From NCBI RefSeq assembly GCF_988242995.1, contig NZ_OZ547043.1: a stretch of 64,000 nucleotides of DNA; one strand, given 5' to 3'. Of the stretch, positions 1 through 64,000 are shown one piece after another; within the stretch, counting starts at the first letter, position 1, and each line of letters starts with the position of its first letter. Under the pieces are notes generated by a model, which ran no database searches, had not been told where the DNA came from, and saw only the letters and a list, made by a program, of their open reading frames with translations. The position numbers were made by a program, and so were the translations under genes.

Positions 1-580
1 CAAAGTGTTCTGCCATCAGCATAATGTCGCTTTCGCGCTCGCGCAGGGGCGGCAGTTGCACTACATCGAAAGCCAGCCGGTCGAGCAGGTCAGCGCGAAA
101 AGTACCTTCATTGACCATCGCCGGGAGATCGGCATTCGTCGCGCATACCAACCGCACATTCACCTGCAATGGCTGGCTGCCGCCAACGCGCTCCAGTTCA
201 CCGTACTCAATCACGCGCAATAATTTCTCCTGCACCATCATCGGTGCCGTAGCGAGTTCATCAAGAAATAGCGTACCGCCGTCGGCACGTTCAAATCTCC
301 CTGGATGACGTTTTTGCGCACCGGTAAACGCGCCCGCTTCGTGACCAAACAGTTCGGAATCCAGCAGATTTTCATTTAACGCCGCGCAGTTAAGGGAAAT
401 AAACGGCCCCTGCCAACGGGAGGAGAGATAATGCAGACGGCTGGCAATCAGCTCTTTACCTGTGCCGCGCTCGCCGATGATGAGCACCGGTTTGTCCAGC
501 GGTGCGAGATGCGAAACCTGTTCCAGCACTTCGAGAAAGCTGTTTGCCTCACCAAGTAAATTATCTTTGTATTCTGCCAT
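1..580 (-). CDS. pspF: PspF sigma54-dependent activator (5' part; gene runs off the window start)
   Basis: Reverse-strand ATG at 578-580 translates MAEYKDNLLGEANSFLEVLEQVSHLAPLDKPVL..., with GERGTGKE further in. The frame is open to the window edge, so it is absent from the ORF track. Divergent from pspA. Confidence 0.93.
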   Translation of the reverse strand, partial: MAEYKDNLLGEANSFLEVLEQVSHLAPLDKPVLIIGERGTGKELIASRLHYLSSRWQGPFISLNCAALNENLLDSELFGHEAGAFTGAQKRHPGRFERADGGTLFLDELATAPMMVQEKLLRVIEYGELERVGGSQPLQVNVRLVCATNADLPAMVNEGTFRADLLDRLAFDVVQLPPLRERESDIMLMAEHF

Positions 581-674
581 GATGAAATTCGCCACTTGTT
601 AGTGTAATTCGCTAACTCATCCTGGCATGTTGCTGTTGATTCTTCAATCAGATCTTTATAAATCAAAAAGATAA

Positions 675-1415
<741 letters not shown>

Positions 1416-1468
1416 TAACATCCAGGCGGCGTCCGAACGCGCCGCCGCTCATCGTCTAAGGAGTCCTT

Positions 1469-1693
1469 ATGAGCGCGCTATTTCTGGCTATTCCGTTAAC
1501 CATTTTTGTGCTGTTTGTTTTACCGATCTGGTTATGGCTGCATTACAGCAATCGTTCTGGTCGCAGTGAATTGTCGCAAAGTGAGCAGCAGCGATTAGCG
1601 CAACTGGCTGATGAAGCAAAACGGATGCGCGAACGTATTCAGGCGCTGGAATCCATTCTTGATGCAGAACATCCGAACTGGAGGGATCGCTAA
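1469..1693 (+). CDS. pspB: Phage shock protein B
   Basis: 74-aa single-TM ORF directly after pspA. Its stop overlaps the pspC start (ATGG at 1693). Confidence 0.95.
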   Translation: MSALFLAIPLTIFVLFVLPIWLWLHYSNRSGRSELSQSEQQRLAQLADEAKRMRERIQALESILDAEHPNWRDR

Positions 1694-2052
1694 TGGCGGG
1701 CATTAATCTCAATAAAAAATTATGGCGTATTCCACAGCAGGGTATGGTACGCGGCGTCTGCGCCGGGATTGCCAACTATTTTGATGTACCAGTAAAACTG
1801 GTGCGTATCCTGGTGGTGCTGTCGATTTTCTTCGGTCTGGCGCTGTTTACCCTGGTTGCTTACATCATTTTGTCATTTGCGCTTGATCCAATGCCGGACA
1901 ACATGGCCTTTGGTGAGCAGCTACCTTCCAGCAGCGAATTGCTGGATGAAGTCGACCGTGAACTGGCGGCAAGTGAAACGCGTTTACGCGAGATGGAACG
2001 TTATGTCACTTCCGATACTTTCACGTTACGTAGCCGTTTCCGTCAACTGTGA
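1693..2052 (+). CDS. pspC: Phage shock protein C
   Basis: 119-aa ORF with a PspC-type TM region and a leucine-rich C-terminus. Operon position fits. Confidence 0.95.
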
Positions 2053-2060
2053 GGAAAGTT

Positions 2061-2282
2061 ATGAATACTCGCTGGCAACAGGCCGGGCAAAAGGTGAAGC
2101 CTGGTTTCAAATTAGCAGGCAAGCTGGTACTTCTTACCGCACTGCGCTATGGCCCGGCGGGTGTAGCTGGCTGGGCGATAAAATCAGTTGCTCGCCGACC
2201 ACTGAAAATGTTGCTGGCCGTGGCGCTGGAACCGCTGTTAAGTCGGGCTGCCAATAAACTGGCGCAGCGTTATAAAAGGTGA
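2061..2282 (+). CDS. pspD: Phage shock protein D
   Basis: Internal ATG at 2061 gives [16 protein letters not shown]... (73 aa), preceded by GAGGAAAG. The track ORF starts 4 codons earlier. Confidence 0.9.
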
Positions 2283-2356
2283 GGGGAGTTTCGCAAAAAT
2301 TGTTAAAGCTAAGGCATATTATGGATGGCAATTTTCATCCATAGAAGGACGCTTAC

Positions 2357-2671
2357 ATGTTTAAAAAAGGCTTACTTGCTCTGACACTGGTGTTTTCACT
2401 GCCCGTTTTCGCCGCTGAACACTGGATCGATGTTCGTGTTCCAGAGCAGTATCAGCAAGAGCACGTTCAGGGGGCCATCAATATTCCCCTGAAGGAAGTA
2501 AAAGAGCGCATTGCCACCGCCGTTTCGGATAAAAACGACACCGTGAAAGTGTATTGCAATGCCGGACGCCAGTCAGGGCAGGCAAAAGAGATCCTTAGCG
2601 AGATGGGATATACTCACGTTGAGAACGCCGGTGGCCTGAAAGACATCGCAATGCCGAAGGTCAAAGGTTAA
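2357..2671 (+). CDS. pspE: Periplasmic rhodanese (thiosulfate sulfurtransferase)
   Basis: 104 aa with signal peptide MFKKGLLALTLVFSLPVFA and the rhodanese active-site loop YCNAGRQS. Confidence 0.95.
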   Translation: MFKKGLLALTLVFSLPVFAAEHWIDVRVPEQYQQEHVQGAINIPLKEVKERIATAVSDKNDTVKVYCNAGRQSGQAKEILSEMGYTHVENAGGLKDIAMPKVKG

Positions 2672-2789
2672 CAAATTACTTATTGAGCGGTGTAAACAAC
2701 GCCGCTTATTCATTTGATAAATCAAAATTAACCCACATTATTATCTCCAGTATCTAATCCTTTCTACAGCTTTCTGGCACAGGACAGCA

Positions 2790-4187
2790 ATGAAGCGACT
2801 TAAAAATGAACTCAATGCGCTGGTGAATCGGGGTGTCGACAGACATCTGCGCCTCGCTGTAACCGGACTTAGCCGTAGCGGCAAAACAGCGTTTATCACC
2901 GCGATGGTTAATCAGTTGCTCAATATTCATGCCGGAGCACGTTTGCCGCTTTTAAGTGCGGTGCGTGAAGAGCGCCTGCTGGGCGTAAAACGCATTCCCC
3001 AGCGTGACTTTGGCATTCCGCGCTTCACCTATGATGAAGGACTGGCGCAGTTATATGGCGATCCTCCTGCCTGGCCGACGCCAACGCGCGGCGTCAGTGA
3101 AATCCGCCTGGCGCTACGTTTTAAATCGAACGATTCGCTGCTACGCCACTTCAAGGACACCTCCACGCTGTATCTGGAGATTGTGGATTATCCCGGCGAA
3201 TGGCTGCTCGATCTGCCGATGTTGGCGCAGGACTATTTAAGCTGGTCGCGCCAGATGACGGGCTTACTTAATGGTCAGCGCGGCGAATGGTCGGGGAAAT
3301 GGCGAATGATGTGCGAAGGGCTGGACCCGCTAGCGCCTGCCGACGAAAACCGGCTGGCAGACATTGCCGCTGCGTGGACCGATTATCTCCACCACTGTAA
3401 ACAGCAGGGGCTGCACTTTATTCAGCCAGGGCGCTTTGTCTTGCCGGGAGATATGGCAGGTGCGCCCGCGCTGCAATTCTTCCCGTGGCCGGATATCGAT
3501 GCCTGGGGCGAGTCCAAACTGGCGCAGGCCGATAAGCATACCAATGCCGGAATGCTGCGCGAGCGGTTTAATTATTACTGCGAGAAAGTGGTGAAGGGGT
3601 TCTATAAGAATCATTTTCTGCGCTTTGACCGCCAGATTGTGCTGGTGGATTGCCTGCAGCCTCTCAACAGTGGGCCACAGGCATTTAATGATATGCGTCT
3701 GGCGCTGACGCAGCTGATGCAAAGTTTCCACTACGGGCAGCGAACCCTGTTCCGGCGTTTGTTTTCGCCGGTTATCGATAAGCTATTGTTTGCTGCCACT
3801 AAAGCAGACCATGTGACCATCGATCAGCACGCCAATATGGTTTCATTACTGCAACAACTAATTCAGGATGCCTGGCAAAATGCGGCGTTCGAAGGGATCA
3901 GCATGGATTGCCTGGGGCTGGCGTCTGTTCAGGCGACCACCAGCGGAATTATTGATGTTAACGGTGAGAAAATCCCGGCGCTGCGCGGTAATCGACTCAG
4001 CGATGGCGCACCGCTCACTGTTTATCCTGGCGAAGTTCCCGCACGTTTGCCAGGTCAGGCGTTCTGGGATAAGCAAGGCTTCCAGTTTGAGGCGTTTCGT
4101 CCGCAGGTGATGGATGTCGACAAACCGCTGCCGCATATTCGTCTTGATGCTGCGCTGGAATTTTTAATAGGAGATAAATTGCGATGA
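2790..4187 (+). CDS. ycjX: YcjX, P-loop NTPase of unknown role
   Basis: 465 aa with Walker A GLSRSGKT. Recognised as the YcjX family. Stop overlaps the ycjF start. Confidence 0.93.
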
Positions 4188-5245
4188 CCGAACCGTTAAA
4201 ACCACGTATTGATTTCGACGGTCCACTGGAGGTTGATCAGAATCCAAAATTCAGGGCGCAACAGACCTTTGACGAAAATCAGGCGCAAAATTTTGCCCCG
4301 GCCACGCTCGACGAAGCGCAGGAAGAAGAGGGGCAAGTTGAAGCGGTGATGGACGCAGCGTTACGTCCGAAACGCAGCCTGTGGCGCAAAATGGTGATGG
4401 GCGGGTTGGCTCTGTTTGGCGCAAGCGTTGTCGGGCAGGGCGTGCAGTGGACAATGAACGCCTGGCAAACTCAGGATTGGGTAGCGCTGGGTGGATGTGC
4501 CGCTGGGGCATTGATTATCGGCGCTGGCGTAGGTTCTGTGGTAACAGAGTGGCGGCGCTTATGGCGCTTGCGACAGCGCGCCCATGAACGCGACGAAGCG
4601 CGCGATTTGTTGCACAGTCACGGTACGGGTAAAGGCCGCGCATTTTGCGAAAAACTGGCGCAGCAGGCGGGCATCGACCAGTCGCATCCGGCACTGCAAC
4701 GCTGGTATGCCTCAATCCATGAAACGCAAAACGATCGTGAAGTGGTCAGCCTGTATGCTCATCTGGTCCAGCCGGTTTTAGATGCCCAGGCGCGGCGCGA
4801 AATCAGCCGTTCGGCGGCGGAATCAACGTTGATGATTGCGGTCAGCCCGCTGGCGCTGGTGGATATGGCATTTATCGCCTGGCGCAATCTGCGTTTGATC
4901 AATCGCATCGCCACGCTGTATGGCATTGAACTGGGATATTACAGCCGTTTGCGCCTGTTTAAGCTGGTATTGCTGAATATCGCTTTCGCCGGAGCCAGCG
5001 AACTGGTGCGCGAAGTGGGGATGGACTGGATGTCGCAAGATCTCGCTGCGCGTTTGTCTACCCGGGCAGCTCAGGGGATTGGTGCAGGACTTCTGACGGC
5101 ACGACTGGGGATTAAAGCTATGGAGCTTTGCCGCCCTCTGCCGTGGATTGACGATGACAAACCTCGCCTCGGGGATTTCCGTCGTCAGCTTATCGGTCAG
5201 GTGAAAGAGACGCTGCAAAAAGGCAAAACGCCCAGCGAAAAATAA
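4184..5245 (+). CDS. ycjF: YcjF inner-membrane protein (UPF0283)
   Basis: 353 aa, ATGA overlap with ycjX, several hydrophobic segments. Confidence 0.92.
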
Positions 5246-5304
5246 TGCAATATCGGGTGCTGACCGGATATCTTTACGCCGAAGTGCCCGTTTTTCCGTC
5301 TTTG

Positions 5305-5322
5305 TGTCAATGATTGTTGACA
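5305..5322. promoter_or_regulatory. TyrR box (autoregulatory) upstream of tyrR
   Basis: Perfect palindrome TGTCAA-TGATTG-TTGACA fits the TGTAAA-N6-TTTACA architecture, about 70 nt upstream of the tyrR ATG. Confidence 0.75.
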
Positions 5323-5392
5323 GAAACCTTCCTGCTATCCAAATAGTGTCATATCATCATATTAATTGTTCTTTTTTCAGGTGAAGGTTCCC

Positions 5393-6934
5393 ATGCGTCT
5401 GGAAGTCTTTTGTGAAGACCGACTCGGTCTGACCCGCGAATTACTCGATCTACTCGTGCTAAGAGGCATTGATTTACGCGGTATTGAGATTGACCCCATT
5501 GGGCGAATCTACCTCAATTTTGCTGAACTGGAGTTTGAGAGTTTCAGCAGTCTGATGGCCGAAATACGCCGTATTGCAGGTGTTACCGATGTCCGTACTG
5601 TCCCGTGGATGCCTTCTGAACGTGAGCATCTGGCGTTGAGCGCGTTACTGGAAGCGTTGCCTGAACCTGTGCTCTCTGTCGATATGAAAAGCAAAGTGGA
5701 TATGGCGAACCCGGCGAGCTGTCAGCTTTTTGGGCAAAAATTGGATCGCCTGCGCAACCATACCGCCGCGCAATTGATTAACGGCTTTAATTTTTTGCGT
5801 TGGCTGGAAAGCGAACCGCAGGATTCGCATAACGAGCATGTCGTTATTAATGGGCAGAATTTCCTGATGGAGATTACGCCTGTTTATCTTCAGGATGAAA
5901 ATGATCAACACGTCCTGACCGGTGCGGTGGTGATGTTGCGATCAACGATTCGTATGGGTCGTCAGTTGCAAAATGTCGCCGCCCAGGACGTCAGCGCCTT
6001 TAGTCAAATTGTCGCCGTCAGCCCGAAAATGAAGCATGTTGTCGAACAGGCGCAGAAACTGGCGATGCTAAGCGCGCCATTGCTGATAACCGGTGATACC
6101 GGCACCGGAAAAGATCTCTTTGCGTATGCCTGTCATCAGGCAAGCCCACGCGCGGGCAAACCCTATCTGGCGCTGAACTGTGCTTCTATCCCGGAAGATG
6201 CGGTCGAGAGTGAACTGTTTGGTCATGCTCCGGAAGGGAAGAAAGGGTTCTTTGAGCAGGCGAACGGTGGTTCGGTACTGCTGGATGAAATAGGTGAGAT
6301 GTCACCACGGATGCAGGCGAAATTACTGCGTTTCCTTAATGATGGCACTTTCCGTCGGGTTGGCGAAGACCATGAGGTGCATGTCGATGTGCGGGTGATT
6401 TGCGCTACGCAGAAGAATCTGGTCGAACTGGTGCAAAAAGGCGTGTTCCGTGAAGATCTCTATTATCGTCTGAACGTGTTGACGCTCAATCTGCCGCCGC
6501 TACGTGACTGTCCGCAGGACATCATGCCTTTAACCGAGCTGTTCGTCGCCCGCTTTGCCGACGAGCAGGGCGTGCCGCGTCCGAAACTGGCCGCTGACCT
6601 GAATACTGTACTTACGCGTTATGCGTGGCCGGGAAATGTGCGGCAGTTAAAGAACGCTATTTATCGCGCACTAACACAACTGGACGGTTATGAGCTGCGT
6701 CCTCAGGATATTTTGTTGCCGGATTATGACGCCGCAACGGTAGCCGTGGGCGAAGATGCGATGGAAGGTTCGCTGGACGAAATCACCAGCCGTTTTGAAC
6801 GCTCGGTATTAACCCAGCTTTATCGCAATTATCCCAGCACGCGCAAACTGGCAAAACGTCTCGGCGTTTCGCATACCGCGATTGCCAATAAGTTGCGGGA
6901 ATATGGTCTGAGTCAGAAGAAGAACGAAGAGTAA
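5393..6934 (+). CDS. tyrR: TyrR aromatic amino-acid regulon regulator
   Basis: ATG at 5393 gives MRLEVFCEDRLGLTRELLDLL... (513 aa). Central AAA+ domain GDTGTGKD and C-terminal HTH. The track ORF carries a 9-codon upstream extension. Confidence 0.96.
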   Translation: MRLEVFCEDRLGLTRELLDLLVLRGIDLRGIEIDPIGRIYLNFAELEFESFSSLMAEIRRIAGVTDVRTVPWMPSEREHLALSALLEALPEPVLSVDMKSKVDMANPASCQLFGQKLDRLRNHTAAQLINGFNFLRWLESEPQDSHNEHVVINGQNFLMEITPVYLQDENDQHVLTGAVVMLRSTIRMGRQLQNVAAQDVSAFSQIVAVSPKMKHVVEQAQKLAMLSAPLLITGDTGTGKDLFAYACHQASPRAGKPYLALNCASIPEDAVESELFGHAPEGKKGFFEQANGGSVLLDEIGEMSPRMQAKLLRFLNDGTFRRVGEDHEVHVDVRVICATQKNLVELVQKGVFREDLYYRLNVLTLNLPPLRDCPQDIMPLTELFVARFADEQGVPRPKLAADLNTVLTRYAWPGNVRQLKNAIYRALTQLDGYELRPQDILLPDYDAATVAVGEDAMEGSLDEITSRFERSVLTQLYRNYPSTRKLAKRLGVSHTAIANKLREYGLSQKKNEE

Positions 6935-6939
6935 GCGCG

Positions 6940-6974
6940 AATATGCCTGATGGTGCAACACCATCAGGCATATT
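6940..6974. terminator. Bidirectional stem-loop between convergent tyrR and tpx
   Basis: AATATGCCTGATGGTG-CAA-CACCATCAGGCATATT, a 16-bp perfect stem between the two stop codons. Confidence 0.8.
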
Positions 6975-6977
6975 AAC

Positions 6978-7484
6978 TTATGCTTTCAGTACAGCCAGAG
7001 CTGCTTCGTAATCCGGCTCGGTGGTGATTTCATCCACCAGTTGGCTGAAAATCACATTGTCATTTTCATCAATAACCACAACGGCACGCGCTGCCAGACC
7101 TTTCAGTGGGCCATCAGCAATTGCCACACCGTAGGCTTGCAGGAATTCAGCGTTACGGAAAGTGGAGAGGGTGATAACGTTGTTCAGACCTTCTGCGCCG
7201 CAGAAACGAGACTGGGCGAACGGCAGATCGGCAGAAATACACAGCACAACGGTGTTGTCGATCTCGGTTGCCAGTTGGTTAAACTTACGTACTGATGCGG
7301 CGCAAACACCGGTATCAATACTCGGGAAAATGTTCAGCACTTTGCGTTTACCCGCAAACTGACCGAGGGTGACGTCAGACAGATCTTTTGCCACGAGAGT
7401 AAAAGTCTGCGCTTTGCTACCCGCCTGCGGGATGGAATTGGCGACTGTAACCGGGTTGCCCTGGAAATGAACGGTTTGTGACAT
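6978..7484 (-). CDS. tpx: Thiol peroxidase
   Basis: 168 aa, [28 protein letters not shown]..., peroxiredoxin motif SIDTGVCA. Confidence 0.97.
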
Positions 7485-7592
7485 GATTATCTTTCCTGTT
7501 TACATATAGTTAACGTCACACCTAGTTTATGCTAACTGTCAATAACACAGCAAACGCTATTTGCGCTTAATCCGCAGACCACCGCGACAACA

Positions 7593-8542
<950 letters not shown>

Positions 8543-8568
<26 letters not shown>

Positions 8569-9271
8569 GATGCCAGCGCAGCAAGTTTGCCATCGCAAAG
8601 AGATATTTTTCGCTGGCTTCGTCGGAGGAGATGGGGGGAAACTCTGCGGTGATGCAATGCAGGTTGAGATCCGCACACCAACTACCGAAAGAGCCAGGTG
8701 TTTCATAACCGACGCTGGTTACCAGAGGCAATTCAAACGCCTGGGCCAGCCATTCGCCTAATTCGCTGTGTCTGGGATCTTCAATACAGGCCAGCGGATC
8801 GTGGAATGAGACCACCCAGGCGGGTTGAATGCGGTGTATAAGCTGGCACAGCGCCTGGGTTTCAGGTTCAGAGCCAGGTTTGTCACCTGTCAGCAATACG
8901 ACATCACGTTCTTCAGCGGCGCTGTTCCAGCGATAAACGGTTTCACCTTCCTTCCAGTTCGCCGCCGGAAAGTTTCTGTTTAAATCCACACCATTAGCAT
9001 TGGCCCGTAACCCCAACTGGCAGCCGTCAGGATTCACACACAGCACCACATGATGGCGGCGCAAAGACGGTGTCAAAGTCCGCAGAGCACAGGAGAGCGT
9101 GACGACCGAAGAGTTTTCATCACCGTGAGTGCCAGCCAGAATCAAACCACTTTCGCGGCTGGCTGCAGGGGCCGGAAACCAGATTAACGGCGCGCCCAAT
9201 AATGAACGTCCGTAATGTTCTGTTCCGGGCGGAAATGCGCCGCGTTCGGCGCGTGGGCGAGTTACGGTCAT
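8543..9271 (-). CDS. mpaA: Murein tripeptide amidase A (gamma-D-Glu-DAP amidase)
   Basis: Internal start gives MTVTRPRAERGAFPPGTEHYGRSLLG... (242 aa) with M14 carboxypeptidase-like motifs HGDE and NRNF. Confidence 0.92.
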
Positions 9272-9516
9272 GATCGTCTCTGGTTCAGGAAGTATTACAG
9301 GCAGTGTTGTGCAAATTTTGCGGATTATCAAATCCTTTTCTTCAACGCTATGTCATCGATCTTGTATCACCTTTTTGCCGGAAGTTGTTTGCATTTTCAT
9401 TGATGGTCAGATATTAGAATTGTCGTAATGTTATATACATGGCGTATTTTATTCTTACTGGTTCTACACATGTTAATCGCATCTGATTGATCAGTTCACC
9501 TTAATAAGTTTAATAA

Positions 9517-9543
9517 ATCGTACTGCACATAGTACAGTACGAT
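9517..9543 (-). terminator. Stem-loop just downstream of ymjC (possible intra-operon terminator or attenuator)
   Basis: ATCGTACTG-N9-CAGTACGAT, a 9-bp perfect stem 19 nt past the ymjC stop. AT-rich on the minus-strand 3' side. Confidence 0.35.
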
Positions 9544-9561
9544 GGTAGCTATATAATTGAT

Positions 9562-10200
9562 TTACATGAAGAATGGCTTGTCGCCATCAGTCCCGGGTTG
9601 ATTGATTCCTATATTCTCACCAATGTGTTTCTCAGGTTTATCGATGATATCTGTAATTAATGCTGCGACACTCTTACGTGATACGATCGTACCTTTGAAT
9701 GGTTCATTGCGTGAGGTAAGCTCATAATCAATAATATCTTCATCGGTCAGCCAGGCAGGGCGAAGAATTGTATATTCCAGTCCAGAAGCCTCAATTGCAT
9801 CCGCAGCCCTGCGGAATGGTTTTAGGGGTTCACCAATAACTGCATTATTCCATTCGCCAAATTTTCCTGGAACTTCATCATAAATACCGAGGGAAAGAAC
9901 AAAGATCAGACGTTTAACATCACAGGCTTTCATCGCAGCGATCACTGAATTTGCCTGAATATCTAAATCTTCCCCCGTAAGGTTGGCATACACAACATCC
10001 TGTCCCTGCATGGCCTGCTTCAGTGCTGCATGATTCAGTACATCCCCCATAATAATCTTGCTATTAGTGGGATAGGGTTTGTGGATTTTTGCTGGCTGAC
10101 GGGCAAATAAAGTTTGTTTAATGGTTTGTTTATCTGCCAGTTGATTAATCACATGGCGGGCTATCTGACCGCCAGCACCAAGAATCAGTACATTTTTCAT
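9562..10200 (-). CDS. ymjC: NAD(P)-binding Rossmann oxidoreductase (NmrA/SDR-like), intact frame
   Basis: 212 aa with N-terminal ILGAGGQIARH dinucleotide-binding motif. By position it corresponds to the ymjC/ymjD fragments I recall as pseudogenic in K-12. Confidence 0.8.
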   Translation of the reverse strand: MKNVLILGAGGQIARHVINQLADKQTIKQTLFARQPAKIHKPYPTNSKIIMGDVLNHAALKQAMQGQDVVYANLTGEDLDIQANSVIAAMKACDVKRLIFVLSLGIYDEVPGKFGEWNNAVIGEPLKPFRRAADAIEASGLEYTILRPAWLTDEDIIDYELTSRNEPFKGTIVSRKSVAALITDIIDKPEKHIGENIGINQPGTDGDKPFFM

Positions 10201-10270
10201 GAAACTTTTCCCAGATTATTGGCAGCAATATGCCAGGCCATATCACTATTACGGATTTGAATATGTTTCA

Positions 10271-11191
10271 TTACAGAGTTTCCTCAAAGAACGGAGCTAA
10301 TACTGAAATTGCTTCAGCCACATAGACTTTGCCGTCATAAAGATCCATATGGTTTGCGCCTTCAACAATGTGATAGCGTTTATCCTGGCTTGATGCTCGA
10401 TCGTACAGGTCGTCACTCATCCATTTGCTCCCAGCCTGGCTGCCCGCCACAATCTGTATCGGCTGAGTCAGGTACACTTCCGCCATATGGTAAGCATCAT
10501 AGGTAATAATCTGGTTAAGGCTGCGCAAAGTAGCGTAACCCGGTGCTGTTGGGTACTGCGCGCGAGGGGTGTGGTAATACTCCCAGGCCTGACGCAGTTC
10601 TTCGTTCGGCGCATCGGACTCCTTCATTGGTGCCAGTGGCATAGTGGCGTATTCTCCGCTGCTAATATCGCTGGTTCGGGCGTTTGAACCCGCGTCAACG
10701 TATGGTAGGGCATCAATAGATTTCACATTGTTTTCCCAACCATTACGGAACATCGAACCAATATTGACCGCACTAACAGTACCGATGGCCTTGATGCGGC
10801 GATCCTGAATTGCAGCATTGGCTGTATATCCTGCACCGGCACAAATTCCCATCGCACCAATTCGGCTATTGTCGACATAAGAAAGCGTTGTCAGGTAATC
10901 AATCACGGCACTGACGTCTTCAGTACGAATGTATGGGTTTTCTAACTGACGCGGCTCGCCGCCGCTTTCACCTTGATAAGATGCGTCATAAGCAATAGTG
11001 ACAAATCCCTTTTCCGCCAGTTTTTCGGCATAGGTTCCGGCCGTTTGCTCTTTAACGCCCCCACCTGGGTGAGATACCACAATTGCCGGATACTGACGGG
11101 TTTCATCAAATTTTGGAGGGAAATAGATCACTGCAGACAAAGAGATGGTTGGATTATTGCTGTTAGTGAAGCTGACTTTATTATTCATCAT
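10271..11191 (-). CDS. ycjY: Alpha/beta hydrolase (dienelactone hydrolase/S9-like)
   Basis: MMNNKVSFTNSNNPTISLSAVIYFPPKF... (306 aa from the second start), with a nucleophile-elbow-like GICAG. Confidence 0.9.
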   Translation of the reverse strand: MMNNKVSFTNSNNPTISLSAVIYFPPKFDETRQYPAIVVSHPGGGVKEQTAGTYAEKLAEKGFVTIAYDASYQGESGGEPRQLENPYIRTEDVSAVIDYLTTLSYVDNSRIGAMGICAGAGYTANAAIQDRRIKAIGTVSAVNIGSMFRNGWENNVKSIDALPYVDAGSNARTSDISSGEYATMPLAPMKESDAPNEELRQAWEYYHTPRAQYPTAPGYATLRSLNQIITYDAYHMAEVYLTQPIQIVAGSQAGSKWMSDDLYDRASSQDKRYHIVEGANHMDLYDGKVYVAEAISVLAPFFEETL

Positions 11192-11328
11192 TCCGTTCCT
11201 CATGGAGTTGTCGGTTCGTTTTAACGGTTGGTGATATCACTATAGATATTGATCATTAAGTTGATTAGACCCAAAATCATGATTAGACCTATCATTTAAA
11301 TGATTAATAGATTGTATGGAGATACTGA

Positions 11329-12228
11329 ATGAAGCGTGAAGAAATCGCTGATCTGATGGCGTTTGTCGTCGTTGCAGAGGAGCGTAGCTTCACTCGCGCA
11401 GCAGCCCGCCTGAGCATGGCGCAGTCAGCTTTAAGCCAGATAGTGCGCCGTATAGAAGAACGATTGGGATTGCGGCTTCTGACGCGAACCACGCGCAGCG
11501 TTGTACCCACTGAAGCGGGCGAGCATCTTTTGTCTGTTCTTGGCCCTATGTTGCATGACATAGATTCTGCCCTGACATCCCTGAGCGATCTGCAGAACCG
11601 CCCATCCGGGACAATACGTATTACTACTGTAGAACATGCAGCAAAAACGATATTGTTACCAGCTATGCGCACATTCCTGAAATCGCATCCTGAAATTGAT
11701 ATCCAGCTTACCATTGATTATGGTTTGACCGATGTCGTTTCTGAACGTTTTGATGCAGGCGTCCGTCTGGGTGGGGAGATGGATAAAGATATGATCGCCA
11801 TTCGAATCGGGCCAGATATACCAATGGCTATTGTTGGCTCACCGGATTATTTTTCTCGTCGAAGTGCTCCAACGTCAGTGTCACAATTAATAGATCATCA
11901 GGCAATTAATTTGTATCTTCCCACATCGGGTACAGCAAATCGCTGGAGATTAATACGCGGTGGACGTGAAGTTCGTGTTCGCATGGAAGGTCAGCTTTTA
12001 CTGAATACGATAGACCTGATCATTGATGCTGCAATTGATGGGCATGGATTGGCGTATCTACCTTATGATCAGGTTGAGCGGGCTATTAAAGAAAAAAAAC
12101 TGATACGTGTTTTGGATAAATTCACACCAGATTTACCCGGTTATCACCTGTACTATCCACACCGTCGACATGCTGGCTCGGCATTCTCATTATTTATAGA
12201 TAGGCTGAAGTATAAAGGTGCTGTTTAG
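11329..12228 (+). CDS. pgrR: LysR-family regulator of murein peptide degradation genes
   Basis: 299 aa with N-terminal LysR HTH (FVVVAEERSFTRAAARLSMAQSALSQ). Divergent from ycjY. Confidence 0.92.
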   Translation: MKREEIADLMAFVVVAEERSFTRAAARLSMAQSALSQIVRRIEERLGLRLLTRTTRSVVPTEAGEHLLSVLGPMLHDIDSALTSLSDLQNRPSGTIRITTVEHAAKTILLPAMRTFLKSHPEIDIQLTIDYGLTDVVSERFDAGVRLGGEMDKDMIAIRIGPDIPMAIVGSPDYFSRRSAPTSVSQLIDHQAINLYLPTSGTANRWRLIRGGREVRVRMEGQLLLNTIDLIIDAAIDGHGLAYLPYDQVERAIKEKKLIRVLDKFTPDLPGYHLYYPHRRHAGSAFSLFIDRLKYKGAV

Positions 12229-12564
12229 CACTACTTGCTGATACATTAATTTAATTCTTCTCTTAACGTATTCTCAGTTCCTTTCAACGTTTTGGTCATT
12301 TTTTATTCTTCGTACAATGGCGACAGATGCTGATTATGATACCGAAAACGGGTTTGAACGTGCGAAGCCCGAACGTAGTGTTCGGAGTTCTATGTGCTTT
12401 ACCGCATTTTGGAGACTATTATTTACACTAAATCTGATTTGATATATTGATACTTAAAACATTTGATGCTTCCTTTGTCACTTTTTTGATGGAAGTTGTT
12501 TGCATTTCTTTAAGGCGAAACAAATAATTACGCATCAATTTTAATGTCGGTTAGAGGGAAACTT

Positions 12565-14178
12565 ATGAAGCACTCTGTTTCAGTCACGTGTTGTGCGCTG
12601 TTGGTCAGCAGCATTTCTCTTTCGTATGCTGCTGAAGTTCCGAGCGGCACAGTACTGGCAGAGAAGCAGGAGCTGGTGCGCCACATTAAAGATGAGCCAG
12701 CGTCGCTGGATCCCGCTAAAGCCGTGGGCCTGCCGGAGATTCAGGTCATTCGCGATCTGTTTGAAGGACTGGTGAATCAGAACGAGAAAGGGGAGATTGT
12801 CCCCGGCGTTGCGACTCAGTGGAAAAGTAATGACAACCGTATCTGGACTTTTACCCTGCGCGATAACGCAAAATGGGCGGATGGCACACCGGTAACGACG
12901 CAAGATTTTGTCTACAGCTGGCAACGTCTGGTGGACCCAAAAACATTGTCGCCATTTGCATGGTTTGCCGCGCTGGCGGGAATCAACAACGCACAGGCGA
13001 TTATTGATGGTAAAGCCACGCCTGACCAGCTTGGCGTCACCGCAGTTGATGCCCATACTTTGAAAATCCAGCTTGATAAACCGTTGCCGTGGTTTGTGAA
13101 TTTAACCGCTAACTTTGCCTTCTTCCCGGTGCAAAAAGCCAACGTAGAAAGCAGTAAAGAGTGGACGAAACCCGGAAATCTGATCGGCAATGGCGCTTAT
13201 GTTCTTAAAGAGCGCGTAGTCAATGAAAAACTGGTCGTGGTACCGAATACCCATTATTGGGATAACGCCAAAACGGTGCTGCAAAAAGTGACCTTCCTGC
13301 CAATTAATCAGGAATCCGCAGCCACTAAGCGTTACCTCGCGGGGGATATTGATATCACCGAATCCTTCCCGAAAAATATGTATCAGAAGCTGTTGAAGGA
13401 TATTCCGGGGCAGGTTTATACGCCGCCGCAGCTCGGGACCTATTATTATGCGTTTAACACGCAAAAAGGGCCGACGGCCGATCAGCGTGTTCGCCTGGCA
13501 TTAAGTATGACGATAGATCGCCGCCTGATGACCGAAAAAGTGTTGGGGACGGGGGAAAAGCCAGCGTGGCATTTTACACCAGATGTTACTGCCGGTTTTA
13601 CGCCGGAGCCTTCGCCGTTTGAACAAATGAGTCAGGAAGAACTGAATGCGCAGGCAAAAACTTTGTTGAGCGCAGCTGGTTATGGTCCGCAAAAACCGCT
13701 GAAGCTGACGCTTTTGTATAACACTTCAGAAAACCATCAAAAAATTGCGATTGCTGTAGCATCGATGTGGAAAAAGAACCTTGGCGTAGATGTTAAATTG
13801 CAGAATCAGGAATGGAAAACCTATATCGATAGCCGTAACACCGGCAATTTTGATGTTATCCGCGCCTCATGGGTAGGGGATTATAATGAACCCTCCACTT
13901 TCCTTACGTTGTTAACGTCAACGCATTCAGGGAATATTTCACGCTTTAACAATCCGGCATACGACAAAGTACTGGCCCAGGCATCAACGGAAAATACCGT
14001 TAAAGCGCGTAATGCCGATTACAATGCGGCAGAAAAAATCCTCATGGAGCAAGCACCGATTGCACCAATTTATCAATATACCAATGGACGATTAATCAAG
14101 CCGTGGCTGAAAGGTTATCCCATTAATAACCCGGAAGATGTGGCGTACAGTCGGACTATGTATATTGTGAAGCATTGA
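12565..14178 (+). CDS. mppA: Periplasmic murein tripeptide-binding protein
   Basis: ATG at 12565 gives MKHSVSVTCCALLVSSISLSYAAEVPSG... (537 aa), an OppA-like family 5 SBP. Confidence 0.95.
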   Translation: MKHSVSVTCCALLVSSISLSYAAEVPSGTVLAEKQELVRHIKDEPASLDPAKAVGLPEIQVIRDLFEGLVNQNEKGEIVPGVATQWKSNDNRIWTFTLRDNAKWADGTPVTTQDFVYSWQRLVDPKTLSPFAWFAALAGINNAQAIIDGKATPDQLGVTAVDAHTLKIQLDKPLPWFVNLTANFAFFPVQKANVESSKEWTKPGNLIGNGAYVLKERVVNEKLVVVPNTHYWDNAKTVLQKVTFLPINQESAATKRYLAGDIDITESFPKNMYQKLLKDIPGQVYTPPQLGTYYYAFNTQKGPTADQRVRLALSMTIDRRLMTEKVLGTGEKPAWHFTPDVTAGFTPEPSPFEQMSQEELNAQAKTLLSAAGYGPQKPLKLTLLYNTSENHQKIAIAVASMWKKNLGVDVKLQNQEWKTYIDSRNTGNFDVIRASWVGDYNEPSTFLTLLTSTHSGNISRFNNPAYDKVLAQASTENTVKARNADYNAAEKILMEQAPIAPIYQYTNGRLIKPWLKGYPINNPEDVAYSRTMYIVKH

Positions 14179-14228
14179 TGTGATGGGAATTGGCGTTACC
14201 CTTGTGGATAACGCCAGTGATGTCTGAT

Positions 14229-15260
14229 TTAGCGACCCTGGTCCGGCGGTGTAATGTTATCCATATACAGCGTCTGGCTGGGGAAGGCAAAGTCCGCGCC
14301 GTGTGACTGTACAATATCGATAATCTTCAAATAAACGTCTTGCTGTGCAGCAAGCCATTCAGCCCATACCGTGGTTTTGGTAAAGCAATAAACCATAATA
14401 TTTAATGACGAATCGGCAAACTGGTTGAAATAAACCAGTAAGGTTTGTCGCTGGTCGATGGCCGGGTGATTTTTCAGCATCTCACGTACGGCTTCGACAA
14501 TAACGCCCACTTTTGCCGCATCCTCATAACGTAAACCAATGGTCGTGGTAATGCGCCGGTTGGTCATTCGTCCAGGATTTTCTACGCTGATCGACGAAAA
14601 CAGCGAGTTCGGTACGTACAATGGACGATTATCAAAGGTCGTAATTTTGGTAATTCGCCAGCCAATTTCCGCTACTGTACCTTCGATATTTCTGTCCGGT
14701 GAACGGATCCAGTCGCCAATACTAAAAGGACGGTCGAAATAGAGCATAATCCCGGAAAAGAAGTTACTCAGAATATCTTTACCGGCCATACCGACAGCCA
14801 GACCACCAATACCACCAAAGGTCAACAAGCCAGAAAGGCTCATGCCGAAATGTTCGCCATAAAGCAGAACAAGCACCACAATAATGGTGATTTTGATGAT
14901 ACGCGACATAATCCGCGCACTGGTGATATCGCGACCTTTTTTAATCTGCTGTTTTTCAAACTGATTAATCAGCAGAAATAGCTTAATCGTCAGAATAACC
15001 GCAATCAGGGACGTACAGATAAAATCGATAACGCCTGGGGTGATAAATTTGAGTTTATAGTTTTCTATAACATAATTAATGATGCTACCAACAGCACTGA
15101 TAATTATGGTGTAGATTAAAAATTGCACCGCATGGAATAAAAAACCTTTTCTTTTACGATTTCCGCGGCGAAACCAAAAGCTCATCAGAATCAATGCTGC
15201 GCAGCTACCGAAAATAATGACCAGATTAAGCGCATTATTTGTAAACAGTTCAGCGATCAT
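14229..15260 (-). CDS. ynaI: MscS-family small-conductance mechanosensitive channel
   Basis: 343 aa with multiple TM helices and a conserved MscS core ([29 protein letters not shown]). Confidence 0.94.
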
Positions 15261-15503
15261 TGTTTTATCAGGCTCCTCCAGATAATTGTCGTCATGCCGG
15301 AAACCCCTGGCGGGGCTATTTTACCGCGACAATTCATTCAGATCATCAATAGTCAGGGAAGGAAGTAGCAACATTAGCTAACTAATCAATGCGTTGATTG
15401 TAAATCCAGCTAAGAGGTAAGGTTTTCAGAGCAGACAACGGTAAAATGTCATGGTATTGTTACGTTTAGGTAACAAGAAATTTGTCTGCACAAGGATTAC
15501 ATC

Positions 15504-15761
15504 ATGATTATGGCGAAACTGAAGTCAGCGAAAGGGAAGAAATTTCTCTTTGGTTTGTTGGCGGTTTTCATTATTGCGGCGTCGGTTGTGACTCGCGCGA
15601 CCATCGGCGGCGTTATAGAACAGTACAATATTCCGCTGTCTGAGTGGACGACATCAATGTATGTGATTCAGTCATCGATGATTTTTGTTTATAGCCTGGT
15701 CTTTACTGTGTTGCTGGCAATACCGTTGGGAATTTATTTTCTTGGCGGCGAAGAGCAGTAA
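15504..15761 (+). CDS. ynaJ: Small inner-membrane protein (DUF2534)
   Basis: 85 aa with two hydrophobic helices. Position between ynaI and uspE. Confidence 0.88.
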   Translation: MIMAKLKSAKGKKFLFGLLAVFIIAASVVTRATIGGVIEQYNIPLSEWTTSMYVIQSSMIFVYSLVFTVLLAIPLGIYFLGGEEQ

Positions 15762-15810
15762 GTAAAAAATAGGCCCGATAACTCGGGCCTTGTCAGTTAT
15801 TGAAGAGTCG

Positions 15811-16761
15811 TTAATCGTCTTCTTCGTCATCCAGTTCAACGGGTGTCTGATACTGGTCAGGTTTAATGACCAGCAGGTCGCAGCGAAGATGATCAATCAC
15901 CTGTTCCGCCGTGTTGCCGAGGAATGCTGCTGAAATACCGGTGCGTCCGACCGTGCCCAGAACCACAATCCCCGCCTGTAAATGCTCCGCCAAATCAGGA
16001 ATCACCTCTTCTGGCAGACCTTTTTCTACGTGCGTCATGTTTTCATTAATGCCGAATTTCTGCCGCAGGGCTTTCATTGCCAGCAAATGTTGCCCACGAA
16101 TGGCATCGTTATAAACGCTCGGATCAAATTCCGGCAGTTCAATCGCGATATTAATTGGCGTTACCGGATAAGCGCCAACCAGATGAACTTCAGTATGGTT
16201 GACTTGTTCTGCCAGTTCGATCGTCTCTTTGACCAGTTTTTCATTGAGCGCATTATGGTACGGCTCTTCACTGGCGAGATTCACCGCCACCAGCGCCTTA
16301 CCCCCTTCCGGCCACGGCTGGTCTTTCACCATCCACACCGGGCTTGGGCATTTGCGTAACAGATGCCAGTCCGTTGGCGTAAAAATCACCGCTTCCAGAC
16401 GGTCATGTTGGTGCGCCATTTTTAGCACCAAATCGTGCCCGCCGCTGATCACTTCCTGAATGATGGCTTCGAAAGGACGGTTATGCCAGACCACTTTAAT
16501 TTCAATGGGAACGCCAGCATTGAGATAATATTTTGCCTGCTCGTGGATCCAGGCTGTACGCTGGCTGATGACGCCCTGACGCATAGCGGTACGTTCGTCC
16601 GGAGAGAGCAGGGTGGTCATTTCGTATGAGAAGTCATAGATCGGCAAAAAGGCTTTAATTTTGCCACCAATCCGTTGATGTAAATAAACAGCTCGCCGCA
16701 ATGCTGGTTGGTCGTCCTGGTTAGGATCGATAACAACGAGCATGTTCTGATACATAGCCAT
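15811..16761 (-). CDS. uspE: Universal stress protein E (tandem Usp domains)
   Basis: Internal start gives [25 protein letters not shown]... (316 aa). Confidence 0.94.
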
Positions 16762-16912
16762 ACAGGGTCTCCTTACAACAACTGTCAACGCAGTTTGTAA
16801 TTAAAAGATTAACCCATATCTGGTGAATGAAACAGTGATGAACCTTCTGCCAGATCAATAAATCAGAAAAATTTAATGATATGACAGAAGGATAGTGAGT
16901 TATGCGGAAAAA

Positions 16913-17665
16913 TCAGGCAACGTTACGCGTATGACCAGCAAGCTGGGCCAGCGCATCGTTATTTTCGATGGTGATGTATTTACCTTTGACTGCCAGCATA
17001 CCGCTTTTCTGGAAGCGACCCAGCAGACGGCTGATGGTTTCTACCGTCAGGCCCAGATAGTTACCGATATCGCCACGAGTCATCGTCAGGCGGAATTCAC
17101 GAGGGGAGAAGCCGCGTTGGGCAAAACGACGGGACAGGTTGTAGATGAATGCAGCCAGACGTTCCTCGGCATTTTTCTTCGACAACAGCAGGATCATGTC
17201 CTGATCGCCTTTGATTTCACCGCTCATCAGACGCATCATCTGCTGACGCAGATTCGGCATTTTACCGGACAAATCGTCCAGCGTTTCGAACGGGATTTCA
17301 CATACCATCGAGGTTTCCAGCGCCTGCGCGAAGCTCGGGTGATGACCGCTGCCGATTGCATCAAATCCCACCAGGTCACCAGCTAAATGGAAACCAGTGA
17401 TTTGCTCGTCGCCTTGCTCAGTAATGGTATAACTTTTAATCGTACCGGAGCGGATGGCATAAAGCGATTTTAGTTCATCACCAGCCTTAAACAGCGTCTG
17501 GCCTTTCTGAATAGGCTTCTTCCGCTCAATGATATTATCAAGCTGATCAAGCTCATGTTCGTTGAGTGTGAACGGGATGCAAAGCTGGCTGATGCTGCAA
17601 TCCTGGCAATGGATAGCACAACCGCCAGACTGAATGCGCCGTATAATTCGCTTTTCCGGGATCAT
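16913..17665 (-). CDS. fnr: FNR anaerobic global regulator
   Basis: [32 protein letters not shown]... (250 aa) with an N-terminal Cys cluster and a CRP-family HTH. Confidence 0.97.
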
Positions 17666-17684
17666 AGGTCTGCTCAAGCCGTAA

Positions 17685-17698
17685 TTGATATTTGTCAA
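17685..17698. promoter_or_regulatory. FNR box in the fnr promoter (autoregulation)
   Basis: TTGAT-ATTT-GTCAA is a near-consensus TTGAT-N4-ATCAA, about 20-30 nt upstream of the fnr ATG. Confidence 0.75.
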
Positions 17699-17859
17699 TT
17701 TTAACATCTTTTTAGGGAGCAAGTAAGTCTAAGCAAACCTTAACAGCAGAGAATTCCGATATTAGATGTAAATATATGTCTATCTATTTGAAAACCCTTA
17801 AGTTGTTAAGGGTAACTTTACATAAAAGTGTGAACAAGCTGGCACAAATTGTTTAATGT

Positions 17860-18375
17860 TTACAGCAAAAGATAACCTTCGTGGCGTAATAACCACTCTT
17901 TTCGCTGAACTCTGCCTGCATATCCGGTCATGGTACCGTTTCTGCCAATGACCCGATGACAAGGCACAACAATGCTGATGGGATTCGATCCATTTGCCGC
18001 ACCTACGGCACGCGCCGCACCGGGGCGGCCCAATTGTTCAGCCAGTTGGCCGTAATGCATTACCTGCCCGCAGGGGATAGTACGTAGTGTTTTCCAGACT
18101 TCGCGCTGAAATGGCGTCCCCCCCGTGGCAGTGGGAAGCGTATCAATAATGCTAAGATTACCGGCAAAATATTCACGAAGCTTGTCACTTAAACCACCTG
18201 GGTTGGTGGCAGAAATGCGTTCATAGCCTTCTTTGCGGTAATGGATGTCCAGCAGCTGCACCATGCGTTCGCTGTACTCTTCCCATTCAACCGCCCGCAG
18301 GCGAAATTGCTCATCGCAAATCACCCACAGTGGACCCAGTGGCGTGACAATTTTTTCTTCAAGTAATCTCAGCAT
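17860..18375 (-). CDS. ogt: O6-alkylguanine-DNA methyltransferase
   Basis: 171 aa with active-site motif VPCHRVIG. Confidence 0.96.
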
Positions 18376-18385
18376 CCGTTCTCTC

Positions 18386-19912
18386 TTAAGACAAACGTGG
18401 GTAAATCCCCGGACCTATCGGCAGACCGACAAGATACCACGCCAGCAACATCAGCAGCCATACCACCAAAAAGATAAGTGGATAGGGCAAAACTAACGAA
18501 TAGTAAGTACCCAGTTTCGCGTCTGGTTTGTAGCGTTGCAGGAATCCAAGAAACAGTGGAACAAAAGGAGATACCGGCGCTAAAGGCAATACGGATGAGT
18601 CGGCAATACGAAAGAGGATTTGCGCAAATGCCGGGTGAAAGCCAAGTAGCATAAACATCGGTACGAAAATGGGGGCCAGAATCGACCAGATTGCGGAACC
18701 GCTGGCGATAAACATGCATAAGAAAGAGGAAAGCAACTCCAGACCGACAAACGCCGGGATGCCGCTAAGCCCTGAACTTTCCAGTATATCGGTCAGCCCC
18801 ACGGCGATGAATTTCCCCATGTTGCTCCAGTTAAACATGGCGACAAACTGGGCGAGGGGAAAAACCATCACGATAAATCCCGCCATCTCTTTCATCGGTT
18901 CAATCATTAATTGCGGTAAATCCGCCTGATGTCGAATTGTGCGGGTAGCGATGCCATAAGCCAGCGAGACCACAAAGAAAAAAAGAATGATCAGTGGCAC
19001 GATACCTTTAATAAAGGGTGATGGCATCACGGTGTGATTAATTGGATCGCGCAATATCCCGTTTTCCGGGATCACCATCAGCGCAATCGCAGCAATAAAA
19101 AGTAGCGATACGACACCTGCTATGCGTAAACCAAAACGCTGACTTTCGGTCAATGTCTGCAGTTTCTCATCGCTGTTTCCCTGCCATTGACCTAACCGTG
19201 GCTCGATGATTTTGTCGGTTATCAGGCCGCCAACAATCGTCAGTACGACTACGGAGCTGGCCATAAAATACCAGTTATCAATTACACTGACGTGCATTTG
19301 CGGATTGAACGCAGCCGCCGCTTCCGTGCTGATCCCCGACAGCAACACGTCGGTTGTGACAATCAGTAAATTAGCCGTAAAGCCGCAACCTACGCCTGCA
19401 ATGGCGGCAAGTAAACCTGCAACTGGATGCCTGCCCACCGCCAGAAAAATTAGCGCACCCATCGGTGGCATGATCACTAACGCCGCATCGGAAGAAATGT
19501 GGCTGAAAAAAGCAATAAACAGCACCATATAACTGGCGTAGCGGGCATTCACATGCGATGCCATTTTAACCATCAACGCTGGCAGTAAGCCGACGCGCTC
19601 CGCCAGACCGGCACCTAAAACCAGCGCCAGGATCGCACCAAGTGGAGCAAAACCGCTAAAGTTTTTAATAACATTGGGTAAAAACCAGTGTAATCCTTCC
19701 ACACTGAGCAGGTTTTTCACGACCACCGGCGTACCATCGGTCGGGTTTTTCGCACTGACGCCAAAGGCCGACAAAATTGCCGTCGTCACCATGAGTACGA
19801 TAATCAAATAGATAAAGAGCAAAAAAGGATGGGGAACCTTGTTACCAATTCTTTCGACCCAGCCATAGAGCTTCCCGGATTGGGAGGACGACGGTATGGA
19901 TGACATACTCAT
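18386..19912 (-). CDS. abgT: p-Aminobenzoyl-glutamate transporter
   Basis: Polytopic membrane ORF of about 508 aa, [25 protein letters not shown].... The track ORF begins 2 codons earlier (19918). Confidence 0.93.
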
Positions 19913-19948
19913 GGGCATTCCTCGTTTGTTGTGTTTGCGTTGTTGTTG

Positions 19949-21394
19949 TTATTTTAAAGGTGACGGTGTCACGTTTTTCGGGATAGGGCAGTGATACGGT
20001 TGCGTGTCCGTAACTTGCTGATGCTCTTGTTGGCATTCTTGCAATAGCCCTGAATCAATGAAGAGATTAAGTGTGGTTGCTGCCATAGTTTTCGCCGCCA
20101 GCAGCATTCCTTTATGAGCAATAGATGTTCGCCCCTGGCTAACCAGTTGCCACGTATGTAGCGGGGTACCGACGGCAAAGCAGGGGCTGAAACACTGGGC
20201 AACAGGCAGTTTCCAACTGACGTCGCCGACATCAGTCGATGCCGCAAGCACGTTATCGGTGGCGGCATATGGAGCGACTTCATTCGCCAGTACCGTTTCA
20301 CGATGACGTAGTGCAAAAGCCTTGCCGTTTTCGCCACCGGTTGCAGCGATATTATTCAGACTGTTTTGCCGATCGTTGGGGGTGAGCGTAGCCTGAATTT
20401 GTTTCGCAAAAGCCAGTTCTTCGCAGTTCCATTCCGGAGTACCAAAATGGGATAGGGCCTGGTACATGGCATTTTCTAAGGTGCGATTCGGGAGATAACT
20501 GGAACAGGCTTTGTCGAAGCGGCATTCAACCGTGGTTTCGGTCATCAATGCCGCACCTTCGGCGATTTTGGCGACCCGATCATAAATATGCTGCACATCG
20601 GTCATTTCGGGGGCGCGGATAAGATAAAGCACTTCTGCCTGCGCCTGGACCACGTTGGGCGAGATCCCGCCGCTATCTATGATGGCATAGTGTACGCGCG
20701 CTTTTTCAATAATATGTTCGTTGAGGAAGTTGGTGCCAGTGGTCATCAACGTTACGGCATCAAGGGCGCTGCGTCCCAAATGAGGGGAGTTCGCGGCATG
20801 TGCTGCGATCCCTTTAAAGCGCCATGATGCCTGAATGTTTGCCAGCGTGCGGGTATTGAACATACCGGCAAAGGCTTCCGGGTGCCAGGTGAGTGCCGCA
20901 TCCACATCATCAAATACCCCCTCGCGGACCATGAACGCTTTACCCGAGCCGCCTTCTTCGCCAGGACAACCATAAAAGCGCACCGTGCCGCCTTGCCCAT
21001 ATTGTTCCAGCCATTTCTTGACGGCTATTGCTGCGGCAAAGGCGGCGGTTCCCAGCAAATTGTGTCCGCAACCGTGACCATTTTCACCGGGCGTCGCGGA
21101 TGTAGGTTGCGCGCAACCTGCTTGCTGACTTAAACCTGCCAGGGCGTCATATTCCCCCAGCAGGGCGATAACCGGTTTGCCTTGACCAAACGAAGCAATA
21201 AAGGCATTTGGGATATTGCCTACGTTGCGGGTAACGGTGAAGCCTGCAGACTCCAGCGCCGAAGCCAGATGCTCCGCTGACCAGAACTCTTCAAAACGTG
21301 TTTCTGGATGATCCCAGATTTGATCGGCAATATCGGTATAACGTTGGCGATCGGCTTCAATCGCATCGTCGATAAAACGATAGATTTCCTGCAT
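19949..21394 (-). CDS. abgB: p-Aminobenzoyl-glutamate hydrolase subunit B (M20 peptidase)
   Basis: 481 aa, M20 family. Start overlaps the abgA stop. Confidence 0.94.
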   Translation of the reverse strand: MQEIYRFIDDAIEADRQRYTDIADQIWDHPETRFEEFWSAEHLASALESAGFTVTRNVGNIPNAFIASFGQGKPVIALLGEYDALAGLSQQAGCAQPTSATPGENGHGCGHNLLGTAAFAAAIAVKKWLEQYGQGGTVRFYGCPGEEGGSGKAFMVREGVFDDVDAALTWHPEAFAGMFNTRTLANIQASWRFKGIAAHAANSPHLGRSALDAVTLMTTGTNFLNEHIIEKARVHYAIIDSGGISPNVVQAQAEVLYLIRAPEMTDVQHIYDRVAKIAEGAALMTETTVECRFDKACSSYLPNRTLENAMYQALSHFGTPEWNCEELAFAKQIQATLTPNDRQNSLNNIAATGGENGKAFALRHRETVLANEVAPYAATDNVLAASTDVGDVSWKLPVAQCFSPCFAVGTPLHTWQLVSQGRTSIAHKGMLLAAKTMAATTLNLFIDSGLLQECQQEHQQVTDTQPYHCPIPKNVTPSPLK

Positions 21395-22704
21395 CAGATA
21401 CCTCGCGTCCAGGGAAAATTGAGCGCGGTGCGCGCCAGCGTTTCGACGGCAATAGCGAGAACCTGCTCGTCAAAATCGAATTTTTCGTTGTGATGACCTG
21501 CCGCCAGCTGTGTGCCAAACACCATATAGGAGGCTTGCCCTTGATGTTGCTGCACGCGGGCCATCATTAATGTGGCATCTTCGGAACCCGCAGGCGCTTC
21601 AACACGTTCAATGGCCTGATTGACCCCCGCGACCTGAGCTGCCTGACTTTGCAACCATGCGACCCATTGCGGCGAAGGAGAACTGGCGGTAGCTGCACCC
21701 ATCAGACGAGTTTCAACGCCGACACCATACATGGTTGCTGCGCCCTGAATCGCTTGTTGTGCACGGTCAAAAACATATTGATTAATGACGTCGCTGGCCC
21801 CGCGTGTTTCCACTTTCAGCAACGCTGAGGCGGGAACAACATTACGACCGCTTCCTGCCTGCATAACGCCCACGTTTACTCTGGAAGCGCCTTCGCTGTG
21901 CGGGGCGATTGCATGCAGTGCAAGAGTTGCTTGTGCTGCCGCCAACAAGGCATTGTGACCGTCTTCTGGTTTTGCGCCTGCGTGAGCGGCGGTCCCGGTG
22001 AAGTGCGCGTCAAATTTGGTGGTTGCCATAAAATTATCACTGCCGCACACCACGGTGCCCGCAGGTACGCCAGTGCCAATGTGCACGGCAGTAAAATAAT
22101 CAACATCATCCACTACACCTGCATCGACCATCGCCCGCGCGCCACGCGTACCTTCTTCTGCAGGTTGAAAAATCAGTTTGATGACGCCATGTAGTCCGGA
22201 CTCGAACTGTTTAAGGGTATGCGCCAGCCCAAGCCCAATGGTGGTATGTCCATCATGACCACAGGCATGCATCATTCCGGCGTTACATGACGCAAAACCG
22301 TCGCGGTAGGGGCGATGGCTGACATCCTGCTCTTCACTGAGATCCAGCGCGTCCATATCGACACGGAAAGCCATCACCGGACCGGGGCGACCGGTATCCA
22401 GGGTGGCGACGATACCAGTGAAACCGCCTTCAAAAGCCGCAATCCATTGTTCTAGCGCACCCTGTTGACGAGCGCGCTCGAATTCGCGTTGTAGAGTGAA
22501 TTCATCAGGTAATCCCATCCGGCTACTTTCATTAACTACTTCGCGGCCCAGCGCCAGTGAATAACCGAGCTGGTGCAATTCTTCCGCAACAAGGGTGGCA
22601 GTGCGGAATTCCACCCAGCCAGACTCTGCATAGTGGTGAAAATCACGTCGCCAGTGCGATAATTTTGGGGCAAGCGAATTAATAAATTGATTCAAAGACT
22701 CCAT
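21394..22704 (-). CDS. abgA: p-Aminobenzoyl-glutamate hydrolase subunit A (M20 peptidase)
   Basis: MESLNQFINSLAPKLSHWRRDFHHYAESGW... (436 aa from the internal start). Confidence 0.94.
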   Translation of the reverse strand: MESLNQFINSLAPKLSHWRRDFHHYAESGWVEFRTATLVAEELHQLGYSLALGREVVNESSRMGLPDEFTLQREFERARQQGALEQWIAAFEGGFTGIVATLDTGRPGPVMAFRVDMDALDLSEEQDVSHRPYRDGFASCNAGMMHACGHDGHTTIGLGLAHTLKQFESGLHGVIKLIFQPAEEGTRGARAMVDAGVVDDVDYFTAVHIGTGVPAGTVVCGSDNFMATTKFDAHFTGTAAHAGAKPEDGHNALLAAAQATLALHAIAPHSEGASRVNVGVMQAGSGRNVVPASALLKVETRGASDVINQYVFDRAQQAIQGAATMYGVGVETRLMGAATASSPSPQWVAWLQSQAAQVAGVNQAIERVEAPAGSEDATLMMARVQQHQGQASYMVFGTQLAAGHHNEKFDFDEQVLAIAVETLARTALNFPWTRGI

Positions 22705-22879
22705 AACCTTTCCCGTCATCAGTAAAAAGTGTGACCCGGTTCACGTAGCGATAGTTTTTACTTATCACTAACTGATTTTTCACAGTTTTAACCGTTCATA
22801 AATTACCCTGACACAATCATCTGCATTAAAGTAGATGCCAGTTTCTTTGGTCTGATAAATAACGGTTATCGGTGGCGTC

Positions 22880-23788
22880 ATGGCTTTTCAGGTAAAAATT
22901 CATCAAATTCGGGCTTTTGTTGAAGTGGCTCGTCAGGGCAGCATTCGCGGAGCGAGCCGAATGTTGAATATGTCGCAACCGGCACTGAGTAAATCTATTC
23001 AGGAGCTGGAAGAAGGGTTGGCGGCACAACTCTTTTTTCGCCGTAGTAAAGGCGTGACGTTAACTGATGCCGGCGAAAGTTTTTATCAGCACGCCAGTCT
23101 TATTCTTGAAGAGCTGCGCGCAGCGCAAGAGGATATTCGCCAACGACAAGGGCAACTGGCAGGGCAAATTAATATCGGCATGGGGGCCAGTATTTCCCGC
23201 AGTCTGATGCCAGCTGTCATATCTCGTTTTCATCAGCAGCATCCGCAGGTAAAAGTACGCATTATGGAAGGGCAACTGGTATCGATGATTAATGAATTGC
23301 GCCAGGGGGAACTGGATTTCACCATCAATACCTATTATCAGGGACCCTACGACCACGAATTTACTTTTGAGAAATTACTGGAAAAGCAATTCGCGATCTT
23401 TTGCCGCCCGGGACACCCCGCCATTGGTGTCCGTTCGATCAAACAGTTACTGGACTACAGCTGGACAATGCCGACGCCACACGGCAGCTACTACAAACAG
23501 TTGAGTGAATTGCTTGACGATCAGGCGCAAACGCCACAGGTCGGTGTAGTCTGCGAGACGTTCTCAGCCTGTATCAGTCTGGTGGCAAAAAGCGATTTTC
23601 TCAGCATACTGCCTGAAGAAATGGGCTGCGATCCCTTGCACGGACAGGGGCTGGTGATGTTGCCGGTTAGCGAAATTTTACCGAAAGCGACCTATTATTT
23701 GATTCAGCGGCGTGATAGTCGCCAGACACCACTGACCGCGTCATTAATCACGCAATTTCGGCGAGAATGCGGCTATCTGCAAAGTTAA
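22880..23788 (+). CDS. abgR: LysR-family regulator of the abg operon
   Basis: 302 aa with LysR HTH (FVEVARQGSIRGASRMLNMSQPALSKSIQ). Divergent from abgA. Confidence 0.94.
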   Translation: MAFQVKIHQIRAFVEVARQGSIRGASRMLNMSQPALSKSIQELEEGLAAQLFFRRSKGVTLTDAGESFYQHASLILEELRAAQEDIRQRQGQLAGQINIGMGASISRSLMPAVISRFHQQHPQVKVRIMEGQLVSMINELRQGELDFTINTYYQGPYDHEFTFEKLLEKQFAIFCRPGHPAIGVRSIKQLLDYSWTMPTPHGSYYKQLSELLDDQAQTPQVGVVCETFSACISLVAKSDFLSILPEEMGCDPLHGQGLVMLPVSEILPKATYYLIQRRDSRQTPLTASLITQFRRECGYLQS

Positions 23789-23794
23789 AACTGC

Positions 23795-23890
23795 ATAAAA
23801 AAATAGAGCCTGTCGACATCCGCCAGACTCTACAGTACACACAGCAGTGCATCCTCGTCTTAAATCCGGCCTGGTCTCCTCTGTGCCGGT
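23795..23890 (-). ncRNA. mcaS: McaS (IsrA) Hfq/CsrA-binding small RNA
   Basis: The reverse complement reads ACCGGCACAGAGGAGACCAGGCCGGATTTAAGACGAGGATGCACTGCTGTGTGTACTGTAGAGTCTGGCGGATGTCGACAGGCTCTATTTTTTTAT. This is close to the McaS sequence I recall. It has GGA motifs, a terminal hairpin and a U-run, and sits in the abgR-smrA spacer. Confidence 0.85.
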
Positions 23891-24117
23891 GACTGTGTTA
23901 TAACGGTTTTAACCTTTAGTTGCCAATTTTCTTCAGTGACAGATTTCACGAAAATATAAGTTACATTATTAATATCGTGAATGAATAATCATGCATAAGC
24001 ATTTTGCTTAAAATATCGGCAACATTTGGAACTCATTACTGGAAATTTGGGTAATACGTTGTTGGACCGACCCGGTCTGGTTATCATATCGCGCTCTTAA
24101 TTGCGGGAGGATGTAAC

Positions 24118-24681
24118 ATGAACCTTGACGACAAATCGCTGTTTCTTGACGCCATGGAAGATGTCCAGCCGCTGAAACGTGCTACAGATGTCCACTGGCA
24201 TCCAACGCGTAACCAACGTGCGCCGCAGCGTATCGACACGCTGCAACTTGATAATTTCCTCACCACCGGATTTCTCGACATCATCCCGCTAAGTCAGCCG
24301 CTGGAGTTTCGGCGGGAAGGGTTGCAACATGGGGTGCTGGATAAGCTGCGCAGTGGTAAATATCCGCAACAGGCGAGCCTGAATCTTTTGCGCCAGCCGG
24401 TGGAAGAGTGCCGCAAAATGATGTTCAGTTTCATTCAACAAGCCATGGCGGATGGTTTGCGTAACGTGCTGATTATTCATGGTAAAGGGCGGGATGATAA
24501 ATCGCATGCCAATATTGTCCGCAGCTATGTGGCGCGCTGGCTGACCGAATTTGATGATGTTCAGGCATATTGCACCGCGCTACCGCATCATGGCGGCAGC
24601 GGGGCGTGTTACGTCGCACTACGTAAAACGGCGCAGGCGAAGCAAGAAAACTGGGAGCGCCACGCTAAGCGCAGCCGTTGA
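24118..24681 (+). CDS. smrA: Smr-domain DNA endonuclease
   Basis: 187 aa with a C-terminal Smr domain (LIIHGKGRDDKSHANIVRSYV). Confidence 0.92.
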   Translation: MNLDDKSLFLDAMEDVQPLKRATDVHWHPTRNQRAPQRIDTLQLDNFLTTGFLDIIPLSQPLEFRREGLQHGVLDKLRSGKYPQQASLNLLRQPVEECRKMMFSFIQQAMADGLRNVLIIHGKGRDDKSHANIVRSYVARWLTEFDDVQAYCTALPHHGGSGACYVALRKTAQAKQENWERHAKRSR

Positions 24682-24701
24682 TCTCGAGACGCATCCGCGG
24701 C

Positions 24702-25934
24702 TTATGCCGCCAGCACGCGGTTGCGTCCATCATTTTTCGCCCGATACAAAGCATCATCAACGCGTTTAAACAGTTCATCGATGCTTTCATTTCCTTCGTG
24801 ATGCGCCACACCAATGCTGACGGTAAAGCGTGGTAAGCCTGAAATACTCACTTTTGCCACGCTTACGCGGATAGTTTCAGCCAGCGAAAGCGCGGTATCC
24901 AGTGGGGTTCTTGGTAGCAATAAGACAAACTCTTCGCCTCCCCAACGAAACACCAAATCGCCTTTGCGAGCGCAACTTTCGAGAGTGCGGGCGAGGGCGC
25001 ATAACACCTCATCACCTTTAGAATGCCCATAGAGATCGTTAATGTGTTTAAAACGATCTGTGTCGATGAGCAATAAGCTGTAATCCTGAGCGATGGCGAG
25101 GTGCTGCATTTGGCCTGGCTCGGTAATGTGATAAAACTGTCGCCGATTCAGTAATCCGGTCATCGCGTCATGGTGGGCAGCATGTTCCAGCTGCTCCTCC
25201 AGCCGTTTTTGCTCAGTAATATCATGCACAATACATAACATGAGCTTGTCGCCATAAATTTCAATCGGCCCGGCATAGGTCTGCACATGACGAGTCGAAC
25301 CATCCGCCAGTTTATGAACAAAATTCAAAGGCTTATGACCGCCTGGTAAATGCGAAATTTCATGCATGATAGGCATGACGCGACGCCCGAGCATATTTAT
25401 TTCCCAGGTATGTTTCTGGCACATCGTTTCATGGTTATAACCATAGAAATTGAGCGCGGCGAGGTTAGCATCGACGATTTGGCCATCTCGTGAGGGGTCA
25501 ATCAACAACATTGGTGCAGAGTTAGTCAGAAAAAAGCGCGCATAAAAACCTTGTTTTTTGCGCTGATAATTTGCCGAGCGACTGGCTTTTAAACCCAGCG
25601 TTGCCGGCGCTTCGATACCTTCGAAAATAATCACCGGTTCTGCTTCTGTCAGCTCTCGCAAAACAAGCCGACAGCTCAATGCTGTTTCCTCTTCATTGCG
25701 CTGAACGGTGAGGATTTCGATAATATCGTGTTGGTTTTGCAGATCGGAGAGGTATTTCGGCAGTTCTTTTTGTGAGGAGACGGAATAGGGACCGGTTCGT
25801 AGCTGACTAAACGTGAGGTCTTGCATCAACAGTCGCGCCGCGCTGTTGGCATAAATTAACTGTTCCTCAAATGGCGAAACGATCCAGACAGGACTGGTGA
25901 GTAAGTCCAGGGTATTGAAGTTGTGCGTAATCAT
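24702..25934 (-). CDS. dgcM: Diguanylate cyclase DgcM (PAS-PAS-GGDEF)
   Basis: MITHNFNTLDLLTSPVWIVSPFEEQ... (410 aa from the internal start) with active-site RWGGEEF. Confidence 0.94.
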   Translation of the reverse strand: MITHNFNTLDLLTSPVWIVSPFEEQLIYANSAARLLMQDLTFSQLRTGPYSVSSQKELPKYLSDLQNQHDIIEILTVQRNEEETALSCRLVLRELTEAEPVIIFEGIEAPATLGLKASRSANYQRKKQGFYARFFLTNSAPMLLIDPSRDGQIVDANLAALNFYGYNHETMCQKHTWEINMLGRRVMPIMHEISHLPGGHKPLNFVHKLADGSTRHVQTYAGPIEIYGDKLMLCIVHDITEQKRLEEQLEHAAHHDAMTGLLNRRQFYHITEPGQMQHLAIAQDYSLLLIDTDRFKHINDLYGHSKGDEVLCALARTLESCARKGDLVFRWGGEEFVLLLPRTPLDTALSLAETIRVSVAKVSISGLPRFTVSIGVAHHEGNESIDELFKRVDDALYRAKNDGRNRVLAA

Positions 25935-26167
25935 TGAGATCCCGTTATTTTTATCAATTTTTGTTGCTATCCGATCGCAAAAAAGCCACGTCATATGATC
26001 AGATAATTCTGATAATGATAGACGCTATTTAACACTTCACACGGTTTGTATATGGAAAAGCATTTTGCTTTTTGTATTCAATTTAGACAGAATTTTATTA
26101 ATCATTTCAGGGTAATGGGGGGATGAGATGTTGCGTAACAGGGCCAGAAGGCTAGACTACAAAATAA

Positions 26168-27172
<1,005 letters not shown>

Positions 27173-27218
27173 CAAAAGCAATTTTTCCGGCTATCTGTAT
27201 ACAAAAACGCCGCAAAGT

Positions 27219-27232
27219 TTGAGCGAAGTCAA
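27219..27232. promoter_or_regulatory. FNR box of the fnrS promoter
   Basis: TTGAG-CGAA-GTCAA, centred about 42 nt upstream of the FnrS 5' end. This is class II FNR geometry. Confidence 0.7.
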
Positions 27233-27267
27233 TAAACTCTCTACCCATTCAGGGCAATATCTCTCTT

Positions 27268-27389
27268 GCAGGTGAATGCAACGTCAAGCGATGGGCGTTG
27301 CGCTCCATATTGTCTTACTTCCTTTTTTGAATTACTGCATAGCACAATTGATTCGTACGACGCCGACTTTGATGAGTCGGCTTTTTTTT
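27268..27389 (+). ncRNA. fnrS: FnrS anaerobically induced Hfq-dependent sRNA
   Basis: GCAGGTGAATGCAACGTCAAGCGATGGGCGTTGCGCTCCATATTGTCTTACTTCC...GCCGACTTTGATGAGTCGGCTTTTTTTT matches my recollection of FnrS. Ends in a terminator hairpin plus T8. Confidence 0.92.
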
Positions 27390-27446
27390 GCCTGTTATTT
27401 ATCAGCGTCTACCCTTTAAGAGTCCACCCAATGACCGGAGGGAAAT

Positions 27447-27620
27447 ATGACGACACTTATTTATTTGCAAATTCCTGTCCCTGAACCGATTCCTGGCGAT
27501 CCTGTTCCAGTGCCCGATCCGATCCCTCGCCCGCAACCCATGCCTGACCCACCACCCGATGAAGAACCGATTAAATTGTCGCATCGTGAGCGTAGATCTG
27601 CGAGGATACGCGCCTGCTAA
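27447..27620 (+). CDS. 57-aa proline-rich small ORF between fnrS and dbpA
   Basis: GGAGGG lies 4 nt before the ATG. Translation is MTTLIYLQIPVPEPIPGDPVPVPDPIPRPQPMPDPPPDEEPIKLSHRERRSARIRAC. It ends 29 nt before the dbpA GTG and is below the ORF-track size cut-off. Confidence 0.5.
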   Translation: MTTLIYLQIPVPEPIPGDPVPVPDPIPRPQPMPDPPPDEEPIKLSHRERRSARIRAC

Positions 27621-27649
27621 CTTTGCGTCGATGACCACGAGAATAGATT

Positions 27650-29023
27650 GTGACCGCTTTTTCTACCCTGAATGTTTTGCCTCCCGCCCAACTCACGAAC
27701 CTTAATGAGTTGGGTTATTTAACCATGACGCCGGTGCAGGCCGCCGCGCTTCCGGCGATCCTTGCCGGAAAAGATGTTCGCGTGCAGGCGAAAACCGGCA
27801 GCGGCAAAACGGCGGCTTTTGGCCTCGGCTTGTTACAGCAAATTGATGCGTCGCTATTTCAAACCCAGGCTTTAGTGCTGTGTCCTACGCGTGAACTGGC
27901 GGATCAGGTGGCAGGTGAATTGCGTCGGCTGGCGCGTTTTCTGCCAAATACCAAAATTTTGACGTTGTGCGGTGGTCAACCGTTCGGTATGCAGCGTGAT
28001 TCGTTGCAACATGCGCCGCATATTATCGTGGCAACGCCGGGCCGTTTGTTGGATCATCTGCAAAAAGGCACGGTATCACTGGATGCGTTGAATACGCTGG
28101 TGATGGATGAGGCCGACCGCATGCTGGATATGGGATTTAGCGACGCCATTGATGATGTCATCCGTTTTGCGCCTGCATCTCGACAGACGCTTCTGTTTTC
28201 GGCAACCTGGCCGGAAGCCATCGCCGCAATCAGCGGACGAGTGCAACGCGATCCTTTGGCGATTGAAATTGACTCAACAGATGCTTTGCCACCCATTGAA
28301 CAACAATTTTATGAGACATCCAGTAAAGGCAAAATTCCTCTGTTGCAACGGTTATTAAGCTTGCATCAGCCATCCTCTTGTGTGGTGTTTTGCAATACCA
28401 AAAAAGATTGCCAGGCTGTCTGCGACGCGCTGAATGAAGTAGGGCAAAGTGCATTGTCGTTACACGGCGATCTGGAGCAACGTGATCGCGATCAGACCCT
28501 GGTACGTTTTGCTAACGGTAGCGCCCGTGTACTGGTTGCGACTGATGTTGCTGCGCGAGGTCTGGATATTAAATCGCTTGAGCTGGTGGTGAACTTTGAG
28601 CTGGCGTGGGATCCTGAAGTTCATGTGCATCGCATCGGTCGTACAGCGCGTGCAGGAAATAGCGGTCTGGCGATCAGTTTCTGTGCCCCGGAAGAAGCAC
28701 AGCGGGCCAATATCATTTCTGACATGTTGCAGATAAAACTTAACTGGCAAACGCCGCCAGTTAATAGTTCCATTGTGCCGCTGGAAGCCGAAATGGCAAC
28801 GTTATGTATCGATGGCGGGAAAAAAGCCAAAATGCGCCCGGGTGATGTATTAGGTGCGCTGACAGGAGATATCGGGCTTGATGGCGCAGATATTGGCAAA
28901 ATCGCCGTGCATCCGGCGCATGTCTATGTCGCGGTGCGTCAGGCTGTTGCTCATAAAGCATGGAAACAGTTACAGGGCGGGAAGATTAAAGGAAAAACGT
29001 GCCGGGTGCGGTTATTAAAATAA
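27650..29023 (+). CDS. dbpA: DEAD-box 23S rRNA-dependent RNA helicase
   Basis: 457 aa with motifs AKTGSGKT, DEAD, SAT and HRIGRTAR. Confidence 0.97.
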   Translation: MTAFSTLNVLPPAQLTNLNELGYLTMTPVQAAALPAILAGKDVRVQAKTGSGKTAAFGLGLLQQIDASLFQTQALVLCPTRELADQVAGELRRLARFLPNTKILTLCGGQPFGMQRDSLQHAPHIIVATPGRLLDHLQKGTVSLDALNTLVMDEADRMLDMGFSDAIDDVIRFAPASRQTLLFSATWPEAIAAISGRVQRDPLAIEIDSTDALPPIEQQFYETSSKGKIPLLQRLLSLHQPSSCVVFCNTKKDCQAVCDALNEVGQSALSLHGDLEQRDRDQTLVRFANGSARVLVATDVAARGLDIKSLELVVNFELAWDPEVHVHRIGRTARAGNSGLAISFCAPEEAQRANIISDMLQIKLNWQTPPVNSSIVPLEAEMATLCIDGGKKAKMRPGDVLGALTGDIGLDGADIGKIAVHPAHVYVAVRQAVAHKAWKQLQGGKIKGKTCRVRLLK

Positions 29024-29071
29024 TGAAATGTTGAATTGCAGGGTGCAAGAGTAAACATCTTCTTCGGGATT

Positions 29072-29141
29072 GCCGGATGCGACGCTGGCCGCGTCTTATC
29101 CGGCCTCCATAAGAGTAGCCCGATAAGCTTGCGCATCGGGC
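29072..29141. repeat. REP/BIME-type extragenic palindromes between dbpA and ttcA
   Basis: GCCGGATGCGACGCTGGCCGCGTCTTATCCGGCC (classic REP) followed by the GCCCGAT...ATCGGGC hairpin. Confidence 0.8.
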
Positions 29142-29151
29142 GCTATCCTGG

Positions 29152-30087
29152 TTATTTCACTTCAACCACATTCAGTCGTAACTCATCCAACTGATTTTCA
29201 TCTTCTTCAGGCTGCCAACCCGCCGGTTGTAGAGGGAGCTCTTCGCGATCAAACGCCAGATCACCCCCGTTAACAACTTCAGAACCGTGGGTAATGCCTT
29301 TGAAATCGAACAGGTTGGTATCGCACAGATGCGACGGCACCACATTCTGCATCGCGCTGAACATCGTCTCGATACGCCCCGGATAACGTTTATCCCAATC
29401 ACGCAACATGTCAGCAATCACCTGACGTTGCAGGTTAGGCTGTGAACCGCACAGGTTGCACGGAATAATCGGGAACGCTTTTGCATCGGCAAAGCGCTGA
29501 ATATCTTTCTCGCGGCAGTAGGCCAGCGGACGAATCACAATATGCTTGCCATCATCGCTCATCAGTTTCGGAGGCATACCTTTCATCTTGCCGCCGTAGA
29601 ACATATTTAAGAACAACGTTTGCAGGATATCGTCACGATGGTGACCCAGCGCGATCTTCGTCGCTCCCAGTTCCGTTGCGGTACGATAAAGGATACCGCG
29701 ACGAAGACGAGAACACAGTGAGCAAGTGGTTTTGCCCTCTGGAATTTTCTCTTTCACGATACCGTAAGTGTTCTCTTCCACAATCTTGTACTCAACGCCC
29801 AGCTTTTCAAGATACTCGGGCAGAACGTGTTCCGGGAAGCCCGGTTGCTTTTGATCGAGGTTAACAGCCACCAGCGAAAAATTGATTGGCGCGCTTTGCT
29901 GCAAATTGCGCAGAATCTCCAGCATGGTATAGCTGTCTTTACCCCCGGAGAGGCAAACCATGATGCGATCGCCTTCTTCAATCATATTGAAGTCAGCAAT
30001 GGCTTCGCCCACGTTACGACGCAGACGTTTTTGTAATTTGTTCAGGTTGTATTGTTCTTTCTTTGTAATTTGTTGATTTTCTTGCAT
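29152..30087 (-). CDS. ttcA: tRNA 2-thiocytidine(32) synthetase
   Basis: 311 aa with PP-loop SGGKDS and CxxC pairs. Its 5' end abuts the prophage integrase end. Confidence 0.96.
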
Positions 30088-30138
30088 TATTTCAGTTCTC
30101 TGGTACTAAATGGGGCAAATTGGGGGCAAACTTTGCAA

Positions 30139-31374
30139 CTACGATAACCGCGCATTCAACATGGCTATCTGTTCGTCGTTCATGTCATCAATCCACATAC
30201 CGTAAATTTCATACACCATCTGCGCAGTTTCATGCCCCATTTGGCTGGCTATAAATGCCGGGTTCGCTCCTGCCGTCAACAGCCAGCAGGCAAAAGTATG
30301 CCGCGTATGGTACGGATTACGGCGGCGAATACCAGCACGTTTTACTGCTGCATTCCACCTTGCCCCCAAACTGCTTACCGAGTAATAAGGTTTTTGTTTT
30401 CCGTTACACACCCTGGGCATGAAAACAAAATGCAGTTTTTGCTTTTCGGTTCTGCCGTACTCCCGATGATAAAAGGTGATTTCGCTTTTGCGATGATGCC
30501 CGGTCAGTTTGTATTGCTCCTTCAGTGCTTCAAGAGCAGGCTGCAGTAGTGTTACTGTTCGGATCCCGGCATTTGTTTTTGGGGGACCGAACATATCAAG
30601 TATCGTCAGGTTTCTTCTGACATTCACTATTCCCTTTTCGAGATCCACATCCTCCCACGCCAGAGCTGCCAGTTCCCCGTGACGAAGTCCTGAGTAAACG
30701 GCAAATTTCCACAAGTTCTGGCTCTGTCCTTTTTCACTTTCCATTAATGCATTGAATTCTGTTTTAGATAACGGATCAGGCTTTATTCTGTTTCGCTGTA
30801 ATTTTTTTACTCCTTCAAATGGTTTGGTTGATATAAATCCCGACTGATACGCAAAACGCAACAGCGAACAGAGCAGGGCGATATAGTTATCAACTGTGCG
30901 CACGGTTCTTCCTTTTTTGTTGGATCTTGGATTATCCAGGTAAAGCGTTTCTCCATGCAGCAGTTCATTCCGGTAGTTTAAGATATCGCTATAACGAATA
31001 TGTGATATCGGGGTACTTTCACAAATTATTATTCTGAGTGTTTTTAATTGTGATTTCGTTTTCTTCATTGTGTTTGTTGTTAACTCTGTCTCTTTAATTT
31101 TTGTCCAGATATCACAAAGCTCTCCGAACGTTTTTATGACTCTCGTTGTCACCATTTTTGCCCCAGTGCTGGACTGGGGAAAACGTCTTAAATACTCAAA
31201 TTCACCGGAGTTTATTTCATGAACTATCAGCGCTCTTAAATTTCCGGCCTTTTTAATATTACTGTTTGTAATCTCCCAGCCTTTTAATGTTTCCCGACAT
31301 CGTTTTCCTCGAAACATGAACCAGATGCGAATGTATCTACCTCTAATCTCGACACCTGTTGGTAATTTAGACAT
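30139..31374 (-). CDS. intR: Rac-type tyrosine integrase
   Basis: 411 aa with C-terminal catalytic-domain motifs (HGELAALAWEDVD...HTRHTFA...MGHETAQMVYEIY). Confidence 0.95.
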   Translation of the reverse strand: MSKLPTGVEIRGRYIRIWFMFRGKRCRETLKGWEITNSNIKKAGNLRALIVHEINSGEFEYLRRFPQSSTGAKMVTTRVIKTFGELCDIWTKIKETELTTNTMKKTKSQLKTLRIIICESTPISHIRYSDILNYRNELLHGETLYLDNPRSNKKGRTVRTVDNYIALLCSLLRFAYQSGFISTKPFEGVKKLQRNRIKPDPLSKTEFNALMESEKGQSQNLWKFAVYSGLRHGELAALAWEDVDLEKGIVNVRRNLTILDMFGPPKTNAGIRTVTLLQPALEALKEQYKLTGHHRKSEITFYHREYGRTEKQKLHFVFMPRVCNGKQKPYYSVSSLGARWNAAVKRAGIRRRNPYHTRHTFACWLLTAGANPAFIASQMGHETAQMVYEIYGMWIDDMNDEQIAMLNARLS

Positions 31375-31375
31375 A

Positions 31376-31591
31376 TCATGAGTCTTTGATAAACTGATTT
31401 ATCTTTGGATAGTTGTACCAGATAATCCCTCGTTTGCTGTCTGGCTTACCTAAAGGAGATACTCGTTTGAAGTGGAAGCCCTCCACCCAACAGTTCTGGC
31501 GGTATGCTTCAATTTGTCTGGCCCCCAGACCAGTGCGAAGCATCAGGCCGTATTCAACCATCCACTCTTCATTAAAGATTACTTGTGCCAT
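31376..31591 (-). CDS. xisR: Excisionase
   Basis: [32 protein letters not shown]... (71 aa from the internal start), immediately upstream of int. Confidence 0.88.
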
Positions 31592-31669
31592 CGCATCACC
31601 TCTGGCAGGCGCCAATGTTAGACTGAAATTGACGCCCGATGTTGATTATTAATAATCAGCTATGAAGTT

Positions 31670-31879
31670 TTAATTTGAATACAATGCAATTCTCGAGGAC
31701 TGAAGTTTCTCGCAATTAAAATTTATCAGTTTTACTTTCTGCTCTCTGGAAACGCCTGCTTCTTTTTTACCTGAGAGCATTTTTTCGCATTCTGATTTCG
31801 TTAGTTTAGATTTTGAATATCTTGTCCAGTTAGTAGGAGTGCCACCTTCCTTTTCAATAGTGGCGGTAATTTTATACAT
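31670..31879 (-). CDS. rcbA: Rac small protein RcbA (YdaC)
   Basis: MYKITATIEKEGGTPTNWTRYSKSKLTKSECEKML... (69 aa). Its start overlaps the 3' end of ralR by 8 nt. Confidence 0.8.
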   Translation of the reverse strand: MYKITATIEKEGGTPTNWTRYSKSKLTKSECEKMLSGKKEAGVSREQKVKLINFNCEKLQSSRIALYSN

Positions 31880-32066
31880 GAACACCTCCATTATTATTTC
31901 CAGTGGTTCGTTTATTCCATCTTTCGAGTGCTTCTTTTTCACTTCCACCATAACCGGTTCGGGATTCGCATCCGTTACACTTCGCTCGGTAATATCCTGA
32001 AATGGCTTTCACCGTTACTGATGGACAACCACAAAATGGACATGGTTTAACATTGTCATATCTCAT
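31872..32066 (-). CDS. ralR: RalR (Lar): restriction alleviation / type I toxin DNase
   Basis: MRYDNVKPCPFCGCPSVTVKAISGYYRAKCNGCESRTGYGG... (64 aa, Zn-ribbon CxxC...CxxC). Confidence 0.88.
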   Translation of the reverse strand: MRYDNVKPCPFCGCPSVTVKAISGYYRAKCNGCESRTGYGGSEKEALERWNKRTTGNNNGGVHV

Positions 32067-32122
32067 AACTTTTCTCATAAAAAATATTTCAAGTTGGCGG
32101 TGCATTACACCGCCAGGCTGAA

Positions 32123-32932
32123 TTATTCCTCTGAATTATCGATTACACTGTATTCCCCGGTTAATACAGAGGAATCTGCAGGATCGATTGTCAGTGGTTC
32201 CTTTTCATCCATTGATACTGCACGCTGGATCTCAATTGATACGGGCAGATATTTGAACAGGCGACGAATAGCCGTTTTCTTTGCCATTTCTTCCCAGTGA
32301 GTTACCCACGGCCCGTTATTACCAGCTTTACTCAGGCTGCGCACCAGCTCAATCTGTTTGCGCGTCATAACTTCAAACTGAGTACCTCCGTCTTTCAGTC
32401 TTGCGACAGCATAGACGTGGGTAACCGGGGCATCTTCGTTTTCTCCCGGGCGGTGTATTAACTTTTCATCAAGGCCAAATTCGAAGCTAAACTCGTCACC
32501 TTCACGGACAACACGGGCTGACAGGCTGGCGATTTGACCAGAACGGCGAGCCAGATCAATCATGCCGCGATAGCCAATGATTAGCTGAACGTTCTTTTTA
32601 CCGCTCTTTTCGTTTTTATTACCAAAAGGCAGTAAATATGCATGACCGAGGGCGCTACCTGGCTCAAGTCCGAGCTGTGAACACTGTACGATCGCACTGA
32701 CAAAACTCATAGTGTCACAGTTTCCTAACGCCGGAACTTTACGAATTTCTGTAGTGGCGATACGGATCATACGTTCAGCCGTCATATGGCGTGGAAGAGC
32801 TGCTGCCAGTTGCTCTTTCATTGATGGCTGGTTAATAAAGCTAATCACGTCGCTATTTTTAACTGCTGCTGGTGCACGGTTTCCCTGAGTTTTTTGCAGA
32901 TCGGCTTTTGCGATTGGTGGTTGCTTAGTCAT
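32123..32932 (-). CDS. recT: RecT single-strand annealing protein
   Basis: [32 protein letters not shown]... (269 aa). Overlaps the recE stop. Confidence 0.96.
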
Positions 32933-35525
32933 TTGCATATTCCTTAGCCCAGCGGGGCAGTGATAATGTCTTAATAGCTGGCCATTCATCGGTATTCAGG
33001 CAGTCAGACAGGGTTCGCAGATTGCGGTGATATTCCTGTTGACCTGCCAGTTTTGCTTCTTCGCCCATCATGAAAATTTCAACCGGATAACGTCCGCATT
33101 CAATAGTTGTGCTGGCAACCAGAAAAACGAAAGTTGGCTGCACTCCAAACTGTGCTTCATAACCGTCACTGTAGAATGCATCCTGAACGTGATAGCGGTA
33201 GTCGTAATAAGCGGTTTTGAATCGTTGAATATCCGCCGTAGTTTTCACGTCCATGATCCAGTGAAATTCAGGGATAATTTTGTCCGGACGGCACCGACAC
33301 AAAATTCCTGTTTCAGGATCTTCCCAGTAAATTGATGATTCAGCGTGTCCGGCGCTTTCAACAAGCCATTGCCCCAGCGGCAAAGCCATAACGCTTTGAT
33401 ACATGAGTTCAATTTTCCGGCCTTCTTCCGCAGTGATAACCGTTTTTCCTGTGCTTGCGCATTCCATCAGAAACGCTTTCTCTTCTTCTTTTCCGGCGTT
33501 TGTACGGCGGTTAAATTCAGGTGCTACGATAAAGCGGTTACTGAATTCTTCCGGTTCAAGTACCCGGCAGTGGAAAGCAGTTCCTAAATCGAGCGTTTTT
33601 GTCTTTGTGGTGTCCACGGGGGCATTTTTACGCCACAAATATAGTGCCGGAGTATCAGCAATGTCATCGAGCTGAGACTTACTGATACCGGGACCCGCGT
33701 GGTAATTCTCATTCGAAATTCCGTAATAAATACCTGGCTCTATGTCTTCTACGATTACGGGATCTGCGACTTCGCCAGTTTCATCACTGCAATCGTGATG
33801 CGGATCGCTGCCAGCATTCTCATTGTGCGGATGTTCAGCGCCTTCCATTTCCTCCGGATCATTTTCCTTAGCTTCAACCTGACTCTCTTCATCGAATGTT
33901 TCCTGGTATGTTGCGTCGCCCATCACCGCACCACAGTCAGGGCAGTTATCCCCGCCAGTCTGGCCGCAGGCATTGCAGGCTATTTCCGGTTCCTGTTGCA
34001 CTACTGGCTCAGGTTGATTCATATCTGGGCTGGTTTTTTCCGTTTCTGGCTGGTTCTGGTACACACAATCGCGAGTCTGGATCCCCTTTACCCATTTCGG
34101 ATCGTTCGGGTCGCTAATTCCGTCAACAAATTCACCACGTGATGCAGCAAGCAATTTATCGGCATCGACAGGATTTTTTGATGGAATGTTTTTCCGGGCT
34201 TCATGGAGTTCTGCCCACAGTTCCTGATATTTCGCATCAACAGAATTTACCTGTGACTGAGCATCCAGCGGCTGCGTGTCCTGATGATGTTCAGTTGCGT
34301 CCGGTTCCATTGTTTCAGCCTCTCCCTGTTCAACTGCCGTTGTTCCAGATGGTTGCGGTTTTTCTTCATCATCCTGTTTTCCTTCTTCTGTTACTCGCTG
34401 CGGCATCGGGGCAGAGGAGCGACCGCAGGCAATATCCACGATTTCCGGATCAGGGTTGGCATGATCGGTTTCAGTCAGTACTTTGTTCAGATATTCAGTG
34501 ACGTGCGCGGGGATGACCTCGATCCCAATTGGTGCTTCTTTTACGGACGCAACCACGATGGCGCGGGAATAATCCAGCCCGCCAGGCATGGTGATGAATT
34601 TGTCGCGGAAAACAGAAAAGGGCGGTTTATTTTCAGCGATAATTTCCTCAATGCGTTTAGCGTGTGCCGGATGAAGGTTATAGATGTCCAGATCCATTGA
34701 ACGGGCCAGTACGCCAGTGGCTACGTCGCGCGCCAGTGACGTCAGATCGTGTACGAAACCTTCGCCGCGATCGGTGAGGTTTCCGCCGCCAGCATTAGCA
34801 CCGGAAGCCGTGCGAGTGATGTGTGAAACACGATTACCCTTCATCCACTCTTTTGTCAGCAGTCCTCGATCGGTGTAGTCAGCGTTCAGGTATGCTTCGA
34901 AAAAAGCAGTTATCAGTCCCAGGTTTGAATTACCAGGATTAGGGAAAACTTTGTCAGTGTCACGAACCAGTTTGTGGAGTTCGCGAATTTCCAGCGGGTC
35001 GAGCAGGCTGGTTTTGTGGGAAACAGCCAGGGCAGTAACAGCCGGTAGTTCTTCAGCCCGAGCAATGTGTAATGCCTGGAGTCCGTCGCGTGAAACGTGC
35101 GTTACCGGTTTTTCGCTGCCGTGTTGAGCAAGCCAACGAATGGGCAGTTCCTGGCCAGAAATTGGGAGTAGCATATTCTCCTCAATCTCAGTCATGTCTT
35201 CGCCGTTGACGTTGGTATTGCCTTGATAGTGAGCGTTGTCTGGTGCTGCTCCCGGTTTTAGTTCCCATGTCATGGAGTCTTTGCTGAGTTGATAGCGTTC
35301 ACTCCAGGTAAAATCGATCTCACCTTCAGTGGGCAGGTCATTAACGACAGGAAAATTCGTGGCAACAGCTTTAAAATAGCTGCTCAGTTTTTTACCTGAC
35401 TTAACGATCAGGTAGTCCAGAGTGGCACAGGTCGATTCAAAATCGTTGCTTGCCCACAGGACGACGTCAGGTTCACCGGATGATTTTTTCGCTTTCCGTA
35501 ACAGGAAGAGTGGTTTTGTGCTCAT
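32925..35525 (-). CDS. recE: RecE exonuclease VIII
   Basis: 866-aa ORF with an acidic/Pro-rich middle and a C-terminal exonuclease domain. Forms the recET pair. Confidence 0.95.
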
Positions 35526-35624
35526 TGTTTTTTAACCTCAACTCAGATTAAAATTCGTTTTGTTCAGTGAATGATCTTGCCGGATACACACTGTTCATAG
35601 CCTGCGCCATACGCAGGCTATTTC

Positions 35625-36337
35625 TTGTGCACAGAAAACCCCCAGCTAGGCTGGGGGTTCCGGAAAGCTTTCAGCTTTGAGCCAGTTATTAAAACCCCTT
35701 TTGATTTGTTAAAACACTTTGCGGTCTGGCAACTGCAAGTGTCAAACAAGAAATCAAAAGGGGGTCCCAATGGGGAACGAAAAGAGCTTAGCGCACACCC
35801 GATGGAACTGTAAATATCACATAGTTTTTGCGCCAAAATACCGAAGACAGGTGTTCTACAGAGAGAAGCGTAGAGCAATAGGCAGTATTTTGAGAAAGCT
35901 GTGTGAGTGGAAAAGCGTACGGATTCTGGAAGCTGAATGCTGTGCAGATTATATCCATATGCTTGTGGAGATCCCGCCCAAAATGAGCGTATCCGGCTTT
36001 ATGGGATATCTGAAAGGGAAAAGCAGTCTGATGCTTTACGAGCAGTTTGGTGATTTGAAATTCAAATACAGGAACAGGGAGTTCTGGTGCAGAGGGTACT
36101 ACGTCGATACAGTGGGTAAGAACACGGCGAAGATACAGGATTACATAAAGCACCAGCTTGAAGAGGATAAAATGGGAGAGCAGTTATCGATTCCCTATCC
36201 GGGCAGCCCGTTTACGGGCCGTAAGTAACGAAGTTGGATGCAAATGTCAGATCGTGTGCGCCTGTTAGGGCGCGGCTGGTAAGAGAGCCTTATAGGCGCA
36301 TTTGAAAAACCTCCGGCTATGCCGGAGGATATTTATT
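35625..36337 (+). mobile_element. IS200-type insertion sequence (IS200/IS605 family), copy 1
   Basis: 713-bp block repeated at 48039-48751 (constant offset 12414; all overlapping ORF-track translations identical). Left-end hairpin AACCCCCAGC-TAG-GCTGGGGGTT (35637-35659), right-end hairpin CCTCCGGC-TAT-GCCGGAGG. No flanking target duplication. Confidence 0.93.
35770..36228 (+). CDS. tnpA: IS200 Y1 (HUH) transposase TnpA
   Basis: MGNEKSLAHTRWNCKYHIVFAPKYRRQVFY...ADYIHMLVEIPPK...YY (152 aa), with HUH-like HMLV and catalytic Tyr context. Confidence 0.93.
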   Translation: MGNEKSLAHTRWNCKYHIVFAPKYRRQVFYREKRRAIGSILRKLCEWKSVRILEAECCADYIHMLVEIPPKMSVSGFMGYLKGKSSLMLYEQFGDLKFKYRNREFWCRGYYVDTVGKNTAKIQDYIKHQLEEDKMGEQLSIPYPGSPFTGRK

Positions 36338-36613
36338 TCAGATTTCACCTTTTAATTTCATTGCAATTAGAGTTGCCAGAAATTCGGCTTTTTTTTCTGC
36401 GGGCAGATTCTTTCCGATATGCACCAGGCACATTTTTTTGACACCTTCATCAAGTGTTTTTACGTTGCCTGATGGACCATCGATATCAACCACAGTGAAT
36501 GGGGTTTCTTTATTTTCTGTTTTAATTACGTAGCCAATGCGCTTTCCTTCCAGATTCACCTCGTGAACAATGTCATCGGTAGTTACAACAGTGGCTTCAT
36601 AATTGGTAATCAT
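36338..36613 (-). CDS. racC: RacC
   Basis: MITNYEATVVTTDDIVHEVNLEGKRIGYVIKTENK... (91 aa). Its stop codon directly abuts the IS200 right end. Confidence 0.88.
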   Translation of the reverse strand: MITNYEATVVTTDDIVHEVNLEGKRIGYVIKTENKETPFTVVDIDGPSGNVKTLDEGVKKMCLVHIGKNLPAEKKAEFLATLIAMKLKGEI

Positions 36614-36687
36614 GTTTTTCTCCTTAATTAAGGTTGAGCGAATACCTGCCATTTCTGGCATAAATTTAGTTTCGAATAGTCAATTAA

Positions 36688-36858
36688 TTAAAGTTCATGT
36701 GCCATCTGGTCTTTTTCGGCACAAGCTTCACTGCAATATTTTCTCGGTTCGTCTTTTGATAAAATCCCGTGCATGAAGTGAAGCATTCTTTCAATAGCTT
36801 TGCTTTCTTCAACGTCTTTTTTGCAAAGGTGGTAAGCACATTTTATTTTCTTAGTCAT
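36688..36858 (-). CDS. ydaE: YdaE small Cys-rich (zinc-binding) protein
   Basis: Hand translation gives [56 protein letters not shown] (56 aa). ATGA overlap with the kilR stop. Below the ORF-track cut-off. Confidence 0.8.
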   Translation of the reverse strand: MTKKIKCAYHLCKKDVEESKAIERMLHFMHGILSKDEPRKYCSEACAEKDQMAHEL

Positions 36859-37079
36859 CACCATGACTCCGCCTTTACAGGTAAACCATCACGACCGAGG
36901 AAGACTTTAATCATGCGGTCAGTAATGCATGTTTTTGTGGTCAGGTTACGAATATATAGTTTTCGCTTTTTAATATTGTTTGCCGAGGCAATATATGTCC
37001 GGCCTTCATGAAGAACATAATCGCCAGGAGTCACACACTGACGTGGTATTTCATCAGTTCCGAAGTGATGTGCAATCAT
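36858..37079 (-). CDS. kilR: KilR cell-division (FtsZ) inhibitor
   Basis: [42 protein letters not shown]... (73 aa from the internal start). Confidence 0.9.
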
Positions 37080-37520
37080 AATTATCTCCATTTTTACAAA
37101 TGAACTTTGTTGATGCGGTGCCTGGTGCCTCCAGGTGACTGCAACCAGTTAACAATTACAGTCGGCTTTCCCACCCAAACCAATAAGGACTAACATGACT
37201 TTTAACTGTGCCACGTGCGCTTAGCCGCATTCACCGCATCACAAAATTCACTTTAAAAAGGGCGGACATCAGCCGAACTTCAAGAAAAAAACTGATGCCG
37301 CCAGGACTACACACAGCAATGTCGTTATTTACAACCGGAGGCGCACTCCCACCATTTAAATTTAACAGACAAGACCGACTCTTTATGGATATCGGAAATG
37401 CGCCTTCGTGTTGTGCCCGGTTTTATTTCACCACCTCCGGGCTTCGGTGGTCTCGGCTATACCCCTACAGCGAGAGCTTGTGTTAACATTTCAATACCCT
37501 TACAGTTGAGAGTTATTGAT

Positions 37521-38009
37521 ATGTTGGATGTATTTACTCCATTGTTGAAACTTTTTGCTAACGAGCCACTCGAAAGACTTATGTATACGATTATCATTTT
37601 TGGTCTCACTCTCTGGCTGATACCGAAAGAGTTTACTGCCGCATTCAATGCTTATACTGAAATACCTTGGCTCTTTCAGATTATCGTTTTTGCCTTTTCT
37701 TTCGTGGTCGCCATTTCCTTCTCAAGATTGCGAGCACATATTCAAAAGCATTATTCATTACTACCAGAGCAACGAGTATTGCTTCGTTTATCTGAGAAAG
37801 AAATCGCTGTATTTAAAGATTTCCTTAAAACAGGAAATCTTATTATCACTTCTCCTTGCCGTAACCCGGTTATGAAAAAATTAGAACGGAAGGGCATCAT
37901 TCAACATCAGAGTGATAGCGCAAACTGTTCTTATTATCTCGTCACCGAAAAATACTCCCATTTTATGAAGTTATTCTGGAACAGCAGGAGTAGACGTTTT
38001 AATCGTTAG
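37521..38009 (+). CDS. sieB: SieB superinfection exclusion protein
   Basis: ATG at 37521 gives MLDVFTPLLKLFANEPLERLMYTIIIFGLTLWLIPKEF... (162 aa, membrane). Confidence 0.9.
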   Translation: MLDVFTPLLKLFANEPLERLMYTIIIFGLTLWLIPKEFTAAFNAYTEIPWLFQIIVFAFSFVVAISFSRLRAHIQKHYSLLPEQRVLLRLSEKEIAVFKDFLKTGNLIITSPCRNPVMKKLERKGIIQHQSDSANCSYYLVTEKYSHFMKLFWNSRSRRFNR

Positions 38010-38161
38010 CTTACTGTGTGCTTCTCCAACCATCGGCGCGCACCAGTTTCGGTTTTAAATGTTTTGCTTTTGGTATACGTCATGGCAGTGAACGTTCCAT
38101 CCTGGTTGGGGAACACGCCGCACACCAGGGATTCGTTGTTGCCGAGGTCGATTTTTTGCAT
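38006..38161 (-). CDS. ydaF: YdaF small protein
   Basis: Hand translation gives MQKIDLGNNESLVCGVFPNQDGTFTAMTYTKSKTFKTETGARRWLEKHTVS (51 aa). Below the ORF-track cut-off. Confidence 0.75.
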   Translation of the reverse strand: MQKIDLGNNESLVCGVFPNQDGTFTAMTYTKSKTFKTETGARRWLEKHTVS

Positions 38162-38171
38162 TTTGCGAATC

Positions 38172-38306
38172 TCACATCTTGTTGCTACGTATAGCGACTT
38201 CTGCCTGCCAGAGATCCCAGTCGTTGCTGCGTAAAGCCTGCACAGCCTGGTTGTAAGTGATACCGCAACAATCCATCAAATACTGAACTACTTCGTAATG
38301 CACCAT
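38172..38306 (-). CDS. ydaG: YdaG small protein
   Basis: Hand translation gives MVHYEVVQYLMDCCGITYNQAVQALRSNDWDLWQAEVAIRSNKM (44 aa), preceded by GGGGAGAG. Confidence 0.75.
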   Translation of the reverse strand: MVHYEVVQYLMDCCGITYNQAVQALRSNDWDLWQAEVAIRSNKM

Positions 38307-38475
38307 CTTATCTCTCCCCTTAACGCCGGGTGGCGGAACTAACTGCTGCACTGCAAAATTTGAATCCCGCCGTCATGTTCATACGCCTCGGGCTGGCTAC
38401 TTAACCCCTTACCACTGCCTGGTAACTCGAAGTATTGCCCGGCGTTCTGTGGGGCGGGGTGGGTGGTATGCTGGA

Positions 38476-38504
38476 ACTATAGGTAATGCCTAATTGATTG
38501 TCAA
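38476..38504 (-). promoter_or_regulatory. Leftward early promoter (PL-like) with flanking GCCTAAT operator repeats
   Basis: The minus strand reads TTGACA-N17-TATAGT. It is embedded in ATTAGGC/GCCTAAT repeats and mirrors the element at 39145-39188. Confidence 0.65.
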
Positions 38505-38614
38505 TAGGCTATGCCTAATGTTTTGAGCGTAACCTAATAGGTGATGGCGACAGCAGAAAGTGATGGGGGGGTTAAATAACGGAATCCAGGAGTTTTCCGT
38601 CAGACCATATAAGT

Positions 38615-39091
38615 TTAAGTTCCAGTTTTTGTGATGTTCTGGCTTTTCCGTTCAGATTCTAGAGCTTTCAGATACTTACCCACTTTCATTTCCATCGCTG
38701 CTATATAGGCGCGAACATCGTGGTCAACCCAATCTGGTTCTGTAGCATTTCCAGATAACAGGAAAGCTACAATCGCTCTTATTTCATCAGAGGCTGCTTG
38801 ATAAAGGTTGTTTATATCTAAAAGTTCACTTTTTGTATCTGAATTGGTGGGGGTTGGTATGGGGTATTCGTTAAGCCCCCAATGCTCTGGACCAACAACA
38901 TCAGAAAAGAAACGCCATAATTCTGGAAGTTTATCTTTACTTATAGAGCCTTTCTTAATCCAGTCATAAATTGATGGTGGTTGGACTTTGAAGTGGCGTG
39001 CGACCTCCGCCTTTGATTTGACGGATCCCGATGCGATTTTTTTGTTAATGGCCTGCTCTATCGCTCGGCCTAAGTCTTTACCACTAAGCAT
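38615..39091 (-). CDS. racR: RacR prophage repressor
   Basis: 158 aa with N-terminal HTH (KSKAEVARHFKVQPPSIYDWIKKG). Divergent from ydaS. Confidence 0.93.
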   Translation of the reverse strand: MLSGKDLGRAIEQAINKKIASGSVKSKAEVARHFKVQPPSIYDWIKKGSISKDKLPELWRFFSDVVGPEHWGLNEYPIPTPTNSDTKSELLDINNLYQAASDEIRAIVAFLLSGNATEPDWVDHDVRAYIAAMEMKVGKYLKALESERKSQNITKTGT

Positions 39092-39158
39092 TGCTTAATA
39101 TTCTCCTATGCGCATTACATTAGGCAATCCCTACCCTTACCGCATTAGGCACAGCCTA

Positions 39159-39188
39159 TTGACAATTGCGTTAGGCGTCGCCTAATAT
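39159..39188 (+). promoter_or_regulatory. Rightward early promoter (PR-like) with GCCTAAT operator repeats
   Basis: TTGACA-N18-TAATAT lies 27 nt upstream of the ydaS ATG, flanked by CATTAGGC/GCCTAAT copies. Confidence 0.65.
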
Positions 39189-39214
39189 TTCTGTGTGTTT
39201 TTGGAGTTCATTCG

Positions 39215-39511
39215 ATGAAAAAAGAGAACTATTCATTCAAGCAAGCTTGTGCTGTTGTCGGTGGGCAATCAGCAATGGCTAGGCTTTTAGGTGTATCACC
39301 TCCAAGCGTAAATCAATGGATCAAAGGGGTACGTCAATTGCCTGCCGAGAGATGTCCAGCAATTGAACGTGCAACAAGAGGTGAGGTTCTGTGCGAAGAA
39401 CTTCGTCCTGATATTGACTGGTCATATTTACGACGTTCGGCATGTTGTTCGCAGAATATGTCAGTGAAGCAACTAAATGACAGTAACAAATCCTCATTTG
39501 ATCATACCTGA
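39215..39511 (+). CDS. ydaS: YdaS Cro-like HTH protein
   Basis: 98 aa with HTH ACAVVGGQSAMARLLGVSPPSVNQWIKG. First gene of the rightward operon. Confidence 0.9.
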   Translation: MKKENYSFKQACAVVGGQSAMARLLGVSPPSVNQWIKGVRQLPAERCPAIERATRGEVLCEELRPDIDWSYLRRSACCSQNMSVKQLNDSNKSSFDHT

Positions 39512-39533
39512 AACATCAAGAGGCAAATGATTC

Positions 39534-39956
39534 ATGAAAATCAAGCATGAGCACATCGAATCAGTGTTGTTTGCCCTAGCAGCCGAAAAAGGGCAGGCAT
39601 GGGTAGCCAATGCAATTACTGAAGAATATCTGCGCCAGGGGGGCGGCGAATTGCCCCTGGTTCCAGGCAAGGACTGGAACAATCAGCAGAATATCTATCA
39701 CCGTTGGTTGAAAGGTGAAACGAAAACGCAAAGAGAAAAAATTCAGAAGCTGATCCCAGCAATTCTGGCAATCCTTCCGCGCGAGCTGCGTCACCGACTC
39801 TGCATCTTCGATACCCTGGAACGCCGTGCATTACTGGCGGCGCAGGAAGCGTTAAGTACGGCAATTGATGCGCATGATGATGCAGTCCAAGCCGTTTACC
39901 GGAAAGCGCATTTCAGCGGCGGCGGTTCTTCCGACGATTCTGTCATTGTTCATTAA
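39534..39956 (+). CDS. ydaT: YdaT (CII-like position; reported toxic protein)
   Basis: 140 aa, MKIKHEHIESVLFALAAEKGQAWVANAITEEYLRQ.... Confidence 0.88.
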   Translation: MKIKHEHIESVLFALAAEKGQAWVANAITEEYLRQGGGELPLVPGKDWNNQQNIYHRWLKGETKTQREKIQKLIPAILAILPRELRHRLCIFDTLERRALLAAQEALSTAIDAHDDAVQAVYRKAHFSGGGSSDDSVIVH

Positions 39957-39968
39957 GCAAAAGTTTCC

Positions 39969-40826
39969 ATGCTGTTTGTGCTTATTCTAAGCCACCGGGC
40001 AGCATCATACGGGGCAATTATGGCCGCATTACCATACATGCAACTGTACATAGCTGATTACCTGGCTGACACCATGCATTTGTCAGCAGAGGAGCATGGT
40101 GCGTATTTGTTGCTGATGTTCAATTACTGGCAAACAGGAAAGCCAATACCTAAAAACAGGCTGGCAAAAATTGCCCGTCTGACTAACGAGCGATGGGCTG
40201 ATGTTGAACCATCCTTGCAGGAGTTTTTTTGCGATAACGGCGAGGAATGGGTGCATCTTCGGATTGAGGAAGATCTGGCATCAGTCAGGGAAAAATTAAC
40301 CAAAAAATCAGCCGCAGGAAAAGCATCTGTTCAGGCCAGAAGAAGCAGAAAGGAAGCAGATGTTCAAACAAAACAAGAGAGAAATTTAACAGGTGTTCAA
40401 ACAGATGTTGAAGTGGTGTTTGAACATGATGTCAACACAAAGGCAACTAATAAAGATACAGATAAAGATCTAAAAACAGATCCCCCCCTAAATCCCCCCC
40501 GGGGGAATCGAGGTGTCAAAAAGTTTGACCCTCTGGATATTGCTTTGCCGAACTGGATTTCTGTCTCGCTTTGGCGTGAGTGGGTTGAATTTCGCCAGGC
40601 ATTGCGAAAACCGATTCGAACGGAGCAGGGCGCTAACGGGGCGATACGGGAGCTGGAAAAATTCCGCCAGCAGGGTTTTTCACCTGAGCAGGTGATTCGA
40701 CACAGCATCGCCAATGAATACCAGGGCTTGTTCGCGCCGAAAGGTGTTCGACCTGAGACGTTACTCCGACAGGTTAACACCGTCTCGTTACCGGATAGTG
40801 CGATCCCGCCAGGCTTCAGGGGGTAA
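39969..40826 (+). CDS. ydaU: YdaU replication-initiation (O-like, DUF1376) protein
   Basis: 285 aa. Contains an internal iteron cluster, as lambda O does. Followed by a DnaC-like loader. Confidence 0.88.
   Translation: MLFVLILSHRAASYGAIMAALPYMQLYIADYLADTMHLSAEEHGAYLLLMFNYWQTGKPIPKNRLAKIARLTNERWADVEPSLQEFFCDNGEEWVHLRIEEDLASVREKLTKKSAAGKASVQARRSRKEADVQTKQERNLTGVQTDVEVVFEHDVNTKATNKDTDKDLKTDPPLNPPRGNRGVKKFDPLDIALPNWISVSLWREWVEFRQALRKPIRTEQGANGAIRELEKFRQQGFSPEQVIRHSIANEYQGLFAPKGVRPETLLRQVNTVSLPDSAIPPGFRG
40361..40437. repeat. Iteron cluster (candidate prophage origin, oriJ-like) inside ydaU
   Basis: TGTTCAAACA at 40361-40370 and 40394-40403, its inverse TGTTTGAACA at 40417-40426, and half-sites GATGTTGAAG and GATGTCAACA. 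Followed by an A/T-rich stretch and then C7-TAAAT-C7G5. Confidence 0.55.
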
Positions 40827-40832
40827 CTGACC

Positions 40833-41579
40833 ATGAAAAATATTGCGACAGGCGATGTTCTTGAACGTATCCGCAGACTGGCCCCGTCACATGTAACCGC
40901 GCCATTCAAGACGGTAGCGGAGTGGCGCGAGTGGCAACTTTCCGAAGGCCAGAAACGTTGTGAGGAGATCAACCGTCAGAATCGTCAGTTGCGGGTGGAA
41001 AAAATTCTTAATCGCTCTGGCATCCAGCCATTGCACCGCAAATGCTCGTTTTCGAATTACCAGGTGCAGAACGAAGGGCAGCGATACGCGTTGAGTCAGG
41101 CGAAATCCATCGCTGATGAACTGATGACCGGGTGTACAAATTTTGCGTTCAGCGGAAAACCTGGTACCGGAAAAAACCATCTGGCGGCGGCTATCGGGAA
41201 TCGCCTGCTGAAAGATGGCCAGACAGTGATTGTGGTTACCGTGGCTGATGTCATGAGTGCCCTACACGCCAGCTATGACGACGGGCAATCAGGCGAAAAA
41301 TTTTTGCGGGAACTGTGCCAAGTGGATCTGCTGGTTCTTGATGAAATTGGCATTCAGCGCGAGACAAAAAACGAGCAGGTGGTGCTGCACCAGATTGTTG
41401 ATCGCCGGACAGCGTCGATGCGCAGCGTGGGGATGCTGACAAACCTGAATTATGAGGCCATGAAAACATTGCTCGGCGAGAGGATTATGGATCGCATGAC
41501 CATGAACGGCGGGCGATGGGTGAATTTTAACTGGGAGAGCTGGCGTCCGAATGTCGTCCAGCCAGGAATTGCGAAGTAA
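40833..41579 (+). CDS. ydaV: YdaV DnaC-like helicase loader (AAA+)
   Basis: 248 aa with Walker [11 protein letters not shown] and Walker B LLVLDEIG. Confidence 0.92.
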
Positions 41580-41601
41580 TTTTTACCGGGAGAAAAATTT
41601 A

Positions 41602-42363
41602 ATGGAGACTGTTTTTGACGCACTGAAAGCAATGGGAAAAGCCACATCCATAGAACTTGCTGCGCGACTTGATATCAGCCGTGAAGAAGTGCTGAACGAA
41701 CTATGGGAACTGAAAAAGGCTGGTTTCGTTGATAAAAGCGCGTACACCTGGCGTGTGGCTGATAACAACGTTCAGCAGGAACAGCCAGCGCCGGCAGAAC
41801 TGCCGGAAGAAACTACCACGGCAACAGTCGCGAAAATTTCAGAGAGCGATTTAACTGCGACGATTGAACAACGTGGTCCACTAACTGCGGATGAACTGGC
41901 TACGTTGTTCGGTACCACATCCCGCAAAGTGGCTTCAACGCTGGCAATGGCAATCAGCAAAGCTCGTCTGATTCGCGTTAATCAGAACGGTAAATTTCGT
42001 TACTGCATGCCGGGCGGTAATTTACCAGCAGAGCCGAAAGCTGCATCGGTAGCGGAAACAGATGGTAAAGCCTTTCCTCAGCTAGCCGGTGTTGCGTTAC
42101 CAGTACAGGAAGCTGCAACACAGGAAGATATTAAAACAGAAACTGTGGCGGACATTGTGCAGTCGTTGCCATCGTTTACTGAAACGCAAGCGGATAACCT
42201 GATTTTACCATCGCTGCATATGGCAAACCGTGAACTGCGTCGGGCGAAAAATCATGTCCAGAAGTGGGAGCGAGTCTGCGCCGCGCTGCGGGAGCTGAAC
42301 AAGCACCGGGATATTGTTCGACAGATTTTCGATTCCTCCAGTCGTATTGTGTCGGAAAAGTGA
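41602..42363 (+). CDS. ydaW: YdaW-like protein, apparently full length (253 aa)
   Basis: ATG at 41602 gives [43 protein letters not shown]... (winged-helix N-terminus). I recall K-12 ydaW as a truncated pseudogene. Confidence 0.8.
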
Positions 42364-42378
42364 TTGCCGGAGGCACCT

Positions 42379-42810
42379 ATGGCAAAAGTATTTACACCAG
42401 AAGAGCGGGAAAAAATTAAAGGGCAGGTTGTTGAACTTGTACGTCTGAGCGGTCGCGAGACGTTACGGGCTCTGGAGGCTAAAACCGGTGCATCAAGGTA
42501 TTACATAAGCACTCTCGCCAGAGAACTGGTCGCCAGTGGTGATGTTTACAATTCAGGCTACGGATTATTCCCGTCTGAGCAGGCTCGTAAGGACTGGCAA
42601 AACGCCCGCAAAAAACTATCCAGGGCAAAGGTGAAAAAAACGGTTGTGGTTGATCCTGACCTTATCTGGTCATTACCAGACGGAGAAATACGCCGCTACG
42701 ACAGGCGCCTGAATATAATCTGTCGCGAGTGCCGGAAAAGCGAAGTTATGCAGCGTGTACTGGCATTTTACCAGAGTAATTTCAGGAGGTTGTCTGGTGA
42801 GCACGATTAA
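42379..42810 (+). CDS. Hypothetical phage protein (143 aa; HTH-like N-terminus, CRECRKS near C-terminus)
   Basis: GGAGGCACCT precedes the ATG at 42379. Translation MAKVFTPEEREKIKGQVVELVRLSGRETLRALEAKTGASRYYISTLAREL.... Last gene of the rightward block before the antisense cassette. Confidence 0.7.
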   Translation: MAKVFTPEEREKIKGQVVELVRLSGRETLRALEAKTGASRYYISTLARELVASGDVYNSGYGLFPSEQARKDWQNARKKLSRAKVKKTVVVDPDLIWSLPDGEIRRYDRRLNIICRECRKSEVMQRVLAFYQSNFRRLSGEHD

Positions 42811-42835
42811 CTACTAGGGGGGATAACAATAAAAT

Positions 42836-42855
42836 AAAGCCTCCTAGGAGGCTTT
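42836..42855. terminator. Perfect 20-nt palindrome; bidirectional terminator at the cassette boundary
   Basis: AAAGCCTCCTAGGAGGCTTT has an 8-bp stem and a CTAG loop. It overlaps the MTase stop codon (TAG). A T-rich tract follows on the minus strand. Confidence 0.7.
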
Positions 42856-43884
42856 GATTATATTAAGCAAATGTTTTCCAATCGTTTCAGACATCTTCGG
42901 AGGGACCGCATTTCCTATTTGACGAGCCCGAGATTGCAAAGAACCAATAAATTTATAATCCAAAGGAAATGTTTGTAGACACGCTGCTTCACGAACCGAT
43001 ATTGCTCGATTTTGTGTTGGATGTCCAAAACGTCCATTTGAATAGCTAATACAACGAGTTGTTAGTCCGCTGGCTGGTTTGTCCCAACTCAAACGTCCAT
43101 ATACGTCTGTATGCCCTTTATGGTTACGATGGCATTCTAAAATCAATTCATCTGGCCAAAATTCTCGACTTCCACCTTCAGGAGTGCATTTTATTCTACG
43201 TAAATTAAGCTCTGATAAGCGTGCAGCTTCATGATCAGGAATACTATTATGCTTTTCTCCTGCTTCTATCTTCGGTAAATTAGCGATCCAGTCCTTTACT
43301 GTTGAATAGGGAGTATTTCCAACCCCATGTGTAGGAGAAGGCAATGCGACATAAAAATCCTTGGATGCAATGAGCACTAATCTTTCTCGCGTCTGTGGTA
43401 CACCGTACCACGCAGCTGGCATTACTTTATAATCTACACTATATCCCTTTGATGAAAGCATTTCTAAAAACATCATGAATGTTCCTTCATTTTTGTTAAA
43501 CTTTTGCATTCCTGGCACGTTTTCAACAAAAATAAAATCAGGCATATAATGCTCTACAAAGCGACTGAATTCCTTTAATAGATCTAATCGTGGATCATCA
43601 TTTTTCTTATTTGAGTTTTGCTTAGAGTACGGTTGACAAGGCGCACATCCTGAAAAAAGAATGTAATCATTACGATGTTTTTTTACTAACTTGTTTATGG
43701 CATTGTTGTCGATTAACCTAATGTCCGAGTTAATAAAAGCAGCCTGCGGGAAATTTGCACGAAATGAACTGGCTGCATCAACGTCGAAATCGAGGCCAAA
43801 AACAATATCCATTCCAGCTTGATGGAAACCTTGGCTGGTTCCACCACAACCGGAAAAGAAGTCAAACACTTTGATTTTTTTCAT
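42844..43884 (-). CDS. DNA (cytosine-5) methyltransferase
   Basis: All canonical C5-MTase motifs occur in order: I FDFFSGCGG, IV GCAPCQPYS, VI FVENVPG, VIII QTRERLVLIA, IX REAACLQTFP, X GNAVPP. The best start is ATG 43884 with GAGGG upstream. The track ORF uses GTG 43908. Confidence 0.9.
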   Translation of the reverse strand: MKKIKVFDFFSGCGGTSQGFHQAGMDIVFGLDFDVDAASSFRANFPQAAFINSDIRLIDNNAINKLVKKHRNDYILFSGCAPCQPYSKQNSNKKNDDPRLDLLKEFSRFVEHYMPDFIFVENVPGMQKFNKNEGTFMMFLEMLSSKGYSVDYKVMPAAWYGVPQTRERLVLIASKDFYVALPSPTHGVGNTPYSTVKDWIANLPKIEAGEKHNSIPDHEAARLSELNLRRIKCTPEGGSREFWPDELILECHRNHKGHTDVYGRLSWDKPASGLTTRCISYSNGRFGHPTQNRAISVREAACLQTFPLDYKFIGSLQSRARQIGNAVPPKMSETIGKHLLNIIKAS

Positions 43885-43907
43885 TTTTCCCTCTGCATCC
43901 AGAATCA

Positions 43908-45737
43908 CTACCTAATGATACCACGGTCAAGAGCCTGAGTAATTATTTTTCTTATTTTTATAAATTCAGGCAATTCATTTTTAAGTCTTGCGGTCATCAT
44001 TTGTTGGAGGCAAAAAATTTCCTCTGCATTTACTTCTTCTTTATCATACAGGTGTTGCGCTAATAATCTTATTTGATTCTTATACAGTTCTGGATCATTA
44101 GAACTCCAGGTCTGTGAATCAATTATTTCTTTTTCACTTGGCGTAATTGCCTTTTCAATGAGTAATTGTTCGGGAGTATCAAATGGTAAATACTTCACTT
44201 TATTGAATGCATACTCAAGCACTTGCCTTTTGAGTCTATTAGATTCTTGTTCATTTTTTTTGCCATTACTACCACTGGCATTGATAATTAACTCGCAACC
44301 ATAATATTTGCACATTGTATTAACTAAATCAGCATCAGCAATTTCACTAATTCTTACTGGTTTTATTTTTTTGTTTTTATCACCATCAAGTAAAAACAAA
44401 ATATCATTGCGTTCTACCACAGCGTAACTGGGAAGATGCTTGCTTAAAATGGTCTCCGAACCACCTGGTATATAACTTACACTAAATGATAAGCTTAATC
44501 TTTCATCATTTTTAATCGCTTTATCTATAATTGCTTTAGCTAATTTATCTTCTACAATTATTGTTTTCTTGTTAATATCATGCCCTAGCTCTATAAAAGC
44601 TTCATCCGGTGCTATATTTTGAACTATTTTAGCTGTTTCACTCTCTTCATCAAAAACAAATAATTTAATGGCATCTTTGGGAAGAGTGTTCACAATAACA
44701 GGAGAATGGGTTGATATTACCACTTGATGTTTTTTCTGCTCAACAATAGAGTACAGAACATCCATCATCCTTTTTTGTGCACCAGGGTGAAGTGAAACTT
44801 CTGGTTCGTCAAGAAGAATTAATGAATTAGGTTTGGCCGAATAAATATTGAGTATTAGTGAAACTATTGCAAATTCACCACTTCCAGCAAACGCTTCTGT
44901 ATAGTTCAACTTATCAGTTGAAAGTAAAGCGGTTCCTCCTCTGGTTCCAAATAACCGATGCTCAAGAAATTTAATGACTTTATATTTTTTCCCTAATATA
45001 AATGAGACGTGCTCAACTAGTTCTGGCGCCAAGGTTATATTTTTAACAATGGTTTCCGCCCCCCAGAGTCTTAAATTACTTAGCTTTTCATCAAAAGCTT
45101 TCTTTATATATTTAGATTTGCTTCTGATATAGTCTTGCTTTGTAATTAATACACCACTCTTCTTCTTTCTTAATTTAAAATCAGAGTGATACATACATCT
45201 ATCAAATGCACTTATTTCCGATCTGAAATCTAGGAAAACCAATCCCTTCTTGATTTTTTTCCATCTGGTTGCATTACTATTAGCACCCAGATCATCCGAA
45301 ATACTCTCCATGTTATCACCAACAGATGGTCGACTTGTTTCCCAATAATCGATTGTTTTCTTGGTAGCATTGATACGTGCTTGGAGTATTTCAACTAAAC
45401 GGCCATCAGCATTTTTATATCCATATATATATCTAGGTTTAAGAGAACTGCCATCAGCAAGTTTTAGGTCAGGAAACTCATCTGTTTCAGTTGTGAACCA
45501 ATAACGAGTTATATTTTTACCATGTGGGCAACCAAATAGCGCTTTGATAACAGAACTTTTATTAGTTCCATTTTTTCCTACTAAAGCCGTTATAGGGAAC
45601 TGAAAATCGATCCTTGCATTCTGCTCTATATTTTTAAAGTATGGAAAACGGATATGTTGTATGAATGGTTCAAATTCACCGTTTTTTAACGCGCACTGGA
45701 GTGTTCGAATTTTGCTCTTGTATGCGGAAGTGCTCAT
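43908..45737 (-). CDS. OLD-like ABC-type ATPase with C-terminal Toprim/DUF4435-like region (609 aa)
   Basis: Walker A-like VGKNGTNKSS (aa 53-62), SGE signature (286-288), Walker B LILLDEPE then SLHP (306-318), H-loop STHSP (342-346), then IIVED (393-397) and LLDGD (449-453). Very AT-rich. Confidence 0.8.
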   Translation of the reverse strand: MSTSAYKSKIRTLQCALKNGEFEPFIQHIRFPYFKNIEQNARIDFQFPITALVGKNGTNKSSVIKALFGCPHGKNITRYWFTTETDEFPDLKLADGSSLKPRYIYGYKNADGRLVEILQARINATKKTIDYWETSRPSVGDNMESISDDLGANSNATRWKKIKKGLVFLDFRSEISAFDRCMYHSDFKLRKKKSGVLITKQDYIRSKSKYIKKAFDEKLSNLRLWGAETIVKNITLAPELVEHVSFILGKKYKVIKFLEHRLFGTRGGTALLSTDKLNYTEAFAGSGEFAIVSLILNIYSAKPNSLILLDEPEVSLHPGAQKRMMDVLYSIVEQKKHQVVISTHSPVIVNTLPKDAIKLFVFDEESETAKIVQNIAPDEAFIELGHDINKKTIIVEDKLAKAIIDKAIKNDERLSLSFSVSYIPGGSETILSKHLPSYAVVERNDILFLLDGDKNKKIKPVRISEIADADLVNTMCKYYGCELIINASGSNGKKNEQESNRLKRQVLEYAFNKVKYLPFDTPEQLLIEKAITPSEKEIIDSQTWSSNDPELYKNQIRLLAQHLYDKEEVNAEEIFCLQQMMTARLKNELPEFIKIRKIITQALDRGIIR

Positions 45738-45885
45738 TGTTTACTAAAGTCCATAATAGGCTATTAACAGGTTGAGGATGACATGATAACGATTTTTAAT
45801 GCAGATAAAAGAGGTTTGTTGGTTAGCACACAACAGAAAAAGTGACCTTACCGCTTGAACGAAAGGTAAGGGTAAGTAGGCTGTG

Positions 45886-46038
45886 ATGCAGCAAAAGACG
45901 ATGTTAATCGCCCTGATTGTCATCTGTATTACCGTCGTTGTGATGGCACTGGTAACAAGGAAAGACTTCTGCGAGGTACAAATCCGAACCGGTCAGACGG
46001 AGGTCGCTGTCTTCACAGCTTACGAACCTGAGGAGTGA
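45886..46038 (+). CDS. hok: Hok/Gef-family type I toxin (50 aa)
   Basis: Hand translation gives MQQKTMLIALIVICITVVVMALVTRKDFCEVQIRTGQTEVAVFTAYEPEE, closely resembling my recollection of HokD/RelF. A downstream fbi-type hairpin GGCGAGGGA-GAAA-TCCCTCGCC lies at 46046-46067. Below the ORF-track cut-off. Confidence 0.88.
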   Translation: MQQKTMLIALIVICITVVVMALVTRKDFCEVQIRTGQTEVAVFTAYEPEE

Positions 46039-46144
46039 GAGACCAGGCGAGGGAGAAATCCCTCGCCACCTCTGATGAGTCAGGCATCCTCAACGCACCC
46101 GCACTTAACCAACTTTGGCGGGTATATTTTATCTGTGAATATTT

Positions 46145-46231
46145 TTATAAAAATAATGCCCACGCACAGCATAAAACAAAAAGTATTACAGATAAAAAAG
46201 GAACGTAATGTGCAGATTTGTTGTTTTCCAT
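46145..46231 (-). CDS. Possible 28-aa hydrophobic peptide
   Basis: AAGGTGAG lies 6 nt before the ATG (46231). Translation MENNKSAHYVPFLSVILFVLCCAWALFL has a polar head and one TM-length hydrophobic tail. No recognised homology. Confidence 0.3.
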   Translation of the reverse strand: MENNKSAHYVPFLSVILFVLCCAWALFL

Positions 46232-46503
46232 ATTTACTCACCTTAATATGATTAACCCTAATAGGGTTGTTATTTCAGCGGTTTTCAAATGAGATATTAT
46301 GGTGATCTGGCAGATTTGCATAACATTAAAATTTAATTTGTTTAACCGCTTTTAATAATAAGCGTTGTTTGTATCCCAGCAATCTGTTGTTTGGTTTTTA
46401 TTCCATTAAGGTGGGGCTTTACACTGGAGCCAGTTTATTTATACTTCATACGTCAGCCTGAACAACTGGCATCTGCTGCGCTGCGCCATCGAGAGATTAA
46501 GAA

Positions 46504-47103
46504 ATGGCGCATATACAACTGGTCAAACAAACCTCTTCCGGATTACTTCTCCCGGCGACGCCGGAGAGTTGTGATTTTCTGCATCAAATCAAAATAGGCG
46601 AGTGGATACACGCAGACTTTAAGCGTGTGCGTAACTACGCATTCCACAAGCGTTTTTTCAAACTCCTGCAACTGGGATTCGATTACTGGACTCCGGTCGG
46701 TGGGGCGATCACGCCTCGCGAACGAGAACAGCTGTCTGGTTTCGTTGATTACCTGTGCGAATCAGTTGGTCGGGAACACACGCCAGCCCTGAGTGATGCC
46801 GCAGAGCAATATCTGAATACAGTTGCGACACGCAGAACCCGGGATACGGCATTGCTAAAGTCGTTTGAGGCTTTTCGCGAGTGGGTAACCATTCAGGCTG
46901 GATTTTACACCGAACATTTTTATCCGGACGGTAGCCGCGGGCGTCGGGCAAAATCTATCGCTTTTGCGAATATGGACGAAACCGAGTTTCAGCAGGTTTA
47001 TAAATCTGTTCTGAATGTGCTGTGGAACTGGATTCTGTTCCGTAAATTTTCCTCTCCGGAACAAGTCGAAAATGTGGCCGCGCAGCTGCTGGAGTTTGCG
47101 TAA
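46504..47103 (+). CDS. nin-region phage protein (DUF1367-like, YbcN-position)
   Basis: 199 aa, MAHIQLVKQTSSGLLLPATPESCDFLHQIKIGEWIHADFKRVRNYAFHKRFF.... ATGG overlap with the next gene. Assigned by resemblance to lambdoid nin-region proteins. Confidence 0.7.
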   Translation: MAHIQLVKQTSSGLLLPATPESCDFLHQIKIGEWIHADFKRVRNYAFHKRFFKLLQLGFDYWTPVGGAITPREREQLSGFVDYLCESVGREHTPALSDAAEQYLNTVATRRTRDTALLKSFEAFREWVTIQAGFYTEHFYPDGSRGRRAKSIAFANMDETEFQQVYKSVLNVLWNWILFRKFSSPEQVENVAAQLLEFA

Positions 47104-47393
47104 TGGTGGATTTACGTAAAGCGGCGCGGGGGCAGATGTGCACCGTCAGAATTCCTGGCTACTGCAATCACAATCCCGAAACATCTGTGCTGGCGCATTA
47201 CAGGCTGGCGGGGACGTGCGGAACAGCGACAAAACCACACGATATGCAGGCAGCGATTGCCTGTAGCTCATGCCACGATTTAATCGACGGGCGGGTAAAA
47301 ACCAGCGATTACACCAAAGAAGAATTACGCCTGATGCATGCAGAAGGTGTTTTTCGCACACAAGAAATCTGGAGAAAGGAAGGTTATTTATGA
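47103..47393 (+). CDS. YbcO-like (DUF1364) putative nuclease
   Basis: 96 aa, MVDLRKAARGQMCTVRIPGYCNHNPETSVLAHYRLAG...ACSSCHDLIDGR. Resembles DLP12 YbcO as I recall it (Cys/His metal site). Confidence 0.8.
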   Translation: MVDLRKAARGQMCTVRIPGYCNHNPETSVLAHYRLAGTCGTATKPHDMQAAIACSSCHDLIDGRVKTSDYTKEELRLMHAEGVFRTQEIWRKEGYL

Positions 47394-47932
47394 TTTACCC
47401 AACAAATACAGGCAAAAGCGGGGAACACCTTCGTCTCACCACGCTGGAAAGTGTCTGGATTCAGGGAAAACTGCGCATGTGGGGGCGCTGGTCGTATATT
47501 GGCGGCGGTAAGACGGGAAATATGTTTAACCAGTTGCTGGCATCCAAAAAATTGACGAAAACAGCCGTCAATGAAGCCCTGCGCAGGATGAAAAAAGCGG
47601 GAATAGAGAAACCTGAGCTGGAAGCGTTTTTGCGAGAGATGATCAATGGCAAGCAAAAGACCTGGCTGGCGCATTGTACTGATGCAGAGGCGTTATGTAT
47701 TGATAGAGTCATAAGTGAGGTGCTGGCAGAGCATCCTGGATTGATTAGTGTCCTCCGGCAACGGTATGAAGGACGGGGGATGACTAAGCGCAAAATGGCT
47801 GAATTGCTAAATGATGCACATCCTGAGTGGTGTTTTAGCACATGCGAAAAGCGAATTGCTAATTGGTTGGCTGTTGCTGAGTATGCCCTATATATTCCCA
47901 TGCGAGAATTATTTGCTCAAAAAATAGCTTGA
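47390..47932 (+). CDS. Late-gene antiterminator Q
   Basis: ATGA overlap with the previous stop. 180 aa, MIYPTNTGKSGEHLRLTTLESVWIQGKLRMWGRWSYIGGGKTGNMFNQLL.... Positioned before a tR'-like terminator and the lysis genes. The track ORF has a spurious 40-codon extension. Confidence 0.8.
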   Translation: MIYPTNTGKSGEHLRLTTLESVWIQGKLRMWGRWSYIGGGKTGNMFNQLLASKKLTKTAVNEALRRMKKAGIEKPELEAFLREMINGKQKTWLAHCTDAEALCIDRVISEVLAEHPGLISVLRQRYEGRGMTKRKMAELLNDAHPEWCFSTCEKRIANWLAVAEYALYIPMRELFAQKIA

Positions 47933-48015
47933 TTTTTTACGCATAAACTGCTTCAATTCCGGTATGCTTCGCAAAGCTGTATCGCGAGGCGAACCAAGCG
48001 CATGAACTTTACCAG

Positions 48016-48040
48016 AACCCGCCATTGAGCGGGTTTTGTT
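48016..48040 (+). terminator. tR'-like intrinsic terminator downstream of Q
   Basis: AACCCGC-CATTGA-GCGGGTT followed by TTGTT. The IS200 copy-2 left end starts at or within its T-tract. Confidence 0.65.
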
Positions 48041-48751
48041 GTGCACAGAAAACCCCCAGCTAGGCTGGGGGTTCCGGAAAGCTTTCAGCTTTGAGCCAGT
48101 TATTAAAACCCCTTTTGATTTGTTAAAACACTTTGCGGTCTGGCAACTGCAAGTGTCAAACAAGAAATCAAAAGGGGGTCCCAATGGGGAACGAAAAGAG
48201 CTTAGCGCACACCCGATGGAACTGTAAATATCACATAGTTTTTGCGCCAAAATACCGAAGACAGGTGTTCTACAGAGAGAAGCGTAGAGCAATAGGCAGT
48301 ATTTTGAGAAAGCTGTGTGAGTGGAAAAGCGTACGGATTCTGGAAGCTGAATGCTGTGCAGATTATATCCATATGCTTGTGGAGATCCCGCCCAAAATGA
48401 GCGTATCCGGCTTTATGGGATATCTGAAAGGGAAAAGCAGTCTGATGCTTTACGAGCAGTTTGGTGATTTGAAATTCAAATACAGGAACAGGGAGTTCTG
48501 GTGCAGAGGGTACTACGTCGATACAGTGGGTAAGAACACGGCGAAGATACAGGATTACATAAAGCACCAGCTTGAAGAGGATAAAATGGGAGAGCAGTTA
48601 TCGATTCCCTATCCGGGCAGCCCGTTTACGGGCCGTAAGTAACGAAGTTGGATGCAAATGTCAGATCGTGTGCGCCTGTTAGGGCGCGGCTGGTAAGAGA
48701 GCCTTATAGGCGCATTTGAAAAACCTCCGGCTATGCCGGAGGATATTTATT
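48039..48751 (+). mobile_element. IS200-type insertion sequence, copy 2
   Basis: Identical block to 35625-36337, in the same orientation. Inserted between the Q/tR' region and the lysis region. Confidence 0.93.
48184..48642 (+). CDS. tnpA: IS200 Y1 transposase TnpA (copy 2)
   Basis: Same 152-aa product as copy 1. Confidence 0.93.
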   Translation: MGNEKSLAHTRWNCKYHIVFAPKYRRQVFYREKRRAIGSILRKLCEWKSVRILEAECCADYIHMLVEIPPKMSVSGFMGYLKGKSSLMLYEQFGDLKFKYRNREFWCRGYYVDTVGKNTAKIQDYIKHQLEEDKMGEQLSIPYPGSPFTGRK

Positions 48752-48864
48752 GTTTCTGGTACTGGCGAACCTGATGTTTCATTTCTGGAGCGCGATTCCT
48801 GGCGGAATACCTAGAATCGAGACATTCTGGTAAAATTGTTTTCAGTACAGGATGTGGAGGTGAG

Positions 48865-49434
48865 ATGAGAGAACTACCTAAAGATTATTTTTTAGGAGTA
48901 GATGATGAGCTCGTCGATTATCTTGAAAAACAAGGGGAAGAGACGATACGAGAGATTCATCTTTCTAACAAAACCAATGTTGAGAATGGATACAAACTTC
49001 TGAACATTCAGATTGTTGGAATTGGTTCATCTTTTTTATTGCTGACACAGAAAACTAATTTCGATTTTCTCACCGCCGGAATTACCACATTTACATTACT
49101 ATGGACATGGTGCGCCATTTACTTGGTATGTACTGGTTTATCTGTGAAGGTTAGGGGCCTGATCAATGCCCCTCCTGATCATCTATATCATGAAAAATAT
49201 AAGGATATGGAGCCCTCGAGCTTTAAAATATTCGCTGATGCAGGATATTTAGGACCTGATAAGTTATTGCCGCTTATACGAAGGTATCGCCTTGTTGACT
49301 TGAGTGATACAGCAAGAGAGTTACTGTTGGAAAATGAGAAAATCCGCACGAGTCTCGATAAAGCAAGGATGTATACCATCCTTGCTCCGGTAGCGGCGAT
49401 GTTTATCTCGGCTGTTTTTTTATATGTTCAATGA
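48865..49434 (+). CDS. Hypothetical membrane protein (189 aa), a moron between Q and the holin
   Basis: GGAGGTGAG lies before the ATG. AT-rich. Hydrophobic segments are IVGIGSSFLLLT, GITTFTLLWTWCAIYLVCTGL and ILAPVAAMFISAVFLYV. No recognised family. Confidence 0.65.
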   Translation: MRELPKDYFLGVDDELVDYLEKQGEETIREIHLSNKTNVENGYKLLNIQIVGIGSSFLLLTQKTNFDFLTAGITTFTLLWTWCAIYLVCTGLSVKVRGLINAPPDHLYHEKYKDMEPSSFKIFADAGYLGPDKLLPLIRRYRLVDLSDTARELLLENEKIRTSLDKARMYTILAPVAAMFISAVFLYVQ

Positions 49435-49564
49435 CTGAGTCGGCAGAATCTCCAACAAAAACACGACGTGTAGCAAAGTCTGTAGTACTTTGTGTTGGAG
49501 TTGGTTTTGGTGCCACGGGGTGCTGAGGTTTATTTTCACCTTGTGGTTTGTTTTTTTCAGACAT
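49403..49564 (-). CDS. Possible 53-aa Pro/Lys-rich protein, convergent with the 189-aa gene
   Basis: AGAGGA lies 6 nt before ATG 49564. Translation MSEKNKPQGENKPQHPVAPKPTPTQSTTDFATRRVFVGDSADSVIEHIKKQPR. Its 3' end overlaps the 189-aa ORF by 32 nt. Confidence 0.35.
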   Translation of the reverse strand: MSEKNKPQGENKPQHPVAPKPTPTQSTTDFATRRVFVGDSADSVIEHIKKQPR

Positions 49565-49781
49565 AAAAATCCTCTTTGTTTGAATTGTTACTTTTGGCGA
49601 TTTAACGATATCAAACACGAGTATATACCGCCAGAAGCTTAATCTGGCACTCCATCTGACCCCGGCATGTCCCGGGGCTTTTTCGTTGTTAGGCTCCGGA
49701 AACATCCTCGACTTCTTGTTAGCAAGCCTGAGAGCCTGAATCTTACACTTAGCACCATCCGAACTCTCGGAGGTGAGGCTT

Positions 49782-50123
49782 ATGAAAATGCACAATGCCC
49801 CTCATTCCTGGCCTGACTTACTGGAACTCTTACAAAGTTGGTGGCGTGGAGATACGCCGCTGGGTGCAGTGGTTATGTCAATTATTATGGCTGGTTTGCG
49901 CATTGCCTATTTTGGCGGTGGCGGCGGCTGGAAACGAAAAACGCTTGAGATTCTGCTTTGTGGTGCTCTGACGCTGACCTTTGCATCCGCGCTTGAGTAT
50001 GTCGGATGGCCTAAATCACTTTCTGTTGCCATTGGTGGTGGGGTGGGGCTGATTGGTGTTGATGCTATTCGTAGTGCGGCAATGAGGGTCATCGGTAACA
50101 AGTTCGGTGCCCATAAGGAGTAA
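49782..50123 (+). CDS. Lambda S-like class I holin with dual-start motif
   Basis: GGAGGTGAGG lies before the ATG. MKMHNAPHSW... carries a Met1-Lys2-Met3 dual start like lambda S107/S105. Three hydrophobic helices and a charged C-terminus. Confidence 0.88.
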   Translation: MKMHNAPHSWPDLLELLQSWWRGDTPLGAVVMSIIMAGLRIAYFGGGGGWKRKTLEILLCGALTLTFASALEYVGWPKSLSVAIGGGVGLIGVDAIRSAAMRVIGNKFGAHKE

Positions 50124-50126
50124 TTA

Positions 50127-50603
50127 ATGCAGACACTTAATTCCCAGCGTAAAGCTTTCCTTGATATGGTGGCATGGTCAGAAGGAACAGATAACGGACG
50201 GCAGAAAACCAGAAATCACGGTTATGATATTATTGTCGGTGGCGAACTGTTCACTGATTACTCCGATCACCCCCGCAAACTTGTCACGCTAAATCCGAAA
50301 CTCAAATCAACAGCCGCTGGACGTTACCAGCTTCTTTCACGCTGGTGGGATGCCTACCGCAAGCAACTTGGCCTGAAAGATTTTTCTCCAGAAAGTCAGG
50401 ATGCTGTAGCGCTGCAGCAGATTAAAGAGCGTGGCGCTTTGCCGATGATTGATCGCGGTGATATCCGTCAGGCTATCGACCGTTGCAGCAATATATGGGC
50501 TTCACTGCCGGGCGCTGGTTATGGTCAGTTCGAGCATAAGGCTGACAGTCTGATTGCAAAATTCAAAGAAGCTGGCGGAACGGTCAGAGAGATTGAGGTA
50601 TGA
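50127..50603 (+). CDS. Lambda R-type endolysin (lytic transglycosylase)
   Basis: 158 aa, ...[49 protein letters not shown].... Nearly colinear with lambda R as I recall it. Confidence 0.95.
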
Positions 50604-51064
50604 GCAGAGTAACCGCGATTATCTCCGCTCTGGTTATCTGCATCGTCGTCTGCCTGTCATGGGGTGTTAATCATTACCGTGATAACGCCATCGCCTACAA
50701 AGAACAGCGCGACAAAAATGCCAGAGAACTGAAGCTGGCGAACGCGGCAATTACTGAGATGCAGATGCGTCAGCGTGATGTTGCTGCGCTCGATGCAAAA
50801 TACACGAAGGAGTTAGCTGATGCGAAAGCTGAAAATGATGCTCTGCGTGATGATGTTGCCGCTGGTCGTCGTCGGTTGCACATCAAAGCAGTCTGTCAGT
50901 CAGTGCGTGAAGCCACCACCGCCTCCGGCGTGGATAATGCAGCCTCCCCCCGACTGGCAGACACCGCTGAACGGGATTATTTCACCCTCCGGGAACGACT
51001 GGTAATGATGCAGGCCCAACTTGAAGGTGCTCAGCAATACATAACCGAGCAGTGTTTAAAGTAA
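50600..51064 (+). CDS. Rz i-spanin
   Basis: 154 aa with an N-terminal TM and a coiled-coil periplasmic domain. ATGA overlap with the endolysin. Confidence 0.92.
50820..51005 (+). CDS. Rz1 o-spanin lipoprotein embedded in Rz (+1 frame)
   Basis: 61 aa, [22 protein letters not shown]..., with a lipobox Cys and a Pro-rich mature part ([20 protein letters not shown]). Confidence 0.9.
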
Positions 51065-51201
51065 AATCTTAACTACAATATGATTCATTTTGATGATTGT
51101 TTCATAAGGAACAGTGAAGTAAGATCTAAGAGGAGTTAAATTTTATACAGTATAATCATAATATTGCAGCAAGGTGGTTATAATTGAAAGAATATTTAGA
51201 T

Positions 51202-52659
51202 ATGAATACATCTCATGTAAGAGTTGTTACTCATATGTGTGGGTTCCTGGTTTGGCTCTATAGTCTTTCAATGTTGCCACCAATGGTTGTAGCATTGTTT
51301 TATAAAGAAAAAAGCCTGTTTGTTTTCTTTATAACTTTCGTTATATTTTTTTGCATTGGTGGCGGAGCGTGGTATACAACTAAGAAATCTGGCATTCAAT
51401 TACGTACCCGTGATGGGTTTATTATAATTGTAATGTTTTGGATTTTGTTTTCTGTTATTAGTGCATTCCCTTTATGGATTGACTCAGAACTTAATTTAAC
51501 GTTCATTGATGCTCTGTTTGAAGGGGTTTCTGGAATAACAACAACAGGAGCAACTGTAATTGATGATGTTAGTTCATTACCTCGGGCATATTTGTACTAT
51601 CGGTCACAGTTAAATTTTATAGGTGGTTTAGGAGTTATTGTTCTGGCGGTTGCTGTATTGCCATTATTGGGTATTGGTGGTGCAAAGCTTTATCAGTCAG
51701 AAATGCCGGGGCCATTTAAGGATGACAAACTCACTCCCCGCCTGGCCGATACGTCACGGACACTGTGGATAACTTATTCTTTATTAGGTATTGCTTGTAT
51801 TGTCTGTTATAGACTTGCAGGAATGCCTTTGTTTGATGCTATTTGTCACGGGATTTCCACAGTTTCGCTTGGTGGTTTCTCAACTCATAGCGAGAGTATC
51901 GGATATTTTAATAACTATTTGGTTGAGCTGGTGGCTGGTTCTTTTTCCCTGCTATCGGCTTTCAACTTCACTCTTTGGTATATTGTTATTAGCAGGAAAA
52001 CGATAAAACCTTTAATCAGAGATATTGAACTTCGTTTCTTTCTGTTAATAGCCTTAGGTGTGATCATTGTTACCTCTTTCCAGGTCTGGCATATAGGTAT
52101 GTATGACTTGCATGGAAGTTTTATTCATTCGTTTTTTCTTGCCAGCTCCATGCTCACTGATAATGGTTTAGCTACGCAGGATTATGCAAGTTGGCCCACG
52201 CACACGATAGTGTTTTTGCTGTTGTCAAGTTTCTTTGGGGGATGTATAGGTTCAACTTGTGGTGGAATTAAGTCACTTCGATTTCTTATACTTTTCAAAC
52301 AAAGCAAACACGAGATAAATCAGCTTTCTCATCCCAGAGCGTTGTTGAGTGTAAATGTAGGAGGGAAGATAGTTACAGATCGTGTAATGAGGTCTGTATG
52401 GAGTTTCTTTTTTCTTTATACTCTCTTCACGGTGTTTTTTATACTGGTGTTAAATGGTATGGGATATGATTTTCTTACATCATTTGCAACAGTGGCTGCA
52501 TGCATTAATAATATGGGATTAGGTTTTGGGGCTACTGCATCGTCATTCGGAGTGCTTAATGACATTGCAAAATGTTTAATGTGCATAGCTATGATTCTTG
52601 GTCGCCTTGAAATTTATCCTGTTATTATATTGTTTTCAGGTTTTTTTTGGCGCTCCTAA
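51202..52659 (+). CDS. trkG: TrkG K+ uptake protein (prophage moron)
   Basis: MNTSHVRVVTHMCGFLVWLYSLSMLPPMVVALFYKEK... (485 aa from the internal ATG). Polytopic, AT-rich. Confidence 0.94.
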   Translation: MNTSHVRVVTHMCGFLVWLYSLSMLPPMVVALFYKEKSLFVFFITFVIFFCIGGGAWYTTKKSGIQLRTRDGFIIIVMFWILFSVISAFPLWIDSELNLTFIDALFEGVSGITTTGATVIDDVSSLPRAYLYYRSQLNFIGGLGVIVLAVAVLPLLGIGGAKLYQSEMPGPFKDDKLTPRLADTSRTLWITYSLLGIACIVCYRLAGMPLFDAICHGISTVSLGGFSTHSESIGYFNNYLVELVAGSFSLLSAFNFTLWYIVISRKTIKPLIRDIELRFFLLIALGVIIVTSFQVWHIGMYDLHGSFIHSFFLASSMLTDNGLATQDYASWPTHTIVFLLLSSFFGGCIGSTCGGIKSLRFLILFKQSKHEINQLSHPRALLSVNVGGKIVTDRVMRSVWSFFFLYTLFTVFFILVLNGMGYDFLTSFATVAACINNMGLGFGATASSFGVLNDIAKCLMCIAMILGRLEIYPVIILFSGFFWRS

Positions 52660-52796
52660 TATATGGCTGATTTATAATTGTGAGTTTAATATTATGTTGA
52701 CTCACTCATTGATCCAATACCTAACTTTACCAGCAACACCTCCGTCCCCAGTAGCACTGGCTGCTGGGGTGCGTTTTATTCATAAAGCAAGGCTGT

Positions 52797-53588
52797 ATGA
52801 GCGAGAAATTAAAGATAGTCTATCGCCCATTACAAGAATTGTCACCGTATGCGCACAACGCCAGGACGCACAGTACTGAGCAGGTGGCACAACTGGTAGA
52901 AAGTATTAAGCAATTCGGCTGGACTAATCCGGTGCTGATTGACGAAAAGGGCGAAATTATTGCGGGTCACGGTCGTGTTATGGCGGCTGAAATGCTCAAA
53001 ATGGATTCTGTTCCGGTCATTGTTCTGTCTGGCCTGACGGATGAGCAGAAAAAGGCGTACCGCCTGGCAGATAATCGCCTGCCGATGAATGCTGGCTGGG
53101 ATGAAGATCTGTTGCGGATGGAGCTGTCGGACCTAATCAATGCTGATTTTGATGTCTCCCTGACAGGCTTCATCCCGACAGAAATTGATGAACTGTTGAC
53201 GGATGTTTTGCCCGGTACAGGAAATGAGGAGGAGCCGTATACGACGAAAATTGATACGCCTGTTTATGAGCCGTCGGGCGGTAAACCGGATATCAGTGAA
53301 CTGTACGACGATACGAAAACTCAGGAGCTGATCAGCCGGATACGTTCGGCGTCCCTTGAGCCTGATATTGAGAAATTCCTCCTGTGTGCGGCAGAACGTC
53401 ACACGGTGTTTAATTTCAGCAGAATTGCGGACTATTACGCTCACGCCCCCTCTGAAATTCAGTGTTTTTTCGAGGAGTCGGCGCTGGTGATCATTGATTA
53501 TCAGCAGGCTATTGAAAATGGATTTGTCCGGATGACGCAGCGCATGGTGGAGATCATGCATGGTGGTGAGGAGGAGGAATATGCGTGA
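52797..53588 (+). CDS. ynaK: ParB/Srx-like N-terminal-domain protein, full-length YnaK-type (263 aa)
   Basis: MSEKLKIVYRPLQELSPYAHNARTHSTEQVAQLVESIKQFGWTNPVLIDEKGEIIAGHGRVMAA...AYRLADNRL has ParB-like GHGR and ADN motifs. I recall K-12 YnaK as only the N-terminal ~87 aa. Confidence 0.85.
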   Translation: MSEKLKIVYRPLQELSPYAHNARTHSTEQVAQLVESIKQFGWTNPVLIDEKGEIIAGHGRVMAAEMLKMDSVPVIVLSGLTDEQKKAYRLADNRLPMNAGWDEDLLRMELSDLINADFDVSLTGFIPTEIDELLTDVLPGTGNEEEPYTTKIDTPVYEPSGGKPDISELYDDTKTQELISRIRSASLEPDIEKFLLCAAERHTVFNFSRIADYYAHAPSEIQCFFEESALVIIDYQQAIENGFVRMTQRMVEIMHGGEEEEYA

Positions 53589-54513
53589 TGATTTTTGCGC
53601 CTTTATTCTGACTCACGGGCGACCGGACAAAGTTCTGACTTACCGGACGTTGCGTCGTGCTGGCTATACCGGGAAAATTTTTATCGTTGTTGATGATGAA
53701 GATAAGACACGGCATCAGTACATGGCTGAATTTGGTGAACAGGTGCTGGTGTTTTCCAAAGCCGATATCGCCAGTCGTTTTGACGAAGCCGATAATTTCT
53801 GTGACCGCCGCTCAATTTTTTACGCCCGTAATGCCTGTTTCGACCTGGCAAAACTGGTCGGGTGTAAATACTTCATTCAGCTCGATGATGATTATCACGA
53901 GTTCCAGTTTCGGGTGGATCGCAACTATGACCAGGCCTATTTTCCGATAAGGAAACTGGATGCGATCCTTTCTGAAATGCTGGCGTACTACGAATCAATA
54001 CCTGCTCTTTCCATCGCTATGTCGCAGGGCGGGGATTTTCTTGGTGACAATGGCGGCCATGCTTCGTGGGTGAAACGCAAGGCAATGAACAGCTTTATCT
54101 GTTCGGTTGATCGACCGTTCTCATTCATGGGGCGCATTAACGAGGATGTGAATACGTACACGAATCTCGGTCGCTGTGGTGAATTGTTTATGACGATCGG
54201 TGCTGTCCAGTTAGGGCAGAAACAGACGCAGAAAAACAGCGGCGGAATGACCGAGCTGTATCTGGATTCCGGAACCTACGTTAAAAGTTTTTACTCCGTC
54301 ATGTATGCGCCGTCGTGCGTAAAAATTTCACTGATGGGTGCCAGCCATAAACGCATTCACCATCAGGTCACCTGGAACAACGCTGCAGTAAAAATCCTTC
54401 ACGAAAAATACAGGAAGAAGACACCCTGCATATCAATGGGGGTGACAAATGATTCCGTATTCGAAAGTCGAGTCTCTGGCAGCGTGCCGGATGACTGCAC
54501 AACAAATCGCTGA
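53581..54513 (+). CDS. Hypothetical protein with GT-A glycosyltransferase-like signatures (310 aa)
   Basis: GGAGGAGG lies before ATG 53581, which overlaps the ynaK-like stop by 8 nt. Signatures are an N-terminal FILTHGRPDKVLTYRTLRRAG strand-helix, VVDDED, the DxD-like QLDDDYHEF, and RINEDVNTY. The fold assignment is an inference from these motifs only. Confidence 0.6.
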   Translation: MRDDFCAFILTHGRPDKVLTYRTLRRAGYTGKIFIVVDDEDKTRHQYMAEFGEQVLVFSKADIASRFDEADNFCDRRSIFYARNACFDLAKLVGCKYFIQLDDDYHEFQFRVDRNYDQAYFPIRKLDAILSEMLAYYESIPALSIAMSQGGDFLGDNGGHASWVKRKAMNSFICSVDRPFSFMGRINEDVNTYTNLGRCGELFMTIGAVQLGQKQTQKNSGGMTELYLDSGTYVKSFYSVMYAPSCVKISLMGASHKRIHHQVTWNNAAVKILHEKYRKKTPCISMGVTNDSVFESRVSGSVPDDCTTNR

Positions 54514-54700
54514 CGTTCTGGATGTTGATCTGAACCGACTGAAAGAAAATCGGGAAGCAATGACAGATTTTTATGCGGCCATCCGTAAGGGCAGAGCGAA
54601 AGGTGAAGCCGAGTTACGAGCGGCATTGTTTAAGCTTGCCAGAAAAGGGGATGCCTTTGCTCTGCGCGAACTACTCAGGGTGGATAAAAATCAGGACTAA
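54449..54700 (+). CDS. Small HTH protein upstream of terminase (83 aa)
   Basis: MIPYSKVESLAACRMTAQQIADVLDVDLNRLKENREAM... has an HTH-like segment. The 5' end overlaps the previous ORF by 65 nt, so the start is uncertain. Confidence 0.5.
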   Translation: MIPYSKVESLAACRMTAQQIADVLDVDLNRLKENREAMTDFYAAIRKGRAKGEAELRAALFKLARKGDAFALRELLRVDKNQD

Positions 54701-54703
54701 CTG

Positions 54704-55798
54704 ATGAGCAGACCGGACTGGGGGGCGTTGCAGCAGGAGTATATTGCTGAATACACCCGCTCCGGTATATCTCCGGTGGCATGGTGTGAAGCAAGGGGAC
54801 TGAATTACGCAACAGCCCGTCGTTACATCAAAAAAACTCCGAAAAATGCGCAGACAGAAATGTGCAAAACTGCGCAAAAAAGTGCGCAGAAAAAATCTGC
54901 GCAGACTGCACAAAAGCGGAACGAAAAATCTCAGGAAAAAAAGCCAGTATTCGATGCGGGCCTGAATGAGGGCGACGCGGAGGAATTTTCGTTCTGTCCC
55001 GATGAATTCGGCATTTCTGACCAGCAGGCTAAGTTTGCGATGCTTGTTGCTCAGGGTAAAAAGCCGACAGAGGCGTACCGACTAGCCGGTTATGAGGGGC
55101 AAGGTGCGACAGCTAACAGCAACGCCAGTCGTATGCTTAGAAATGCCAGGGTTTTTCGCGCTATCAGCTACTTCCGCAATCAGTACCAGAAACGCTATAC
55201 CGCAGACCTGGATTTACTAGTGAGTCAGTTGATGGCTATTGTCCTGGCCGACCCCAATCAGCTTGCACAATTTCGCCGTGTTAACTGCCGTTATTGCTGG
55301 GGCGAGAATCATCTCTACCAGTGGCGCGATATAGCAGAATTCGACAAGGCAGCGGCGCAGGCTTCCAGAGATGGCAAACCCGAACCGGAATATGGAGGCC
55401 TCGGCTTTGTTGATAACGCCATACCCAATCCGGACTGCCCGAAGTGCTGCGGTGAGGGAACGGGACAGCTTTATATGGCTGATACCACTCTGCTTGATGG
55501 GGATGCGCGGCAATTATATGCAGGGGCAAAATTCGGAAAATTCGGCGTTGAGATCCTGCTGGAGGATAAGGCTGCCGCCCGGCGTGAATTGTTGCGTTTG
55601 TTTTCTGCTGGCGGGGCTTTATGTGCAGATAAACGGCTACAGGAACTGGAAATTGAACGGCGCAGAATGGAAAACCAGAAGCTGCGCAAAGAGATCGAAA
55701 CGGTGGAAGATAATGAACATCCCCAGCCTGTGGCGATCAATATTAATGTGGTTGATGCCAGAGTAAGGAGTGATGAAGATGATCTCTCCGACGCTTAA
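54704..55798 (+). CDS. Terminase small subunit (Terminase_2-like core with N-terminal HTH extension)
   Basis: 364 aa. The core QQAKFAMLVAQGKKPTEAYRLAGYEGQGATANSNASRMLRNARVFRAI is typical of small terminases. Confidence 0.8.
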   Translation: MSRPDWGALQQEYIAEYTRSGISPVAWCEARGLNYATARRYIKKTPKNAQTEMCKTAQKSAQKKSAQTAQKRNEKSQEKKPVFDAGLNEGDAEEFSFCPDEFGISDQQAKFAMLVAQGKKPTEAYRLAGYEGQGATANSNASRMLRNARVFRAISYFRNQYQKRYTADLDLLVSQLMAIVLADPNQLAQFRRVNCRYCWGENHLYQWRDIAEFDKAAAQASRDGKPEPEYGGLGFVDNAIPNPDCPKCCGEGTGQLYMADTTLLDGDARQLYAGAKFGKFGVEILLEDKAAARRELLRLFSAGGALCADKRLQELEIERRRMENQKLRKEIETVEDNEHPQPVAININVVDARVRSDEDDLSDA

Positions 55799-57080
55799 TG
55801 TGCCTCAGGCGCGATTTCTTTCAATGCCCCATAAATTTAAAGCCTATATTGCTGGTTTTGGCTCGGGCAAAACATGGGTTGGGTGTAGCGGCATATGCAA
55901 GGGGATTTGGGAGCATCCAGGTATAAATCAGGGATATTTTGCGCCAACGTATCCCCAAATTCGCGATATTTTTTACCCTACAGTGGAAGAAGTTGCTGCT
56001 GACTGGGGATTGAACGTAAAAATTAATGAGGGAAATAAAGAGGTTCACTTTTATTACGGACGCCAGTATCGGGGAACCACTATCTGCAGATCGATGGAGA
56101 AGCCACAAACGATCGTCGGTTTCAAAATTGGTAATGCGTTGGTGGATGAACTGGACATTTTGCCGAAGGAAAAAGCCAGAACGGCGTGGCGCAAGATAAT
56201 TGCACGTATGCGTTATAAGATTGATGGACTTCGCAACGGTATTGACGTTACAACCACGCCGGAAGGATTCAAATTTGTCTACGAGCAGTTTGTTAAAGCC
56301 GTGCGTGAAAAAACAGAGCTGGCCTCACTGTATGGTCTGGTGCAGGCATCTACTTTCGATAATGAAAAGAACCTGCCAGCAGATTACATTCCTTCGCTTC
56401 TTGAATCATACCCTCCAGAGCTGATTAAAGCCTATCTTCGAGGACAGTTTACTAACCTGACAAGTGGTACTGTTTACCATCAGTTTGACCGGAAACTGAA
56501 TAATTGCGAAGAAGTGGAGCAGCCAGGGGAGCCGATTTATATTGGGATGGATTTTAACGTTGGAAAGATGGCGGGAATCGTCCATGTGCTGCGTTTGGGG
56601 CTTCCATGTGCGGTAACTGAAATCATCAATGCCTACGATACGCCGGATATGATCCGCATCATTAAAGAACGCTTCTGGCTGTATGATGGGAATGATTACC
56701 GGAAAGTGAGGGAAATTTATATTTATCCAGATGCTTCCGGGGATTCCAGAAAATCAAGTAACGCAAGTACGACGGATATAGCCCAGCTTAAGCAGGCTGG
56801 TTTTAACGTTGTGGTGAACAGCTCGAACCCGCCAGTAAAAGATCGCGTTAACTCAATGAATGCAATGTTCTGCAATGCCAATGGTGAGCGTCGCTATAAA
56901 GTTAATGTGAAGCGTTGCCCGTTATATGCCGAATCTCTGGAGCAACAGGTCTGGGATGAGAAGGGGGAGCCTGATAAAAAATCTGGCAATGATCACCCGA
57001 ATGATGCCGGAGGTTATTTCATCGTTAAGCAATTCCCTATTGTCAAACCGACCGGAAGAGTCACATCACTTCGGATTTAA
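55779..57080 (+). CDS. Terminase large subunit
   Basis: About 433 aa with Walker A-like AGFGSGKTW. AAGGAG lies 8 nt before ATG 55779 (alternative starts at 55770 and 55773). Position fits. Confidence 0.8.
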   Translation: MISPTLNVPQARFLSMPHKFKAYIAGFGSGKTWVGCSGICKGIWEHPGINQGYFAPTYPQIRDIFYPTVEEVAADWGLNVKINEGNKEVHFYYGRQYRGTTICRSMEKPQTIVGFKIGNALVDELDILPKEKARTAWRKIIARMRYKIDGLRNGIDVTTTPEGFKFVYEQFVKAVREKTELASLYGLVQASTFDNEKNLPADYIPSLLESYPPELIKAYLRGQFTNLTSGTVYHQFDRKLNNCEEVEQPGEPIYIGMDFNVGKMAGIVHVLRLGLPCAVTEIINAYDTPDMIRIIKERFWLYDGNDYRKVREIYIYPDASGDSRKSSNASTTDIAQLKQAGFNVVVNSSNPPVKDRVNSMNAMFCNANGERRYKVNVKRCPLYAESLEQQVWDEKGEPDKKSGNDHPNDAGGYFIVKQFPIVKPTGRVTSLRI

Positions 57081-57082
57081 TT

Positions 57083-58489
57083 ATGGCTGATATATCAACA
57101 CCCAACCTCGACTATAACGATATGCTGGAGGCGTGGGATATTAACGACGCACTGATGGGCGGTACGCTTGAAATGCGCAGGCAGGGGGAAAATTATCTCC
57201 CAAAATGGCCTAACGAAGATGAAGACGCTTATAAAAAACGCCTGTCTGTGGCTACGCTACTTCCTGTGTATGAAGAAAGCATCAAGCAAAATATTGGGCG
57301 CATATTTGCAGAGCCGACAGTATTGAGTGAGGAAACGCCGGCAAAAATCAGGGAATATGCAGAAAATATCGACATGGAGGGGAGCCGACTGGATGTGTGG
57401 GCGCAGCAATTTTTCAGCCTCGCATTTCAGTATGGTGTGGCACATGCGCTGGTGGACTATCCACGAACGGATATGAAAGAGATTCGGACAAAAGCCGATG
57501 AAAACGCGACCGGTGGTCGTCCGTACGTTACGATGCTGAATCCACGCCAGGTTATTGGATGGAAATCGAAAGTTGAAAAAGGGAAAGTTGTTCTCACTGA
57601 TTTGCGTATAAAAGAGGTCATCATTATTGATGGTGATGATTTCGGGCAGAAGAAGGTGGAGCAGATCCGCCATATTATGCCCCGTCGAGTTGAAATTTAT
57701 CGACGTAGCGAAGGCACTAATGGCGAATCTGTCTGGACGCTTCATGAGTCATGGAATACCAGCCGTGATGATATTCCTCTGGTAACACTGTACACGAAGA
57801 AAACAGGATTTATGCGTGGTACACCGCCATTGCTTAATCTTGGCTTGCTGAATATCAAGCACTGGCAAAGCCAGAGCGAGCAGGACAATATTCTTCATGT
57901 TGCCCGCGTTCCATTGCTGGTGGCCTACGGGCTGGACAGGAATGAAGAACTGACGGTTGGTGCATCCACCGCTACGATTTTTGAGGACAGAACAAAAAAT
58001 GGCCTCGAATATGTTGAACATAGTGGCGCAGCGATAGAATCTGGCGAAACATCACTTGAGAAGCTGGAAAATCAGATGCGTCATGCCGGCGCTAAACTTC
58101 TGCGTGCTGAAAATACATCCACCAAATCTGTTGATCAGACTAATGAAGAGCGAATGCAGGAAAACTCGCCGCTTTATACAATGGCGAACTCCCTCGAAGA
58201 TGCTCTCGATAATATTCTCCAGATAATGGCGGAATGGATCGGAGAGAGTTGCGGTGGCAATGTGGATGTGCGCACTGAACTGGATGTATCTGCCCAGGTG
58301 TTTGACTCATCCTCCGCGCTGGCTGTTCAGTCATTGCGTCAGGGCGGTGATATACGTCAGATTGATGCGGTTCGGGTGTTGCAGGCGTTGAAATTTATCG
58401 ATCAGGATTCCCGTCCAGAGGAAGTGATCGATGAATTAAAAAATCAGAGTGTAATGCTGATGGAAATCAATGATGCAAACCGTGAATGA
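57083..58489 (+). CDS. Portal protein (putative)
   Basis: 468-aa ORF immediately after the large terminase. Size and order are typical of a portal. Confidence 0.7.
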   Translation: MADISTPNLDYNDMLEAWDINDALMGGTLEMRRQGENYLPKWPNEDEDAYKKRLSVATLLPVYEESIKQNIGRIFAEPTVLSEETPAKIREYAENIDMEGSRLDVWAQQFFSLAFQYGVAHALVDYPRTDMKEIRTKADENATGGRPYVTMLNPRQVIGWKSKVEKGKVVLTDLRIKEVIIIDGDDFGQKKVEQIRHIMPRRVEIYRRSEGTNGESVWTLHESWNTSRDDIPLVTLYTKKTGFMRGTPPLLNLGLLNIKHWQSQSEQDNILHVARVPLLVAYGLDRNEELTVGASTATIFEDRTKNGLEYVEHSGAAIESGETSLEKLENQMRHAGAKLLRAENTSTKSVDQTNEERMQENSPLYTMANSLEDALDNILQIMAEWIGESCGGNVDVRTELDVSAQVFDSSSALAVQSLRQGGDIRQIDAVRVLQALKFIDQDSRPEEVIDELKNQSVMLMEINDANRE

Positions 58490-59585
58490 ACGGCTGCGTG
58501 ATGAATCAATTGCTCATGCAGTCTGGATATCCCGCTATAGCACTGGCGTGGCTGCCAGAATGGTGAAAATACTGAATGACAGCGATGCGGAACTTACTGC
58601 TCGCCTGCTGATAGCACTGGACAGCCTCGATCCAGGTAATTTTACCGTTAAGCGCCTGGAGTCACTTCTGGCGAGCGTCAGAGAGGTTAACCGCACTGCT
58701 ATTAACAGCATGTTTACCAGTCTCTCCGGAGAGCTGAACGAGCTGGCAATTTATGAGGCTGGTTATCAGTTAAGTCTGTTTGATTCTATGCTACCTGATT
58801 TTGTTGCTGATGTTCACCCTCTGGTTGGTATCTCTCCTGATGCACTTTATGCCGCTGCAATGGCGCGACCATTCCAGGGACGACTGCTCAGTGAGTGGGC
58901 CTCAGATCTTGAGGCGGATCGGCTCAGACGCATAACAAATACAGTGCGTCAGGGTTTTTTGCTGGGGGATACCAATGAGCAGATCGCAAGAAAAATTCGG
59001 GGACATGTCAGTAAGGGATTTCAGGATGGTGCATTGCAGATGAGCCGGGCTAATGCGGCCAGCATTGCAAAAACAGCGGTTGGACATCTTGCTGCTACTG
59101 CCCGTGAGAGTTTTGCCAGCGCGAATAATGATTTGATTAAGGGTAAGCAATGGTTATCAACGCTTGATAATCGTACTACGCCACAATGTCGAATCAGGGA
59201 TCGCCTCAAATATACGCTGAATAATAAACCTGTAGGTCACAGCGTGCCTTATTTGCAGGGGCCGGGAAAAATTCATTTCTGCTGCCGCTCAACGGAAACG
59301 TTCATTCTGAAATCAGCGAAGGAACTGGGTATTGATGTTCGCGATATTTCCCCGGCTGAGCGGGCCAGCATGGATGGCGTGGTGGCCGGAGATACAACCT
59401 ACAGGGAATGGTTTTTGCGTCAGCCTTACACCAGACAAAAACAGATTGTGGGGGAAACCCGAGCAAAGCTGATTCGGGATGGTGGTATGTCGCCAGATGA
59501 ATTTTACACCGATAAAGGCGAATGGCTGACGCTGAAGCAGCTCCGTGAGCGTGATGCACAGGTATTCAGAAAAGCAGGGATTTAA
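58470..59585 (+). CDS. Head morphogenesis protein (Mu F / SPP1 gp7-like)
   Basis: 371 aa with ...WLSTLDNRTTPQCRIRD..., resembling the Mu F family signature. Follows the portal. Confidence 0.7.
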   Translation: MMQTVNERLRDESIAHAVWISRYSTGVAARMVKILNDSDAELTARLLIALDSLDPGNFTVKRLESLLASVREVNRTAINSMFTSLSGELNELAIYEAGYQLSLFDSMLPDFVADVHPLVGISPDALYAAAMARPFQGRLLSEWASDLEADRLRRITNTVRQGFLLGDTNEQIARKIRGHVSKGFQDGALQMSRANAASIAKTAVGHLAATARESFASANNDLIKGKQWLSTLDNRTTPQCRIRDRLKYTLNNKPVGHSVPYLQGPGKIHFCCRSTETFILKSAKELGIDVRDISPAERASMDGVVAGDTTYREWFLRQPYTRQKQIVGETRAKLIRDGGMSPDEFYTDKGEWLTLKQLRERDAQVFRKAGI

Positions 59586-59604
59586 ATAAATCATTTATTA
59601 CAAC

Positions 59605-59630
59605 AGGCTACCTTCGGGTGGCCTTTTTTA
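59605..59630 (+). terminator. Stem-loop plus T-run after the Mu F-like gene
   Basis: AGGCTACC-TTCG-GGTGGCCT (one G-U pair) followed by TTTTTTATT. Confidence 0.55.
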
Positions 59631-59689
59631 TTGCTGCGATCCGGATGGTGAGCAGCGTAACTGTCGGAAGACTTAAACCAGGTACTAAT

Positions 59690-60454
59690 ATGAAACTGAA
59701 AACGGTCGAGATTAACGGAAAACAATACGCAGAAATTGATACTGCTGGCCTGCCAGTTTATGTGCACGACGATGGTAAAGAAATTGGCTTCGATGCACCG
59801 CTGGCGACAAAAAAAATTACAGAGCTTAATGGCGAGGCAAAAAATCATCGCCTGGCTAAAGAAGCTGCAGAGGAAAAACTGGCTAAGTTTGCCGCTATCG
59901 AAGACCCGAAGAAGGCGATCGAGGCACTGGAAATGCTGTCAAAAATCGACCAGAAAAAGCTGCTCGATGCGGGACAGGTTGACCAGGTTAAGGCAGAAAT
60001 TACGAAAAATTTTCAGCAGCAATTAGATGAAGAAAAGCAACGCTCTCAGATGCTGGAGAAGCAGCTTTACGATTCTATGATTGGCGGTAGTTTTGCGGGT
60101 TCAAAATATATTGCCGATAAAATTGCGATCCCGGCAGATTTATTACAAGCCCGCTTCGGGCAGGCATTCAAAGTGGAAGAAGGGAGGATCGTTGCTTATG
60201 ACGCTTCCGGCAACAAAATTTATTCCCGCGCGAAGCCTGGCGAACTGGCGCAGTTTGATGAGGCGCTGGAGTTCCTTGTCGAAAATTACCCTCAGAAAGA
60301 CTACATCCTGAAAGCCAGTGGCAACAATGGCGGCGGCTCCCGTCCGACACAGCATGATATTGGTCAGAAAACGATGAAACGCTCTGCTTTTGATGCACTG
60401 GATGTTGCAGGTAAGCAAAACGCATTGAAAGACGGTATCACAATCGTTGATTAA
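59690..60454 (+). CDS. Scaffolding protein (putative)
   Basis: 254 aa from ATG 59690, with a Lys/Glu/Ala-rich coiled-coil character. Immediately upstream of the major capsid gene. Confidence 0.6.
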   Translation: MKLKTVEINGKQYAEIDTAGLPVYVHDDGKEIGFDAPLATKKITELNGEAKNHRLAKEAAEEKLAKFAAIEDPKKAIEALEMLSKIDQKKLLDAGQVDQVKAEITKNFQQQLDEEKQRSQMLEKQLYDSMIGGSFAGSKYIADKIAIPADLLQARFGQAFKVEEGRIVAYDASGNKIYSRAKPGELAQFDEALEFLVENYPQKDYILKASGNNGGGSRPTQHDIGQKTMKRSAFDALDVAGKQNALKDGITIVD

Positions 60455-60552
60455 CACATTTGTCAGCTTCCGGATGGGAGCTGGTGTCAGGGCTGGATAG
60501 CTCATTACTCCATCTATTCACAATTACGCAAATTTTTAAGGAATATTTAATT

Positions 60553-61692
60553 ATGGCTGGAAATACCCTGACCGGGTTGATCCCGACTATTTATACCGCC
60601 CTGGATGTTGTATCCCGTGAGCAGGTAGGTTTTATCCCTGCGGTAGCAAAAAACGCAAAAGCTGACGCCGCAGCAAAAGATCAGACGGTAACCGCGCCAG
60701 TTGCGCCTGAGGCGAAAACCGAAGATATCGTACCGGGGCCGTCAGCTCCGAATACCGGTGATCAAAATATTGGCACTGTTGATGTAAAAATTACTAAATC
60801 CAAAATGGCACCGGTTAAATGGAATGGTGAAGAACAACTGGCTCTTGGCCCTTCAGGGACTTACAACACCATTCTGGCTGATCAGTTCAAGCAGGCTTTT
60901 CGCGCCCTTGCAAACGAGGTTGAGGCTGATCTTGGTGCGTTGTATTTCGGTGCTTCCCGCGCCGTGGGAACCGCAGGGACAACGCCGTTTGGTGTTAAAG
61001 ATGATCTTTCTGATGCTGCTCTGGCTCGTCAGGTTCTGGAGGATAACGGCGCACCGACAACCGATCTGCAGATGGTGCTTGGCTCCACTGCCATTGCTAA
61101 TTTGCGCGGAAAACAGTCTGTATTGTTTAAAGTGAATGAATCCGGCACTGAACAGCTACTGCGTGAGGGCGTGTTGGGGCGTCTGGAGGGATTCAATATT
61201 CACAGTTCGGCAGGTGTGAAACGAGCGCCAAAGGTTGCTGCAACTGGTTATCTCGTGAATGGAGAGAAAAAAGAAGGCGATGTTCTTATTTCCATTGATA
61301 CTGGTTCGGGGAGTATTTCTGCAGGTCAGATTGTTACGTTCGCTGGTGATCCGAATCAGTATGTTGTGGCAGCAGCGACCAGCAATCTGATTACTCTTGC
61401 AGCGCCCGGACTGCGTCAGGATCTGGCCGATGATACTGCCATCACAGTTGTTGGGGCCTTTACTGCAAATATGGCGTTTGATCGCAACGCGTTTCTGCTG
61501 GCATCCCGTACTCCGGCAATGCCGGAAGGTGGCGATAATGCTGATGATGTAATGAATGTTACGGACCCGATTTCAGGGATTACGTTCCAGATTGCACTGT
61601 ATCGTCAGTATCGCCAGGTGCGCTATGAAGTTGGACTGGCATGGGGTGTTTCATCAGTGAAGCCGGCACATGGTTGTCTGATTCTTGGTTAA
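60553..61692 (+). CDS. Major capsid protein (P22 coat-like by resemblance)
   Basis: 379 aa from ATG 60553, MAGNTLTGLIPTIYTALDVVSREQVGFIPAV.... Position and size fit. Followed by a strong terminator. Confidence 0.7.
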   Translation: MAGNTLTGLIPTIYTALDVVSREQVGFIPAVAKNAKADAAAKDQTVTAPVAPEAKTEDIVPGPSAPNTGDQNIGTVDVKITKSKMAPVKWNGEEQLALGPSGTYNTILADQFKQAFRALANEVEADLGALYFGASRAVGTAGTTPFGVKDDLSDAALARQVLEDNGAPTTDLQMVLGSTAIANLRGKQSVLFKVNESGTEQLLREGVLGRLEGFNIHSSAGVKRAPKVAATGYLVNGEKKEGDVLISIDTGSGSISAGQIVTFAGDPNQYVVAAATSNLITLAAPGLRQDLADDTAITVVGAFTANMAFDRNAFLLASRTPAMPEGGDNADDVMNVTDPISGITFQIALYRQYRQVRYEVGLAWGVSSVKPAHGCLILG

Positions 61693-61702
61693 ACATTCAA
61701 AC

Positions 61703-61722
61703 GGGGCTTCGGCCCCATTTTT
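61703..61722 (+). terminator. Intrinsic terminator after the capsid gene
   Basis: GGGGC-TTCG-GCCCC followed by ATTTTT. Confidence 0.7.
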
Positions 61723-61734
61723 AATGGAGGGCAT

Positions 61735-61911
61735 ATGGCCGGATTAACTAAAGAGCAAAGAGCACAGCGTGAAGCCGCACAAAAAACGCAAATTGAGTTA
61801 GTGGTTATGGTGACCGATTATCAGATGTTTCCCGGCGCACCAACTATCGCTAATGTTCATCCTGATGAAGTTGACAACTGGAAGGCTATGGGCTGGAAAA
61901 CTCAGGAGTAA
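61735..61911 (+). CDS. Small phage protein (58 aa)
   Basis: GGAGGG lies 5 nt before the ATG. Translation MAGLTKEQRAQREAAQKTQIELVVMVTDYQMFPGAPTIANVHPDEVDNWKAMGWKTQE. Below the ORF-track cut-off. Confidence 0.55.
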   Translation: MAGLTKEQRAQREAAQKTQIELVVMVTDYQMFPGAPTIANVHPDEVDNWKAMGWKTQE

Positions 61912-61914
61912 CAC

Positions 61915-62310
61915 ATGATCACTTACGTGACCTGTGATGACGTTGATAATGCGTTTGGGAACGCCTGGACGAGTGAGAACGCTAAAAATAAAGCTGTTTT
62001 AATGGCTAATGCCTGGCTTAATGGCTTCAACCTGAAAATTAACCCATCCCGTATTCCGGAAGAGGTAAAACTTGCGGGAGCATATGCAGCCAGAATTGCC
62101 TCATTCGGTAAGTTGTTTCAGCAGAAAAATGATTCTGGCGTTGTTATCAGTAAAGCCGTGTCGGCTGACGGGGTCAGTGTATCGAAATCATTTGCTGAGT
62201 TGCCAGCAAACAGCACTGTATTGCTTGAACCCGATTTACAGCTTGCGATAGCACTGCTGAAACCGTACGGACTTAGTCGCTCACAAGTCAGGGTTGTGAG
62301 GGGGGGATAA
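61915..62310 (+). CDS. Head-tail connector/adaptor protein (putative)
   Basis: 131 aa. Tightly packed after the capsid module, with an ATAATG overlap to the next gene. Confidence 0.5.
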   Translation: MITYVTCDDVDNAFGNAWTSENAKNKAVLMANAWLNGFNLKINPSRIPEEVKLAGAYAARIASFGKLFQQKNDSGVVISKAVSADGVSVSKSFAELPANSTVLLEPDLQLAIALLKPYGLSRSQVRVVRGG

Positions 62311-62693
62311 TGGGGCTTCGTGAAGAGATTCAGTCAGAGGTTGCCGCTGCTTTTGATGAGGATTTAGCGGACGCCGTGAGTGATTTTTCTGGTTCTTACG
62401 TTACGCACCGGCACTGGGATCCTGTGACGGAAACTGGCGGCGAATCCACCGCAATCTATACCGGGCGAGGCGTGTTGACACGTTATAAGCTGGGCAGAAT
62501 TGATGGGATTAATATTTTGCATGGTGACCTTAAATTAACCGCTCTGGTATGCGAGGTTACGGATAAACCCGCTGTCGACCATATTATTGAGATTTATGAT
62601 CCTGTATTAAGGCAGTTACAACGATACGAGGTAATTACAGCGAGTGTAGATCCTTCCGCATCAGTTTACTCTATCCAGTTAAGGAGAGCGTAA
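62310..62693 (+). CDS. Head completion protein (putative)
   Basis: 127 aa, called on gene order only. Confidence 0.45.
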   Translation: MGLREEIQSEVAAAFDEDLADAVSDFSGSYVTHRHWDPVTETGGESTAIYTGRGVLTRYKLGRIDGINILHGDLKLTALVCEVTDKPAVDHIIEIYDPVLRQLQRYEVITASVDPSASVYSIQLRRA

Positions 62694-63074
62694 ATGGCAA
62701 AGGCATGGGATATAGAACCGTCAATATTTGCCGGGATGATTGAGGAAGATGTGGGGCTGAAAATTCGCTACATCGCTATGCAGATTCTTACTGCTATTGA
62801 TATTGCTGCTCCGGTTGATACCGGACGTTTCAGAAATAACAACCTGGTGTCGTTACAGCATCCCGATTTTGGTATATCTGATAACGTGGATCCGAACGGT
62901 ACGATTGCGGTTCAGCGTGGGATCGGGGTTATTTCGAAAGCTGCAAATTACGGAGTTATTTATATCCAGAATAACCTTCCTTATGCAGAGGCTCTTGAAA
63001 ACGGTCATTCACAACAAGCGCCAACTGGCGTGTATGCCAACGCTTTTCATGGTGTTTTACAGGCTTACAAATGA
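62694..63074 (+). CDS. HK97 gp10-like head-tail joining protein
   Basis: 126 aa with PVDTGRFRNN...NNLPYAEALENGHS, typical of the gp10 family as I recall it. Confidence 0.6.
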   Translation: MAKAWDIEPSIFAGMIEEDVGLKIRYIAMQILTAIDIAAPVDTGRFRNNNLVSLQHPDFGISDNVDPNGTIAVQRGIGVISKAANYGVIYIQNNLPYAEALENGHSQQAPTGVYANAFHGVLQAYK

Positions 63075-63463
63075 CGTTTACTGAAATCAGAAATACGGTT
63101 ATTTCCAGAATGACGGCACAGACGATTATTGATGGAAAAGACGTATTGTATCCGAACGCGCCAACGTTCGATCCTTCCGGTAAGTTAATCTGGGCGCGGT
63201 TAAGTAATATTCCCGGGCAGGCTGGAGTTAATGAAATTGGCGCGGGGCCGATTGTTTATCGCACGGGGATAATCATTATTCAGTTATTTGTCCCCGCAGG
63301 TTCTGGTTCAAAACTCATTACTGAGACAGCCGATAAATTGCGGGAACTGTTTGAGTTTCAGGATGACGATCGTCTCAGTTACCAGGCTGTTTCCTCAATA
63401 GCCGTTGGCGAAAAGAATGGCTGGTTCCAGCTTAATCTTCAAATTCCATATCGCGCGCTCTAG
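63071..63463 (+). CDS. Tail completion/terminator-like protein (putative)
   Basis: 130 aa, ATGA overlap with the previous gene. Precedes the tail tube candidate. Confidence 0.45.
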   Translation: MTFTEIRNTVISRMTAQTIIDGKDVLYPNAPTFDPSGKLIWARLSNIPGQAGVNEIGAGPIVYRTGIIIIQLFVPAGSGSKLITETADKLRELFEFQDDDRLSYQAVSSIAVGEKNGWFQLNLQIPYRAL

Positions 63464-63489
63464 CGCAATTAATGACATAGGAGGCTCCT

Positions 63490-64000
63490 GTGAGTTCAGG
63501 TGCAAAGGTTATCTCGGCATTTATCCGGGAGACGGTTGCAGGCACTACGCCAGCAAGTGGTGACTGGAGTTTATTAAAACGCACAAGCTGGGGAGTAAAA
63601 CCCACCCAGAATAAAGGCGAAAATAATGAGATTGGTGGCTCCCGGATGGCTCAGGGGGCGACGCCTGGCACTGTGGATGTCGGCGGTGATGTTGGTACCA
63701 AATTTCGCTGGGGTCAACATGATGATTTTCTTGCATCCTGTTTCGGCGCGGAATGGTCAGGCGATTCTCTGACAATGGGGAATGAGCGAATAACATTTTC
63801 TCTGGCGACCTATGCGTCCGATGTCGGAATTGCCTCTGTCGTCAGAGGAGCGCAGGTTGGCTCATGGAAAATGCAGATCCCTAACGACGGCGATATTACA
63901 GCGACCGTAACCTTTGCCGGACTGGACTGGGAATCAAAGGCCGATGATACGAATTTTATCAAAGGCGAACCTGTGGATAGTGCAGGAAAGCTACGTTATT
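63490..64000 (+). CDS. Major tail (tube) protein candidate, 5' part (runs off the window end)
   Basis: GTG at 63490 preceded by TAGGAGGC. The open frame VSSGAKVISAFIRETVAGTTPASGDWSLLKRTSWGVKPTQNK... runs to the window edge without a stop. Absent from the ORF track because it is open-ended. Confidence 0.55.
   Translation, partial: MSSGAKVISAFIRETVAGTTPASGDWSLLKRTSWGVKPTQNKGENNEIGGSRMAQGATPGTVDVGGDVGTKFRWGQHDDFLASCFGAEWSGDSLTMGNERITFSLATYASDVGIASVVRGAQVGSWKMQIPNDGDITATVTFAGLDWESKADDTNFIKGEPVDSAGKLRY

Follow-up and report, generated by a model that had tools for sequence, protein, structure and literature searches.

Two identical IS200C copies flank the early region of a full-length Rac-type prophage, each next to a terminator-like hairpin

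IS200C belongs to the IS200 group of the IS200/IS605 family, together with Salmonella IS200 and Yersinia IS1541. Elements of this family insert in the lagging-strand template (PMC5371812, PMC5027513). In the window analysed here (the whole 64,000-nt stretch of contig NZ_OZ547043.1, RefSeq assembly GCF_988242995.1), we found two copies of IS200C within a Rac-type prophage. As is usual for the group, these copies are 711 nt long, carry a single gene for a 152-aa Y1 transposase and the art200/STnc490 RNA, have subterminal hairpins at both ends, and are without terminal inverted repeats or a classical target duplication. They differ from the commonest E. coli copies by two private substitutions, one of which leads to the change H61Y in TnpA. 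The host prophage is placed among the Rac type by its gene order and identity. Like K-12 Rac and the inducible Rac-type phages Rac-SA53 and vB_EcoS-683R6, it is attached at ttcA and follows the order intR-xisR-recET-racC-kilR-sieB-racR-ydaSTUV, and its early region is 90-96% identical to that of the Rac-type phages. In contrast to K-12 Rac, which is a remnant, it has its full length, and downstream of trkG lie the terminase, capsid and tail genes. It differs from both K-12 Rac and the phages in carrying an OLD-type nuclease and C5-MTase cassette and the two IS200C copies. The arrangement also resembles composite transposons and other IS-mediated rearrangements (Tn10/IS10; the IS200 duplications of Salmonella) in that two identical direct IS copies surround a block of genes and provide a substrate for homologous recombination. 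Unlike in those systems, the block here is DNA native to the prophage and in its original location, and it shows no sign of past movement or deletion.

An exact offset scan found 713 of 713 bases identical on the same strand between 35625-36337 and 48039-48751, at an offset of 12,414 nt, bearing out a first-pass annotation that had described two identical IS200 blocks in the same orientation. Identity drops to 24-30% outside the blocks (100 nt on each side), and the 35-mer at the left end occurs exactly twice in the window and not at all in shuffled sequences. The blocks had been given as 713 bp; the identity does extend over 713 nt, but comparison with the empty sites of E. coli LST200A indicates that the inserted DNA is 711 nt (GTGCAC...TTTATT), at 35627-36337 and 48041-48751. 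Each empty site already has one copy of the residual two nucleotides of the block (TT), and the identity over 713 nt thus comprises the 711-nt IS and a common target dinucleotide. The empty sites also agree with the earlier statement that no target duplication had been made, in that no classical duplication is seen. A 2-nt duplication of TT at insertion is formally possible, since the IS ends in TT too.

The element is IS200C, with 99.7% identity (711 of 713 positions) to RefSeq-annotated copies. It encodes a Y1 (HUH) transposase (Pfam Y1_Tnp, E = 7e-37) whose PDB homologues include IS608 TnpA (2a6m, E = 3e-18), and both copies match Rfam STnc490. Copy 1 (35627-36337, + strand; GTGCAC...ATATTTATT) adjoins with its right end the stop codon of racC (36338-36340, - strand). 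On the + strand it holds the left-end subterminal hairpin CCCCCAGC-TAG-GCTGGGGG (35639-35657), the tnpA 5'UTR with the art200 (STnc490) region (35637-35760; RF01405, 144.6 bits, E = 4e-30), tnpA (35770-36228; 152 aa, with codon 61 at 35950-35952) and the right-end subterminal hairpin CCTCCGGC-TAT-GCCGGAGG (36310-36328), which is followed by ATATTTATT. Copy 2 (48041-48751, + strand) is identical, with the left-end hairpin at 48053-48071, STnc490 at 48051-48174, tnpA (again H61Y) at 48184-48642 and the right-end hairpin at 48724-48742, all on the + strand. In IS200, the left-end hairpin is a bidirectional terminator at nt 12-34 (PMC4513863).

The DNA between the copies (36338-48015) is a native Rac-type early region and contains racC, ydaE, kilR, sieB, ydaF, racR, ydaS, ydaT, ydaU and ydaV, followed by genes for DUF1627 and DUF977 proteins, a C5-MTase, an OLD-type ATPase-nuclease, hok, a NinB-like protein, an HNH/DUF1364 protein and a Q-like protein. 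Every ORF in this interval is intact, as are 25 of 25 ORFs from recE to trkG. Gene identities were taken from the PGAP names at the 99.9%-identical LST200A locus and from Pfam and PHROG matches, and by these the gene list of the first-pass annotation is correct. The iteron cluster that it had assigned to ydaU was likewise recovered: iteron-like AxCAGATGTTCAAACA units with a spacing of 33 nt, plus one inverted copy, lie inside ydaU at 40321-40427 (+ strand) and form a putative origin.

IS-free, colinear versions of this region, 99.9% identical, were found in at least 17 complete E. coli genomes. The region spans 13,779 nt in the 17 IS-free genomes versus 15,201 nt in the window, and the empty sites are contiguous apart from the 711-nt inserts. 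Identity to LST200A is 99.93% between the IS copies, compared with 99.88% and 99.80% outside them. The description of the bracketed DNA as a plasmid-like module is thus not upheld, since it is native early DNA that matches an IS-free prophage in the same way as its flanks. We also considered whether the segment had been imported between the IS copies and rejected this on account of its colinearity and uniform identity to LST200A. The block occurs neither in several contexts nor as DNA foreign to its surroundings, as would be expected of a composite transposon. In all 22 complete genomes with at least 80% of the region, neither Rac site is occupied, which supports the earlier view that the copies are recent. 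The left junction of either IS was present in none of the 5,426 complete E. coli genomes and had no match in IMG/VR or the JGI metagenomes. The IS-free colinearity, the intact ORFs and the absence of the junctions elsewhere argue for two new simple insertions in native DNA rather than an imported or mobilised module. We therefore consider it highly probable that one IS200C variant has, on an evolutionary scale, only recently made two separate simple insertions in an otherwise intact full-length Rac-type prophage.

Comparison with the empty sites places both insertions 3' of TTTNTT, with the TT single in the empty site. Target site 1 (35597-35626, + strand) lies between recE and racC and consists of the hairpin ATAGCCTGCG-CCATA-CGCAGGCTAT and the sequence TTCTT, with the IS 3' of the final TT; the empty site in L001 reads ...caggctatttcTT|tcagattt. 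It has an MFE of -18.1 kcal/mol and is flagged by the scanner as terminator-like on the + strand. Target site 2 (48016-48040, + strand) consists of the hairpin AACCCGC-CATTGA-GCGGGTT and the sequence TTGTT, ends 108 nt past the stop codon of the Q-like gene and has an RNAfold MFE of -16.1 kcal/mol; its empty site reads ...gagcgggttttgTT|gtttctgg. The hairpin at the copy-2 target went unflagged by the consensus terminator scanner, and we classed the site as terminator-like from its RNAfold energy and from comparison with 49 other flanks. This hairpin may be a tR'-like terminator of a late leader, and a promoter-like site is found nearby at 47867-47896.

The same pattern is found where this IS is inserted elsewhere. 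Among 49 distinct left flanks from Kluyvera, Citrobacter, Phytobacter, Brenneria, Entomohabitans, Yersinia and other Enterobacterales, 47 consist of a GC-rich hairpin and a T-run ending in TT according to a home-made terminator criterion, compared with 2 of 190 control windows. T occupies positions -1 and -2 in all 49 flanks (the two in the window bring the total to 51, all ending in TT), and the E. coli IS200C copies that we inspected also follow a hairpin and T-run. Within the window, only five + strand sites have a hairpin and T-run at an MFE of -15 or below, and two of these are the occupied sites. The possibility that the target hairpin is part of the IS was rejected, as the hairpin is present in empty sites and is different at every locus. 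An enrichment of terminator-like sequences immediately upstream of ISs has been reported, with the strongest signal in IS200/IS605 (PMC13548323), and an anecdotal case has IS1541 between pheL and pheA (PMC3082878). These two, the former statistical, are the literature matches to our observation, and we found no paper that states outright that IS200 or IS1541 targets terminators. The evidence for a role of the target hairpin is a correlation. The near-total association of IS200C with intrinsic-terminator-like hairpins (47/49) offers a target rule that is concrete and open to testing, for an IS notorious for its inactivity, and predicts landing places in prophages, such as a tR'-like site behind Q.

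These data suggest how the two insertions may have come about. Each copy lies exactly 3' of a GC-rich hairpin and T-run ending in TT, on what would be the lagging-strand template. The positive GC skew of the + strand and a gene order that is that of K-12 from ycjX to trkG fit the top strand as the lagging-strand template. The right end of the IS is likewise a hairpin followed by ATATTTATT. Situated 5' of each IS hairpin is a GAAAA(A) stretch that would, with the T-rich cleavage site, fit guide pairing of the IS608 type. The positions of the copies, and hence the extent of the apparent module, would be set by strong terminator-like hairpins on the + strand, one after racC and one after the Q-like gene, and the shared orientation would follow from strand-specific integration of ssDNA. 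The intervening 11.7 kb is the early region of the prophage and nothing else.

In both copies, codon 61 of tnpA is TAT (Tyr) rather than CAT (His), so that Y61-I-H63 replaces the H-I-H of the HUH motif (for the role of this motif, see PMC3597680). Y125 and Q129 are present in both copies and align with Y127 and Q131 of IS608, and the catalytic residue set (H-u-H, Tyr, Gln) lacks the first HUH His. The H61Y protein is found on 25 contigs versus at least 1000 for the wild-type protein, and a look-up of the exact H61Y protein returned other loci, none of them in Rac. Judging by the residues, TnpA activity would be lost through H61Y, and the window copies are IS200C members by descent but probably non-autonomous. 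A further, very improbable reading is that the H61Y form is still mobile, in trans or by residual activity, and is spreading among copies via gene conversion. That a natural HUH-motif variant of TnpA nevertheless sits at new sites is a modestly useful side result.

Gene conversion among the IS200C copies of this lineage, rather than very recent transposition, could also account for the identity of the pair, in which case the insertions could be somewhat older. We regard this as a tentative and on balance unlikely explanation, although the identity could in part reflect conversion instead of the recency of insertion. In its favour, the exact window variant is also present at rplT|pheM and ymgK|ymgL, two old IS200C sites that are occupied in 16 and 160 complete genomes, respectively; the complete genomes examined there carry C324/G371. 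Further IS backgrounds, with 5 to about 11 differences elsewhere, have T324 and C371 linked as well. At these two sites, CFSAN061763 encodes the common TnpA protein and PK8275 has a frameshifted tnpA. However, with the Rac sites empty in 22/22 genomes and the junctions found in 0/5,426, the insertions are lineage-specific whatever homogenised the copies, and gene conversion would alter only the dating of the feature and not its nature.

The first-pass annotation had further proposed that RecA-mediated recombination between the copies would loop out a circle. Here the IS pair would render immunity, replication, hok and defence excisable, with the 12.4-kb circle replicating from the ydaU origin and a crippled prophage left behind. 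Such a loop-out is generically possible between 711-nt perfect direct repeats, and the interval does hold the iteron-like cluster, the O-like/primosomal ydaU, the DnaC-like ydaV, racR and hok. It also counts for the circle that K-12 Rac has a functional origin (oriJ) and that, as Haack and Roth reportedly found in 1995, IS200 copies support RecA-dependent duplications in Salmonella. We nevertheless consider the circle quite improbable. The junctions expected of the deletion and of the circle are both absent from IMG/VR, the JGI metagenomes and the 5,426 complete genomes, plasmids included. The best PLSDB record for the racR-ydaV-DUF1627 module had 34% coverage at 78% identity and none reached 80%; the matches in PLSDB were fragments only, and thus no plasmid or phage-plasmid replicon with this module is among its records. 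The circle would carry racR, the silencer of ydaS/T and adjacent operons, so its replication genes would be expected to stay off, and SOS cleavage of RacR is not to be assumed because its C-terminal domain is unlike that of CI (PMC11014345). In addition, the boundaries of the segment are accounted for by target choice, and its loss would be counter-selected if hok is active. The predicted circle junction is the Q-side flank ...GAGCGGGTTTTGTT / IS200C / TCAGATTTCACC... on the racC side, and the predicted deletion junction is the recE-side flank ...CAGGCTATTTCTT / IS200C / GTTTCTGGTACTGG.... It is very improbable that recombination frees a one-IS circle of 12.4 kb on which RacR is titrated or lost, giving replication from the ydaU origin, hok-based persistence and a 'mini-Rac' plasmid with immunity and OLD-nuclease/MTase defence. 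If the circle model were true, IS insertions could carve a replicon from a prophage; nothing that we found points there.

It had also been suggested that TnpA could act on copy 1 at its left end and on copy 2 at its right end, so that all 13.1 kb would move as one composite single-strand transposon. Both of these outer ends are indeed intact and share a strand, and a suitable T-rich site is present 5' of the left end of copy 1. However, the cognate inner ends, each at a distance of just 711 nt, would be preferred, both copies encode TnpA with H61Y in the HUH catalytic motif, and the segment occurs in no other context among the 5,426 complete E. coli genomes, PLSDB, IMG/VR and the JGI metagenomes. 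To our knowledge, no long composites of Y1 single-strand transposases have been described, and Ton-Hoang is said to have reported in 2010 that IS608 excision depends on length. [quoted passage not shown] Transposase action on the two outer ends is thus unlikely, and movement of the segment as a whole is barely credible. Equally far-fetched is that the assembler put in a repeated IS twice: many short-read assemblies do collapse IS200C to a contig of roughly 713 nt (L013, L022, L032), but both copies have clean, precise junctions at canonical targets, the flanks are contiguous in empty-site genomes, and misplacement would not yield the target rule twice.

As two simple insertions, the copies are routine for a prophage, and their value is mainly for annotation. 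They provide strain-specific markers and a potential place of prophage decay via deletion; the pair is a passive 711-nt direct repeat at which, as with any two IS copies, RecA could delete or duplicate the DNA between them. For an IS found at a median of one place per genome having any, two copies within 12.4 kb is a high density, and a local hop between the copies, or selection for the arrangement, is therefore possible. On the - strand, the right end of copy 1 forms a hairpin followed by TTTTTC, a terminator-like arrangement for transcription running leftwards to recE, and the IS copies may exert polarity effects on recET and the late genes.

A Rac-type prophage in this window has recently received two target-directed IS200C insertions. 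As the first-pass annotation had claimed, the copies are identical and direct: 35625-36337 and 48039-48751 share 713 of 713 consecutive bases on the same strand (exact scan, offset 12,414), with 24-30% identity over the 100 nt on each side. Exactly two matches to the 35-nt IS left-end sequence are present across the 64-kb window, and shuffles gave none. Each block contains one 152-aa tnpA ORF on the + strand (35770-36228 in copy 1, 48184-48642 in copy 2), and both ORFs match Pfam Y1_Tnp (E = 7e-37) as well as solved IS200/IS605 transposases, including IS608 TnpA. The assignment to the IS200 family is further supported by 99.7% DNA identity (711/713) to RefSeq-annotated IS200C copies, which are present in 3,097 of 5,426 complete E. 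coli genomes, and by matches of both copies to Rfam STnc490 (art200, the 5'UTR region of IS200). Subterminal hairpins lie at 35639-35657 and 36310-36328 in copy 1 and at equivalent positions in copy 2. An IS pair in a Rac-type prophage is a feature of a kind already known, and we regard the terminator-targeting rule and the HUH-variant transposase described below as minor leads.

To define the insertions we used empty sites. The 15.2-kb region is found in 17 complete genomes at 99.9% identity and 91% coverage, where it spans 13,779 nt as opposed to 15,201 nt in the window, indicating that neither IS is present at the two sites in these relatives. In LST200A, an E. coli genome with an IS-free Rac prophage, the sites read ...CGCAGGCTATTTCTT/TCAGATTT... 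and ...GAGCGGGTTTTGTT/GTTTCTGG..., and the inserted DNA is 711 nt (GTGCAC...ATATTTATT); the identity extends over 713 nt owing to the TT with which each target ends. The IS608 model would assign the left TT to the target and the right-end TT to the IS, so that the proposed lack of a target duplication holds for a 711-nt insert, although a 2-nt TT duplication is also formally possible. None of the 5,426 complete E. coli genomes covers at least 80% of either 300-nt left-junction probe, and junction 29- and 30-mers have no match in IMG/VR or in JGI metagenome contigs. Complete genomes hold 10,731 IS200C places; their identity to the window copies reaches at most 99.7%, and none of them combines the two substitutions that the window copies share. 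Both insertions are lineage-specific, and their recency, previously read from the identity of the copies, is borne out by the empty sites and the junction searches.

Both targets are terminator-like, each a GC-rich hairpin with a short T-rich tail (35597-35626, -18.1 kcal/mol, and 48016-48040, -16.1 kcal/mol, both + strand), and the IS lies directly 3' of it. Scanning one genome per species with the exact left-end 35-mer gave 54 loci across many Enterobacterales, among them Kluyvera, Citrobacter, Phytobacter, Brenneria, Entomohabitans and Yersinia. A hairpin plus T-run was present in 47 of the 49 distinct left flanks (mean MFE -17.6 kcal/mol), compared with 2 of 190 control windows located 150-450 nt further upstream (mean MFE -9.1 kcal/mol). 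T occupies positions -1 and -2 in all 49 flanks and positions -4 to -6 in 44-48 of them. The same pattern is seen at E. coli copies between sgrT and leuD, rplT and pheM, ymgK and ymgL, tynA and feaB, fadR and ycgB, and kdsA and ldr, and at one in a prophage. Once both IS copies are removed from the window in silico, TTTNTT together with a hairpin at MFE <= -15 kcal/mol occurs at only five + strand sites, and the occupied sites are two of these five. Consistent with this preference, a 2026 survey found terminator-like sequences over-represented directly upstream of ISs, with IS200/IS605 showing the strongest excess (PMC13548323). The IS right end is itself shaped like the target, a hairpin followed by ATATTTATT, so that each insertion creates a target-like site anew. 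On the 5' side of each IS hairpin lies GAAAA or GAAAAA, which, by analogy with IS608, could act as a guide pairing with the T-rich cleavage site. Positive GC skew on the window + strand, together with a gene order matching K-12 from ycjX to trkG, makes it most likely that the IS top strand serves as lagging-strand template, in line with the bias known for this family (PMC5371812, PMC5027513); given this bias, direct orientation of two neighbouring copies is expected.

The observation behind the first-pass annotation is thus confirmed, while its interpretation is supported only in part. Its gene list for the DNA between the copies proved correct when the PGAP annotation of LST200A was mapped onto the window, and agrees with Pfam, PHROG and PADLOC results: racC, ydaE, kilR, sieB, ydaF, a small phage gene, racR, ydaS, ydaT, ydaU, ydaV, DUF1627, DUF977, a C5 cytosine methyltransferase, an ATP-dependent (OLD/AAA_15-type) nuclease, hok, NinB-like DUF1367, HNH/DUF1364 and a Q-like DUF1133 protein, with all ORFs intact. 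An iteron-like cluster within ydaU (40321-40427; three AxCAGATGTTCAAACA units at 33-nt spacing, plus a further overlapping unit and an inverted copy) resembles the lambda ori within the O gene. The description of this interval as a plasmid-like module was not supported. A full-length Rac-type prophage is integrated at ttcA, with its terminase, capsid and tail genes further right, and the interval is simply its early region, which is also common to Rac-type phages. Nothing marks the interval off as a separate entity, identity to the IS-free prophage being 99.93% inside it and 99.88% and 99.80% directly outside, and no plasmid in PLSDB covers more than 34% of racR-ydaV-DUF1627.

These results argue against the proposal that recombination between the copies loops out a functional, excisable plasmid-like replicon. 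Recombination between 711-nt direct repeats is generic, and IS200 copies reportedly support duplications in Salmonella, but the product junction was found nowhere in the 5,426 complete E. coli genomes, IMG/VR or JGI metagenome contigs, and PLSDB holds no plasmid counterpart. The circle would moreover carry racR, so its replication genes would stay off. RacR is a CI-like repressor silencing ydaS/T and neighbouring operons, with a C-terminal domain unlike that of CI (PMC11014345), and SOS induction therefore cannot be assumed. Selection would also act against segregants that lose the segment, provided that hok is active. In the long term the prophage would more likely undergo ordinary decay through deletion. 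Mobilisation of the whole segment by TnpA acting on the outer ends is very unlikely, since the family excises one DNA strand only and both ends, 13.1 kb apart, would need to be single-stranded at once when ssDNA between Okazaki fragments is ~1.5-2 kb (PMC5027513), IS608 excision is length-dependent (noted in PMC5371416), and a cognate partner lies only 711 nt from each outer end.

The copies may have local effects. Copy 1 abuts the racC stop codon and presents leftward transcription with its right-end hairpin and then TTTTTC, which could make it polar on recET. Copy 2 is inserted 108 nt past the Q-like gene, with a promoter-like site at 47867-47896, and the hairpin on its 5' side could be a tR'-like leader terminator. 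The IS200 left end contains a bidirectional terminator (PMC4513863), and copy 2 would put both this terminator and its right-end hairpin between Q and the lysis genes; polymerase modified by Q is expected to transcribe through them.

Both copies differ from common IS200C by C>T at IS position 324 (CAT>TAT, H61Y; codon 61 at 35950-35952 and 48364-48366, + strand) and a synonymous G>C at 371. In alignments H61 falls on the first His of HUH ('DHIHIL' in IS608 TnpA, 'DHIHLF' in Sulfolobus homologues), a motif that together with the tyrosine forms the catalytic site (PMC3597680); Y125 and Q129 are retained in both copies. The change at 324 also abolishes a GATC site (GCAGATCATATCC to GCAGATTATATCC). 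The exact H61Y protein is rare (25 public contigs versus at least 1000 for wild type) and occurs at several chromosomal sites, including rplT/pheM and ymgK/ymgL, which are old IS200C sites (occupied in 16 and 160 complete genomes, respectively). Both complete genomes examined at these sites have the common C324/G371, with a frameshifted tnpA in PK8275, whereas some draft assemblies have the exact window variant there. H61Y was always linked to C371 in the copies inspected, and the linked pair is also found on IS backgrounds differing at 5 to ~11 other positions. This pattern suggests gene conversion among copies and/or mobilisation in trans; any movement of H61Y elements might rely on residual activity or on a helper acting in trans.

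Several further observations were made. A 35-nt inverted repeat (83% complementary; 38497-38531 and 39132-39166) flanks racR on both sides and, by analogy, may mark operator-bearing regions like OL and OR. The OLD/AAA_15-type nuclease, for which PADLOC ranks HEC-04 best, followed by ATPase-Toprim_I-B and AriA, is paired with the methyltransferase at 42844-45737 (- strand). Other Rac variants carry a replacement of part of the query region, where the listed features include SIR2 and adenosine deaminase, DUF262 and AAA ATPase, or KilA-N genes, and there may be a putative defence-cassette hotspot between DUF977 and hok. The Rac prophage (31600-52800) is 99.8-99.9% identical to LST200A, far above its chromosomal background (only 97.4-98.7% from ycjX to ttcA, 2777-34213), a contrast suggesting that Rac has recently spread horizontally or recombined. 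About 660 nt at 9401-10062, near ycjY and a dehydratase pseudogene, have no counterpart in LST200A, and the first 2.8 kb (1-2776) do not match its corresponding stretch. In several draft assemblies of other genera IS200C is collapsed into a stand-alone contig of ~713 nt (713-716 nt at loci L013, L022 and L032), and many draft contigs stop at its left end, so that copy numbers are underestimated in short-read assemblies.

What the first reader, a model, noticed from the sequence alone, without database searches (positions are those of the whole stretch)
42811..46503. Accessory island inserted antisense between the replication module and the nin/Q genes, insulated by a palindromic terminator
Seen: the rightward early operon (ydaS...42810) and its continuation (46504 onward: DUF1367-like, YbcO-like, Q) are interrupted by about 3.7 kb. 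This stretch has clearly lower G+C and contains the ATPase/MTase pair (minus strand), a divergent hok locus (plus strand) and a possible 28-aa peptide gene (minus strand). The left edge is the perfect palindrome AAAGCCTCCTAGGAGGCTTT at 42836-42855. Inference: PR transcription must cross this terminator, run head-on into the cassette, and pass the hok terminator region before reaching Q. In a lysogen the cassette can be expressed from its own promoter. On induction, PR read-through would be antisense to the cassette. The island may therefore both delay Q expression and be silenced during lytic growth. In established lambdoid biology this position (replication-nin junction) is a common moron/defence slot. 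From memory, the K-12 Rac remnant is deleted from within ydaW onward, so this region is not represented there.
Basis: partly seen in the sequence, partly recalled or inferred. Interest (0 to 1): 0.55.

Follow-up and report, generated by a model that had tools for sequence, protein, structure and literature searches.

The report
Nuclease–methylase defence cassette in Rac prophage
A 3-kb foreign cassette encoding an OLD-type ATP-dependent nuclease and a cytosine DNA methylase sits in a highly variable cargo slot of a Rac-like E. coli prophage; the slot is ordinary, but I found no description of this widely conserved nuclease–methylase pairing.

Summary
However, the 3.7-kb "island" has two parts. 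Only about 42814-45856 (3.04 kb, 35.9% G+C against 49% in the flanks) is variable cargo. The hok gene, the AT-rich spacer and the 28-aa ORF (45857-46503) belong to the conserved Rac backbone.

The cargo is a self-contained unit with four parts: an 84-bp 5' region, an OLD-family ABC-ATPase/Toprim nuclease (609 aa), an m5C methyltransferase (346 aa) and its own palindromic terminator. It occurs in 31 of 5426 complete E. coli genomes, and 1040 genomes carry the flanking module. All 13 other sampled Rac loci hold different cargo, in either orientation.

The ATPase-methylase pair is conserved across bacterial phyla. In 59 of 76 informative species loci the two genes are directly adjacent on one strand. 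The four published OLD classes do not include this pairing. The most likely function is a methylation-coupled, restriction-modification-like defence.

The cargo replaced the hok leader, so sok, mok and the native promoter are gone, as in K-12 relBE-hokD.

The cargo-slot idea is supported. The ideas of terminator insulation, delayed Q expression and antisense silencing remain untested. The terminator belongs to the cassette, not to the slot.

The parts
42364..42810 (+). DUF977 / Ren-like gene, the last gene of the early-right replication module. The left recombination breakpoints fall in its last ~40 nt.
   Evidence: PF06163 E 5e-27; phrog_142 Ren-like E 1e-44; breakpoints 42770-42813
42814..45856 (-). 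The variable cargo proper (3.04 kb, 35.9% G+C). The core 42836-45821 is 82% identical to a cassette in Citrobacter portucalensis.
   Evidence: whole cargo in 31/5426 E. coli genomes
42836..42855 (.). Perfect 20-nt palindrome, the cassette's intrinsic terminator. The MTase TAG stop (42844-42846) is in the loop. It can act in both directions but has the better U-tract on the minus strand.
   Evidence: RNA fold -13.8 kcal/mol (minus, z -3.9) and -12.6 (plus, z -3.1); same palindrome at the end of the Citrobacter cassette, L010 7883-7902
42844..43884 (-). DNA cytosine-5 methyltransferase, 346 aa from the ATG (the ORF extends to a GTG at 43908). Motifs FSGCGG, PCQ, ENV, QTRER and GNAVPP are present.
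   Evidence: PF00145 E 5e-61; TIGR00675 above cutoff; PADLOC MTase_II 1e-96; motif and TRD conservation
43908..45737 (-). OLD-family nuclease: N-terminal ABC ATPase (Walker A G54-S61, D310/E311, H344) fused to a C-terminal Toprim domain (E396/D397, D451-G-D453) plus a helical tail.
   Evidence: AAA_21/AAA_15; invariant residues in 35 homologues and in 78 of 80 species loci, with the other two alignments stopping short of the DxD motif; AF2 model pLDDT 83.6; Foldseek top hits TsOLD 6p74 (2.4e-13) and GajA; PADLOC HEC-04 1.5e-34, partial
45738..45821 (-). Cassette 5' region conserved with the Citrobacter copy. It presumably holds the cassette promoter (a -10-like TATCAT, no good -35).
   Evidence: homology ends at 45821; no site of 9/12 or better, so the promoter is inferred, not shown
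45857..45882 (+). The last ~26 nt of the hok leader, all that remains. The translation-initiation region carries clustered changes (AAGGAGAAGCAGGCTATGAAG -> AAGGGTAAGTAGGCTGTGATG).
   Evidence: alignments; sok model absent but present in six other-cargo loci
45883..46038 (+). hok (HokD-like) toxin ORF, 51 aa, part of the backbone. It has no sok, mok or native promoter.
   Evidence: PF01848 E 1e-21; hokD-like DNA in ~4700 genomes; G+C 49.4%
46046..46123 (+). hok mRNA 3' structures: hairpin 46046-46067 and a terminator-like hairpin 46097-46123 followed by AUAUUUUAU.
   Evidence: conserved in other-cargo loci
46145..46231 (-). Conserved 28-aa hydrophobic small ORF (MENNKSAHYVPFLSVILFVLCCAWALFL) with the Shine-Dalgarno sequence AAGGTGAG. 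It is backbone and unannotated.
   Evidence: frame, length, start and stop are kept in copies whose ORF+SD stretch is 79% identical while the adjacent 154 nt are 63-64% identical; no family hit
46418..46445 (+). Promoter-like TTTACA-16-TATACT inside a 100-bp block (46401-46503) that is conserved upstream of ninB.
   Evidence: function not shown
46504..47103 (+). DUF1367 / NinB-like gene, the first gene of the nin-Q module (followed by YbcO at 47103 and the DUF1133 Q-like gene at 47390).
   Evidence: PF07105 1e-95; phrog_319 NinB

Best explanation
The junction between the Ren-like DUF977 gene and the hok-ninB module of Rac-type lambdoid prophages is a hypervariable cargo slot. In this window the slot holds a 3.0-kb horizontally acquired operon on the opposite strand.

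I infer that the two proteins work together as a methylation-coupled, restriction-modification-like defence. The methylase would mark resident DNA (chromosome and prophage) at a fixed motif. The ATP-dependent OLD nuclease would attack incoming DNA that lacks the mark. As with other R-M modules, loss of the cassette would be penalised, so it would also stabilise the prophage.

The recombination that brought the cassette in removed the hok leader. That left an antitoxin-less, promoter-less hok with a weakened translation start.

Shown: the anatomy, the breakpoints, the variability of the slot, the catalytic motifs, the fold, the conserved gene pairing and the loss of sok. Inferred: the joint function, methylation sensitivity of the nuclease, expression in the lysogen and any effect on Q timing.
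For: - Slot variability: 31 of 5426 genomes carry the cargo and 1040 carry the flanking module. All 13 other sampled loci differ.
- Foreign origin: G+C 35.9% against 49%, GC3 26-29%.
- Mobile unit: 82% identity to Citrobacter over window 45821-42836, including the palindrome.
- OLD identity: invariant Walker A/B, H-loop and Toprim E and DxD. Top Foldseek hits are TsOLD and GajA. A related ATPase-TOPRIM protein, HEC-04, gave experimental phage defence that needed both active sites and was toxic when induced (10.1101/2024.01.29.577857).
- Pairing: 6 of 6 homologues at 38-83% identity have the MTase immediately downstream in unrelated contexts. Among 76 informative loci from different species and several phyla, 59 have a same-strand C5-MTase directly adjacent and 10 more have one within 1-2.1 kb.
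- MTase integrity: all catalytic motifs are intact and the target-recognition region is highly conserved.
- Terminator.
- hok truncation.
Against: - No experiment shows that the nuclease is methylation-sensitive. Characterised OLD nucleases are non-specific, nicking or tRNA-directed.
- Six of 76 family members have intact catalytic residues but no C5-MTase within 4 kb. Two of them have histidine-kinase/receiver partners instead. The nuclease is therefore not obligately lethal without this methylase.
- The MTase target-recognition region barely varies across the family, unlike the diversifying specificities of many R-M families.
- The methylated motif is unknown.
- No convincing promoter was found for the cassette. 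AT-rich foreign DNA in E. coli is often silenced by H-NS (established knowledge).
- PADLOC gives no named system, only partial matches.
Confidence: 0.6

Rival explanations
1. The island's main role is to shape prophage transcription. The palindromic terminator and the head-on cassette delay PR read-through into nin/Q. On induction, read-through produces antisense RNA that silences the cassette.
For: - The cassette is convergent with the early operon, and the hairpin sits 25 nt after the DUF977 stop.
- Q lies downstream with no annotated intervening promoter, so read-through is expected by analogy with lambda tR2-tR4 (established knowledge).
- Antisense 'noncontiguous operons' switch a prophage defence on and off in S. 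aureus 80alpha (PMC11087260).
- This prophage has terminase and portal genes, so lytic growth is conceivable.
Against: - The terminator belongs to the cassette, not the slot.
- Two of three other antisense cargos have no terminator-like site there.
- Cargo lies wholly on the plus strand in at least five of the 13 other sampled loci.
- The plus-strand U-tract is weak (8 of 14).
- The same cassette family occurs outside phages, so its function does not depend on this context.
- No transcript data exist.
Confidence: 0.2
2. There are two independent functions. The ATPase-Toprim protein acts alone as an abortive-infection OLD/HEC-04-type defence. The methylase is an orphan enzyme that protects phage DNA from the restriction enzymes of new hosts, or tunes gene expression.
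For: - Class 1 OLD proteins and HEC-04 defend as single proteins (PMC10568477, PMC12392090).
- Six of 76 family members lack the methylase.
- Phage-borne orphan C5 methylases are common (phrog_116).
Against: - The genes are adjacent on the same strand with 0-40 bp spacing in 59 of 76 species loci across phyla, most of them not in prophages.
- The pair moves as one unit with a single terminator.
Confidence: 0.15
3. A guard model. The OLD nuclease monitors the methylase or S-adenosylmethionine (SAM) supply. It fires, as abortive infection, when a phage inhibits methylation, for example with a SAM-degrading enzyme or a DNA mimic. This would resemble PARIS sensing the anti-restriction protein Ocr.
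For: - ABC-ATPase/Toprim systems such as PARIS and Gabija are triggered by anti-restriction proteins (discussion; PMC11464382 abstract).
- The methylase is much more conserved (55-65% identity) than the ATPase (36-41%), as expected for a guarded, invariant bait.
Against: This is purely inferential. No interaction data exist, and the conserved target-recognition region is equally explained by a fixed DNA motif.
Confidence: 0.05

Closest known systems
OLD-family nucleases (P2 Old, Thermus scotoductus OLD 6p74, Gabija GajA; classes 1-4)
   Same: The architecture is an N-terminal ABC ATPase plus a C-terminal Toprim domain. The catalytic residues are invariant. The best structural matches are TsOLD and GajA.
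   Different: The conserved partner is a C5 DNA methyltransferase. It is not 'no partner' (class 1), a UvrD-like helicase (class 2), a retron RT/ncRNA (class 3) or a split AriA/AriB pair (class 4). Sequence identity to solved OLDs is only 12-14%.
HEC-04 (PADLOC candidate; single-protein ATPase-TOPRIM defence, Payne et al. 2024 preprint)
   Same: It is the best PADLOC hit (E 1.5e-34). It is also an ABC ATPase fused to Toprim, with experimentally shown defence that needs both active sites.
   Different: The hit covers only residues 232-459 of 609 (profile positions 160-383 of 494). HEC-04 is a single gene embedded in Hma systems, whereas this family is 100 aa longer and linked to a methylase.
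Type II restriction-modification systems with C5 methylases
   Same: It is a two-gene mobile unit with a complete m5C methylase and an adjacent nuclease, and it has a patchy distribution.
   Different: The nuclease is an ATPase-Toprim protein, not a PD-(D/E)XK, HNH, PLD or GIY-YIG enzyme. An automatic 'M.HgiDII' label sits on a 63%-identical relative, but R.HgiDII is a GHKL-domain protein (PMC2441816), so the partner differs.
Prophage defence/moron hotspots (P2 old/tin and P4 hotspots; lambdoid morons)
   Same: The position is fixed between conserved genes, the cargo differs between close relatives, the composition is foreign and the cargo has its own terminator (PMC9122126 listed).
   Different: This particular slot (Ren-like | hok-ninB of Rac-type phages) was not found described in the papers searched. 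That search was limited.
K-12 Qin relBE-hokD
   Same: A foreign cassette abuts hok a few tens of nucleotides before its start codon, and the sok/mok leader is missing. There is no RF01794 hit in either case.
   Different: There the cargo is relBE, co-oriented with hokD. Here the cargo is divergent, and the hok Shine-Dalgarno sequence and start codon are additionally mutated.

Membership tests
OLD-family nuclease | N-terminal ABC-type ATPase with Walker A, Walker B, signature motif and H-loop | tested here: met
   AAA_21/AAA_15/SMC_N hits. G54, G57, K60, S61, S286-G-E288, D310, E311 and H344 are invariant in 35 homologues.
OLD-family nuclease | C-terminal Toprim domain with a conserved glutamate and a DxD metal-binding motif | tested here: met
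   E396/D397 and D451-G-D453 are invariant. They are conserved in 78 of 80 species loci; the other two alignments stop short of the DxD.
OLD-family nuclease | Overall fold like solved OLD proteins | tested here: met
   Foldseek against the PDB ranks 6p74 TsOLD first (E 2.4e-13) and GajA second to fourth. TM-scores are only 0.36-0.44, probably because of domain orientation. Model pLDDT is 83.6.
OLD-family nuclease | Metal-dependent nuclease activity regulated by ATP | not testable with these tools
   Needs biochemistry.
OLD class 1 (stand-alone gene) | No conserved neighbouring partner gene | tested here: not met
   A same-strand C5-MTase is directly adjacent in 59 of 76 loci and within 2.1 kb in 69 of 76.
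OLD class 2 (Gabija) | A UvrD/PcrA-like helicase gene (gajB) immediately downstream | tested here: not met
   The downstream gene is PF00145 DNA_methylase.
OLD class 3 (retron effector) | Adjacent reverse transcriptase and msr/msd ncRNA | tested here: not met
   There is no RT ORF and no retron RNA in 42-46.5 kb.
OLD class 4 (PARIS) | Separate AriA ATPase and AriB DUF4435 Toprim proteins | tested here: not met
   The Toprim domain is fused and there is no DUF4435 gene. A real AAA+DUF4435 pair occupies the same slot in strain HYM1.
HEC-04 (PADLOC) | Full-length match to the HEC-04 profile; single-gene system | tested here: inconclusive
   E 1.5e-34, but the match covers only profile positions 160-383 of 494, and the family has a conserved partner gene.
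Type II R-M system | Active-looking C5 methyltransferase (motifs I, IV, VI, VIII, X) | tested here: met
   FSGCGG, PCQ, ENV, QTRER and GNAVPP are invariant. PF00145 covers 1-322 of 324.
Type II R-M system | A cognate endonuclease whose cleavage is blocked by that methylation | not testable with these tools
   Only genetic linkage is shown.
[quoted passage not shown] | Hok toxin ORF | tested here: met
   PF01848 E 1e-21.
[quoted passage not shown] | Sok antisense RNA, mok frame and structured hok leader upstream of hok | tested here: not met
   RF01794 is absent at E<=1 in the window but present at 105-120 bits in six other-cargo loci. No mok-like ORF of 25 aa or more overlaps hok. Homology starts 21-26 nt before hok.
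Moron (Hendrix/Juhala sense) | Present or absent between close relatives, with deviant composition | tested here: met
Moron (Hendrix/Juhala sense) | Own terminator | tested here: met
   A hairpin plus U-tract on the cassette strand, conserved in Citrobacter. This is a prediction only.
Moron (Hendrix/Juhala sense) | Own promoter active in the lysogen | tested here: inconclusive
   The 84-bp upstream block is conserved, but no sigma-70 match of 9/12 or better was found.

The most novel reading that the evidence does not exclude
The ATPase-Toprim protein and its dedicated m5C methylase form an undescribed fifth context class of OLD-family systems. In it, an ATP-dependent, Toprim-based restriction enzyme is held in check epigenetically. 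The module is conserved as a mobile two-gene unit from Enterobacteria to Actinobacteria, Bacteroidota and Firmicutes.
Probability: 0.4. Interest if true: 0.7.

Novelty: new variant of a known kind. Interest (0 to 1): 0.5.

Why it matters
- It maps a defence/moron hotspot in Rac-type prophages at base resolution. The slot is found in about one fifth of complete E. coli genomes and could be mined for new systems.
- OLD-family nucleases are currently sorted into four genetic contexts. A widespread fifth context, with a DNA methylase partner, would link the OLD and Gabija world to restriction-modification. It would also give a tractable model for how an otherwise non-specific OLD nuclease tells self from non-self.
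- The cargo exchange that stripped hok of its antitoxin repeats what happened at K-12 relBE-hokD. This suggests that the hok leader is a recurrent recombination breakpoint.

Tried and rejected
- Named defence systems. PADLOC gave only partial or generic hits: HEC-04, retron ATPase-Toprim, AriA, PtuA and GajA for the ATPase, and MTase_II, DruM and DrmMII for the methylase. Gabija, Septu, PARIS, Druantia and DISARM were rejected because their partner genes are absent from the slot.
- NCBIfam. All ATPase hits fall far below the curated cutoffs.
- HgiDII R-M system. An automatic 'M.HgiDII' name sits on a 63%-identical relative. R.HgiDII is a GHKL protein, so it is not the same system, and GTCGAC specificity remains only a lead. 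GTCGAC occurs 8 times in the window, which is uninformative.
- Phage genomes. No INPHARED record holds the cargo DNA or an ATPase homologue at E<=1e-20.
- Literature. Searches for an OLD or Toprim nuclease together with a cytosine methyltransferase found no description of the pair. The Krishnan et al. 2020 ABC-ATPase survey could not be read, so prior mention there or in REBASE cannot be excluded.
- A constitutive promoter upstream of ninB (46418-46445). This was considered as a way round read-through. I judge it unlikely, because it would express Q in the lysogen. I kept it only as a noted conserved element.
- Terminators at the same edge in other antisense cargos. One was found in L002; none was found in L004 or L005.
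- Codon-position test for the 28-aa ORF. The third-position bias is only weak (2:7:9), so this is suggestive and not decisive.

Full report
**1. Observation.** The window around the finding is a Rac-type prophage. An identical region in strain FORC 064 is annotated recE, racC, kilR, sieB, racR, ydaS, ydaT, ydaU, ydaV, DUF1627, DUF977, then the cassette, then hok, DUF1367, DUF1364 and DUF1133.

- The 20-nt perfect palindrome lies at 42836-42855.
- A C5-methyltransferase ORF lies at 42844-43908 on the minus strand. PGAP starts it at the ATG at 43884.
- A 609-aa ATPase lies at 43908-45737 on the minus strand.
- A Hok/Gef ORF lies at 45883-46038 on the plus strand.
- A 28-aa ORF lies at 46145-46231 on the minus strand.

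Composition shifts sharply. G+C is 35.9% in 42814-45856, against 49.2% upstream and 49.1% downstream. GC3 is 26-29%, against 46-60%.

**2. Boundaries.** I compared the region with six Rac loci that carry other cargo. Homology ends at 42770-42813 and resumes at 45857-45862 (alignments). The variable unit is therefore about 3.04 kb, not 3.7 kb. The hok CDS (49.4% G+C), its 3' hairpins, the AT-rich 380-bp spacer and the 28-aa ORF are backbone. They accompany every other cargo that retains hok. Hok-like DNA matches about 4700 of 5426 genomes, whereas the whole island matches 31.

**3. The slot.**
- Frequency: 1040 genomes carry the DUF1627-DUF977 module at 80% coverage or more, and 31 of them carry this cargo.
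- Diversity: thirteen other sampled loci all differ. They hold two hypothetical proteins; beta+sce7726; AAA+DUF4435 (PARIS-like); nucleotidyltransferase+SLATT; QueH; Ea22-like plus two hypothetical proteins; KilA-N; another cytosine methylase plus O-methyltransferase plus ATPase; many small genes; a Q-like gene plus a nucleoid-associated protein; HTH proteins; TetR-amidohydrolase-SIR2; and ATPase+STAS.
- Orientation: two-gene defence-like cargos are often antisense. Cargo lies wholly on the plus strand in at least five of these loci.
- Position: DUF977 matches Ren-like proteins and DUF1367 matches NinB. The slot therefore corresponds to the lambda ren | nin junction.
- K-12: K-12-like Rac remnants match only the first 501 nt of the DUF1627 gene and then jump to lysis genes (H142-144). 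This confirms that the region is missing from K-12.

**4. The cassette is a mobile unit.** An 82%-identical copy in Citrobacter portucalensis aligns from window 45821 to 42836. That span covers 84 bp upstream of the ATPase start, both genes and the palindrome. In Citrobacter the cassette lies next to a prophage integrase.

The MTase TAG stop sits in the centre of the palindrome. On the cassette strand the hairpin (-13.8 kcal/mol, z -3.9) is followed by UUUAUUUUAUUGUU. On the plus strand (-12.6 kcal/mol) it is followed by UUUGAUUAUAUUAA. It is thus the cassette's own terminator, possibly acting in both directions. Two of three other antisense cargos show no terminator-like site at this edge.

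**5. The ATPase is an OLD-family nuclease.**
- Pfam gives AAA_21, AAA_15 and SMC_N.
- In 35 homologues the Walker A motif (GxNGTNKSS), signature motif, Walker B D310/E311, H344 and the Toprim residues E396/D397 and D451-G-D453 are invariant.
- An AlphaFold model (pLDDT 83.6) matches Thermus scotoductus OLD best (6p74, E 2.4e-13), then GajA.
- The best PADLOC profile is HEC-04 (E 1.5e-34, partial coverage). HEC-04 is an ATPase-TOPRIM fusion shown experimentally to defend against phage. That defence needed both active sites, and the protein was toxic when induced (preprint 10.1101/2024.01.29.577857).

**6. The methylase.** It has a full PF00145 match and passes the TIGR00675 cutoff. All catalytic motifs are present, and the target-recognition region is strikingly conserved across relatives at 60-78% identity. 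Its target sequence is unknown.

**7. The pairing is conserved.**
- Six of six ATPase homologues at 38-83% identity have the methylase immediately downstream, in unrelated contexts. They come from Citrobacter, Serratia, Yersinia, another E. coli lambdoid slot between Q and holin, Bradyrhizobium and Microbulbifer.
- A scan of one genome per species returned 80 loci from Proteobacteria, Actinobacteria, Bacteroidota, Firmicutes, Acidobacteria and others.
- Of the 76 informative loci, 43 have a same-strand C5-MTase directly downstream and 16 have one directly upstream.
- Ten more have one 1-2.1 kb upstream, one has a more distant one on the other strand, and six have none.
- The six without a methylase keep all catalytic residues. 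Two of them have HEF_HK and receiver-domain partners instead.

The published OLD classification has four classes: solitary, Gabija, retron and PARIS (PMC10568477; PMC12392090). None has a methylase partner, and my literature searches found no description of one. The search was limited. REBASE and one key survey could not be consulted.

**8. hok.**
- The Rfam sok/leader model RF01794 lies directly upstream of hok in all six other-cargo loci.
- It is absent from the window, from L008 (same cargo) and from K-12 Qin relBE-hokD.
- Only about 26 nt of the leader remain. Within them and the start codon there is a cluster of changes (AAGGAG to AAGGGT, ATG to GTG), shared by all carriers examined. This is consistent with weakened translation of a toxin that has lost its antitoxin, but that reading is an inference.
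- The window's Hok differs from canonical HokD at 7 of 51 residues.
- For context, intact hokW-sokW at the analogous place in Sp5 assists lysis after induction (PMC8621323).

**9. How it most likely works.** The cassette is most likely a methylation-coupled, R-M-like defence module carried as prophage cargo. The methylase would mark resident DNA and the OLD nuclease would attack unmarked incoming DNA. Its addictive character would also stabilise the prophage and would functionally replace the lost hok/sok. I put confidence at about 0.6.

The rivals are:
- independent functions for the two genes (0.15);
- a guard model in which the nuclease senses inhibition of methylation (0.05).

A constitutive promoter before ninB would express Q in lysogens, so the conserved TTTACA-16-TATACT at 46418-46445 is probably not one. 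Nothing here tests termination, delay or antisense silencing.

**10. Verdict.** This is a real, well-delimited cargo cassette in a hypervariable prophage slot. As a phenomenon it is ordinary. Its content is a widespread OLD-nuclease/m5C-methylase pair that appears to be uncharacterised, which makes it a new variant of a known kind. Interest is 0.5.

Noticed in passing
window 35625-36337 and 48039-48751: Two identical 713-bp IS200 copies lie in the same orientation, each with the STnc490 RNA. They bracket 12.4 kb that holds the immunity, replication, cargo, hok, nin and Q genes. The second copy sits between Q and the lysis genes. It is missing from the five best-matching of 5426 E. coli genomes, which cover 91% of the query in two pieces. 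It could be polar on late transcription, or allow deletion of the whole segment.
   Followed up: partly
window 46145-46231 (-): There is an unannotated 28-aa hydrophobic ORF with a strong Shine-Dalgarno sequence (AAGGTGAG). Frame, length, start and stop are kept in copies whose ORF+SD stretch is 79% identical while the adjacent 154 nt are only 63-64% identical (L100, L101; also L102). This suggests a real small membrane protein of the ninB-upstream backbone.
   Followed up: partly
window 46401-46503: A 100-bp block just upstream of ninB is 87-88% conserved even where neighbouring sequence is 63-64% identical. It contains a small hairpin and a promoter-like TTTACA-16-TATACT. Its function is unknown.
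   Followed up: partly
L013-L015 (other E. coli lambdoid prophages), locus 5001-7835: A paralogous OLD-methylase cassette (ATPase 39% identical, listed in 520 blocks of the assembly collection) lies between the Q gene and the holin. The methylase stop is only 10 bp from the convergent Q stop. The same system type therefore uses a second lambdoid moron slot.
   Followed up: partly
L004 1770-3928; L005 1739-3687; L108 7980-11053: In other strains the same Rac slot holds a PARIS-like AAA+DUF4435 pair, a SLATT+nucleotidyltransferase pair, or a TetR-amidohydrolase-NTP pyrophosphatase-SIR2 cluster. The slot could be mined for defence systems.
   Followed up: no
L096 198-5740 and L097 108-5779 (Bacteroidota): Members of the same ATPase-Toprim family lie in an operon with HEF_HK histidine-kinase-like and Response_reg_2 proteins instead of a methylase.
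   Followed up: no
window 31695-31873 (+); 27268-27385 (+); 23795-23890 (-): There are Rfam hits for RalA (antitoxin of the Rac RalR toxin), FnrS and McaS. The last two mark the chromosomal flank to the left of the prophage.
   Followed up: no
window 51184-58489: Unlike K-12 and FORC 064 Rac remnants, this prophage has ParB-like, terminase and further large ORFs in the terminase region after trkG. It may be more complete.
   Followed up: no
L009 7880-8100 (Citrobacter portucalensis): In a second Citrobacter strain an IS1 insertion interrupts the cassette's terminal palindrome.
   Followed up: no

What the first reader, a model, noticed from the sequence alone, without database searches (positions are those of the whole stretch)
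42844..45737. OLD-like ATPase/Toprim protein coupled to a C5-cytosine methyltransferase: candidate undescribed R-M-like or abortive defence pair
Seen in the sequence: two co-directional minus-strand genes lie about 23 nt apart (ATPase stop TAG at 43908-43910; MTase ATG at 43884 with GAGGG). Both are conspicuously AT-rich compared with the flanking ydaW-like and nin-like genes. They are transcribed antisense to the PR-driven early operon and closed by a perfect 20-nt palindrome. The 609-aa product has an ABC/SMC-style ATPase head: VGKNGTNKSS, SGE, LILLDEPE-SLHP and STHSP. Its C-terminal half carries IIVED (393-397) and LLDGD (449-453), which looks like the E...DxD of Toprim/DUF4435. The second product has every C5-MTase motif (I, IV PCQ, VI ENV, VIII QxRxR, IX, X GNAVPP). 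Established knowledge: ABC-ATPase plus Toprim defines OLD-family nucleases, such as P2 Old and Gabija GajA, and OLD-related proteins are found beside retrons and in PARIS. C5 MTases normally partner a type II endonuclease or Vsr. Inference: an OLD-type ATPase-nuclease acting as the restriction or effector arm of a cytosine-5 methylation-marked system is an architecture I cannot place in any described defence family. No Vsr, controller protein or conventional REase ORF is present.
Basis: partly seen in the sequence, partly recalled or inferred. Interest (0 to 1): 0.85.

Follow-up and report, generated by a model that had tools for sequence, protein, structure and literature searches.

The report
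Prophage nuclease-methylase defence gene pair
A small cassette in an E. coli prophage encodes an ATP-driven OLD-type nuclease next to a cytosine methylase; the two genes travel together across many bacterial phyla, so they probably form an undescribed restriction-modification-like anti-phage system.

Summary
The window is a Rac-like lambdoid prophage of E. coli. A 3.05-kb AT-rich cassette (about 42802-45857, minus strand) carries a 609-aa ABC-ATPase/Toprim protein. A 346-aa C5-cytosine methyltransferase follows 23 nt downstream, and a bidirectional terminator closes the cassette. Structure prediction places the whole protein with GajA and Thermus OLD. Its C-terminal domain alone matches OLD, AriB and retron Toprim nucleases. 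K60, E396 and D451/D453 are invariant in 35 homologues. The closest described relatives are the single-gene defence proteins HEC-04 and IbfA.

The main new result is linkage. In 72 of 77 testable genome loci from many phyla, and in 60 of 61 testable viral contigs, a related C5-methylase sits in the same gene cluster. Three gene arrangements occur, and the two proteins diverge together (r = 0.71). Some loci add GHKL "R.HgiDII-like" proteins or classical restriction enzymes.

No name or paper for the pair was found, but REBASE, DefenseFinder and one key 2020 paper could not be consulted. The most likely mechanism is restriction-modification logic with a Toprim nuclease. A guardian or abortive role is the main rival. 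I rate it a new variant of a known kind, of moderate to high interest.

The parts
42802..45857 (-). Whole mobile cassette (terminator, MTase, ATPase-Toprim, 120-nt upstream region), inserted in the variable slot between the DUF977 (ydaW-like) gene and hokD of a Rac-like prophage
   Evidence: In other E. coli genomes, homology to the flanks stops at about query 491-502 and resumes at about 3558-3561 of window:42300-46500. Other genomes carry different cargo in the same slot (QueH, DUF5677, alpha/beta hydrolase). GC dips to 0.31-0.41.
43908..45737 (-). 609-aa ABC-ATPase/Toprim (OLD-like, HEC-04/IbfA-related) nuclease gene. Walker A K60 is at 45560-45558, E396 at 44552-44550 and D451/D453 at 44387-44379.
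   Evidence: Pfam AAA_21, AAA_15 and SMC_N cover residues 1-350. PADLOC HEC-04 scores 1.5e-34 and ATPase-Toprim_I-B 3.8e-26. The AF2 model matches GajA and TsOLD. The catalytic residues are invariant in 35 homologues.
43911..44624 (-). C-terminal Toprim plus helical domain (residues 372-609)
43885..43907 (-). 23-nt intergenic spacer with the Shine-Dalgarno sequence GAGGG (43893-43889); the two genes are probably co-transcribed
   Evidence: Sequence read. The same tight spacing (16-40 nt) is seen in most homologous loci.
42844..43884 (-). 346-aa C5-cytosine DNA methyltransferase of the M.HgiDII/DNMT1-like clade
   Evidence: Pfam DNA_methylase 4.9e-61 over the full length. PADLOC MTase_II 1.3e-96. 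The best solved relatives are DNMT1 catalytic domains, 1e-38. A 63%-identical homologue is labelled 'Modification methylase HgiDII' by its source.
42836..42855 (.). Perfect 20-nt palindrome that acts as a bidirectional intrinsic terminator. It closes the cassette and also the convergent DUF977 gene.
   Evidence: a stem of 8-9 pairs followed by a T-run on both strands.
45738..45857 (-). Cassette-specific 120-nt region upstream of the ATPase gene; presumed promoter (not demonstrated)
   Evidence: It lies inside the cassette borders. The simple consensus scan found no strong sigma-70 match on the minus strand here.

Best explanation
This is a self-contained, horizontally mobile two-gene defence cassette that probably works by restriction-modification logic.

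The C5-methyltransferase marks a conserved target sequence in the resident DNA. The partner is an OLD-type enzyme: an ABC-ATPase head that senses or engages DNA and consumes ATP, fused to a Toprim metal-dependent nuclease. It attacks DNA that lacks the mark, such as incoming phage DNA. Methylation of host and prophage DNA keeps the nuclease off self.

Shown here: the genes, the folds, the invariant catalytic residues, the near-obligate linkage and the co-divergence of the pair.

Inferred: that the substrate is DNA, that methylation protects, and that the system defends against phage.
For: (1) Linkage. Of 80 genome loci from at least 10 phyla, 60 have a related C5-MTase directly adjacent on the same strand. 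Another 12 have it in the same cluster, separated only by R-M-type genes. Only 2 of the 77 testable loci lack one. On viral contigs, 60 of 61 testable loci have it adjacent. Starting from the MTase side, 3 of 3 sampled homologues have the ATPase immediately upstream. In complete E. coli genomes, both genes occur in exactly the same 31 of 5426.

(2) Arrangement. Three arrangements occur (A>M, M>A, convergent) with linkage retained, as is typical of R-M systems.

(3) Co-divergence. Pairwise identities correlate at r = 0.71 over 6786 comparisons of 117 unique pairs. The MTase is always the more conserved partner.

(4) MTase integrity. All catalytic motifs are intact, and the target-recognition region is conserved across the family. 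This argues that methylation itself is required.

(5) Nuclease integrity. The OLD-type fold is predicted, and K60, E396 and D451/D453 are invariant. The homologous residues are essential for defence in HEC-04, and HEC-04 is toxic when over-expressed. That fits a nuclease that needs a self-protection mark.

(6) Location. The cassette sits in prophage cargo slots: DUF977|hokD, Q|holin, and next to int.

(7) One possible R-loss case. E. coli EC11 has the nuclease gene split by a frameshift while the MTase is intact. This is the direction of decay expected for R-M systems, but it is a single genome.
Against: - There is no experimental evidence for cleavage, for methylation or for protection.
- The relatives HEC-04 and IbfA defend without any MTase, so this nuclease type can tell phage from host by other means.
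- In the operon the nuclease gene precedes the MTase gene and no controller protein is present. That is awkward when an unconditional restriction enzyme has to establish itself in a new host.
- In 4 loci the ATPase-Toprim sits beside a complete classical R-M pair (HpaII-like or SmaI-like). In 8 loci it sits beside GHKL 'R.HgiDII/NmeAI-like' proteins.
- In L065 it sits beside an AspBHI-like m5C-dependent enzyme, with no MTase.
- These contexts fit an accessory or guardian role at least as well as a restriction role.
- Other OLD-family Toprim effectors (AriB, and P2 Old according to a 2026 preprint) cut tRNA rather than DNA.
Confidence: 0.5

Rival explanations
1. Guardian or decoy model (PrrC-like or PARIS-like). 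The ATPase-Toprim protein is a latent abortive-infection effector that is held inactive by the methyltransferase, or that monitors it (or a neighbouring R-M system). It is released when a phage inhibits or hijacks methylation, for example through DNA mimics, SAM hydrolases or modified cytosines. It then degrades DNA or tRNA and stops the infected cell.
For: - The closest relatives work without an MTase, and IbfA has an abortive-like phenotype.
- PARIS AriA/AriB and PrrC are ABC-ATPase-based guardians of R-M.
- AriB is the second-best structural match of the C-terminal domain.
- In some loci the protein sits in operons with complete R-M pairs or with paraMORC-HEPN (Ymh) proteins. The latter were themselves proposed to be PrrC analogues.
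- The nuclease-first gene order without a controller protein is harmless if the nuclease is latent.
Against: - In about 90% of loci the only partner is an MTase with no first-line restriction enzyme, so there would be nothing to guard.
- The catalytic and target-recognition parts of the MTase are strongly conserved. A pure bait would not need that.
- No trigger is known.
Confidence: 0.27
2. RNA-level system. The Toprim domain is a tRNA nuclease, as in AriB and P2 Old. The Dnmt-like enzyme methylates host tRNA, as Dnmt2 does, to make it resistant.
For: OLD-family Toprim effectors that cut tRNA are documented. The C5-MTase fold includes the tRNA enzyme Dnmt2, which the MTase matches weakly (5e-11).
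Against: The MTase is far closer to the DNA enzymes DNMT1 (1e-38), M.HaeIII and the M.HgiDII clade, and it has a full-size target-recognition domain.
Confidence: 0.05
3. Repair or housekeeping pair. The ATPase-Toprim protein is a functional analogue of Vsr/MutL-type repair. It deals with T:G mismatches created by deamination of the m5C that the partner makes, and it is not an immune effector.
For: C5-MTases are classically linked to Vsr. GHKL (MutL-like) proteins occur in related loci. No Vsr gene is present in the cassette.
Against: - The relatives HEC-04 and IbfA are validated anti-phage proteins.
- The cassette sits in prophage cargo slots and moves horizontally.
- Its distribution is patchy: 31 of 5426 E. 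coli genomes.
Confidence: 0.05
4. Two unrelated cargo genes (an orphan phage methylase and an independent HEC-04-like defence gene) that merely happen to be neighbours in this prophage.
For: Defence genes cluster in islands, and the DUF977|hokD slot takes varied cargo.
Against: Adjacency is conserved in about 130 loci across phyla, in three orientations and with co-divergence. The two genes share exact presence and absence across 5426 E. coli genomes.
Confidence: 0.03

Closest known systems
HEC-04 (Payne et al. 2024 preprint) and IbfA of plasmids R64/pUA1135
   Same: [quoted passage not shown]
- The motif VEDxLA...LDGDK is shared.
- The PADLOC HEC-04 profile scores 1.5e-34 for this protein, against 9e-42 for IbfA.
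- hhalign of the family against IbfA gives 98.9% probability, E 3e-17.
- The Walker A lysine and the E/D/D residues are essential in HEC-04.
   Different: - HEC-04 and IbfA are about 495-520 aa and act alone. This family is about 600 aa, with a larger insert in the ATPase head and a longer C-terminal helical region.
- This family is almost always linked to a C5-MTase.
- The profile match covers only positions 160-383 of 494 in its best stretch.
- tblastn with this protein does not find IbfA in the plasmid collection at E<=1e-10.
OLD-family nucleases: Class 1 (P2 Old, Thermus and Vibrio OLD), Class 2 (GajA of Gabija), Class 3 (retron Eco8), Class 4 (PARIS AriA/AriB)
   Same: - The overall fold and domain order are the same.
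- 6p74 (Thermus OLD) is the best sequence match among solved structures, for the ATPase part.
   Different: - There is no sequence-level match to any Toprim or OLD Pfam model.
- The genomic partner is a methyltransferase, not a UvrD-like helicase, a retron or a split AriB.
- The classification papers I could read list classes 1-5, and none is linked to methylation.
HgiDII/BbrUII-type m5C R-M systems (M.HgiDII, GTCGAC) with the GHKL-type 'R.HgiDII' or 'R.NmeAIP' proteins
   Same: - The MTase belongs to the clade whose annotated namesake is M.HgiDII.
- In 8 related loci, a GHKL protein of exactly the kinds listed as R.HgiDII, R.NmeAIP (GHKL+Ymh) or R.EcoUTORF4938P (GHKL+HK) lies between the MTase and the ATPase-Toprim gene.
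   Different: - The window cassette has no GHKL gene; its only nuclease candidate is the ABC-Toprim protein.
- The link to M.HgiDII rests on a source label, not on an alignment made here.
- The recognition sequence is unknown.
PrrC/EcoprrI and PARIS (guardians of restriction-modification)
   Same: An ABC-ATPase sensor is coupled to a nuclease effector and is genetically tied to DNA-methylation machinery.
   Different: - PrrC uses a HEPN anticodon nuclease and sits inside a complete type I system.
- PARIS is not linked to any MTase gene.
- Here the usual partner is a lone type II-like C5-MTase.

Membership tests
OLD-family nuclease (general) | N-terminal ABC-type ATPase with Walker A, signature, Walker B and H-loop motifs | tested here: met
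   Pfam AAA_21, AAA_15 and SMC_N match. GKNGTNKS, GSGEF, LLDEPE and THS are invariant in 35 homologues. The fold matches GajA, TsOLD, PtuA and SMC heads.
OLD-family nuclease (general) | C-terminal Toprim domain with a catalytic Glu and a DxD motif | tested here: met
OLD-family nuclease (general) | Metal-dependent nuclease activity | not testable with these tools
   This needs biochemistry.
OLD Class 1 (stand-alone gene) | No conserved partner gene | tested here: not met
   A C5-MTase partner is present in 72 of 77 genome loci and 60 of 61 viral loci.
Gabija (OLD Class 2) | A UvrD/PcrA-like helicase gene (gajB) immediately downstream | tested here: not met
   The downstream gene is a C5-MTase. 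GajA profiles match only the ATPase motifs.
Retron type I-B (OLD Class 3) | An adjacent reverse transcriptase and msr/msd ncRNA | tested here: not met
   The cassette has no RT ORF and no Rfam retron match in 42000-49000. The PADLOC ATPase-Toprim_I-B profile does match the protein itself at 3.8e-26.
PARIS (OLD Class 4) | AriA ATPase plus a separate or fused DUF4435-type AriB | tested here: inconclusive
   AriA profiles match the ATPase part at 2.6e-22, and AriB is the second-best fold match of the C-terminal domain. No DUF4435 Pfam match was found, and the fused AriAB profile is not among the top matches.
HEC-04 / IbfA | Match to the PADLOC HEC-04 profile over the whole protein | tested here: inconclusive
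   E = 1.5e-34 but in two stretches, the best covering profile positions 160-383 of 494. IbfA matches positions 16-386 in a single stretch.
HEC-04 / IbfA | A single gene is sufficient for defence, with no obligatory partner | tested here: not met
   Genomic linkage to the MTase is near-obligate. Functional sufficiency itself was not tested.
Type II restriction-modification system | A DNA methyltransferase with complete catalytic motifs | tested here: met
   Pfam DNA_methylase matches at full length (207 bits), TIGR00675 dcm scores 166 bits, and PADLOC MTase_II scores 1.3e-96.
Type II restriction-modification system | A cognate endonuclease of a recognised REase fold (PD-(D/E)XK, HNH, GIY-YIG, PLD or half-pipe) | tested here: not met
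   The only other gene in the cassette has an ABC-ATPase/Toprim fold. The list of recognised REase folds is from my own knowledge of the field.
Type II restriction-modification system | Sequence-specific cleavage that is blocked by the cognate methylation | not testable with these tools
   This needs methylome data and cleavage assays.

The most novel reading that the evidence does not exclude
This family is a previously unrecognised class of restriction-modification system. Its restriction enzyme would be an ATP-dependent OLD-type ABC-ATPase/Toprim nuclease, which would be the first Toprim-fold restriction endonuclease. Self is specified by a DNMT1-like m5C methyltransferase with a conserved target. 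The system is spread across at least ten bacterial phyla and is carried by lambdoid prophages of enterobacteria. It would amount to an 'OLD Class 6', showing how abortive OLD-type sensors were converted into self/non-self-discriminating enzymes, or the reverse.
Probability: 0.4. Interest if true: 0.8.

Novelty: new variant of a known kind. Interest (0 to 1): 0.62.

Why it matters
OLD-family ATPase-nucleases are among the commonest anti-phage effectors, but how each class is switched on is mostly unknown. A class whose only conserved partner is a DNA methyltransferase gives a simple, testable hypothesis for its control: the presence or absence of an m5C mark.

If that hypothesis holds, it adds a new nuclease fold and an ATP-dependent mechanism to restriction-modification. 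It would also link the "innate" R-M layer to the OLD/PARIS/Gabija layer.

The system sits in cargo slots of common E. coli, Klebsiella, Salmonella, Yersinia and Citrobacter prophages. It may therefore affect phage therapy host range and horizontal gene transfer. It also adds an m5C methylation pattern that PacBio-based methylome surveys tend to miss.

Tried and rejected
- Sequence-level assignment of the C-terminal domain failed. Pfam, PADLOC, a PDB phmmer search and a PDB profile search found nothing. Only fold comparison worked.
- I looked for the family in 50,697 sequenced phage genomes. There is no homologue at E<=1e-20, and only ATPase-motif hits at 1e-3. The DNA search found only the flank. 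Plasmids hold one distant full-length relative.
- Ten literature searches were run, combining OLD, Toprim, ABC ATPase, C5/cytosine methyltransferase, R-M, prophage, Pfam names and HgiDII. None returned a paper describing this pair. The search on BbrII/SalI was uninformative.
- Three sources could not be read: Krishnan et al. 2020 on ABC ATPases in conflict systems, O'Connell Motherway 2009 on BbrII, and the AFDB fold library.
- The idea that R.HgiDII might be a homologue of the ATPase-Toprim protein was rejected. Orlowski and Bujnicki describe R.HgiDII as GHKL plus an unknown domain.
- Chance adjacency of the two genes was rejected.
- No convincing sigma-70 promoter was found upstream of the ATPase gene. 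No Rfam sok/hok RNA was found next to the cassette.
- Source names for both proteins are only generic.
Full report
**Where we are.** The 3.3 kb around the finding is 100% identical to chromosomes of E. coli FORC 064, and 99.9% identical to ATCC 8739 and others. In ATCC 8739 the region lies inside a Rac-like lambdoid prophage. The gene order is recET, racC, kilR, sieB, a repressor/cro-like pair, ydaT, a replication module, DUF1627 and DUF977. Then come the two minus-strand genes, followed by hok, DUF1367/1364/1133 and the lysis genes.

- a 609-aa ORF at 43908-45737 (-);
- a stop TAG, a 23-nt spacer with GAGGG, and the ATG of a 346-aa ORF at 43884;
- GC of 0.31-0.41 against about 0.50 in the flanks;
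- a perfect 20-nt palindrome at 42836-42855 that overlaps the MTase stop codon and scores as an intrinsic terminator on both strands.

Comparison with 5426 complete E. coli genomes shows where the flanking homology ends: at about 42800 on the left, resuming at about 45858 on the right. Other prophages hold quite different cargo between DUF977 and hokD, such as QueH, DUF5677, an alpha/beta hydrolase or hypothetical genes. The pair is therefore a discrete 3.05-kb cargo cassette in a variable slot.

**What the proteins are.**
- The second protein is a complete C5-cytosine methyltransferase. Pfam DNA_methylase matches end to end at 207 bits. TIGR00675 and PADLOC MTase_II also match, the latter at 1.3e-96.
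- Its best solved relatives are the catalytic domains of mammalian DNMT1 (1e-38), ahead of M.HaeIII and M.HhaI.
- A 63%-identical Klebsiella homologue is labelled 'Modification methylase HgiDII' by its source. M.HgiDII is an m5C enzyme for GTCGAC. This is a lead to the specificity, not a test of it.
- The first protein has an ABC/SMC-type ATPase head (AAA_21, AAA_15 and SMC_N). Its C-terminal 255 residues match no Pfam model, no solved structure by sequence, and PADLOC only marginally (HEC-04, E 0.015).
- An AlphaFold model built on 35 homologues (pLDDT 86) matches GajA and Thermus OLD over its full length.
- In the alignment of homologues down to 37% identity, these residues are invariant: K60, the signature motif, Walker B and H-loop residues, E396-D397, P424/G426, D451-G452-D453, E523 and K553.
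- The OLD-type ATPase-Toprim reading is therefore supported by fold and by motifs, though not by any Toprim sequence profile.

**Closest described relatives.**
- In PADLOC-DB the best profile is HEC-04 (1.5e-34), followed by the retron I-B ATPase-Toprim (3.8e-26).
- HEC-04 is a single-gene ABC-ATPase/TOPRIM defence protein found embedded in Hma systems. It protects E. coli against several phages and needs its Walker A lysine and its E/D/D site. It is toxic when induced.
- IbfA of IncI1 plasmids has been identified as a HEC-04 homologue with an abortive-like phenotype.
- I extracted R64 IbfA. It matches the HEC-04 profile at 9e-42. It aligns with the present family at 98.9% hhalign probability (E 3e-17), from the signature motif through 'VEDxLA...LDGDK'.
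- The window protein is thus a sister branch of HEC-04 and IbfA. It is about 90-115 residues longer, and its family-specific C-terminal domain is found in only about 450 clusters at 50% identity among 1.84 billion representatives.
- A PHROG of unknown function (phrog_3940) also matches it.

**The decisive result is linkage.** A scan of one genome per species returned 80 loci from Pseudomonadota, Actinomycetota, Bacteroidota, Bacillota, Acidobacteriota, Planctomycetota, Myxococcota, Desulfobacterota, Patescibacteria and other phyla. They break down as follows:
- 58 loci have a C5-MTase related to the window's (33-72% identity) on the same strand within 300 nt. In 43 it lies downstream and in 15 upstream. 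Two more (L029, L032) are adjacent with slightly larger gaps.
- 12 loci have the MTase in the same cluster but separated by one or two genes. In six the intervening gene is a GHKL ATPase with or without a Ymh/HEPN domain. In two it is a GHKL-histidine-kinase protein plus a receiver-domain protein. In two it is an HpaII endonuclease. In two it is a SmaI-like endonuclease.
- 3 loci have only a distant or remote MTase.
- 3 loci end at a contig edge.
- 2 loci (L043, L065) have room for an MTase but none. L065 carries an AspBHI-like m5C-dependent endonuclease instead.

Other lines of evidence agree:
- Among 64 IMG/VR viral contigs, 54 have the MTase in tandem and 6 have it convergent. One has it 4.7 kb away, and 3 end at an edge.
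- Starting from three MTase homologues (78, 67 and 63% identity), the ATPase is always immediately upstream.
- In complete E. coli genomes, each gene is found in the same 31 genomes.
- Over 117 unique pairs, the pairwise identities of the two proteins correlate (r = 0.71). The MTase is consistently the more conserved partner.
- The MTase's target-recognition region is about as conserved as its catalytic core, which suggests a shared specificity.
- A second E. coli variant (39% and 63% identity) occupies a different cargo slot, between antiterminator Q and the holin gene. It is indexed in more than 500 blocks of the assembly collection. Klebsiella carries a pair in the Q|holin slot as well. Enterobacter and Yersinia carry the pair next to the integrase.

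**Mechanism.** Several features are what one expects of a restriction-modification module, in which the MTase is indispensable for survival in the presence of the nuclease:
- near-obligate linkage;
- permuted gene order;
- co-divergence of the two proteins;
- intact MTase chemistry with a conserved recognition region;
- a nuclease type known to be toxic when over-produced.

This is my preferred explanation (about 0.5).

Several observations keep a guardian/abortive model alive (about 0.27):
- HEC-04 and IbfA work without an MTase.
- The nuclease gene comes first, and there is no controller protein.
- Some relatives sit beside complete classical R-M pairs.
- Other relatives sit beside paraMORC-HEPN proteins, which were themselves proposed to be PrrC-like fail-safes.
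- One relative sits beside an m5C-dependent enzyme.
- OLD-family Toprim effectors such as AriB cut tRNA.

One E. coli genome (EC11) has the nuclease gene split by a frameshift while the MTase is intact. That is the expected direction of R-M decay, but it is a single case and could be a sequencing error. RNA-level, repair and chance-neighbour models are much less likely; the rival explanations set out why.

**Is it known?**
- Sources name the proteins only 'ATP-dependent nuclease', 'AAA family ATPase' and 'DNA cytosine methyltransferase'.
- No NCBIfam model reaches its cut-off for the ATPase.
- Papers that classify OLD nucleases list classes 1-5, none of them linked to methylation.
- The HEC-04 and IbfA papers do not mention a methyltransferase partner.
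- The classification of type II REases lists GHKL-type 'R.HgiDII', 'R.NmeAIP' and 'R.EcoUTORF4938P', but no ABC or Toprim enzyme appears in the text searched.
- Ten full-text searches found no description of the pair.
- The general idea that ABC ATPases regulate effectors 'together with restriction-modification systems' is, from my own recollection of its abstract, stated by Krishnan et al. 2020. I could not read that paper. REBASE and DefenseFinder were also not available.

I therefore call this a new variant of a known kind: an OLD/HEC-04-type nuclease and an R-M-type methylase in a new, conserved combination. I do not call it categorically new.

**Verdict.** The mechanism is unresolved between restriction-modification and guardian logic. 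Interest is 0.62.

Noticed in passing
window 45883-46038 (+): A Hok/Gef-family toxin gene (hokD-like) starts about 25 nt beyond the right border of the cassette and is divergent from the ATPase gene. Its mok/sok regulatory region would abut or overlap the presumed ATPase promoter region. No Rfam hok/sok match was found.
   Followed up: partly
window about 42800-45860, compared with other E. coli genomes: The slot between the DUF977 (ydaW-like) gene and hokD in lambdoid prophages is a variable cargo site. Other genomes carry QueH, a DUF5677 protein, an alpha/beta hydrolase or several hypothetical genes there.
   Followed up: partly
L024, L070, L071, L076, L059, L073; L078, L079: In Bacteroidota, Patescibacteria and other phyla, the MTase and the ATPase-Toprim gene are separated by other genes. 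These are either a GHKL (paraMORC-like) ATPase with or without a Ymh/HEPN domain, or a GHKL-HEF_HK histidine-kinase protein plus a Response_reg_2 protein. They are the same architectures listed in REBASE-based work as R.HgiDII, R.NmeAIP and R.EcoUTORF4938P.
   Followed up: partly
L065 4292-5472 and 9337-10974; L043 3913-5124: These are the only two loci with no C5-MTase despite room for one. L065 has an AspBHI-like (m5C-dependent) endonuclease and a Response_reg_2 protein beside the ATPase-Toprim gene. L043 has an HNH_2 endonuclease.
   Followed up: partly
L067 and L069 (3930-5992); L011 and L038 (3749-5806): Here the ATPase-Toprim gene lies directly downstream of a complete classical R-M pair. 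In L067 and L069 this is M.HpaII-like plus R.HpaII, in one tight operon. In L011 and L038 it is an MTase plus a SmaI-like REase.
   Followed up: partly
window 42847-43884 (-): The bacterial MTase matches the catalytic domain of eukaryotic DNMT1 (1e-38) much better than it matches the classical bacterial enzymes M.HaeIII (1e-20) or M.HhaI (1e-14).
   Followed up: no
phage collection against IMG/VR: The family is found on 64 predicted (pro)viral contigs, and in intact-looking lambdoid prophages. It has no homologue in 50,697 deposited phage genomes.
   Followed up: partly
L161 2498-4328 (E. coli EC11): The ATPase-Toprim gene is split by a 1-nt indel into ORFs of 463 and 159 aa, while the MTase is intact. 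This could be genuine loss of the R gene or a sequencing error.
   Followed up: partly
window 48051-48174 (+) and ORF 48133-48642 (+): There is an Rfam STnc490 Hfq-binding sRNA match (144.6 bits). It is followed by an ORF whose sequence (…HTRWNCKYHIVFAPKYRR…) looks like an IS200/IS605-type TnpA from my own knowledge, which would mean an IS200 insertion in the prophage late-regulatory region.
   Followed up: no
window 48865-49434 (+): A second AT-rich patch (GC 0.38-0.41) holds a 189-aa ORF with hydrophobic stretches and no assigned function. It may be another cargo gene.
   Followed up: no

Follow-up and report, generated by a model that had tools for sequence, protein, structure and literature searches.

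The hok-like gene beside a methylase/ATPase cassette in this prophage raises the question of whether it belongs to a working hok/sok module, as the first-pass annotation had proposed, or stands as an orphan toxin gene. In this study, we analysed the locus within a window of 64,000 nucleotides, which is the whole stretch of DNA under analysis (contig NZ_OZ547043.1). Our analyses suggested, with a probability of roughly 60%, that this is an orphan toxin gene of the hokD type, silenced in cis.

The toxin gene and its 3' UTR

45883..46038, plus strand: hok toxin ORF, HokD-like; 51 aa from GTG 45883 or 50 aa from ATG 45886
46046..46067, plus strand: 3' UTR hairpin GGCGAGGGA-GAAA-TCCCTCGCC, conserved across loci with compensatory changes
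46085..46102, plus strand: fbi, with the canonical CCTCAACGCACCCGC at 46088-46102; the window leader pairs with 46085-46094
46097..46133, plus strand: variant terminator-like element, ACCCGC-15 nt-GCGGGT and then TATATTTTAT

The 50-aa ORF first put forward as the toxin was found where it had been placed, running from ATG 45886 to TGA 46038, and the start chosen by PGAP is the in-frame GTG at 45883, which gives a 51-aa Hok form. It had been called unannotated, which is true of the ORF track used in the first pass but not of RefSeq, where the gene is named in every genome carrying it (WP_032158962.1, 'Hok/Gef family protein'). This name is generic because the NCBIfam Hok subfamily model gives the protein 43.4 bits, under its cut-off of 73. 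The Pfam profile HOK_GEF (PF01848) gives 76.8 bits against a cut-off of 22, with profile positions 2-42 of 42 covered, and 44 of 51 residues (86%) are identical to K-12 HokD, in agreement with the earlier assignment to a Hok-family toxin very near HokD. A motif scan of the whole window returned 45883-46038 as the single Hok-motif ORF, and its genomic setting is a Rac-like prophage of E. coli.

In the Hok logo, the protein is some 50 aa long and has an N-terminal TM helix, the residues M1, C16, T18, L30, C31, E32 and E41, and, in its C-terminal part, a Tyr-Glu (TACGAA) TadA-editing site (bioRxiv 10.1101/2025.08.07.668861). Read against this logo, the window Hok contains C15, T17, C30, E31, E40 and Y47-E48, with TACGAA at 46021-46026, while the conserved Leu is replaced by Phe (F29), as it also is in the Rac-like prophage L040 (E. 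coli GCA_017058455). By these scores and residues, the ORF is a genuine Hok/Gef membrane toxin of the HokD subfamily. The ORF is unbroken in every copy. Relaxed selection on the toxin was rejected: at 0.5-0.65, its dN/dS is no higher than the 0.52 measured between working loci, and a ratio from only 51 codons is uninformative.

Downstream of the toxin, the proposed hairpin was confirmed as an inverted repeat. The 3' UTR aligns at about 90% to hok loci, and fbi is invariant in all aligned hokD/hokW-type loci; the region is thus homologous to hok mRNA 3' regions, fbi included, as had been suggested. The CCCGC...GCGGG element (46097-46123) is indeed present and does differ, as had been remarked in doubting functionality, from the canonical terminator, CCCGCTTCGGCGGG followed by a T-run. 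The same variant, however, occurs in L040, which shares this 3' end and has the best-scoring, fully canonical hok/sok leader, and we therefore rejected it as a mark of decay.

The leader, sok and mok

42844..43884, minus strand: Dcm-type DNA cytosine methyltransferase, second cassette gene (annotation; PADLOC MTase_II 322 bits)
43908..45737, minus strand: 609-aa ABC/OLD-like ATPase ('ATP-dependent nuclease'), divergent from hok
45738..45856, plus strand: non-canonical leader, standing where the hok promoter, tac, mok start, Sok target and sok gene were
45783..45845, plus strand: 20-codon ORF from ATG 45783, with SD GAGG at 45774-77; its stop overlaps GTG 45842 as GTGA
45842..45886, plus strand: 14-codon GTG frame, VTLPLERKVRVSRL and a stop, ending in a TGATG overlap with the hok ATG
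45877..45879, plus strand: TAG closing the canonical in-frame mok frame

The spacer between hok and the ATPase gene, which begins at 45737, is 148 nt long, as first described, and 119 nt of it form the unrelated part of the leader. Homology to hokD/hokW loci, in about 4,500 genomes, begins at query 118-135, corresponding to window 45857-45874. Local alignment of 45738..45856 to canonical leaders recovered no leftover homology (P 0.1-0.8 against shuffles), and a diverged or internally deleted canonical leader was rejected because the alignments were no better than those of shuffles. The words TTGAGG and GCAGATA are common to this leader and canonical ones and are too short to count.

The ATPase matches the PADLOC models HEC-04 (117 bits) and ATPase-Toprim_I-B (90 bits). 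Among 5,426 genomes, the leader occurs in 31 and only beside the Dcm-methylase/ABC-ATPase cassette, and the ATPase gene is present in exactly the same 31. Cassette, leader and hok were linked in 31/31 genomes, 17/17 viral or metagenome loci and 10/10 contigs. It had been proposed that the shared spacer ties hok expression to the ATPase promoter; the physical linkage is strict, but it is explained by the common descent of near-identical copies, and the sequence lends the regulatory link no support. The cassette is also mobile by itself, since a Pantoea island carries it without hok. Neither leader nor cassette was found outside the window arrangement elsewhere in E. coli, phages or plasmids. 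Two candidate sources of the leader were rejected: the region upstream of the Pantoea homologue is unrelated, and a 23-nt match in the viral contig L014 is a chance one inside an unrelated ORF. In natural recombinants, the junction is retained and the hok body exchanged; the hok body beyond about codon 5-18 appears to recombine freely with other hok loci, the cassette-leader-TIR junction staying constant.

The first-pass annotation had placed a Sok RNA on the minus strand around 45800-45880, which is contradicted by several lines of evidence. First, the region is unlike any hok leader: Rfam RF01794 (hok leader/Sok) gave no match on the window at E<=1 (3 kb) or even E<=10 (411 nt), with positive controls at 113.5 (933W), 113.5 (Evi), 111.1 (Rac), 103.9 (PPompW), 107 (ETEC4088), 117.7 (L040) and 85.9 bits (L041); it was likewise without match on K-12 hokD, EC11 and O103. 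Second, a promoter PWM scan that in 933W places the +1 of Phok at 1355 and that of Psok at 1475, where sokW is annotated to begin, scores the window equivalent of Psok at -0.7, against 8.8 in 933W, Evi and ETEC4088; the -35 has changed from TTGCCT to TTACCT, and the -10, TAACCT, has been lost to CACTTT/GTCACT. Third, no structured antisense RNA was detected at 45770-45850 on the minus strand, which folds at only -5.8 kcal/mol (z +0.18), whereas the SokW control folds at -29.9 kcal/mol (z -4.95). The duplex of SokW with its cognate mRNA reaches -140.9 kcal/mol, compared with -36.9 for the window and -40.0 for K-12 hokD, and a canonical Sok would thus find no target in the window hok mRNA.

The canonical mok is an in-frame extension of hok, 57 nt upstream in 933W. 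In the window, its start codon and SD are lost and its frame is closed by the TAG, reading ...TKGKGK(stop)AVMQ against ...PKGKEKQA-MKQQK in MokW. The 14-codon GTG frame to which mok-like coupling had been attributed is real, as is its TGATG overlap, but it has no Shine-Dalgarno and such a frame arises in 41% of shuffled leaders, so that coupling is not upheld. The 20-codon ORF could, speculatively, be the first step of a coupling relay. This two-step route (20-codon ORF, GTGA, TGATG, hok) occurs in 0.8% of shuffles and was noticed post hoc; any SD-bearing route into hok occurs in 12%. We infer from the sequence both the absence of an antisense RNA and the promoter and 5' end of the window hok, and the locus, so judged, is not a working hok/sok/mok module.

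Probable silencing in cis and the rival explanations

45771..45780, plus strand: tac-like decamer GTTGAGGATG, perfect complement of the fbi core 46085-94 (inverted repeat)
45846..45871, plus strand: SD-proximal hairpin CCTTACC-12 nt-GGTAAGG (inverted repeat), appearing in every fold
45866..45888, plus strand: variant TIR, with six substitutions relative to all canonical loci by alignment
46013..46023, plus strand: dcb TCACAGCTTAC, pairing with GTAGGCTGTGA (45876-45886) across the hok start

A HokD-subfamily toxin with a homologous 3' UTR is thus present without canonical leader, mok and sok. The ancestor would have been a canonical lambdoid-prophage hok/sok locus, as in the near-identical L040, lying in the nin region with replication genes on one side and Q on the other. 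From DUF977/lygF to the last ~30 nt before the hok start, this position is now occupied by the minus-strand cassette and 119 nt of unrelated spacer. Gone with the replaced stretch are the hok promoter and tac, the SD and start codon of mok, the site targeted by Sok, and all of sok (-10, RNA body, terminator); the toxin ORF and the 3' UTR with fbi are left. In R1, Sok loss is lethal even at single copy, and mok start-codon mutations suppress the toxicity (PMC9841398); a hok with neither an antitoxin nor a pairing site for Sok supplied from another locus would be tolerated here because it is held off in cis.

Several structures predicted by folding and alignment may contribute to this silencing. 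First, the mok frame is closed, and hok translation depends on mok in R1. Second, the TIR has changed by GGC->GGT, GGAG->GGGT, CAG->TAG, ATG->GTG and AAG->ATG. The hok start codon is accordingly GTG, and the SD, weakened to -5.0 kcal/mol with the anti-SD (-8.5 in canonical loci), lies inside a 7-bp hairpin, the 5' arm of which comes from the new leader and the 3' arm from mutated canonical sequence; the counterpart in canonical loci is CTCTTAC...GGCAAGGAG. Third, the TIR/dcb duplex of -26.9 kcal/mol, against -16.4 to -19.4 in canonical loci, binds the initiation region to the 3' end of the CDS about 10 kcal/mol more tightly. This helix has 11 bp in the MFE fold and a pair probability of ~1.0 for a transcript from ~45807, falling to 0.2 with the long leader. 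Fourth, if transcription begins upstream of 45771, a 10-bp helix with fbi would close the mRNA 5' to 3'.

This last feature bears on the disrupted tac/fbi pairing that had been named in advance as telling against a functional locus. The canonical tac (GCGGGTGCTTGAGG), which closes with fbi in the 933W control fold, is absent from the window by alignment, but the decamer offers a substitute 10-bp complement. Such a match is found by chance with P(max>=10)=0.011 in shuffles, and its base-pair probability with fbi is ~1.0 if the decamer is transcribed. The net folding interaction between leader and mRNA is -16.4 kcal/mol, compared with -6.6 +/- 2.8 in shuffled leaders (P 0.005). Fold-back inhibition may therefore have been rebuilt by the new leader. 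Part of the decamer may have another role, since TTGAGG could be a -35 hexamer and serves as such in the best plus-strand PWM promoter (+1 ~45807).

Further complementarities did not survive. The segments 45802-10/46127-35 and 45818-25/46106-13 have a probability of zero in the folded ensemble and their 3' partners pre-exist in canonical loci, and they were treated as chance or a repeat motif. Additionally, hok codons 10-23 form helices with the leader at -23.9 kcal/mol (-9.1 when canonical CDSs are used), and the lineage-specific Hok changes L16I, I19V and T21M fall in these helices. Compensatory evolution of the CDS was rejected, since L041, Rac and L040 combine the same variants with canonical leaders, the helices were identified on the window sequence itself, and with a K-12 body the global interaction energy hardly changes (-15.7 compared with -16.4).

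Against the orphan reading, the leader does not look inert. Besides the fbi-core decamer and the interaction energy, it supplies a perfectly matched 5' arm to the SD-proximal hairpin and an SD+ATG small ORF chained to hok via GTGA and TGATG overlaps. Together with the intact ORF, these features suggest that the RNA is still under selection and may switch on in some condition.

An unlikely explanation is that the toxin is functional, antitoxin-free and regulated purely in cis by an mRNA beginning just upstream of 45771. The GTTGAGGATG/CATCCTCAAC helix would rebuild the fold-back inhibition and bury the GAGG SD of the 20-codon ORF; slow 3' trimming, or decay at prophage induction or phage attack, would remove fbi and expose GAGG; and ribosomes would then relay over GTGA and TGATG into hok, opening both the hairpin and the TIR helix on the way, so that Hok would aid lysis like hokW or kill infected cells. 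The decamer statistics and the interaction energy speak for such a switch, as do the joint P of 0.0002 for the three complementary segments, the rarity of the relay in shuffles, a 3' UTR geometry equal to that of canonical loci, and a GAGG that is 0% unpaired in the full-length RNA and 36-39% unpaired after trimming to 46075-46084; moreover, hokW-sokW aids lysis after induction (PMC8621323). However, the PWM scan found no convincing promoter upstream of 45771, and the best plus-strand promoter, starting at ~45807, would yield an RNA that contains neither the decamer nor the ORF start. Of the three complementary 3' segments, two also occur in canonical-leader loci and hence did not co-evolve with the new leader, the relay was recognised post hoc while some SD-bearing route is not rare in shuffles, and a 3'-processing switch with nothing to guard it should be lethal to growing cells, like the loss of Sok in R1.

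It is quite improbable that the antitoxin is an antisense RNA that is new and non-homologous. A first candidate would be a minus-strand RNA of ~74 nt with a weak promoter in hok codons 11-21 (ATCACA-17-GACAAT, +1 ~45909), which would terminate in the hairpin 45871-45846 and the UCACUUUUUC after it and cover the hok SD and start; the ATPase operon mRNA could supply a second with its 5' UTR. The hairpin and its U5 run resemble a terminator on the minus strand, both promoter hexamers are nearer consensus than in canonical hok as read off the alignment, and a transcript from the best minus-strand candidate for the ATPase promoter (+1 ~45776) would cover the outermost 5' part of a hok leader if that leader is long. 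Yet the promoter scores of 5.5 and 6.4 lie below the median best score of 7.9 for random 271-nt stretches of the same window, a consensus scan came back empty for promoters and terminators in this stretch, the hairpin, with its loop of 12 nt, reaches only -8.4 kcal/mol and is the sole fold of the candidate RNA, and O103-type recombinants persist after losing the improved hexamers.

We give as little credence to the idea that hok control re-evolved from unrelated sequence, in cis only, with the fbi-pairing decamer, the hairpin arm and a small-ORF relay replacing mok. Ribosomes would pass from the SD and ATG 45783 over GTGA to GTG 45842 and over TGATG to hok. If true, this would make an antitoxin-free type I toxin with its junction permanently tied to a methylase/ATPase defence cassette, and hok might act as an addiction or suicide module for that cassette. 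Finally, the canonical hok/sok/mok arrangement first envisaged, with a 55-70-nt Sok at 45800-45880 and coupling from GTG 45842, is hardly credible: homology to hok loci is evident in the toxin, the 3' UTR hairpin and fbi, and a short frame does end in TGATG, but the model is already contradicted at sequence level by the negative RF01794 search with positive controls, the lost Psok and unstructured antisense strand, and a mok that is closed and startless beside a GTG frame lacking an SD and expected by chance.

Significance and comparison with known hok loci

These results correct the record, in that the toxin is a genuine Hok but the hok/sok label is wrong for the locus because antitoxin and mok are missing. 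The locus also offers a natural setting in which to study how a Sok-less hok is tolerated, with the clustered TIR substitutions and the substitute fbi complement as candidate cis-silencers. For annotation pipelines, a Hok ORF alone is insufficient to call a type I TA, and the RF01794 leader test cleanly separates intact loci from orphans. In addition, the locus is a second independent case, after K-12 hokD, of a lambdoid-prophage hok with its 5' control region swapped for a moron-like insert at nearly the same nucleotide, which suggests the nin-region hok leader as a recurrent insertion or recombination point.

The R1 hok/sok locus (parB) shares with the window the toxin family, a sequestered hok initiation region and, in general logic, a stable and tightly folded mRNA in which a 3' fbi pairs with the 5' end (PMC9841398). 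Sok is present only in R1, where mok overlaps hok out of frame, ucb/dcb switching operates and post-segregational killing has been demonstrated, whereas the window, with Sok and mok missing, offers only the substitute 5'-3' complement.

The hokW-sokW-mokW locus (933W / Sakai Sp5), an experimentally shown type I TA assisting lysis (PMC8621323), is closer: it likewise lies in a lambdoid prophage, encodes the same toxin subfamily with ~87% DNA identity over CDS and 3' UTR, and shares the 3' hairpin and fbi. Only 933W, however, has the full leader: Phok is present, tac pairs with fbi, mokW is in frame, and SokW is annotated at 71 nt with a promoter and a terminator that belong to it. All these 5' elements are missing from the window.

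Between ~45940 and 46260, L040 and the window have the same sequence, which covers Hok M21, F29 and Q33, the TGA stop and the variant terminator; the same genes, DUF1367-YbcO-DUF1133, follow in both. Unlike the window, L040 lacks the cassette and has a canonical leader, a 70-aa Mok-Hok, a GGAG SD and an ATG, and it gives the best available picture of the state before replacement.

The hokD (relF) gene of the K-12 Qin prophage is reportedly 5'-truncated, and the other K-12 hok loci inactivated, according to work by Pedersen and Gerdes from 1999. Our sequence comparison confirmed this truncation, and we found no statement on the missing leader of hokD in the open literature. Beyond its toxin similarity, K-12 hokD has a 3' UTR and fbi homologous to those of the window, occupies the same nin-region position in a lambdoid prophage, and likewise lacks the canonical leader, mok and sok, with no RF01794 match and no Sok target. 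Homology breaks at the equivalent of ~45874 in K-12 hokD and at ~45857 in the window, within 17 nt. K-12 hokD keeps a GGAG SD and an ATG, in contrast to the window with its weakened SD, its GTG and a TIR helix about 7-10 kcal/mol stronger. The replacement in K-12 consists of the co-directional relBE operon, of which hokD is the third cistron, whereas in the window it is the divergent methylase/ATPase cassette with its spacer. The window hok is not a distal cistron of an upstream relBE-type operon, its upstream gene lying on the opposite strand, and it needs its own promoter because the cassette is transcribed divergently. The window thus resembles K-12 hokD only in its losses and differs in its mode of transcription.

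A hok gene in the nin region of a Rac-like prophage

The host element is a Rac-like lambdoid prophage of E. coli, in which hok lies in the nin region, between the replication genes and the Q antiterminator, with the following neighbours.

Upstream: recET, racC, kilR, sieB, ydaV and a DUF977 (lygF) gene
Directly 5' of hok, minus strand: Dcm-type methyltransferase (42844-43884) and 609-aa 'ATP-dependent nuclease' (43908-45737), together the cassette
45886-46038, plus strand: hok ORF, ATG 45886 to TGA 46038, 50 aa
Downstream: DUF1367, DUF1364 (YbcO), DUF1133 (Q-like), lysis genes and trkG

The stretch 45740-46200 was 100% identical to E. coli ATCC 8739 and a dozen other complete genomes. As the first-pass annotation had proposed, the ORF encodes a Hok-family toxin close to HokD; the quoted sequence was exact, Pfam HOK_GEF scored 76.8 bits (cut-off 22), and 44 of 51 positions were identical to K-12 HokD. 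It was unannotated only in that reader's ORF track; RefSeq carries it as 'Hok/Gef family protein' (WP_032158962.1), and PGAP chose the in-frame GTG 45883 as its start. The conserved residues listed from a survey of 44,000 Hok homologues (bioRxiv 10.1101/2025.08.07.668861) were all kept, except for one Leu replaced by Phe. In hokC, hokD and hokE, TadA A-to-I editing at TACGAA recodes Tyr to Cys (bioRxiv 10.1101/2025.08.07.668861); this site (Tyr47-Glu48) was kept at 46021-46026, and thus a second periplasmic Cys of the toxin would arise only through editing.

No other hok-motif ORF or sok leader was found elsewhere in the 64-kb window. RalA, the antitoxin sRNA of the Rac RalR/RalA type I pair, was detected at 31695-31873 (225 bits), so the same prophage does hold one intact type I toxin-antitoxin system. 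In addition, two copies of the Hfq-binding sRNA STnc490 (35637-35760 and 48051-48174, identical scores of 144.6 bits), 12.4 kb apart, bracket the prophage early region, and FnrS (27268-27385) and McaS (23795-23890) mark chromosomal DNA left of the prophage.

Loss of the canonical leader, Sok and mok

Approximately 4,570 of 5,426 complete E. coli genomes matched the query, but only from query position 118-135 (window 45857-45874); these were hokD and hokW-type loci of about 90% identity, and the whole stretch was present in only 31 genomes. Phage records displayed the same boundary. Alignment of the window with 933W (annotated sokW, mokW and hokW), phage Rac, PPompW, Evi and K-12 hokD showed that canonical loci have a common leader of ∼170 nt starting with GCGGGTGCTTGAGGCTATCTGCC, whose 5' end is reverse-complementary to the 3' element CCTCAACGCACCCGC apart from one bulge; together they form the tac/fbi pair. 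Window sequence upstream of ∼45857 was unrelated to this leader, as was the 5' region of K-12 hokD (the relE end), where the break lies ∼17 nt further downstream.

Rfam RF01794, a model of the leader strand that runs from tac up to the AUG of hok, recovered 933W (113.5 bits), Evi (113.5), Rac (111.1) and PPompW (103.9), and also ETEC4088 (107), the canonical locus L040 (117.7) and the contig-truncated L041 (85.9). It gave no match on the window at E<=1 (3 kb) or E<=10 (411 nt), and none on K-12 hokD or the two variant cassette loci. In 933W, both known promoters were found with a simple sigma-70 PWM: the +1 of Phok fell on the first base of the Rfam model (1355), and that of Psok, scoring 8.8, on the annotated 5' end of sokW (1475). 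At the homologous window position, the -35 is TTACCT without a TAnnnT hexamer, and the score fell to -0.7. SokW has a long terminator hairpin (-29.9 kcal/mol, z -4.95), and the window minus strand at 45770-45850 folded no better than shuffles (-5.8 kcal/mol, z +0.18). The Sok-like RNA expected on the minus strand at 45800-45880 was thus not borne out by model, promoter or fold.

The mokW frame of 933W is an in-frame extension starting 57 nt 5' of hokW. Its homology is visible in the window (...TKGKGK*AVMQ versus canonical ...PKGKEKQA-MKQQ), where the frame is stopped by CAG to TAG at 45877-79 and the start codon and SD fall in the replaced region. The 14-codon GTG frame (VTLPLERKVRVSRL, then stop) previously taken as mok-like does exist but has no SD, and since GTGATG itself contains the stop, 41% of shuffled leaders also had an ORF that terminates at the hok start. 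SokW paired with its own mRNA at a duplex energy of -140.9 kcal/mol, compared with -36.9 for the window and -40.0 for K-12 hokD; a canonical Sok from elsewhere in the cell would find no pairing site in the window mRNA. By sequence, the hok/sok/mok reading therefore appears wrong for everything 5' of the hok start codon.

Substitutions at the initiation region and proposed control of translation

Relative to every canonical locus, six substitutions were counted in 45866-45887. Among them, the SD changed from GGAG to GGGT (anti-SD duplex -5.0 versus -8.5 kcal/mol), the start from ATG to GTG with ATG now the following codon, and CAG to TAG in the mok frame. The translation-initiation region (TIR) is nearly a perfect complement of the CDS 3' end (GTAGGCTGTGA against TCACAGCTTAC, an 11-bp helix), with a duplex of -26.9 kcal/mol compared with -16.4 to -19.4 in canonical loci. 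In addition, the SD-proximal hairpin is preserved, since the mutated GGTAAGG finds a perfect complement in CCTTACC, a 5' arm contributed by the new leader. In R1, Sok removal is lethal even at single copy, and mok start-codon mutations are among the suppressors (PMC9841398); on this ground we infer that a Sok-less, mok-less hok would be tolerated through translation shut off in cis, and the structures and scores suggest how hok may be silenced. We therefore favor, with a probability of roughly 0.6, the reading of the window hok as an orphan toxin gene silenced in cis.

The leader has notable features of its own, and a toxin regulated only in cis might yet be a functional switch, which we consider unlikely. 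The leader decamer GTTGAGGATG (45771-80) is complementary at every position to CATCCTCAAC (46085-94), which overlaps the invariant fbi core, and 1.1% of dinucleotide-shuffled leaders had complements of at least 10 nt; the net interaction of the leader with the remaining RNA was -16.4 kcal/mol against -6.6 ± 2.8 in shuffled leaders (P 0.005). If the decamer is transcribed, this helix has a probability of ∼1.0, closes the mRNA end to end and would bury GAGG, the SD of a 20-codon ORF (ATG 45783). The stop of this ORF overlaps GTG 45842 (GTGA), whose frame ends in TGATG on hok, and 3' trimming to 46075-46084 is predicted to leave GAGG 36-39% unpaired. Such a two-step relay arose in 0.8% of shuffles, though it was noticed post hoc, and some SD-bearing route to hok arose in 12%. 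Moreover, the PWM scan found no good promoter 5' of the decamer; the best plus-strand candidate takes TTGAGG itself as its -35 (+1 ∼45807, score 8.7, background median 7.9), which places the decamer outside the RNA and brings the TIR helix probability to ∼1.0. The full-length RNA is predicted to be untranslatable whether the start lies 5' of the decamer or at ∼45807.

A new antisense RNA acting at hok appears more doubtful still: a minus-strand hairpin (45871-45846) followed by UCACUUUUUC, with an upstream promoter-like pair, ATCACA-17-GACAAT (45944-45916), would yield a candidate RNA of ∼74 nt (45836-45909, minus) over the hok start, but the promoter scores below background. The canonical hok/sok/mok model of the first-pass annotation is very improbable.

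Canonical loci also carry a second minus-strand promoter-like site over the hok start codon (933W 1519-1548, equivalent to window 45878-45907; TTAACA-18-TAGCCT, PWM 8.1, +1 ∼1512), weakened in the window (CAGCCT, 4.6). We know of no description of this site.

The cassette, mosaic history and known hok systems

The 125-nt spacer and the ATPase gene co-occurred without exception, in 31 of 5,426 E. coli genomes; the spacer was also found in 17 viral or metagenome contigs, each time between ATPase and hok, and the exact Hok protein adjoined the cassette in 10 of 10 places. The cassette, which abuts the end of the DUF977/lygF gene on its left, was absent from the phage and plasmid collections searched. 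Window 45769-45791 (23 nt) also matched L014:4833-4855 exactly; this site falls within an unrelated ORF of an uncultivated, AT-rich phage, and given the very large collection, we judged the match to be chance. A Pantoea integrase island by ttcA holds a 63%-identical ATPase and methyltransferase pair with no hok nearby, indicating that the cassette moves independently of hok. By PADLOC, the ATPase was nearest to HEC-04, ATPase-Toprim (ATPase-Toprim_I-B) and AriA/PtuA-type ABC ATPases, and the methyltransferase fell among type II/Dru methylases; no NCBIfam model exceeded its cut-off on the cassette proteins. The cassette, frameshifted in EC11 (L010) and L037, is probably an uncharacterised methylation-linked defence system. 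Since hok is enriched in prophages and not near defence systems (12% versus 9.4% expected; bioRxiv 10.1101/2025.08.07.668861), the adjacency is better read as insertion history than functional partnership, and with copies at least 99% identical, descent alone suffices to explain the linkage.

The Rac-like prophage L040 (E. coli GCA_017058455) lacks the cassette and shares the genes downstream of hok. Both its leader and its 70-aa Mok-Hok are canonical, and over ∼45940-46260 its sequence does not differ from the window; this segment covers Hok M21, F29 and Q33, the TGA stop and the 'degenerate' terminator. In O103/O111 strains, and likewise in several contigs, the cassette, leader and GTGATG start are followed from ∼45899 by a canonical hokD body whose terminator is intact, and L041 combines a canonical leader with I16 and V19 variants. 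These mosaics indicate that hok bodies have been reshuffled through recombination; by sequence comparison, only the cassette-linked segment has this leader and the six substitutions, and there they do not vary. The hok module is flanked by an imperfect direct repeat of 18 nt (15/18, core CAGATAAAA; 45797-45814 and 46184-46201, spacing 387 nt), and a 20-nt AT-rich inverted repeat (46127-46146/46178-46197) lies just 3' of the terminator; of marginal significance, they could be recombination scars or a protein-binding motif.

Rfam isrK (RF01394), an Hfq-binding sRNA of Salmonella Gifsy-1, gave sub-threshold matches of 25-33 bits (E down to 4e-4) on canonical hok 3' UTRs, and no match on the window. 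A hok 3' UTR, in the same position of the nin region, may have given rise to IsrK.

Sub-threshold isrK matches, equivalent to window 46046-46125
L003:1687-1767
L041:318-399
L004:1674-1755
L005:1692-1773
L006:1688-1769

The hokW-sokW/mokW system works as a toxin-antitoxin and assists lysis in Sp5 (PMC8621323); the window locus is a relative, not a member, of this type. Orphan hok genes are a kind already known, and this would be another example, with cis-silencing substitutions and a possible rebuilt fold-back element. The hokD (relF) locus of K-12 has the same losses, but is co-transcribed with relBE and keeps a canonical SD and ATG, and the window hok differs in both respects.
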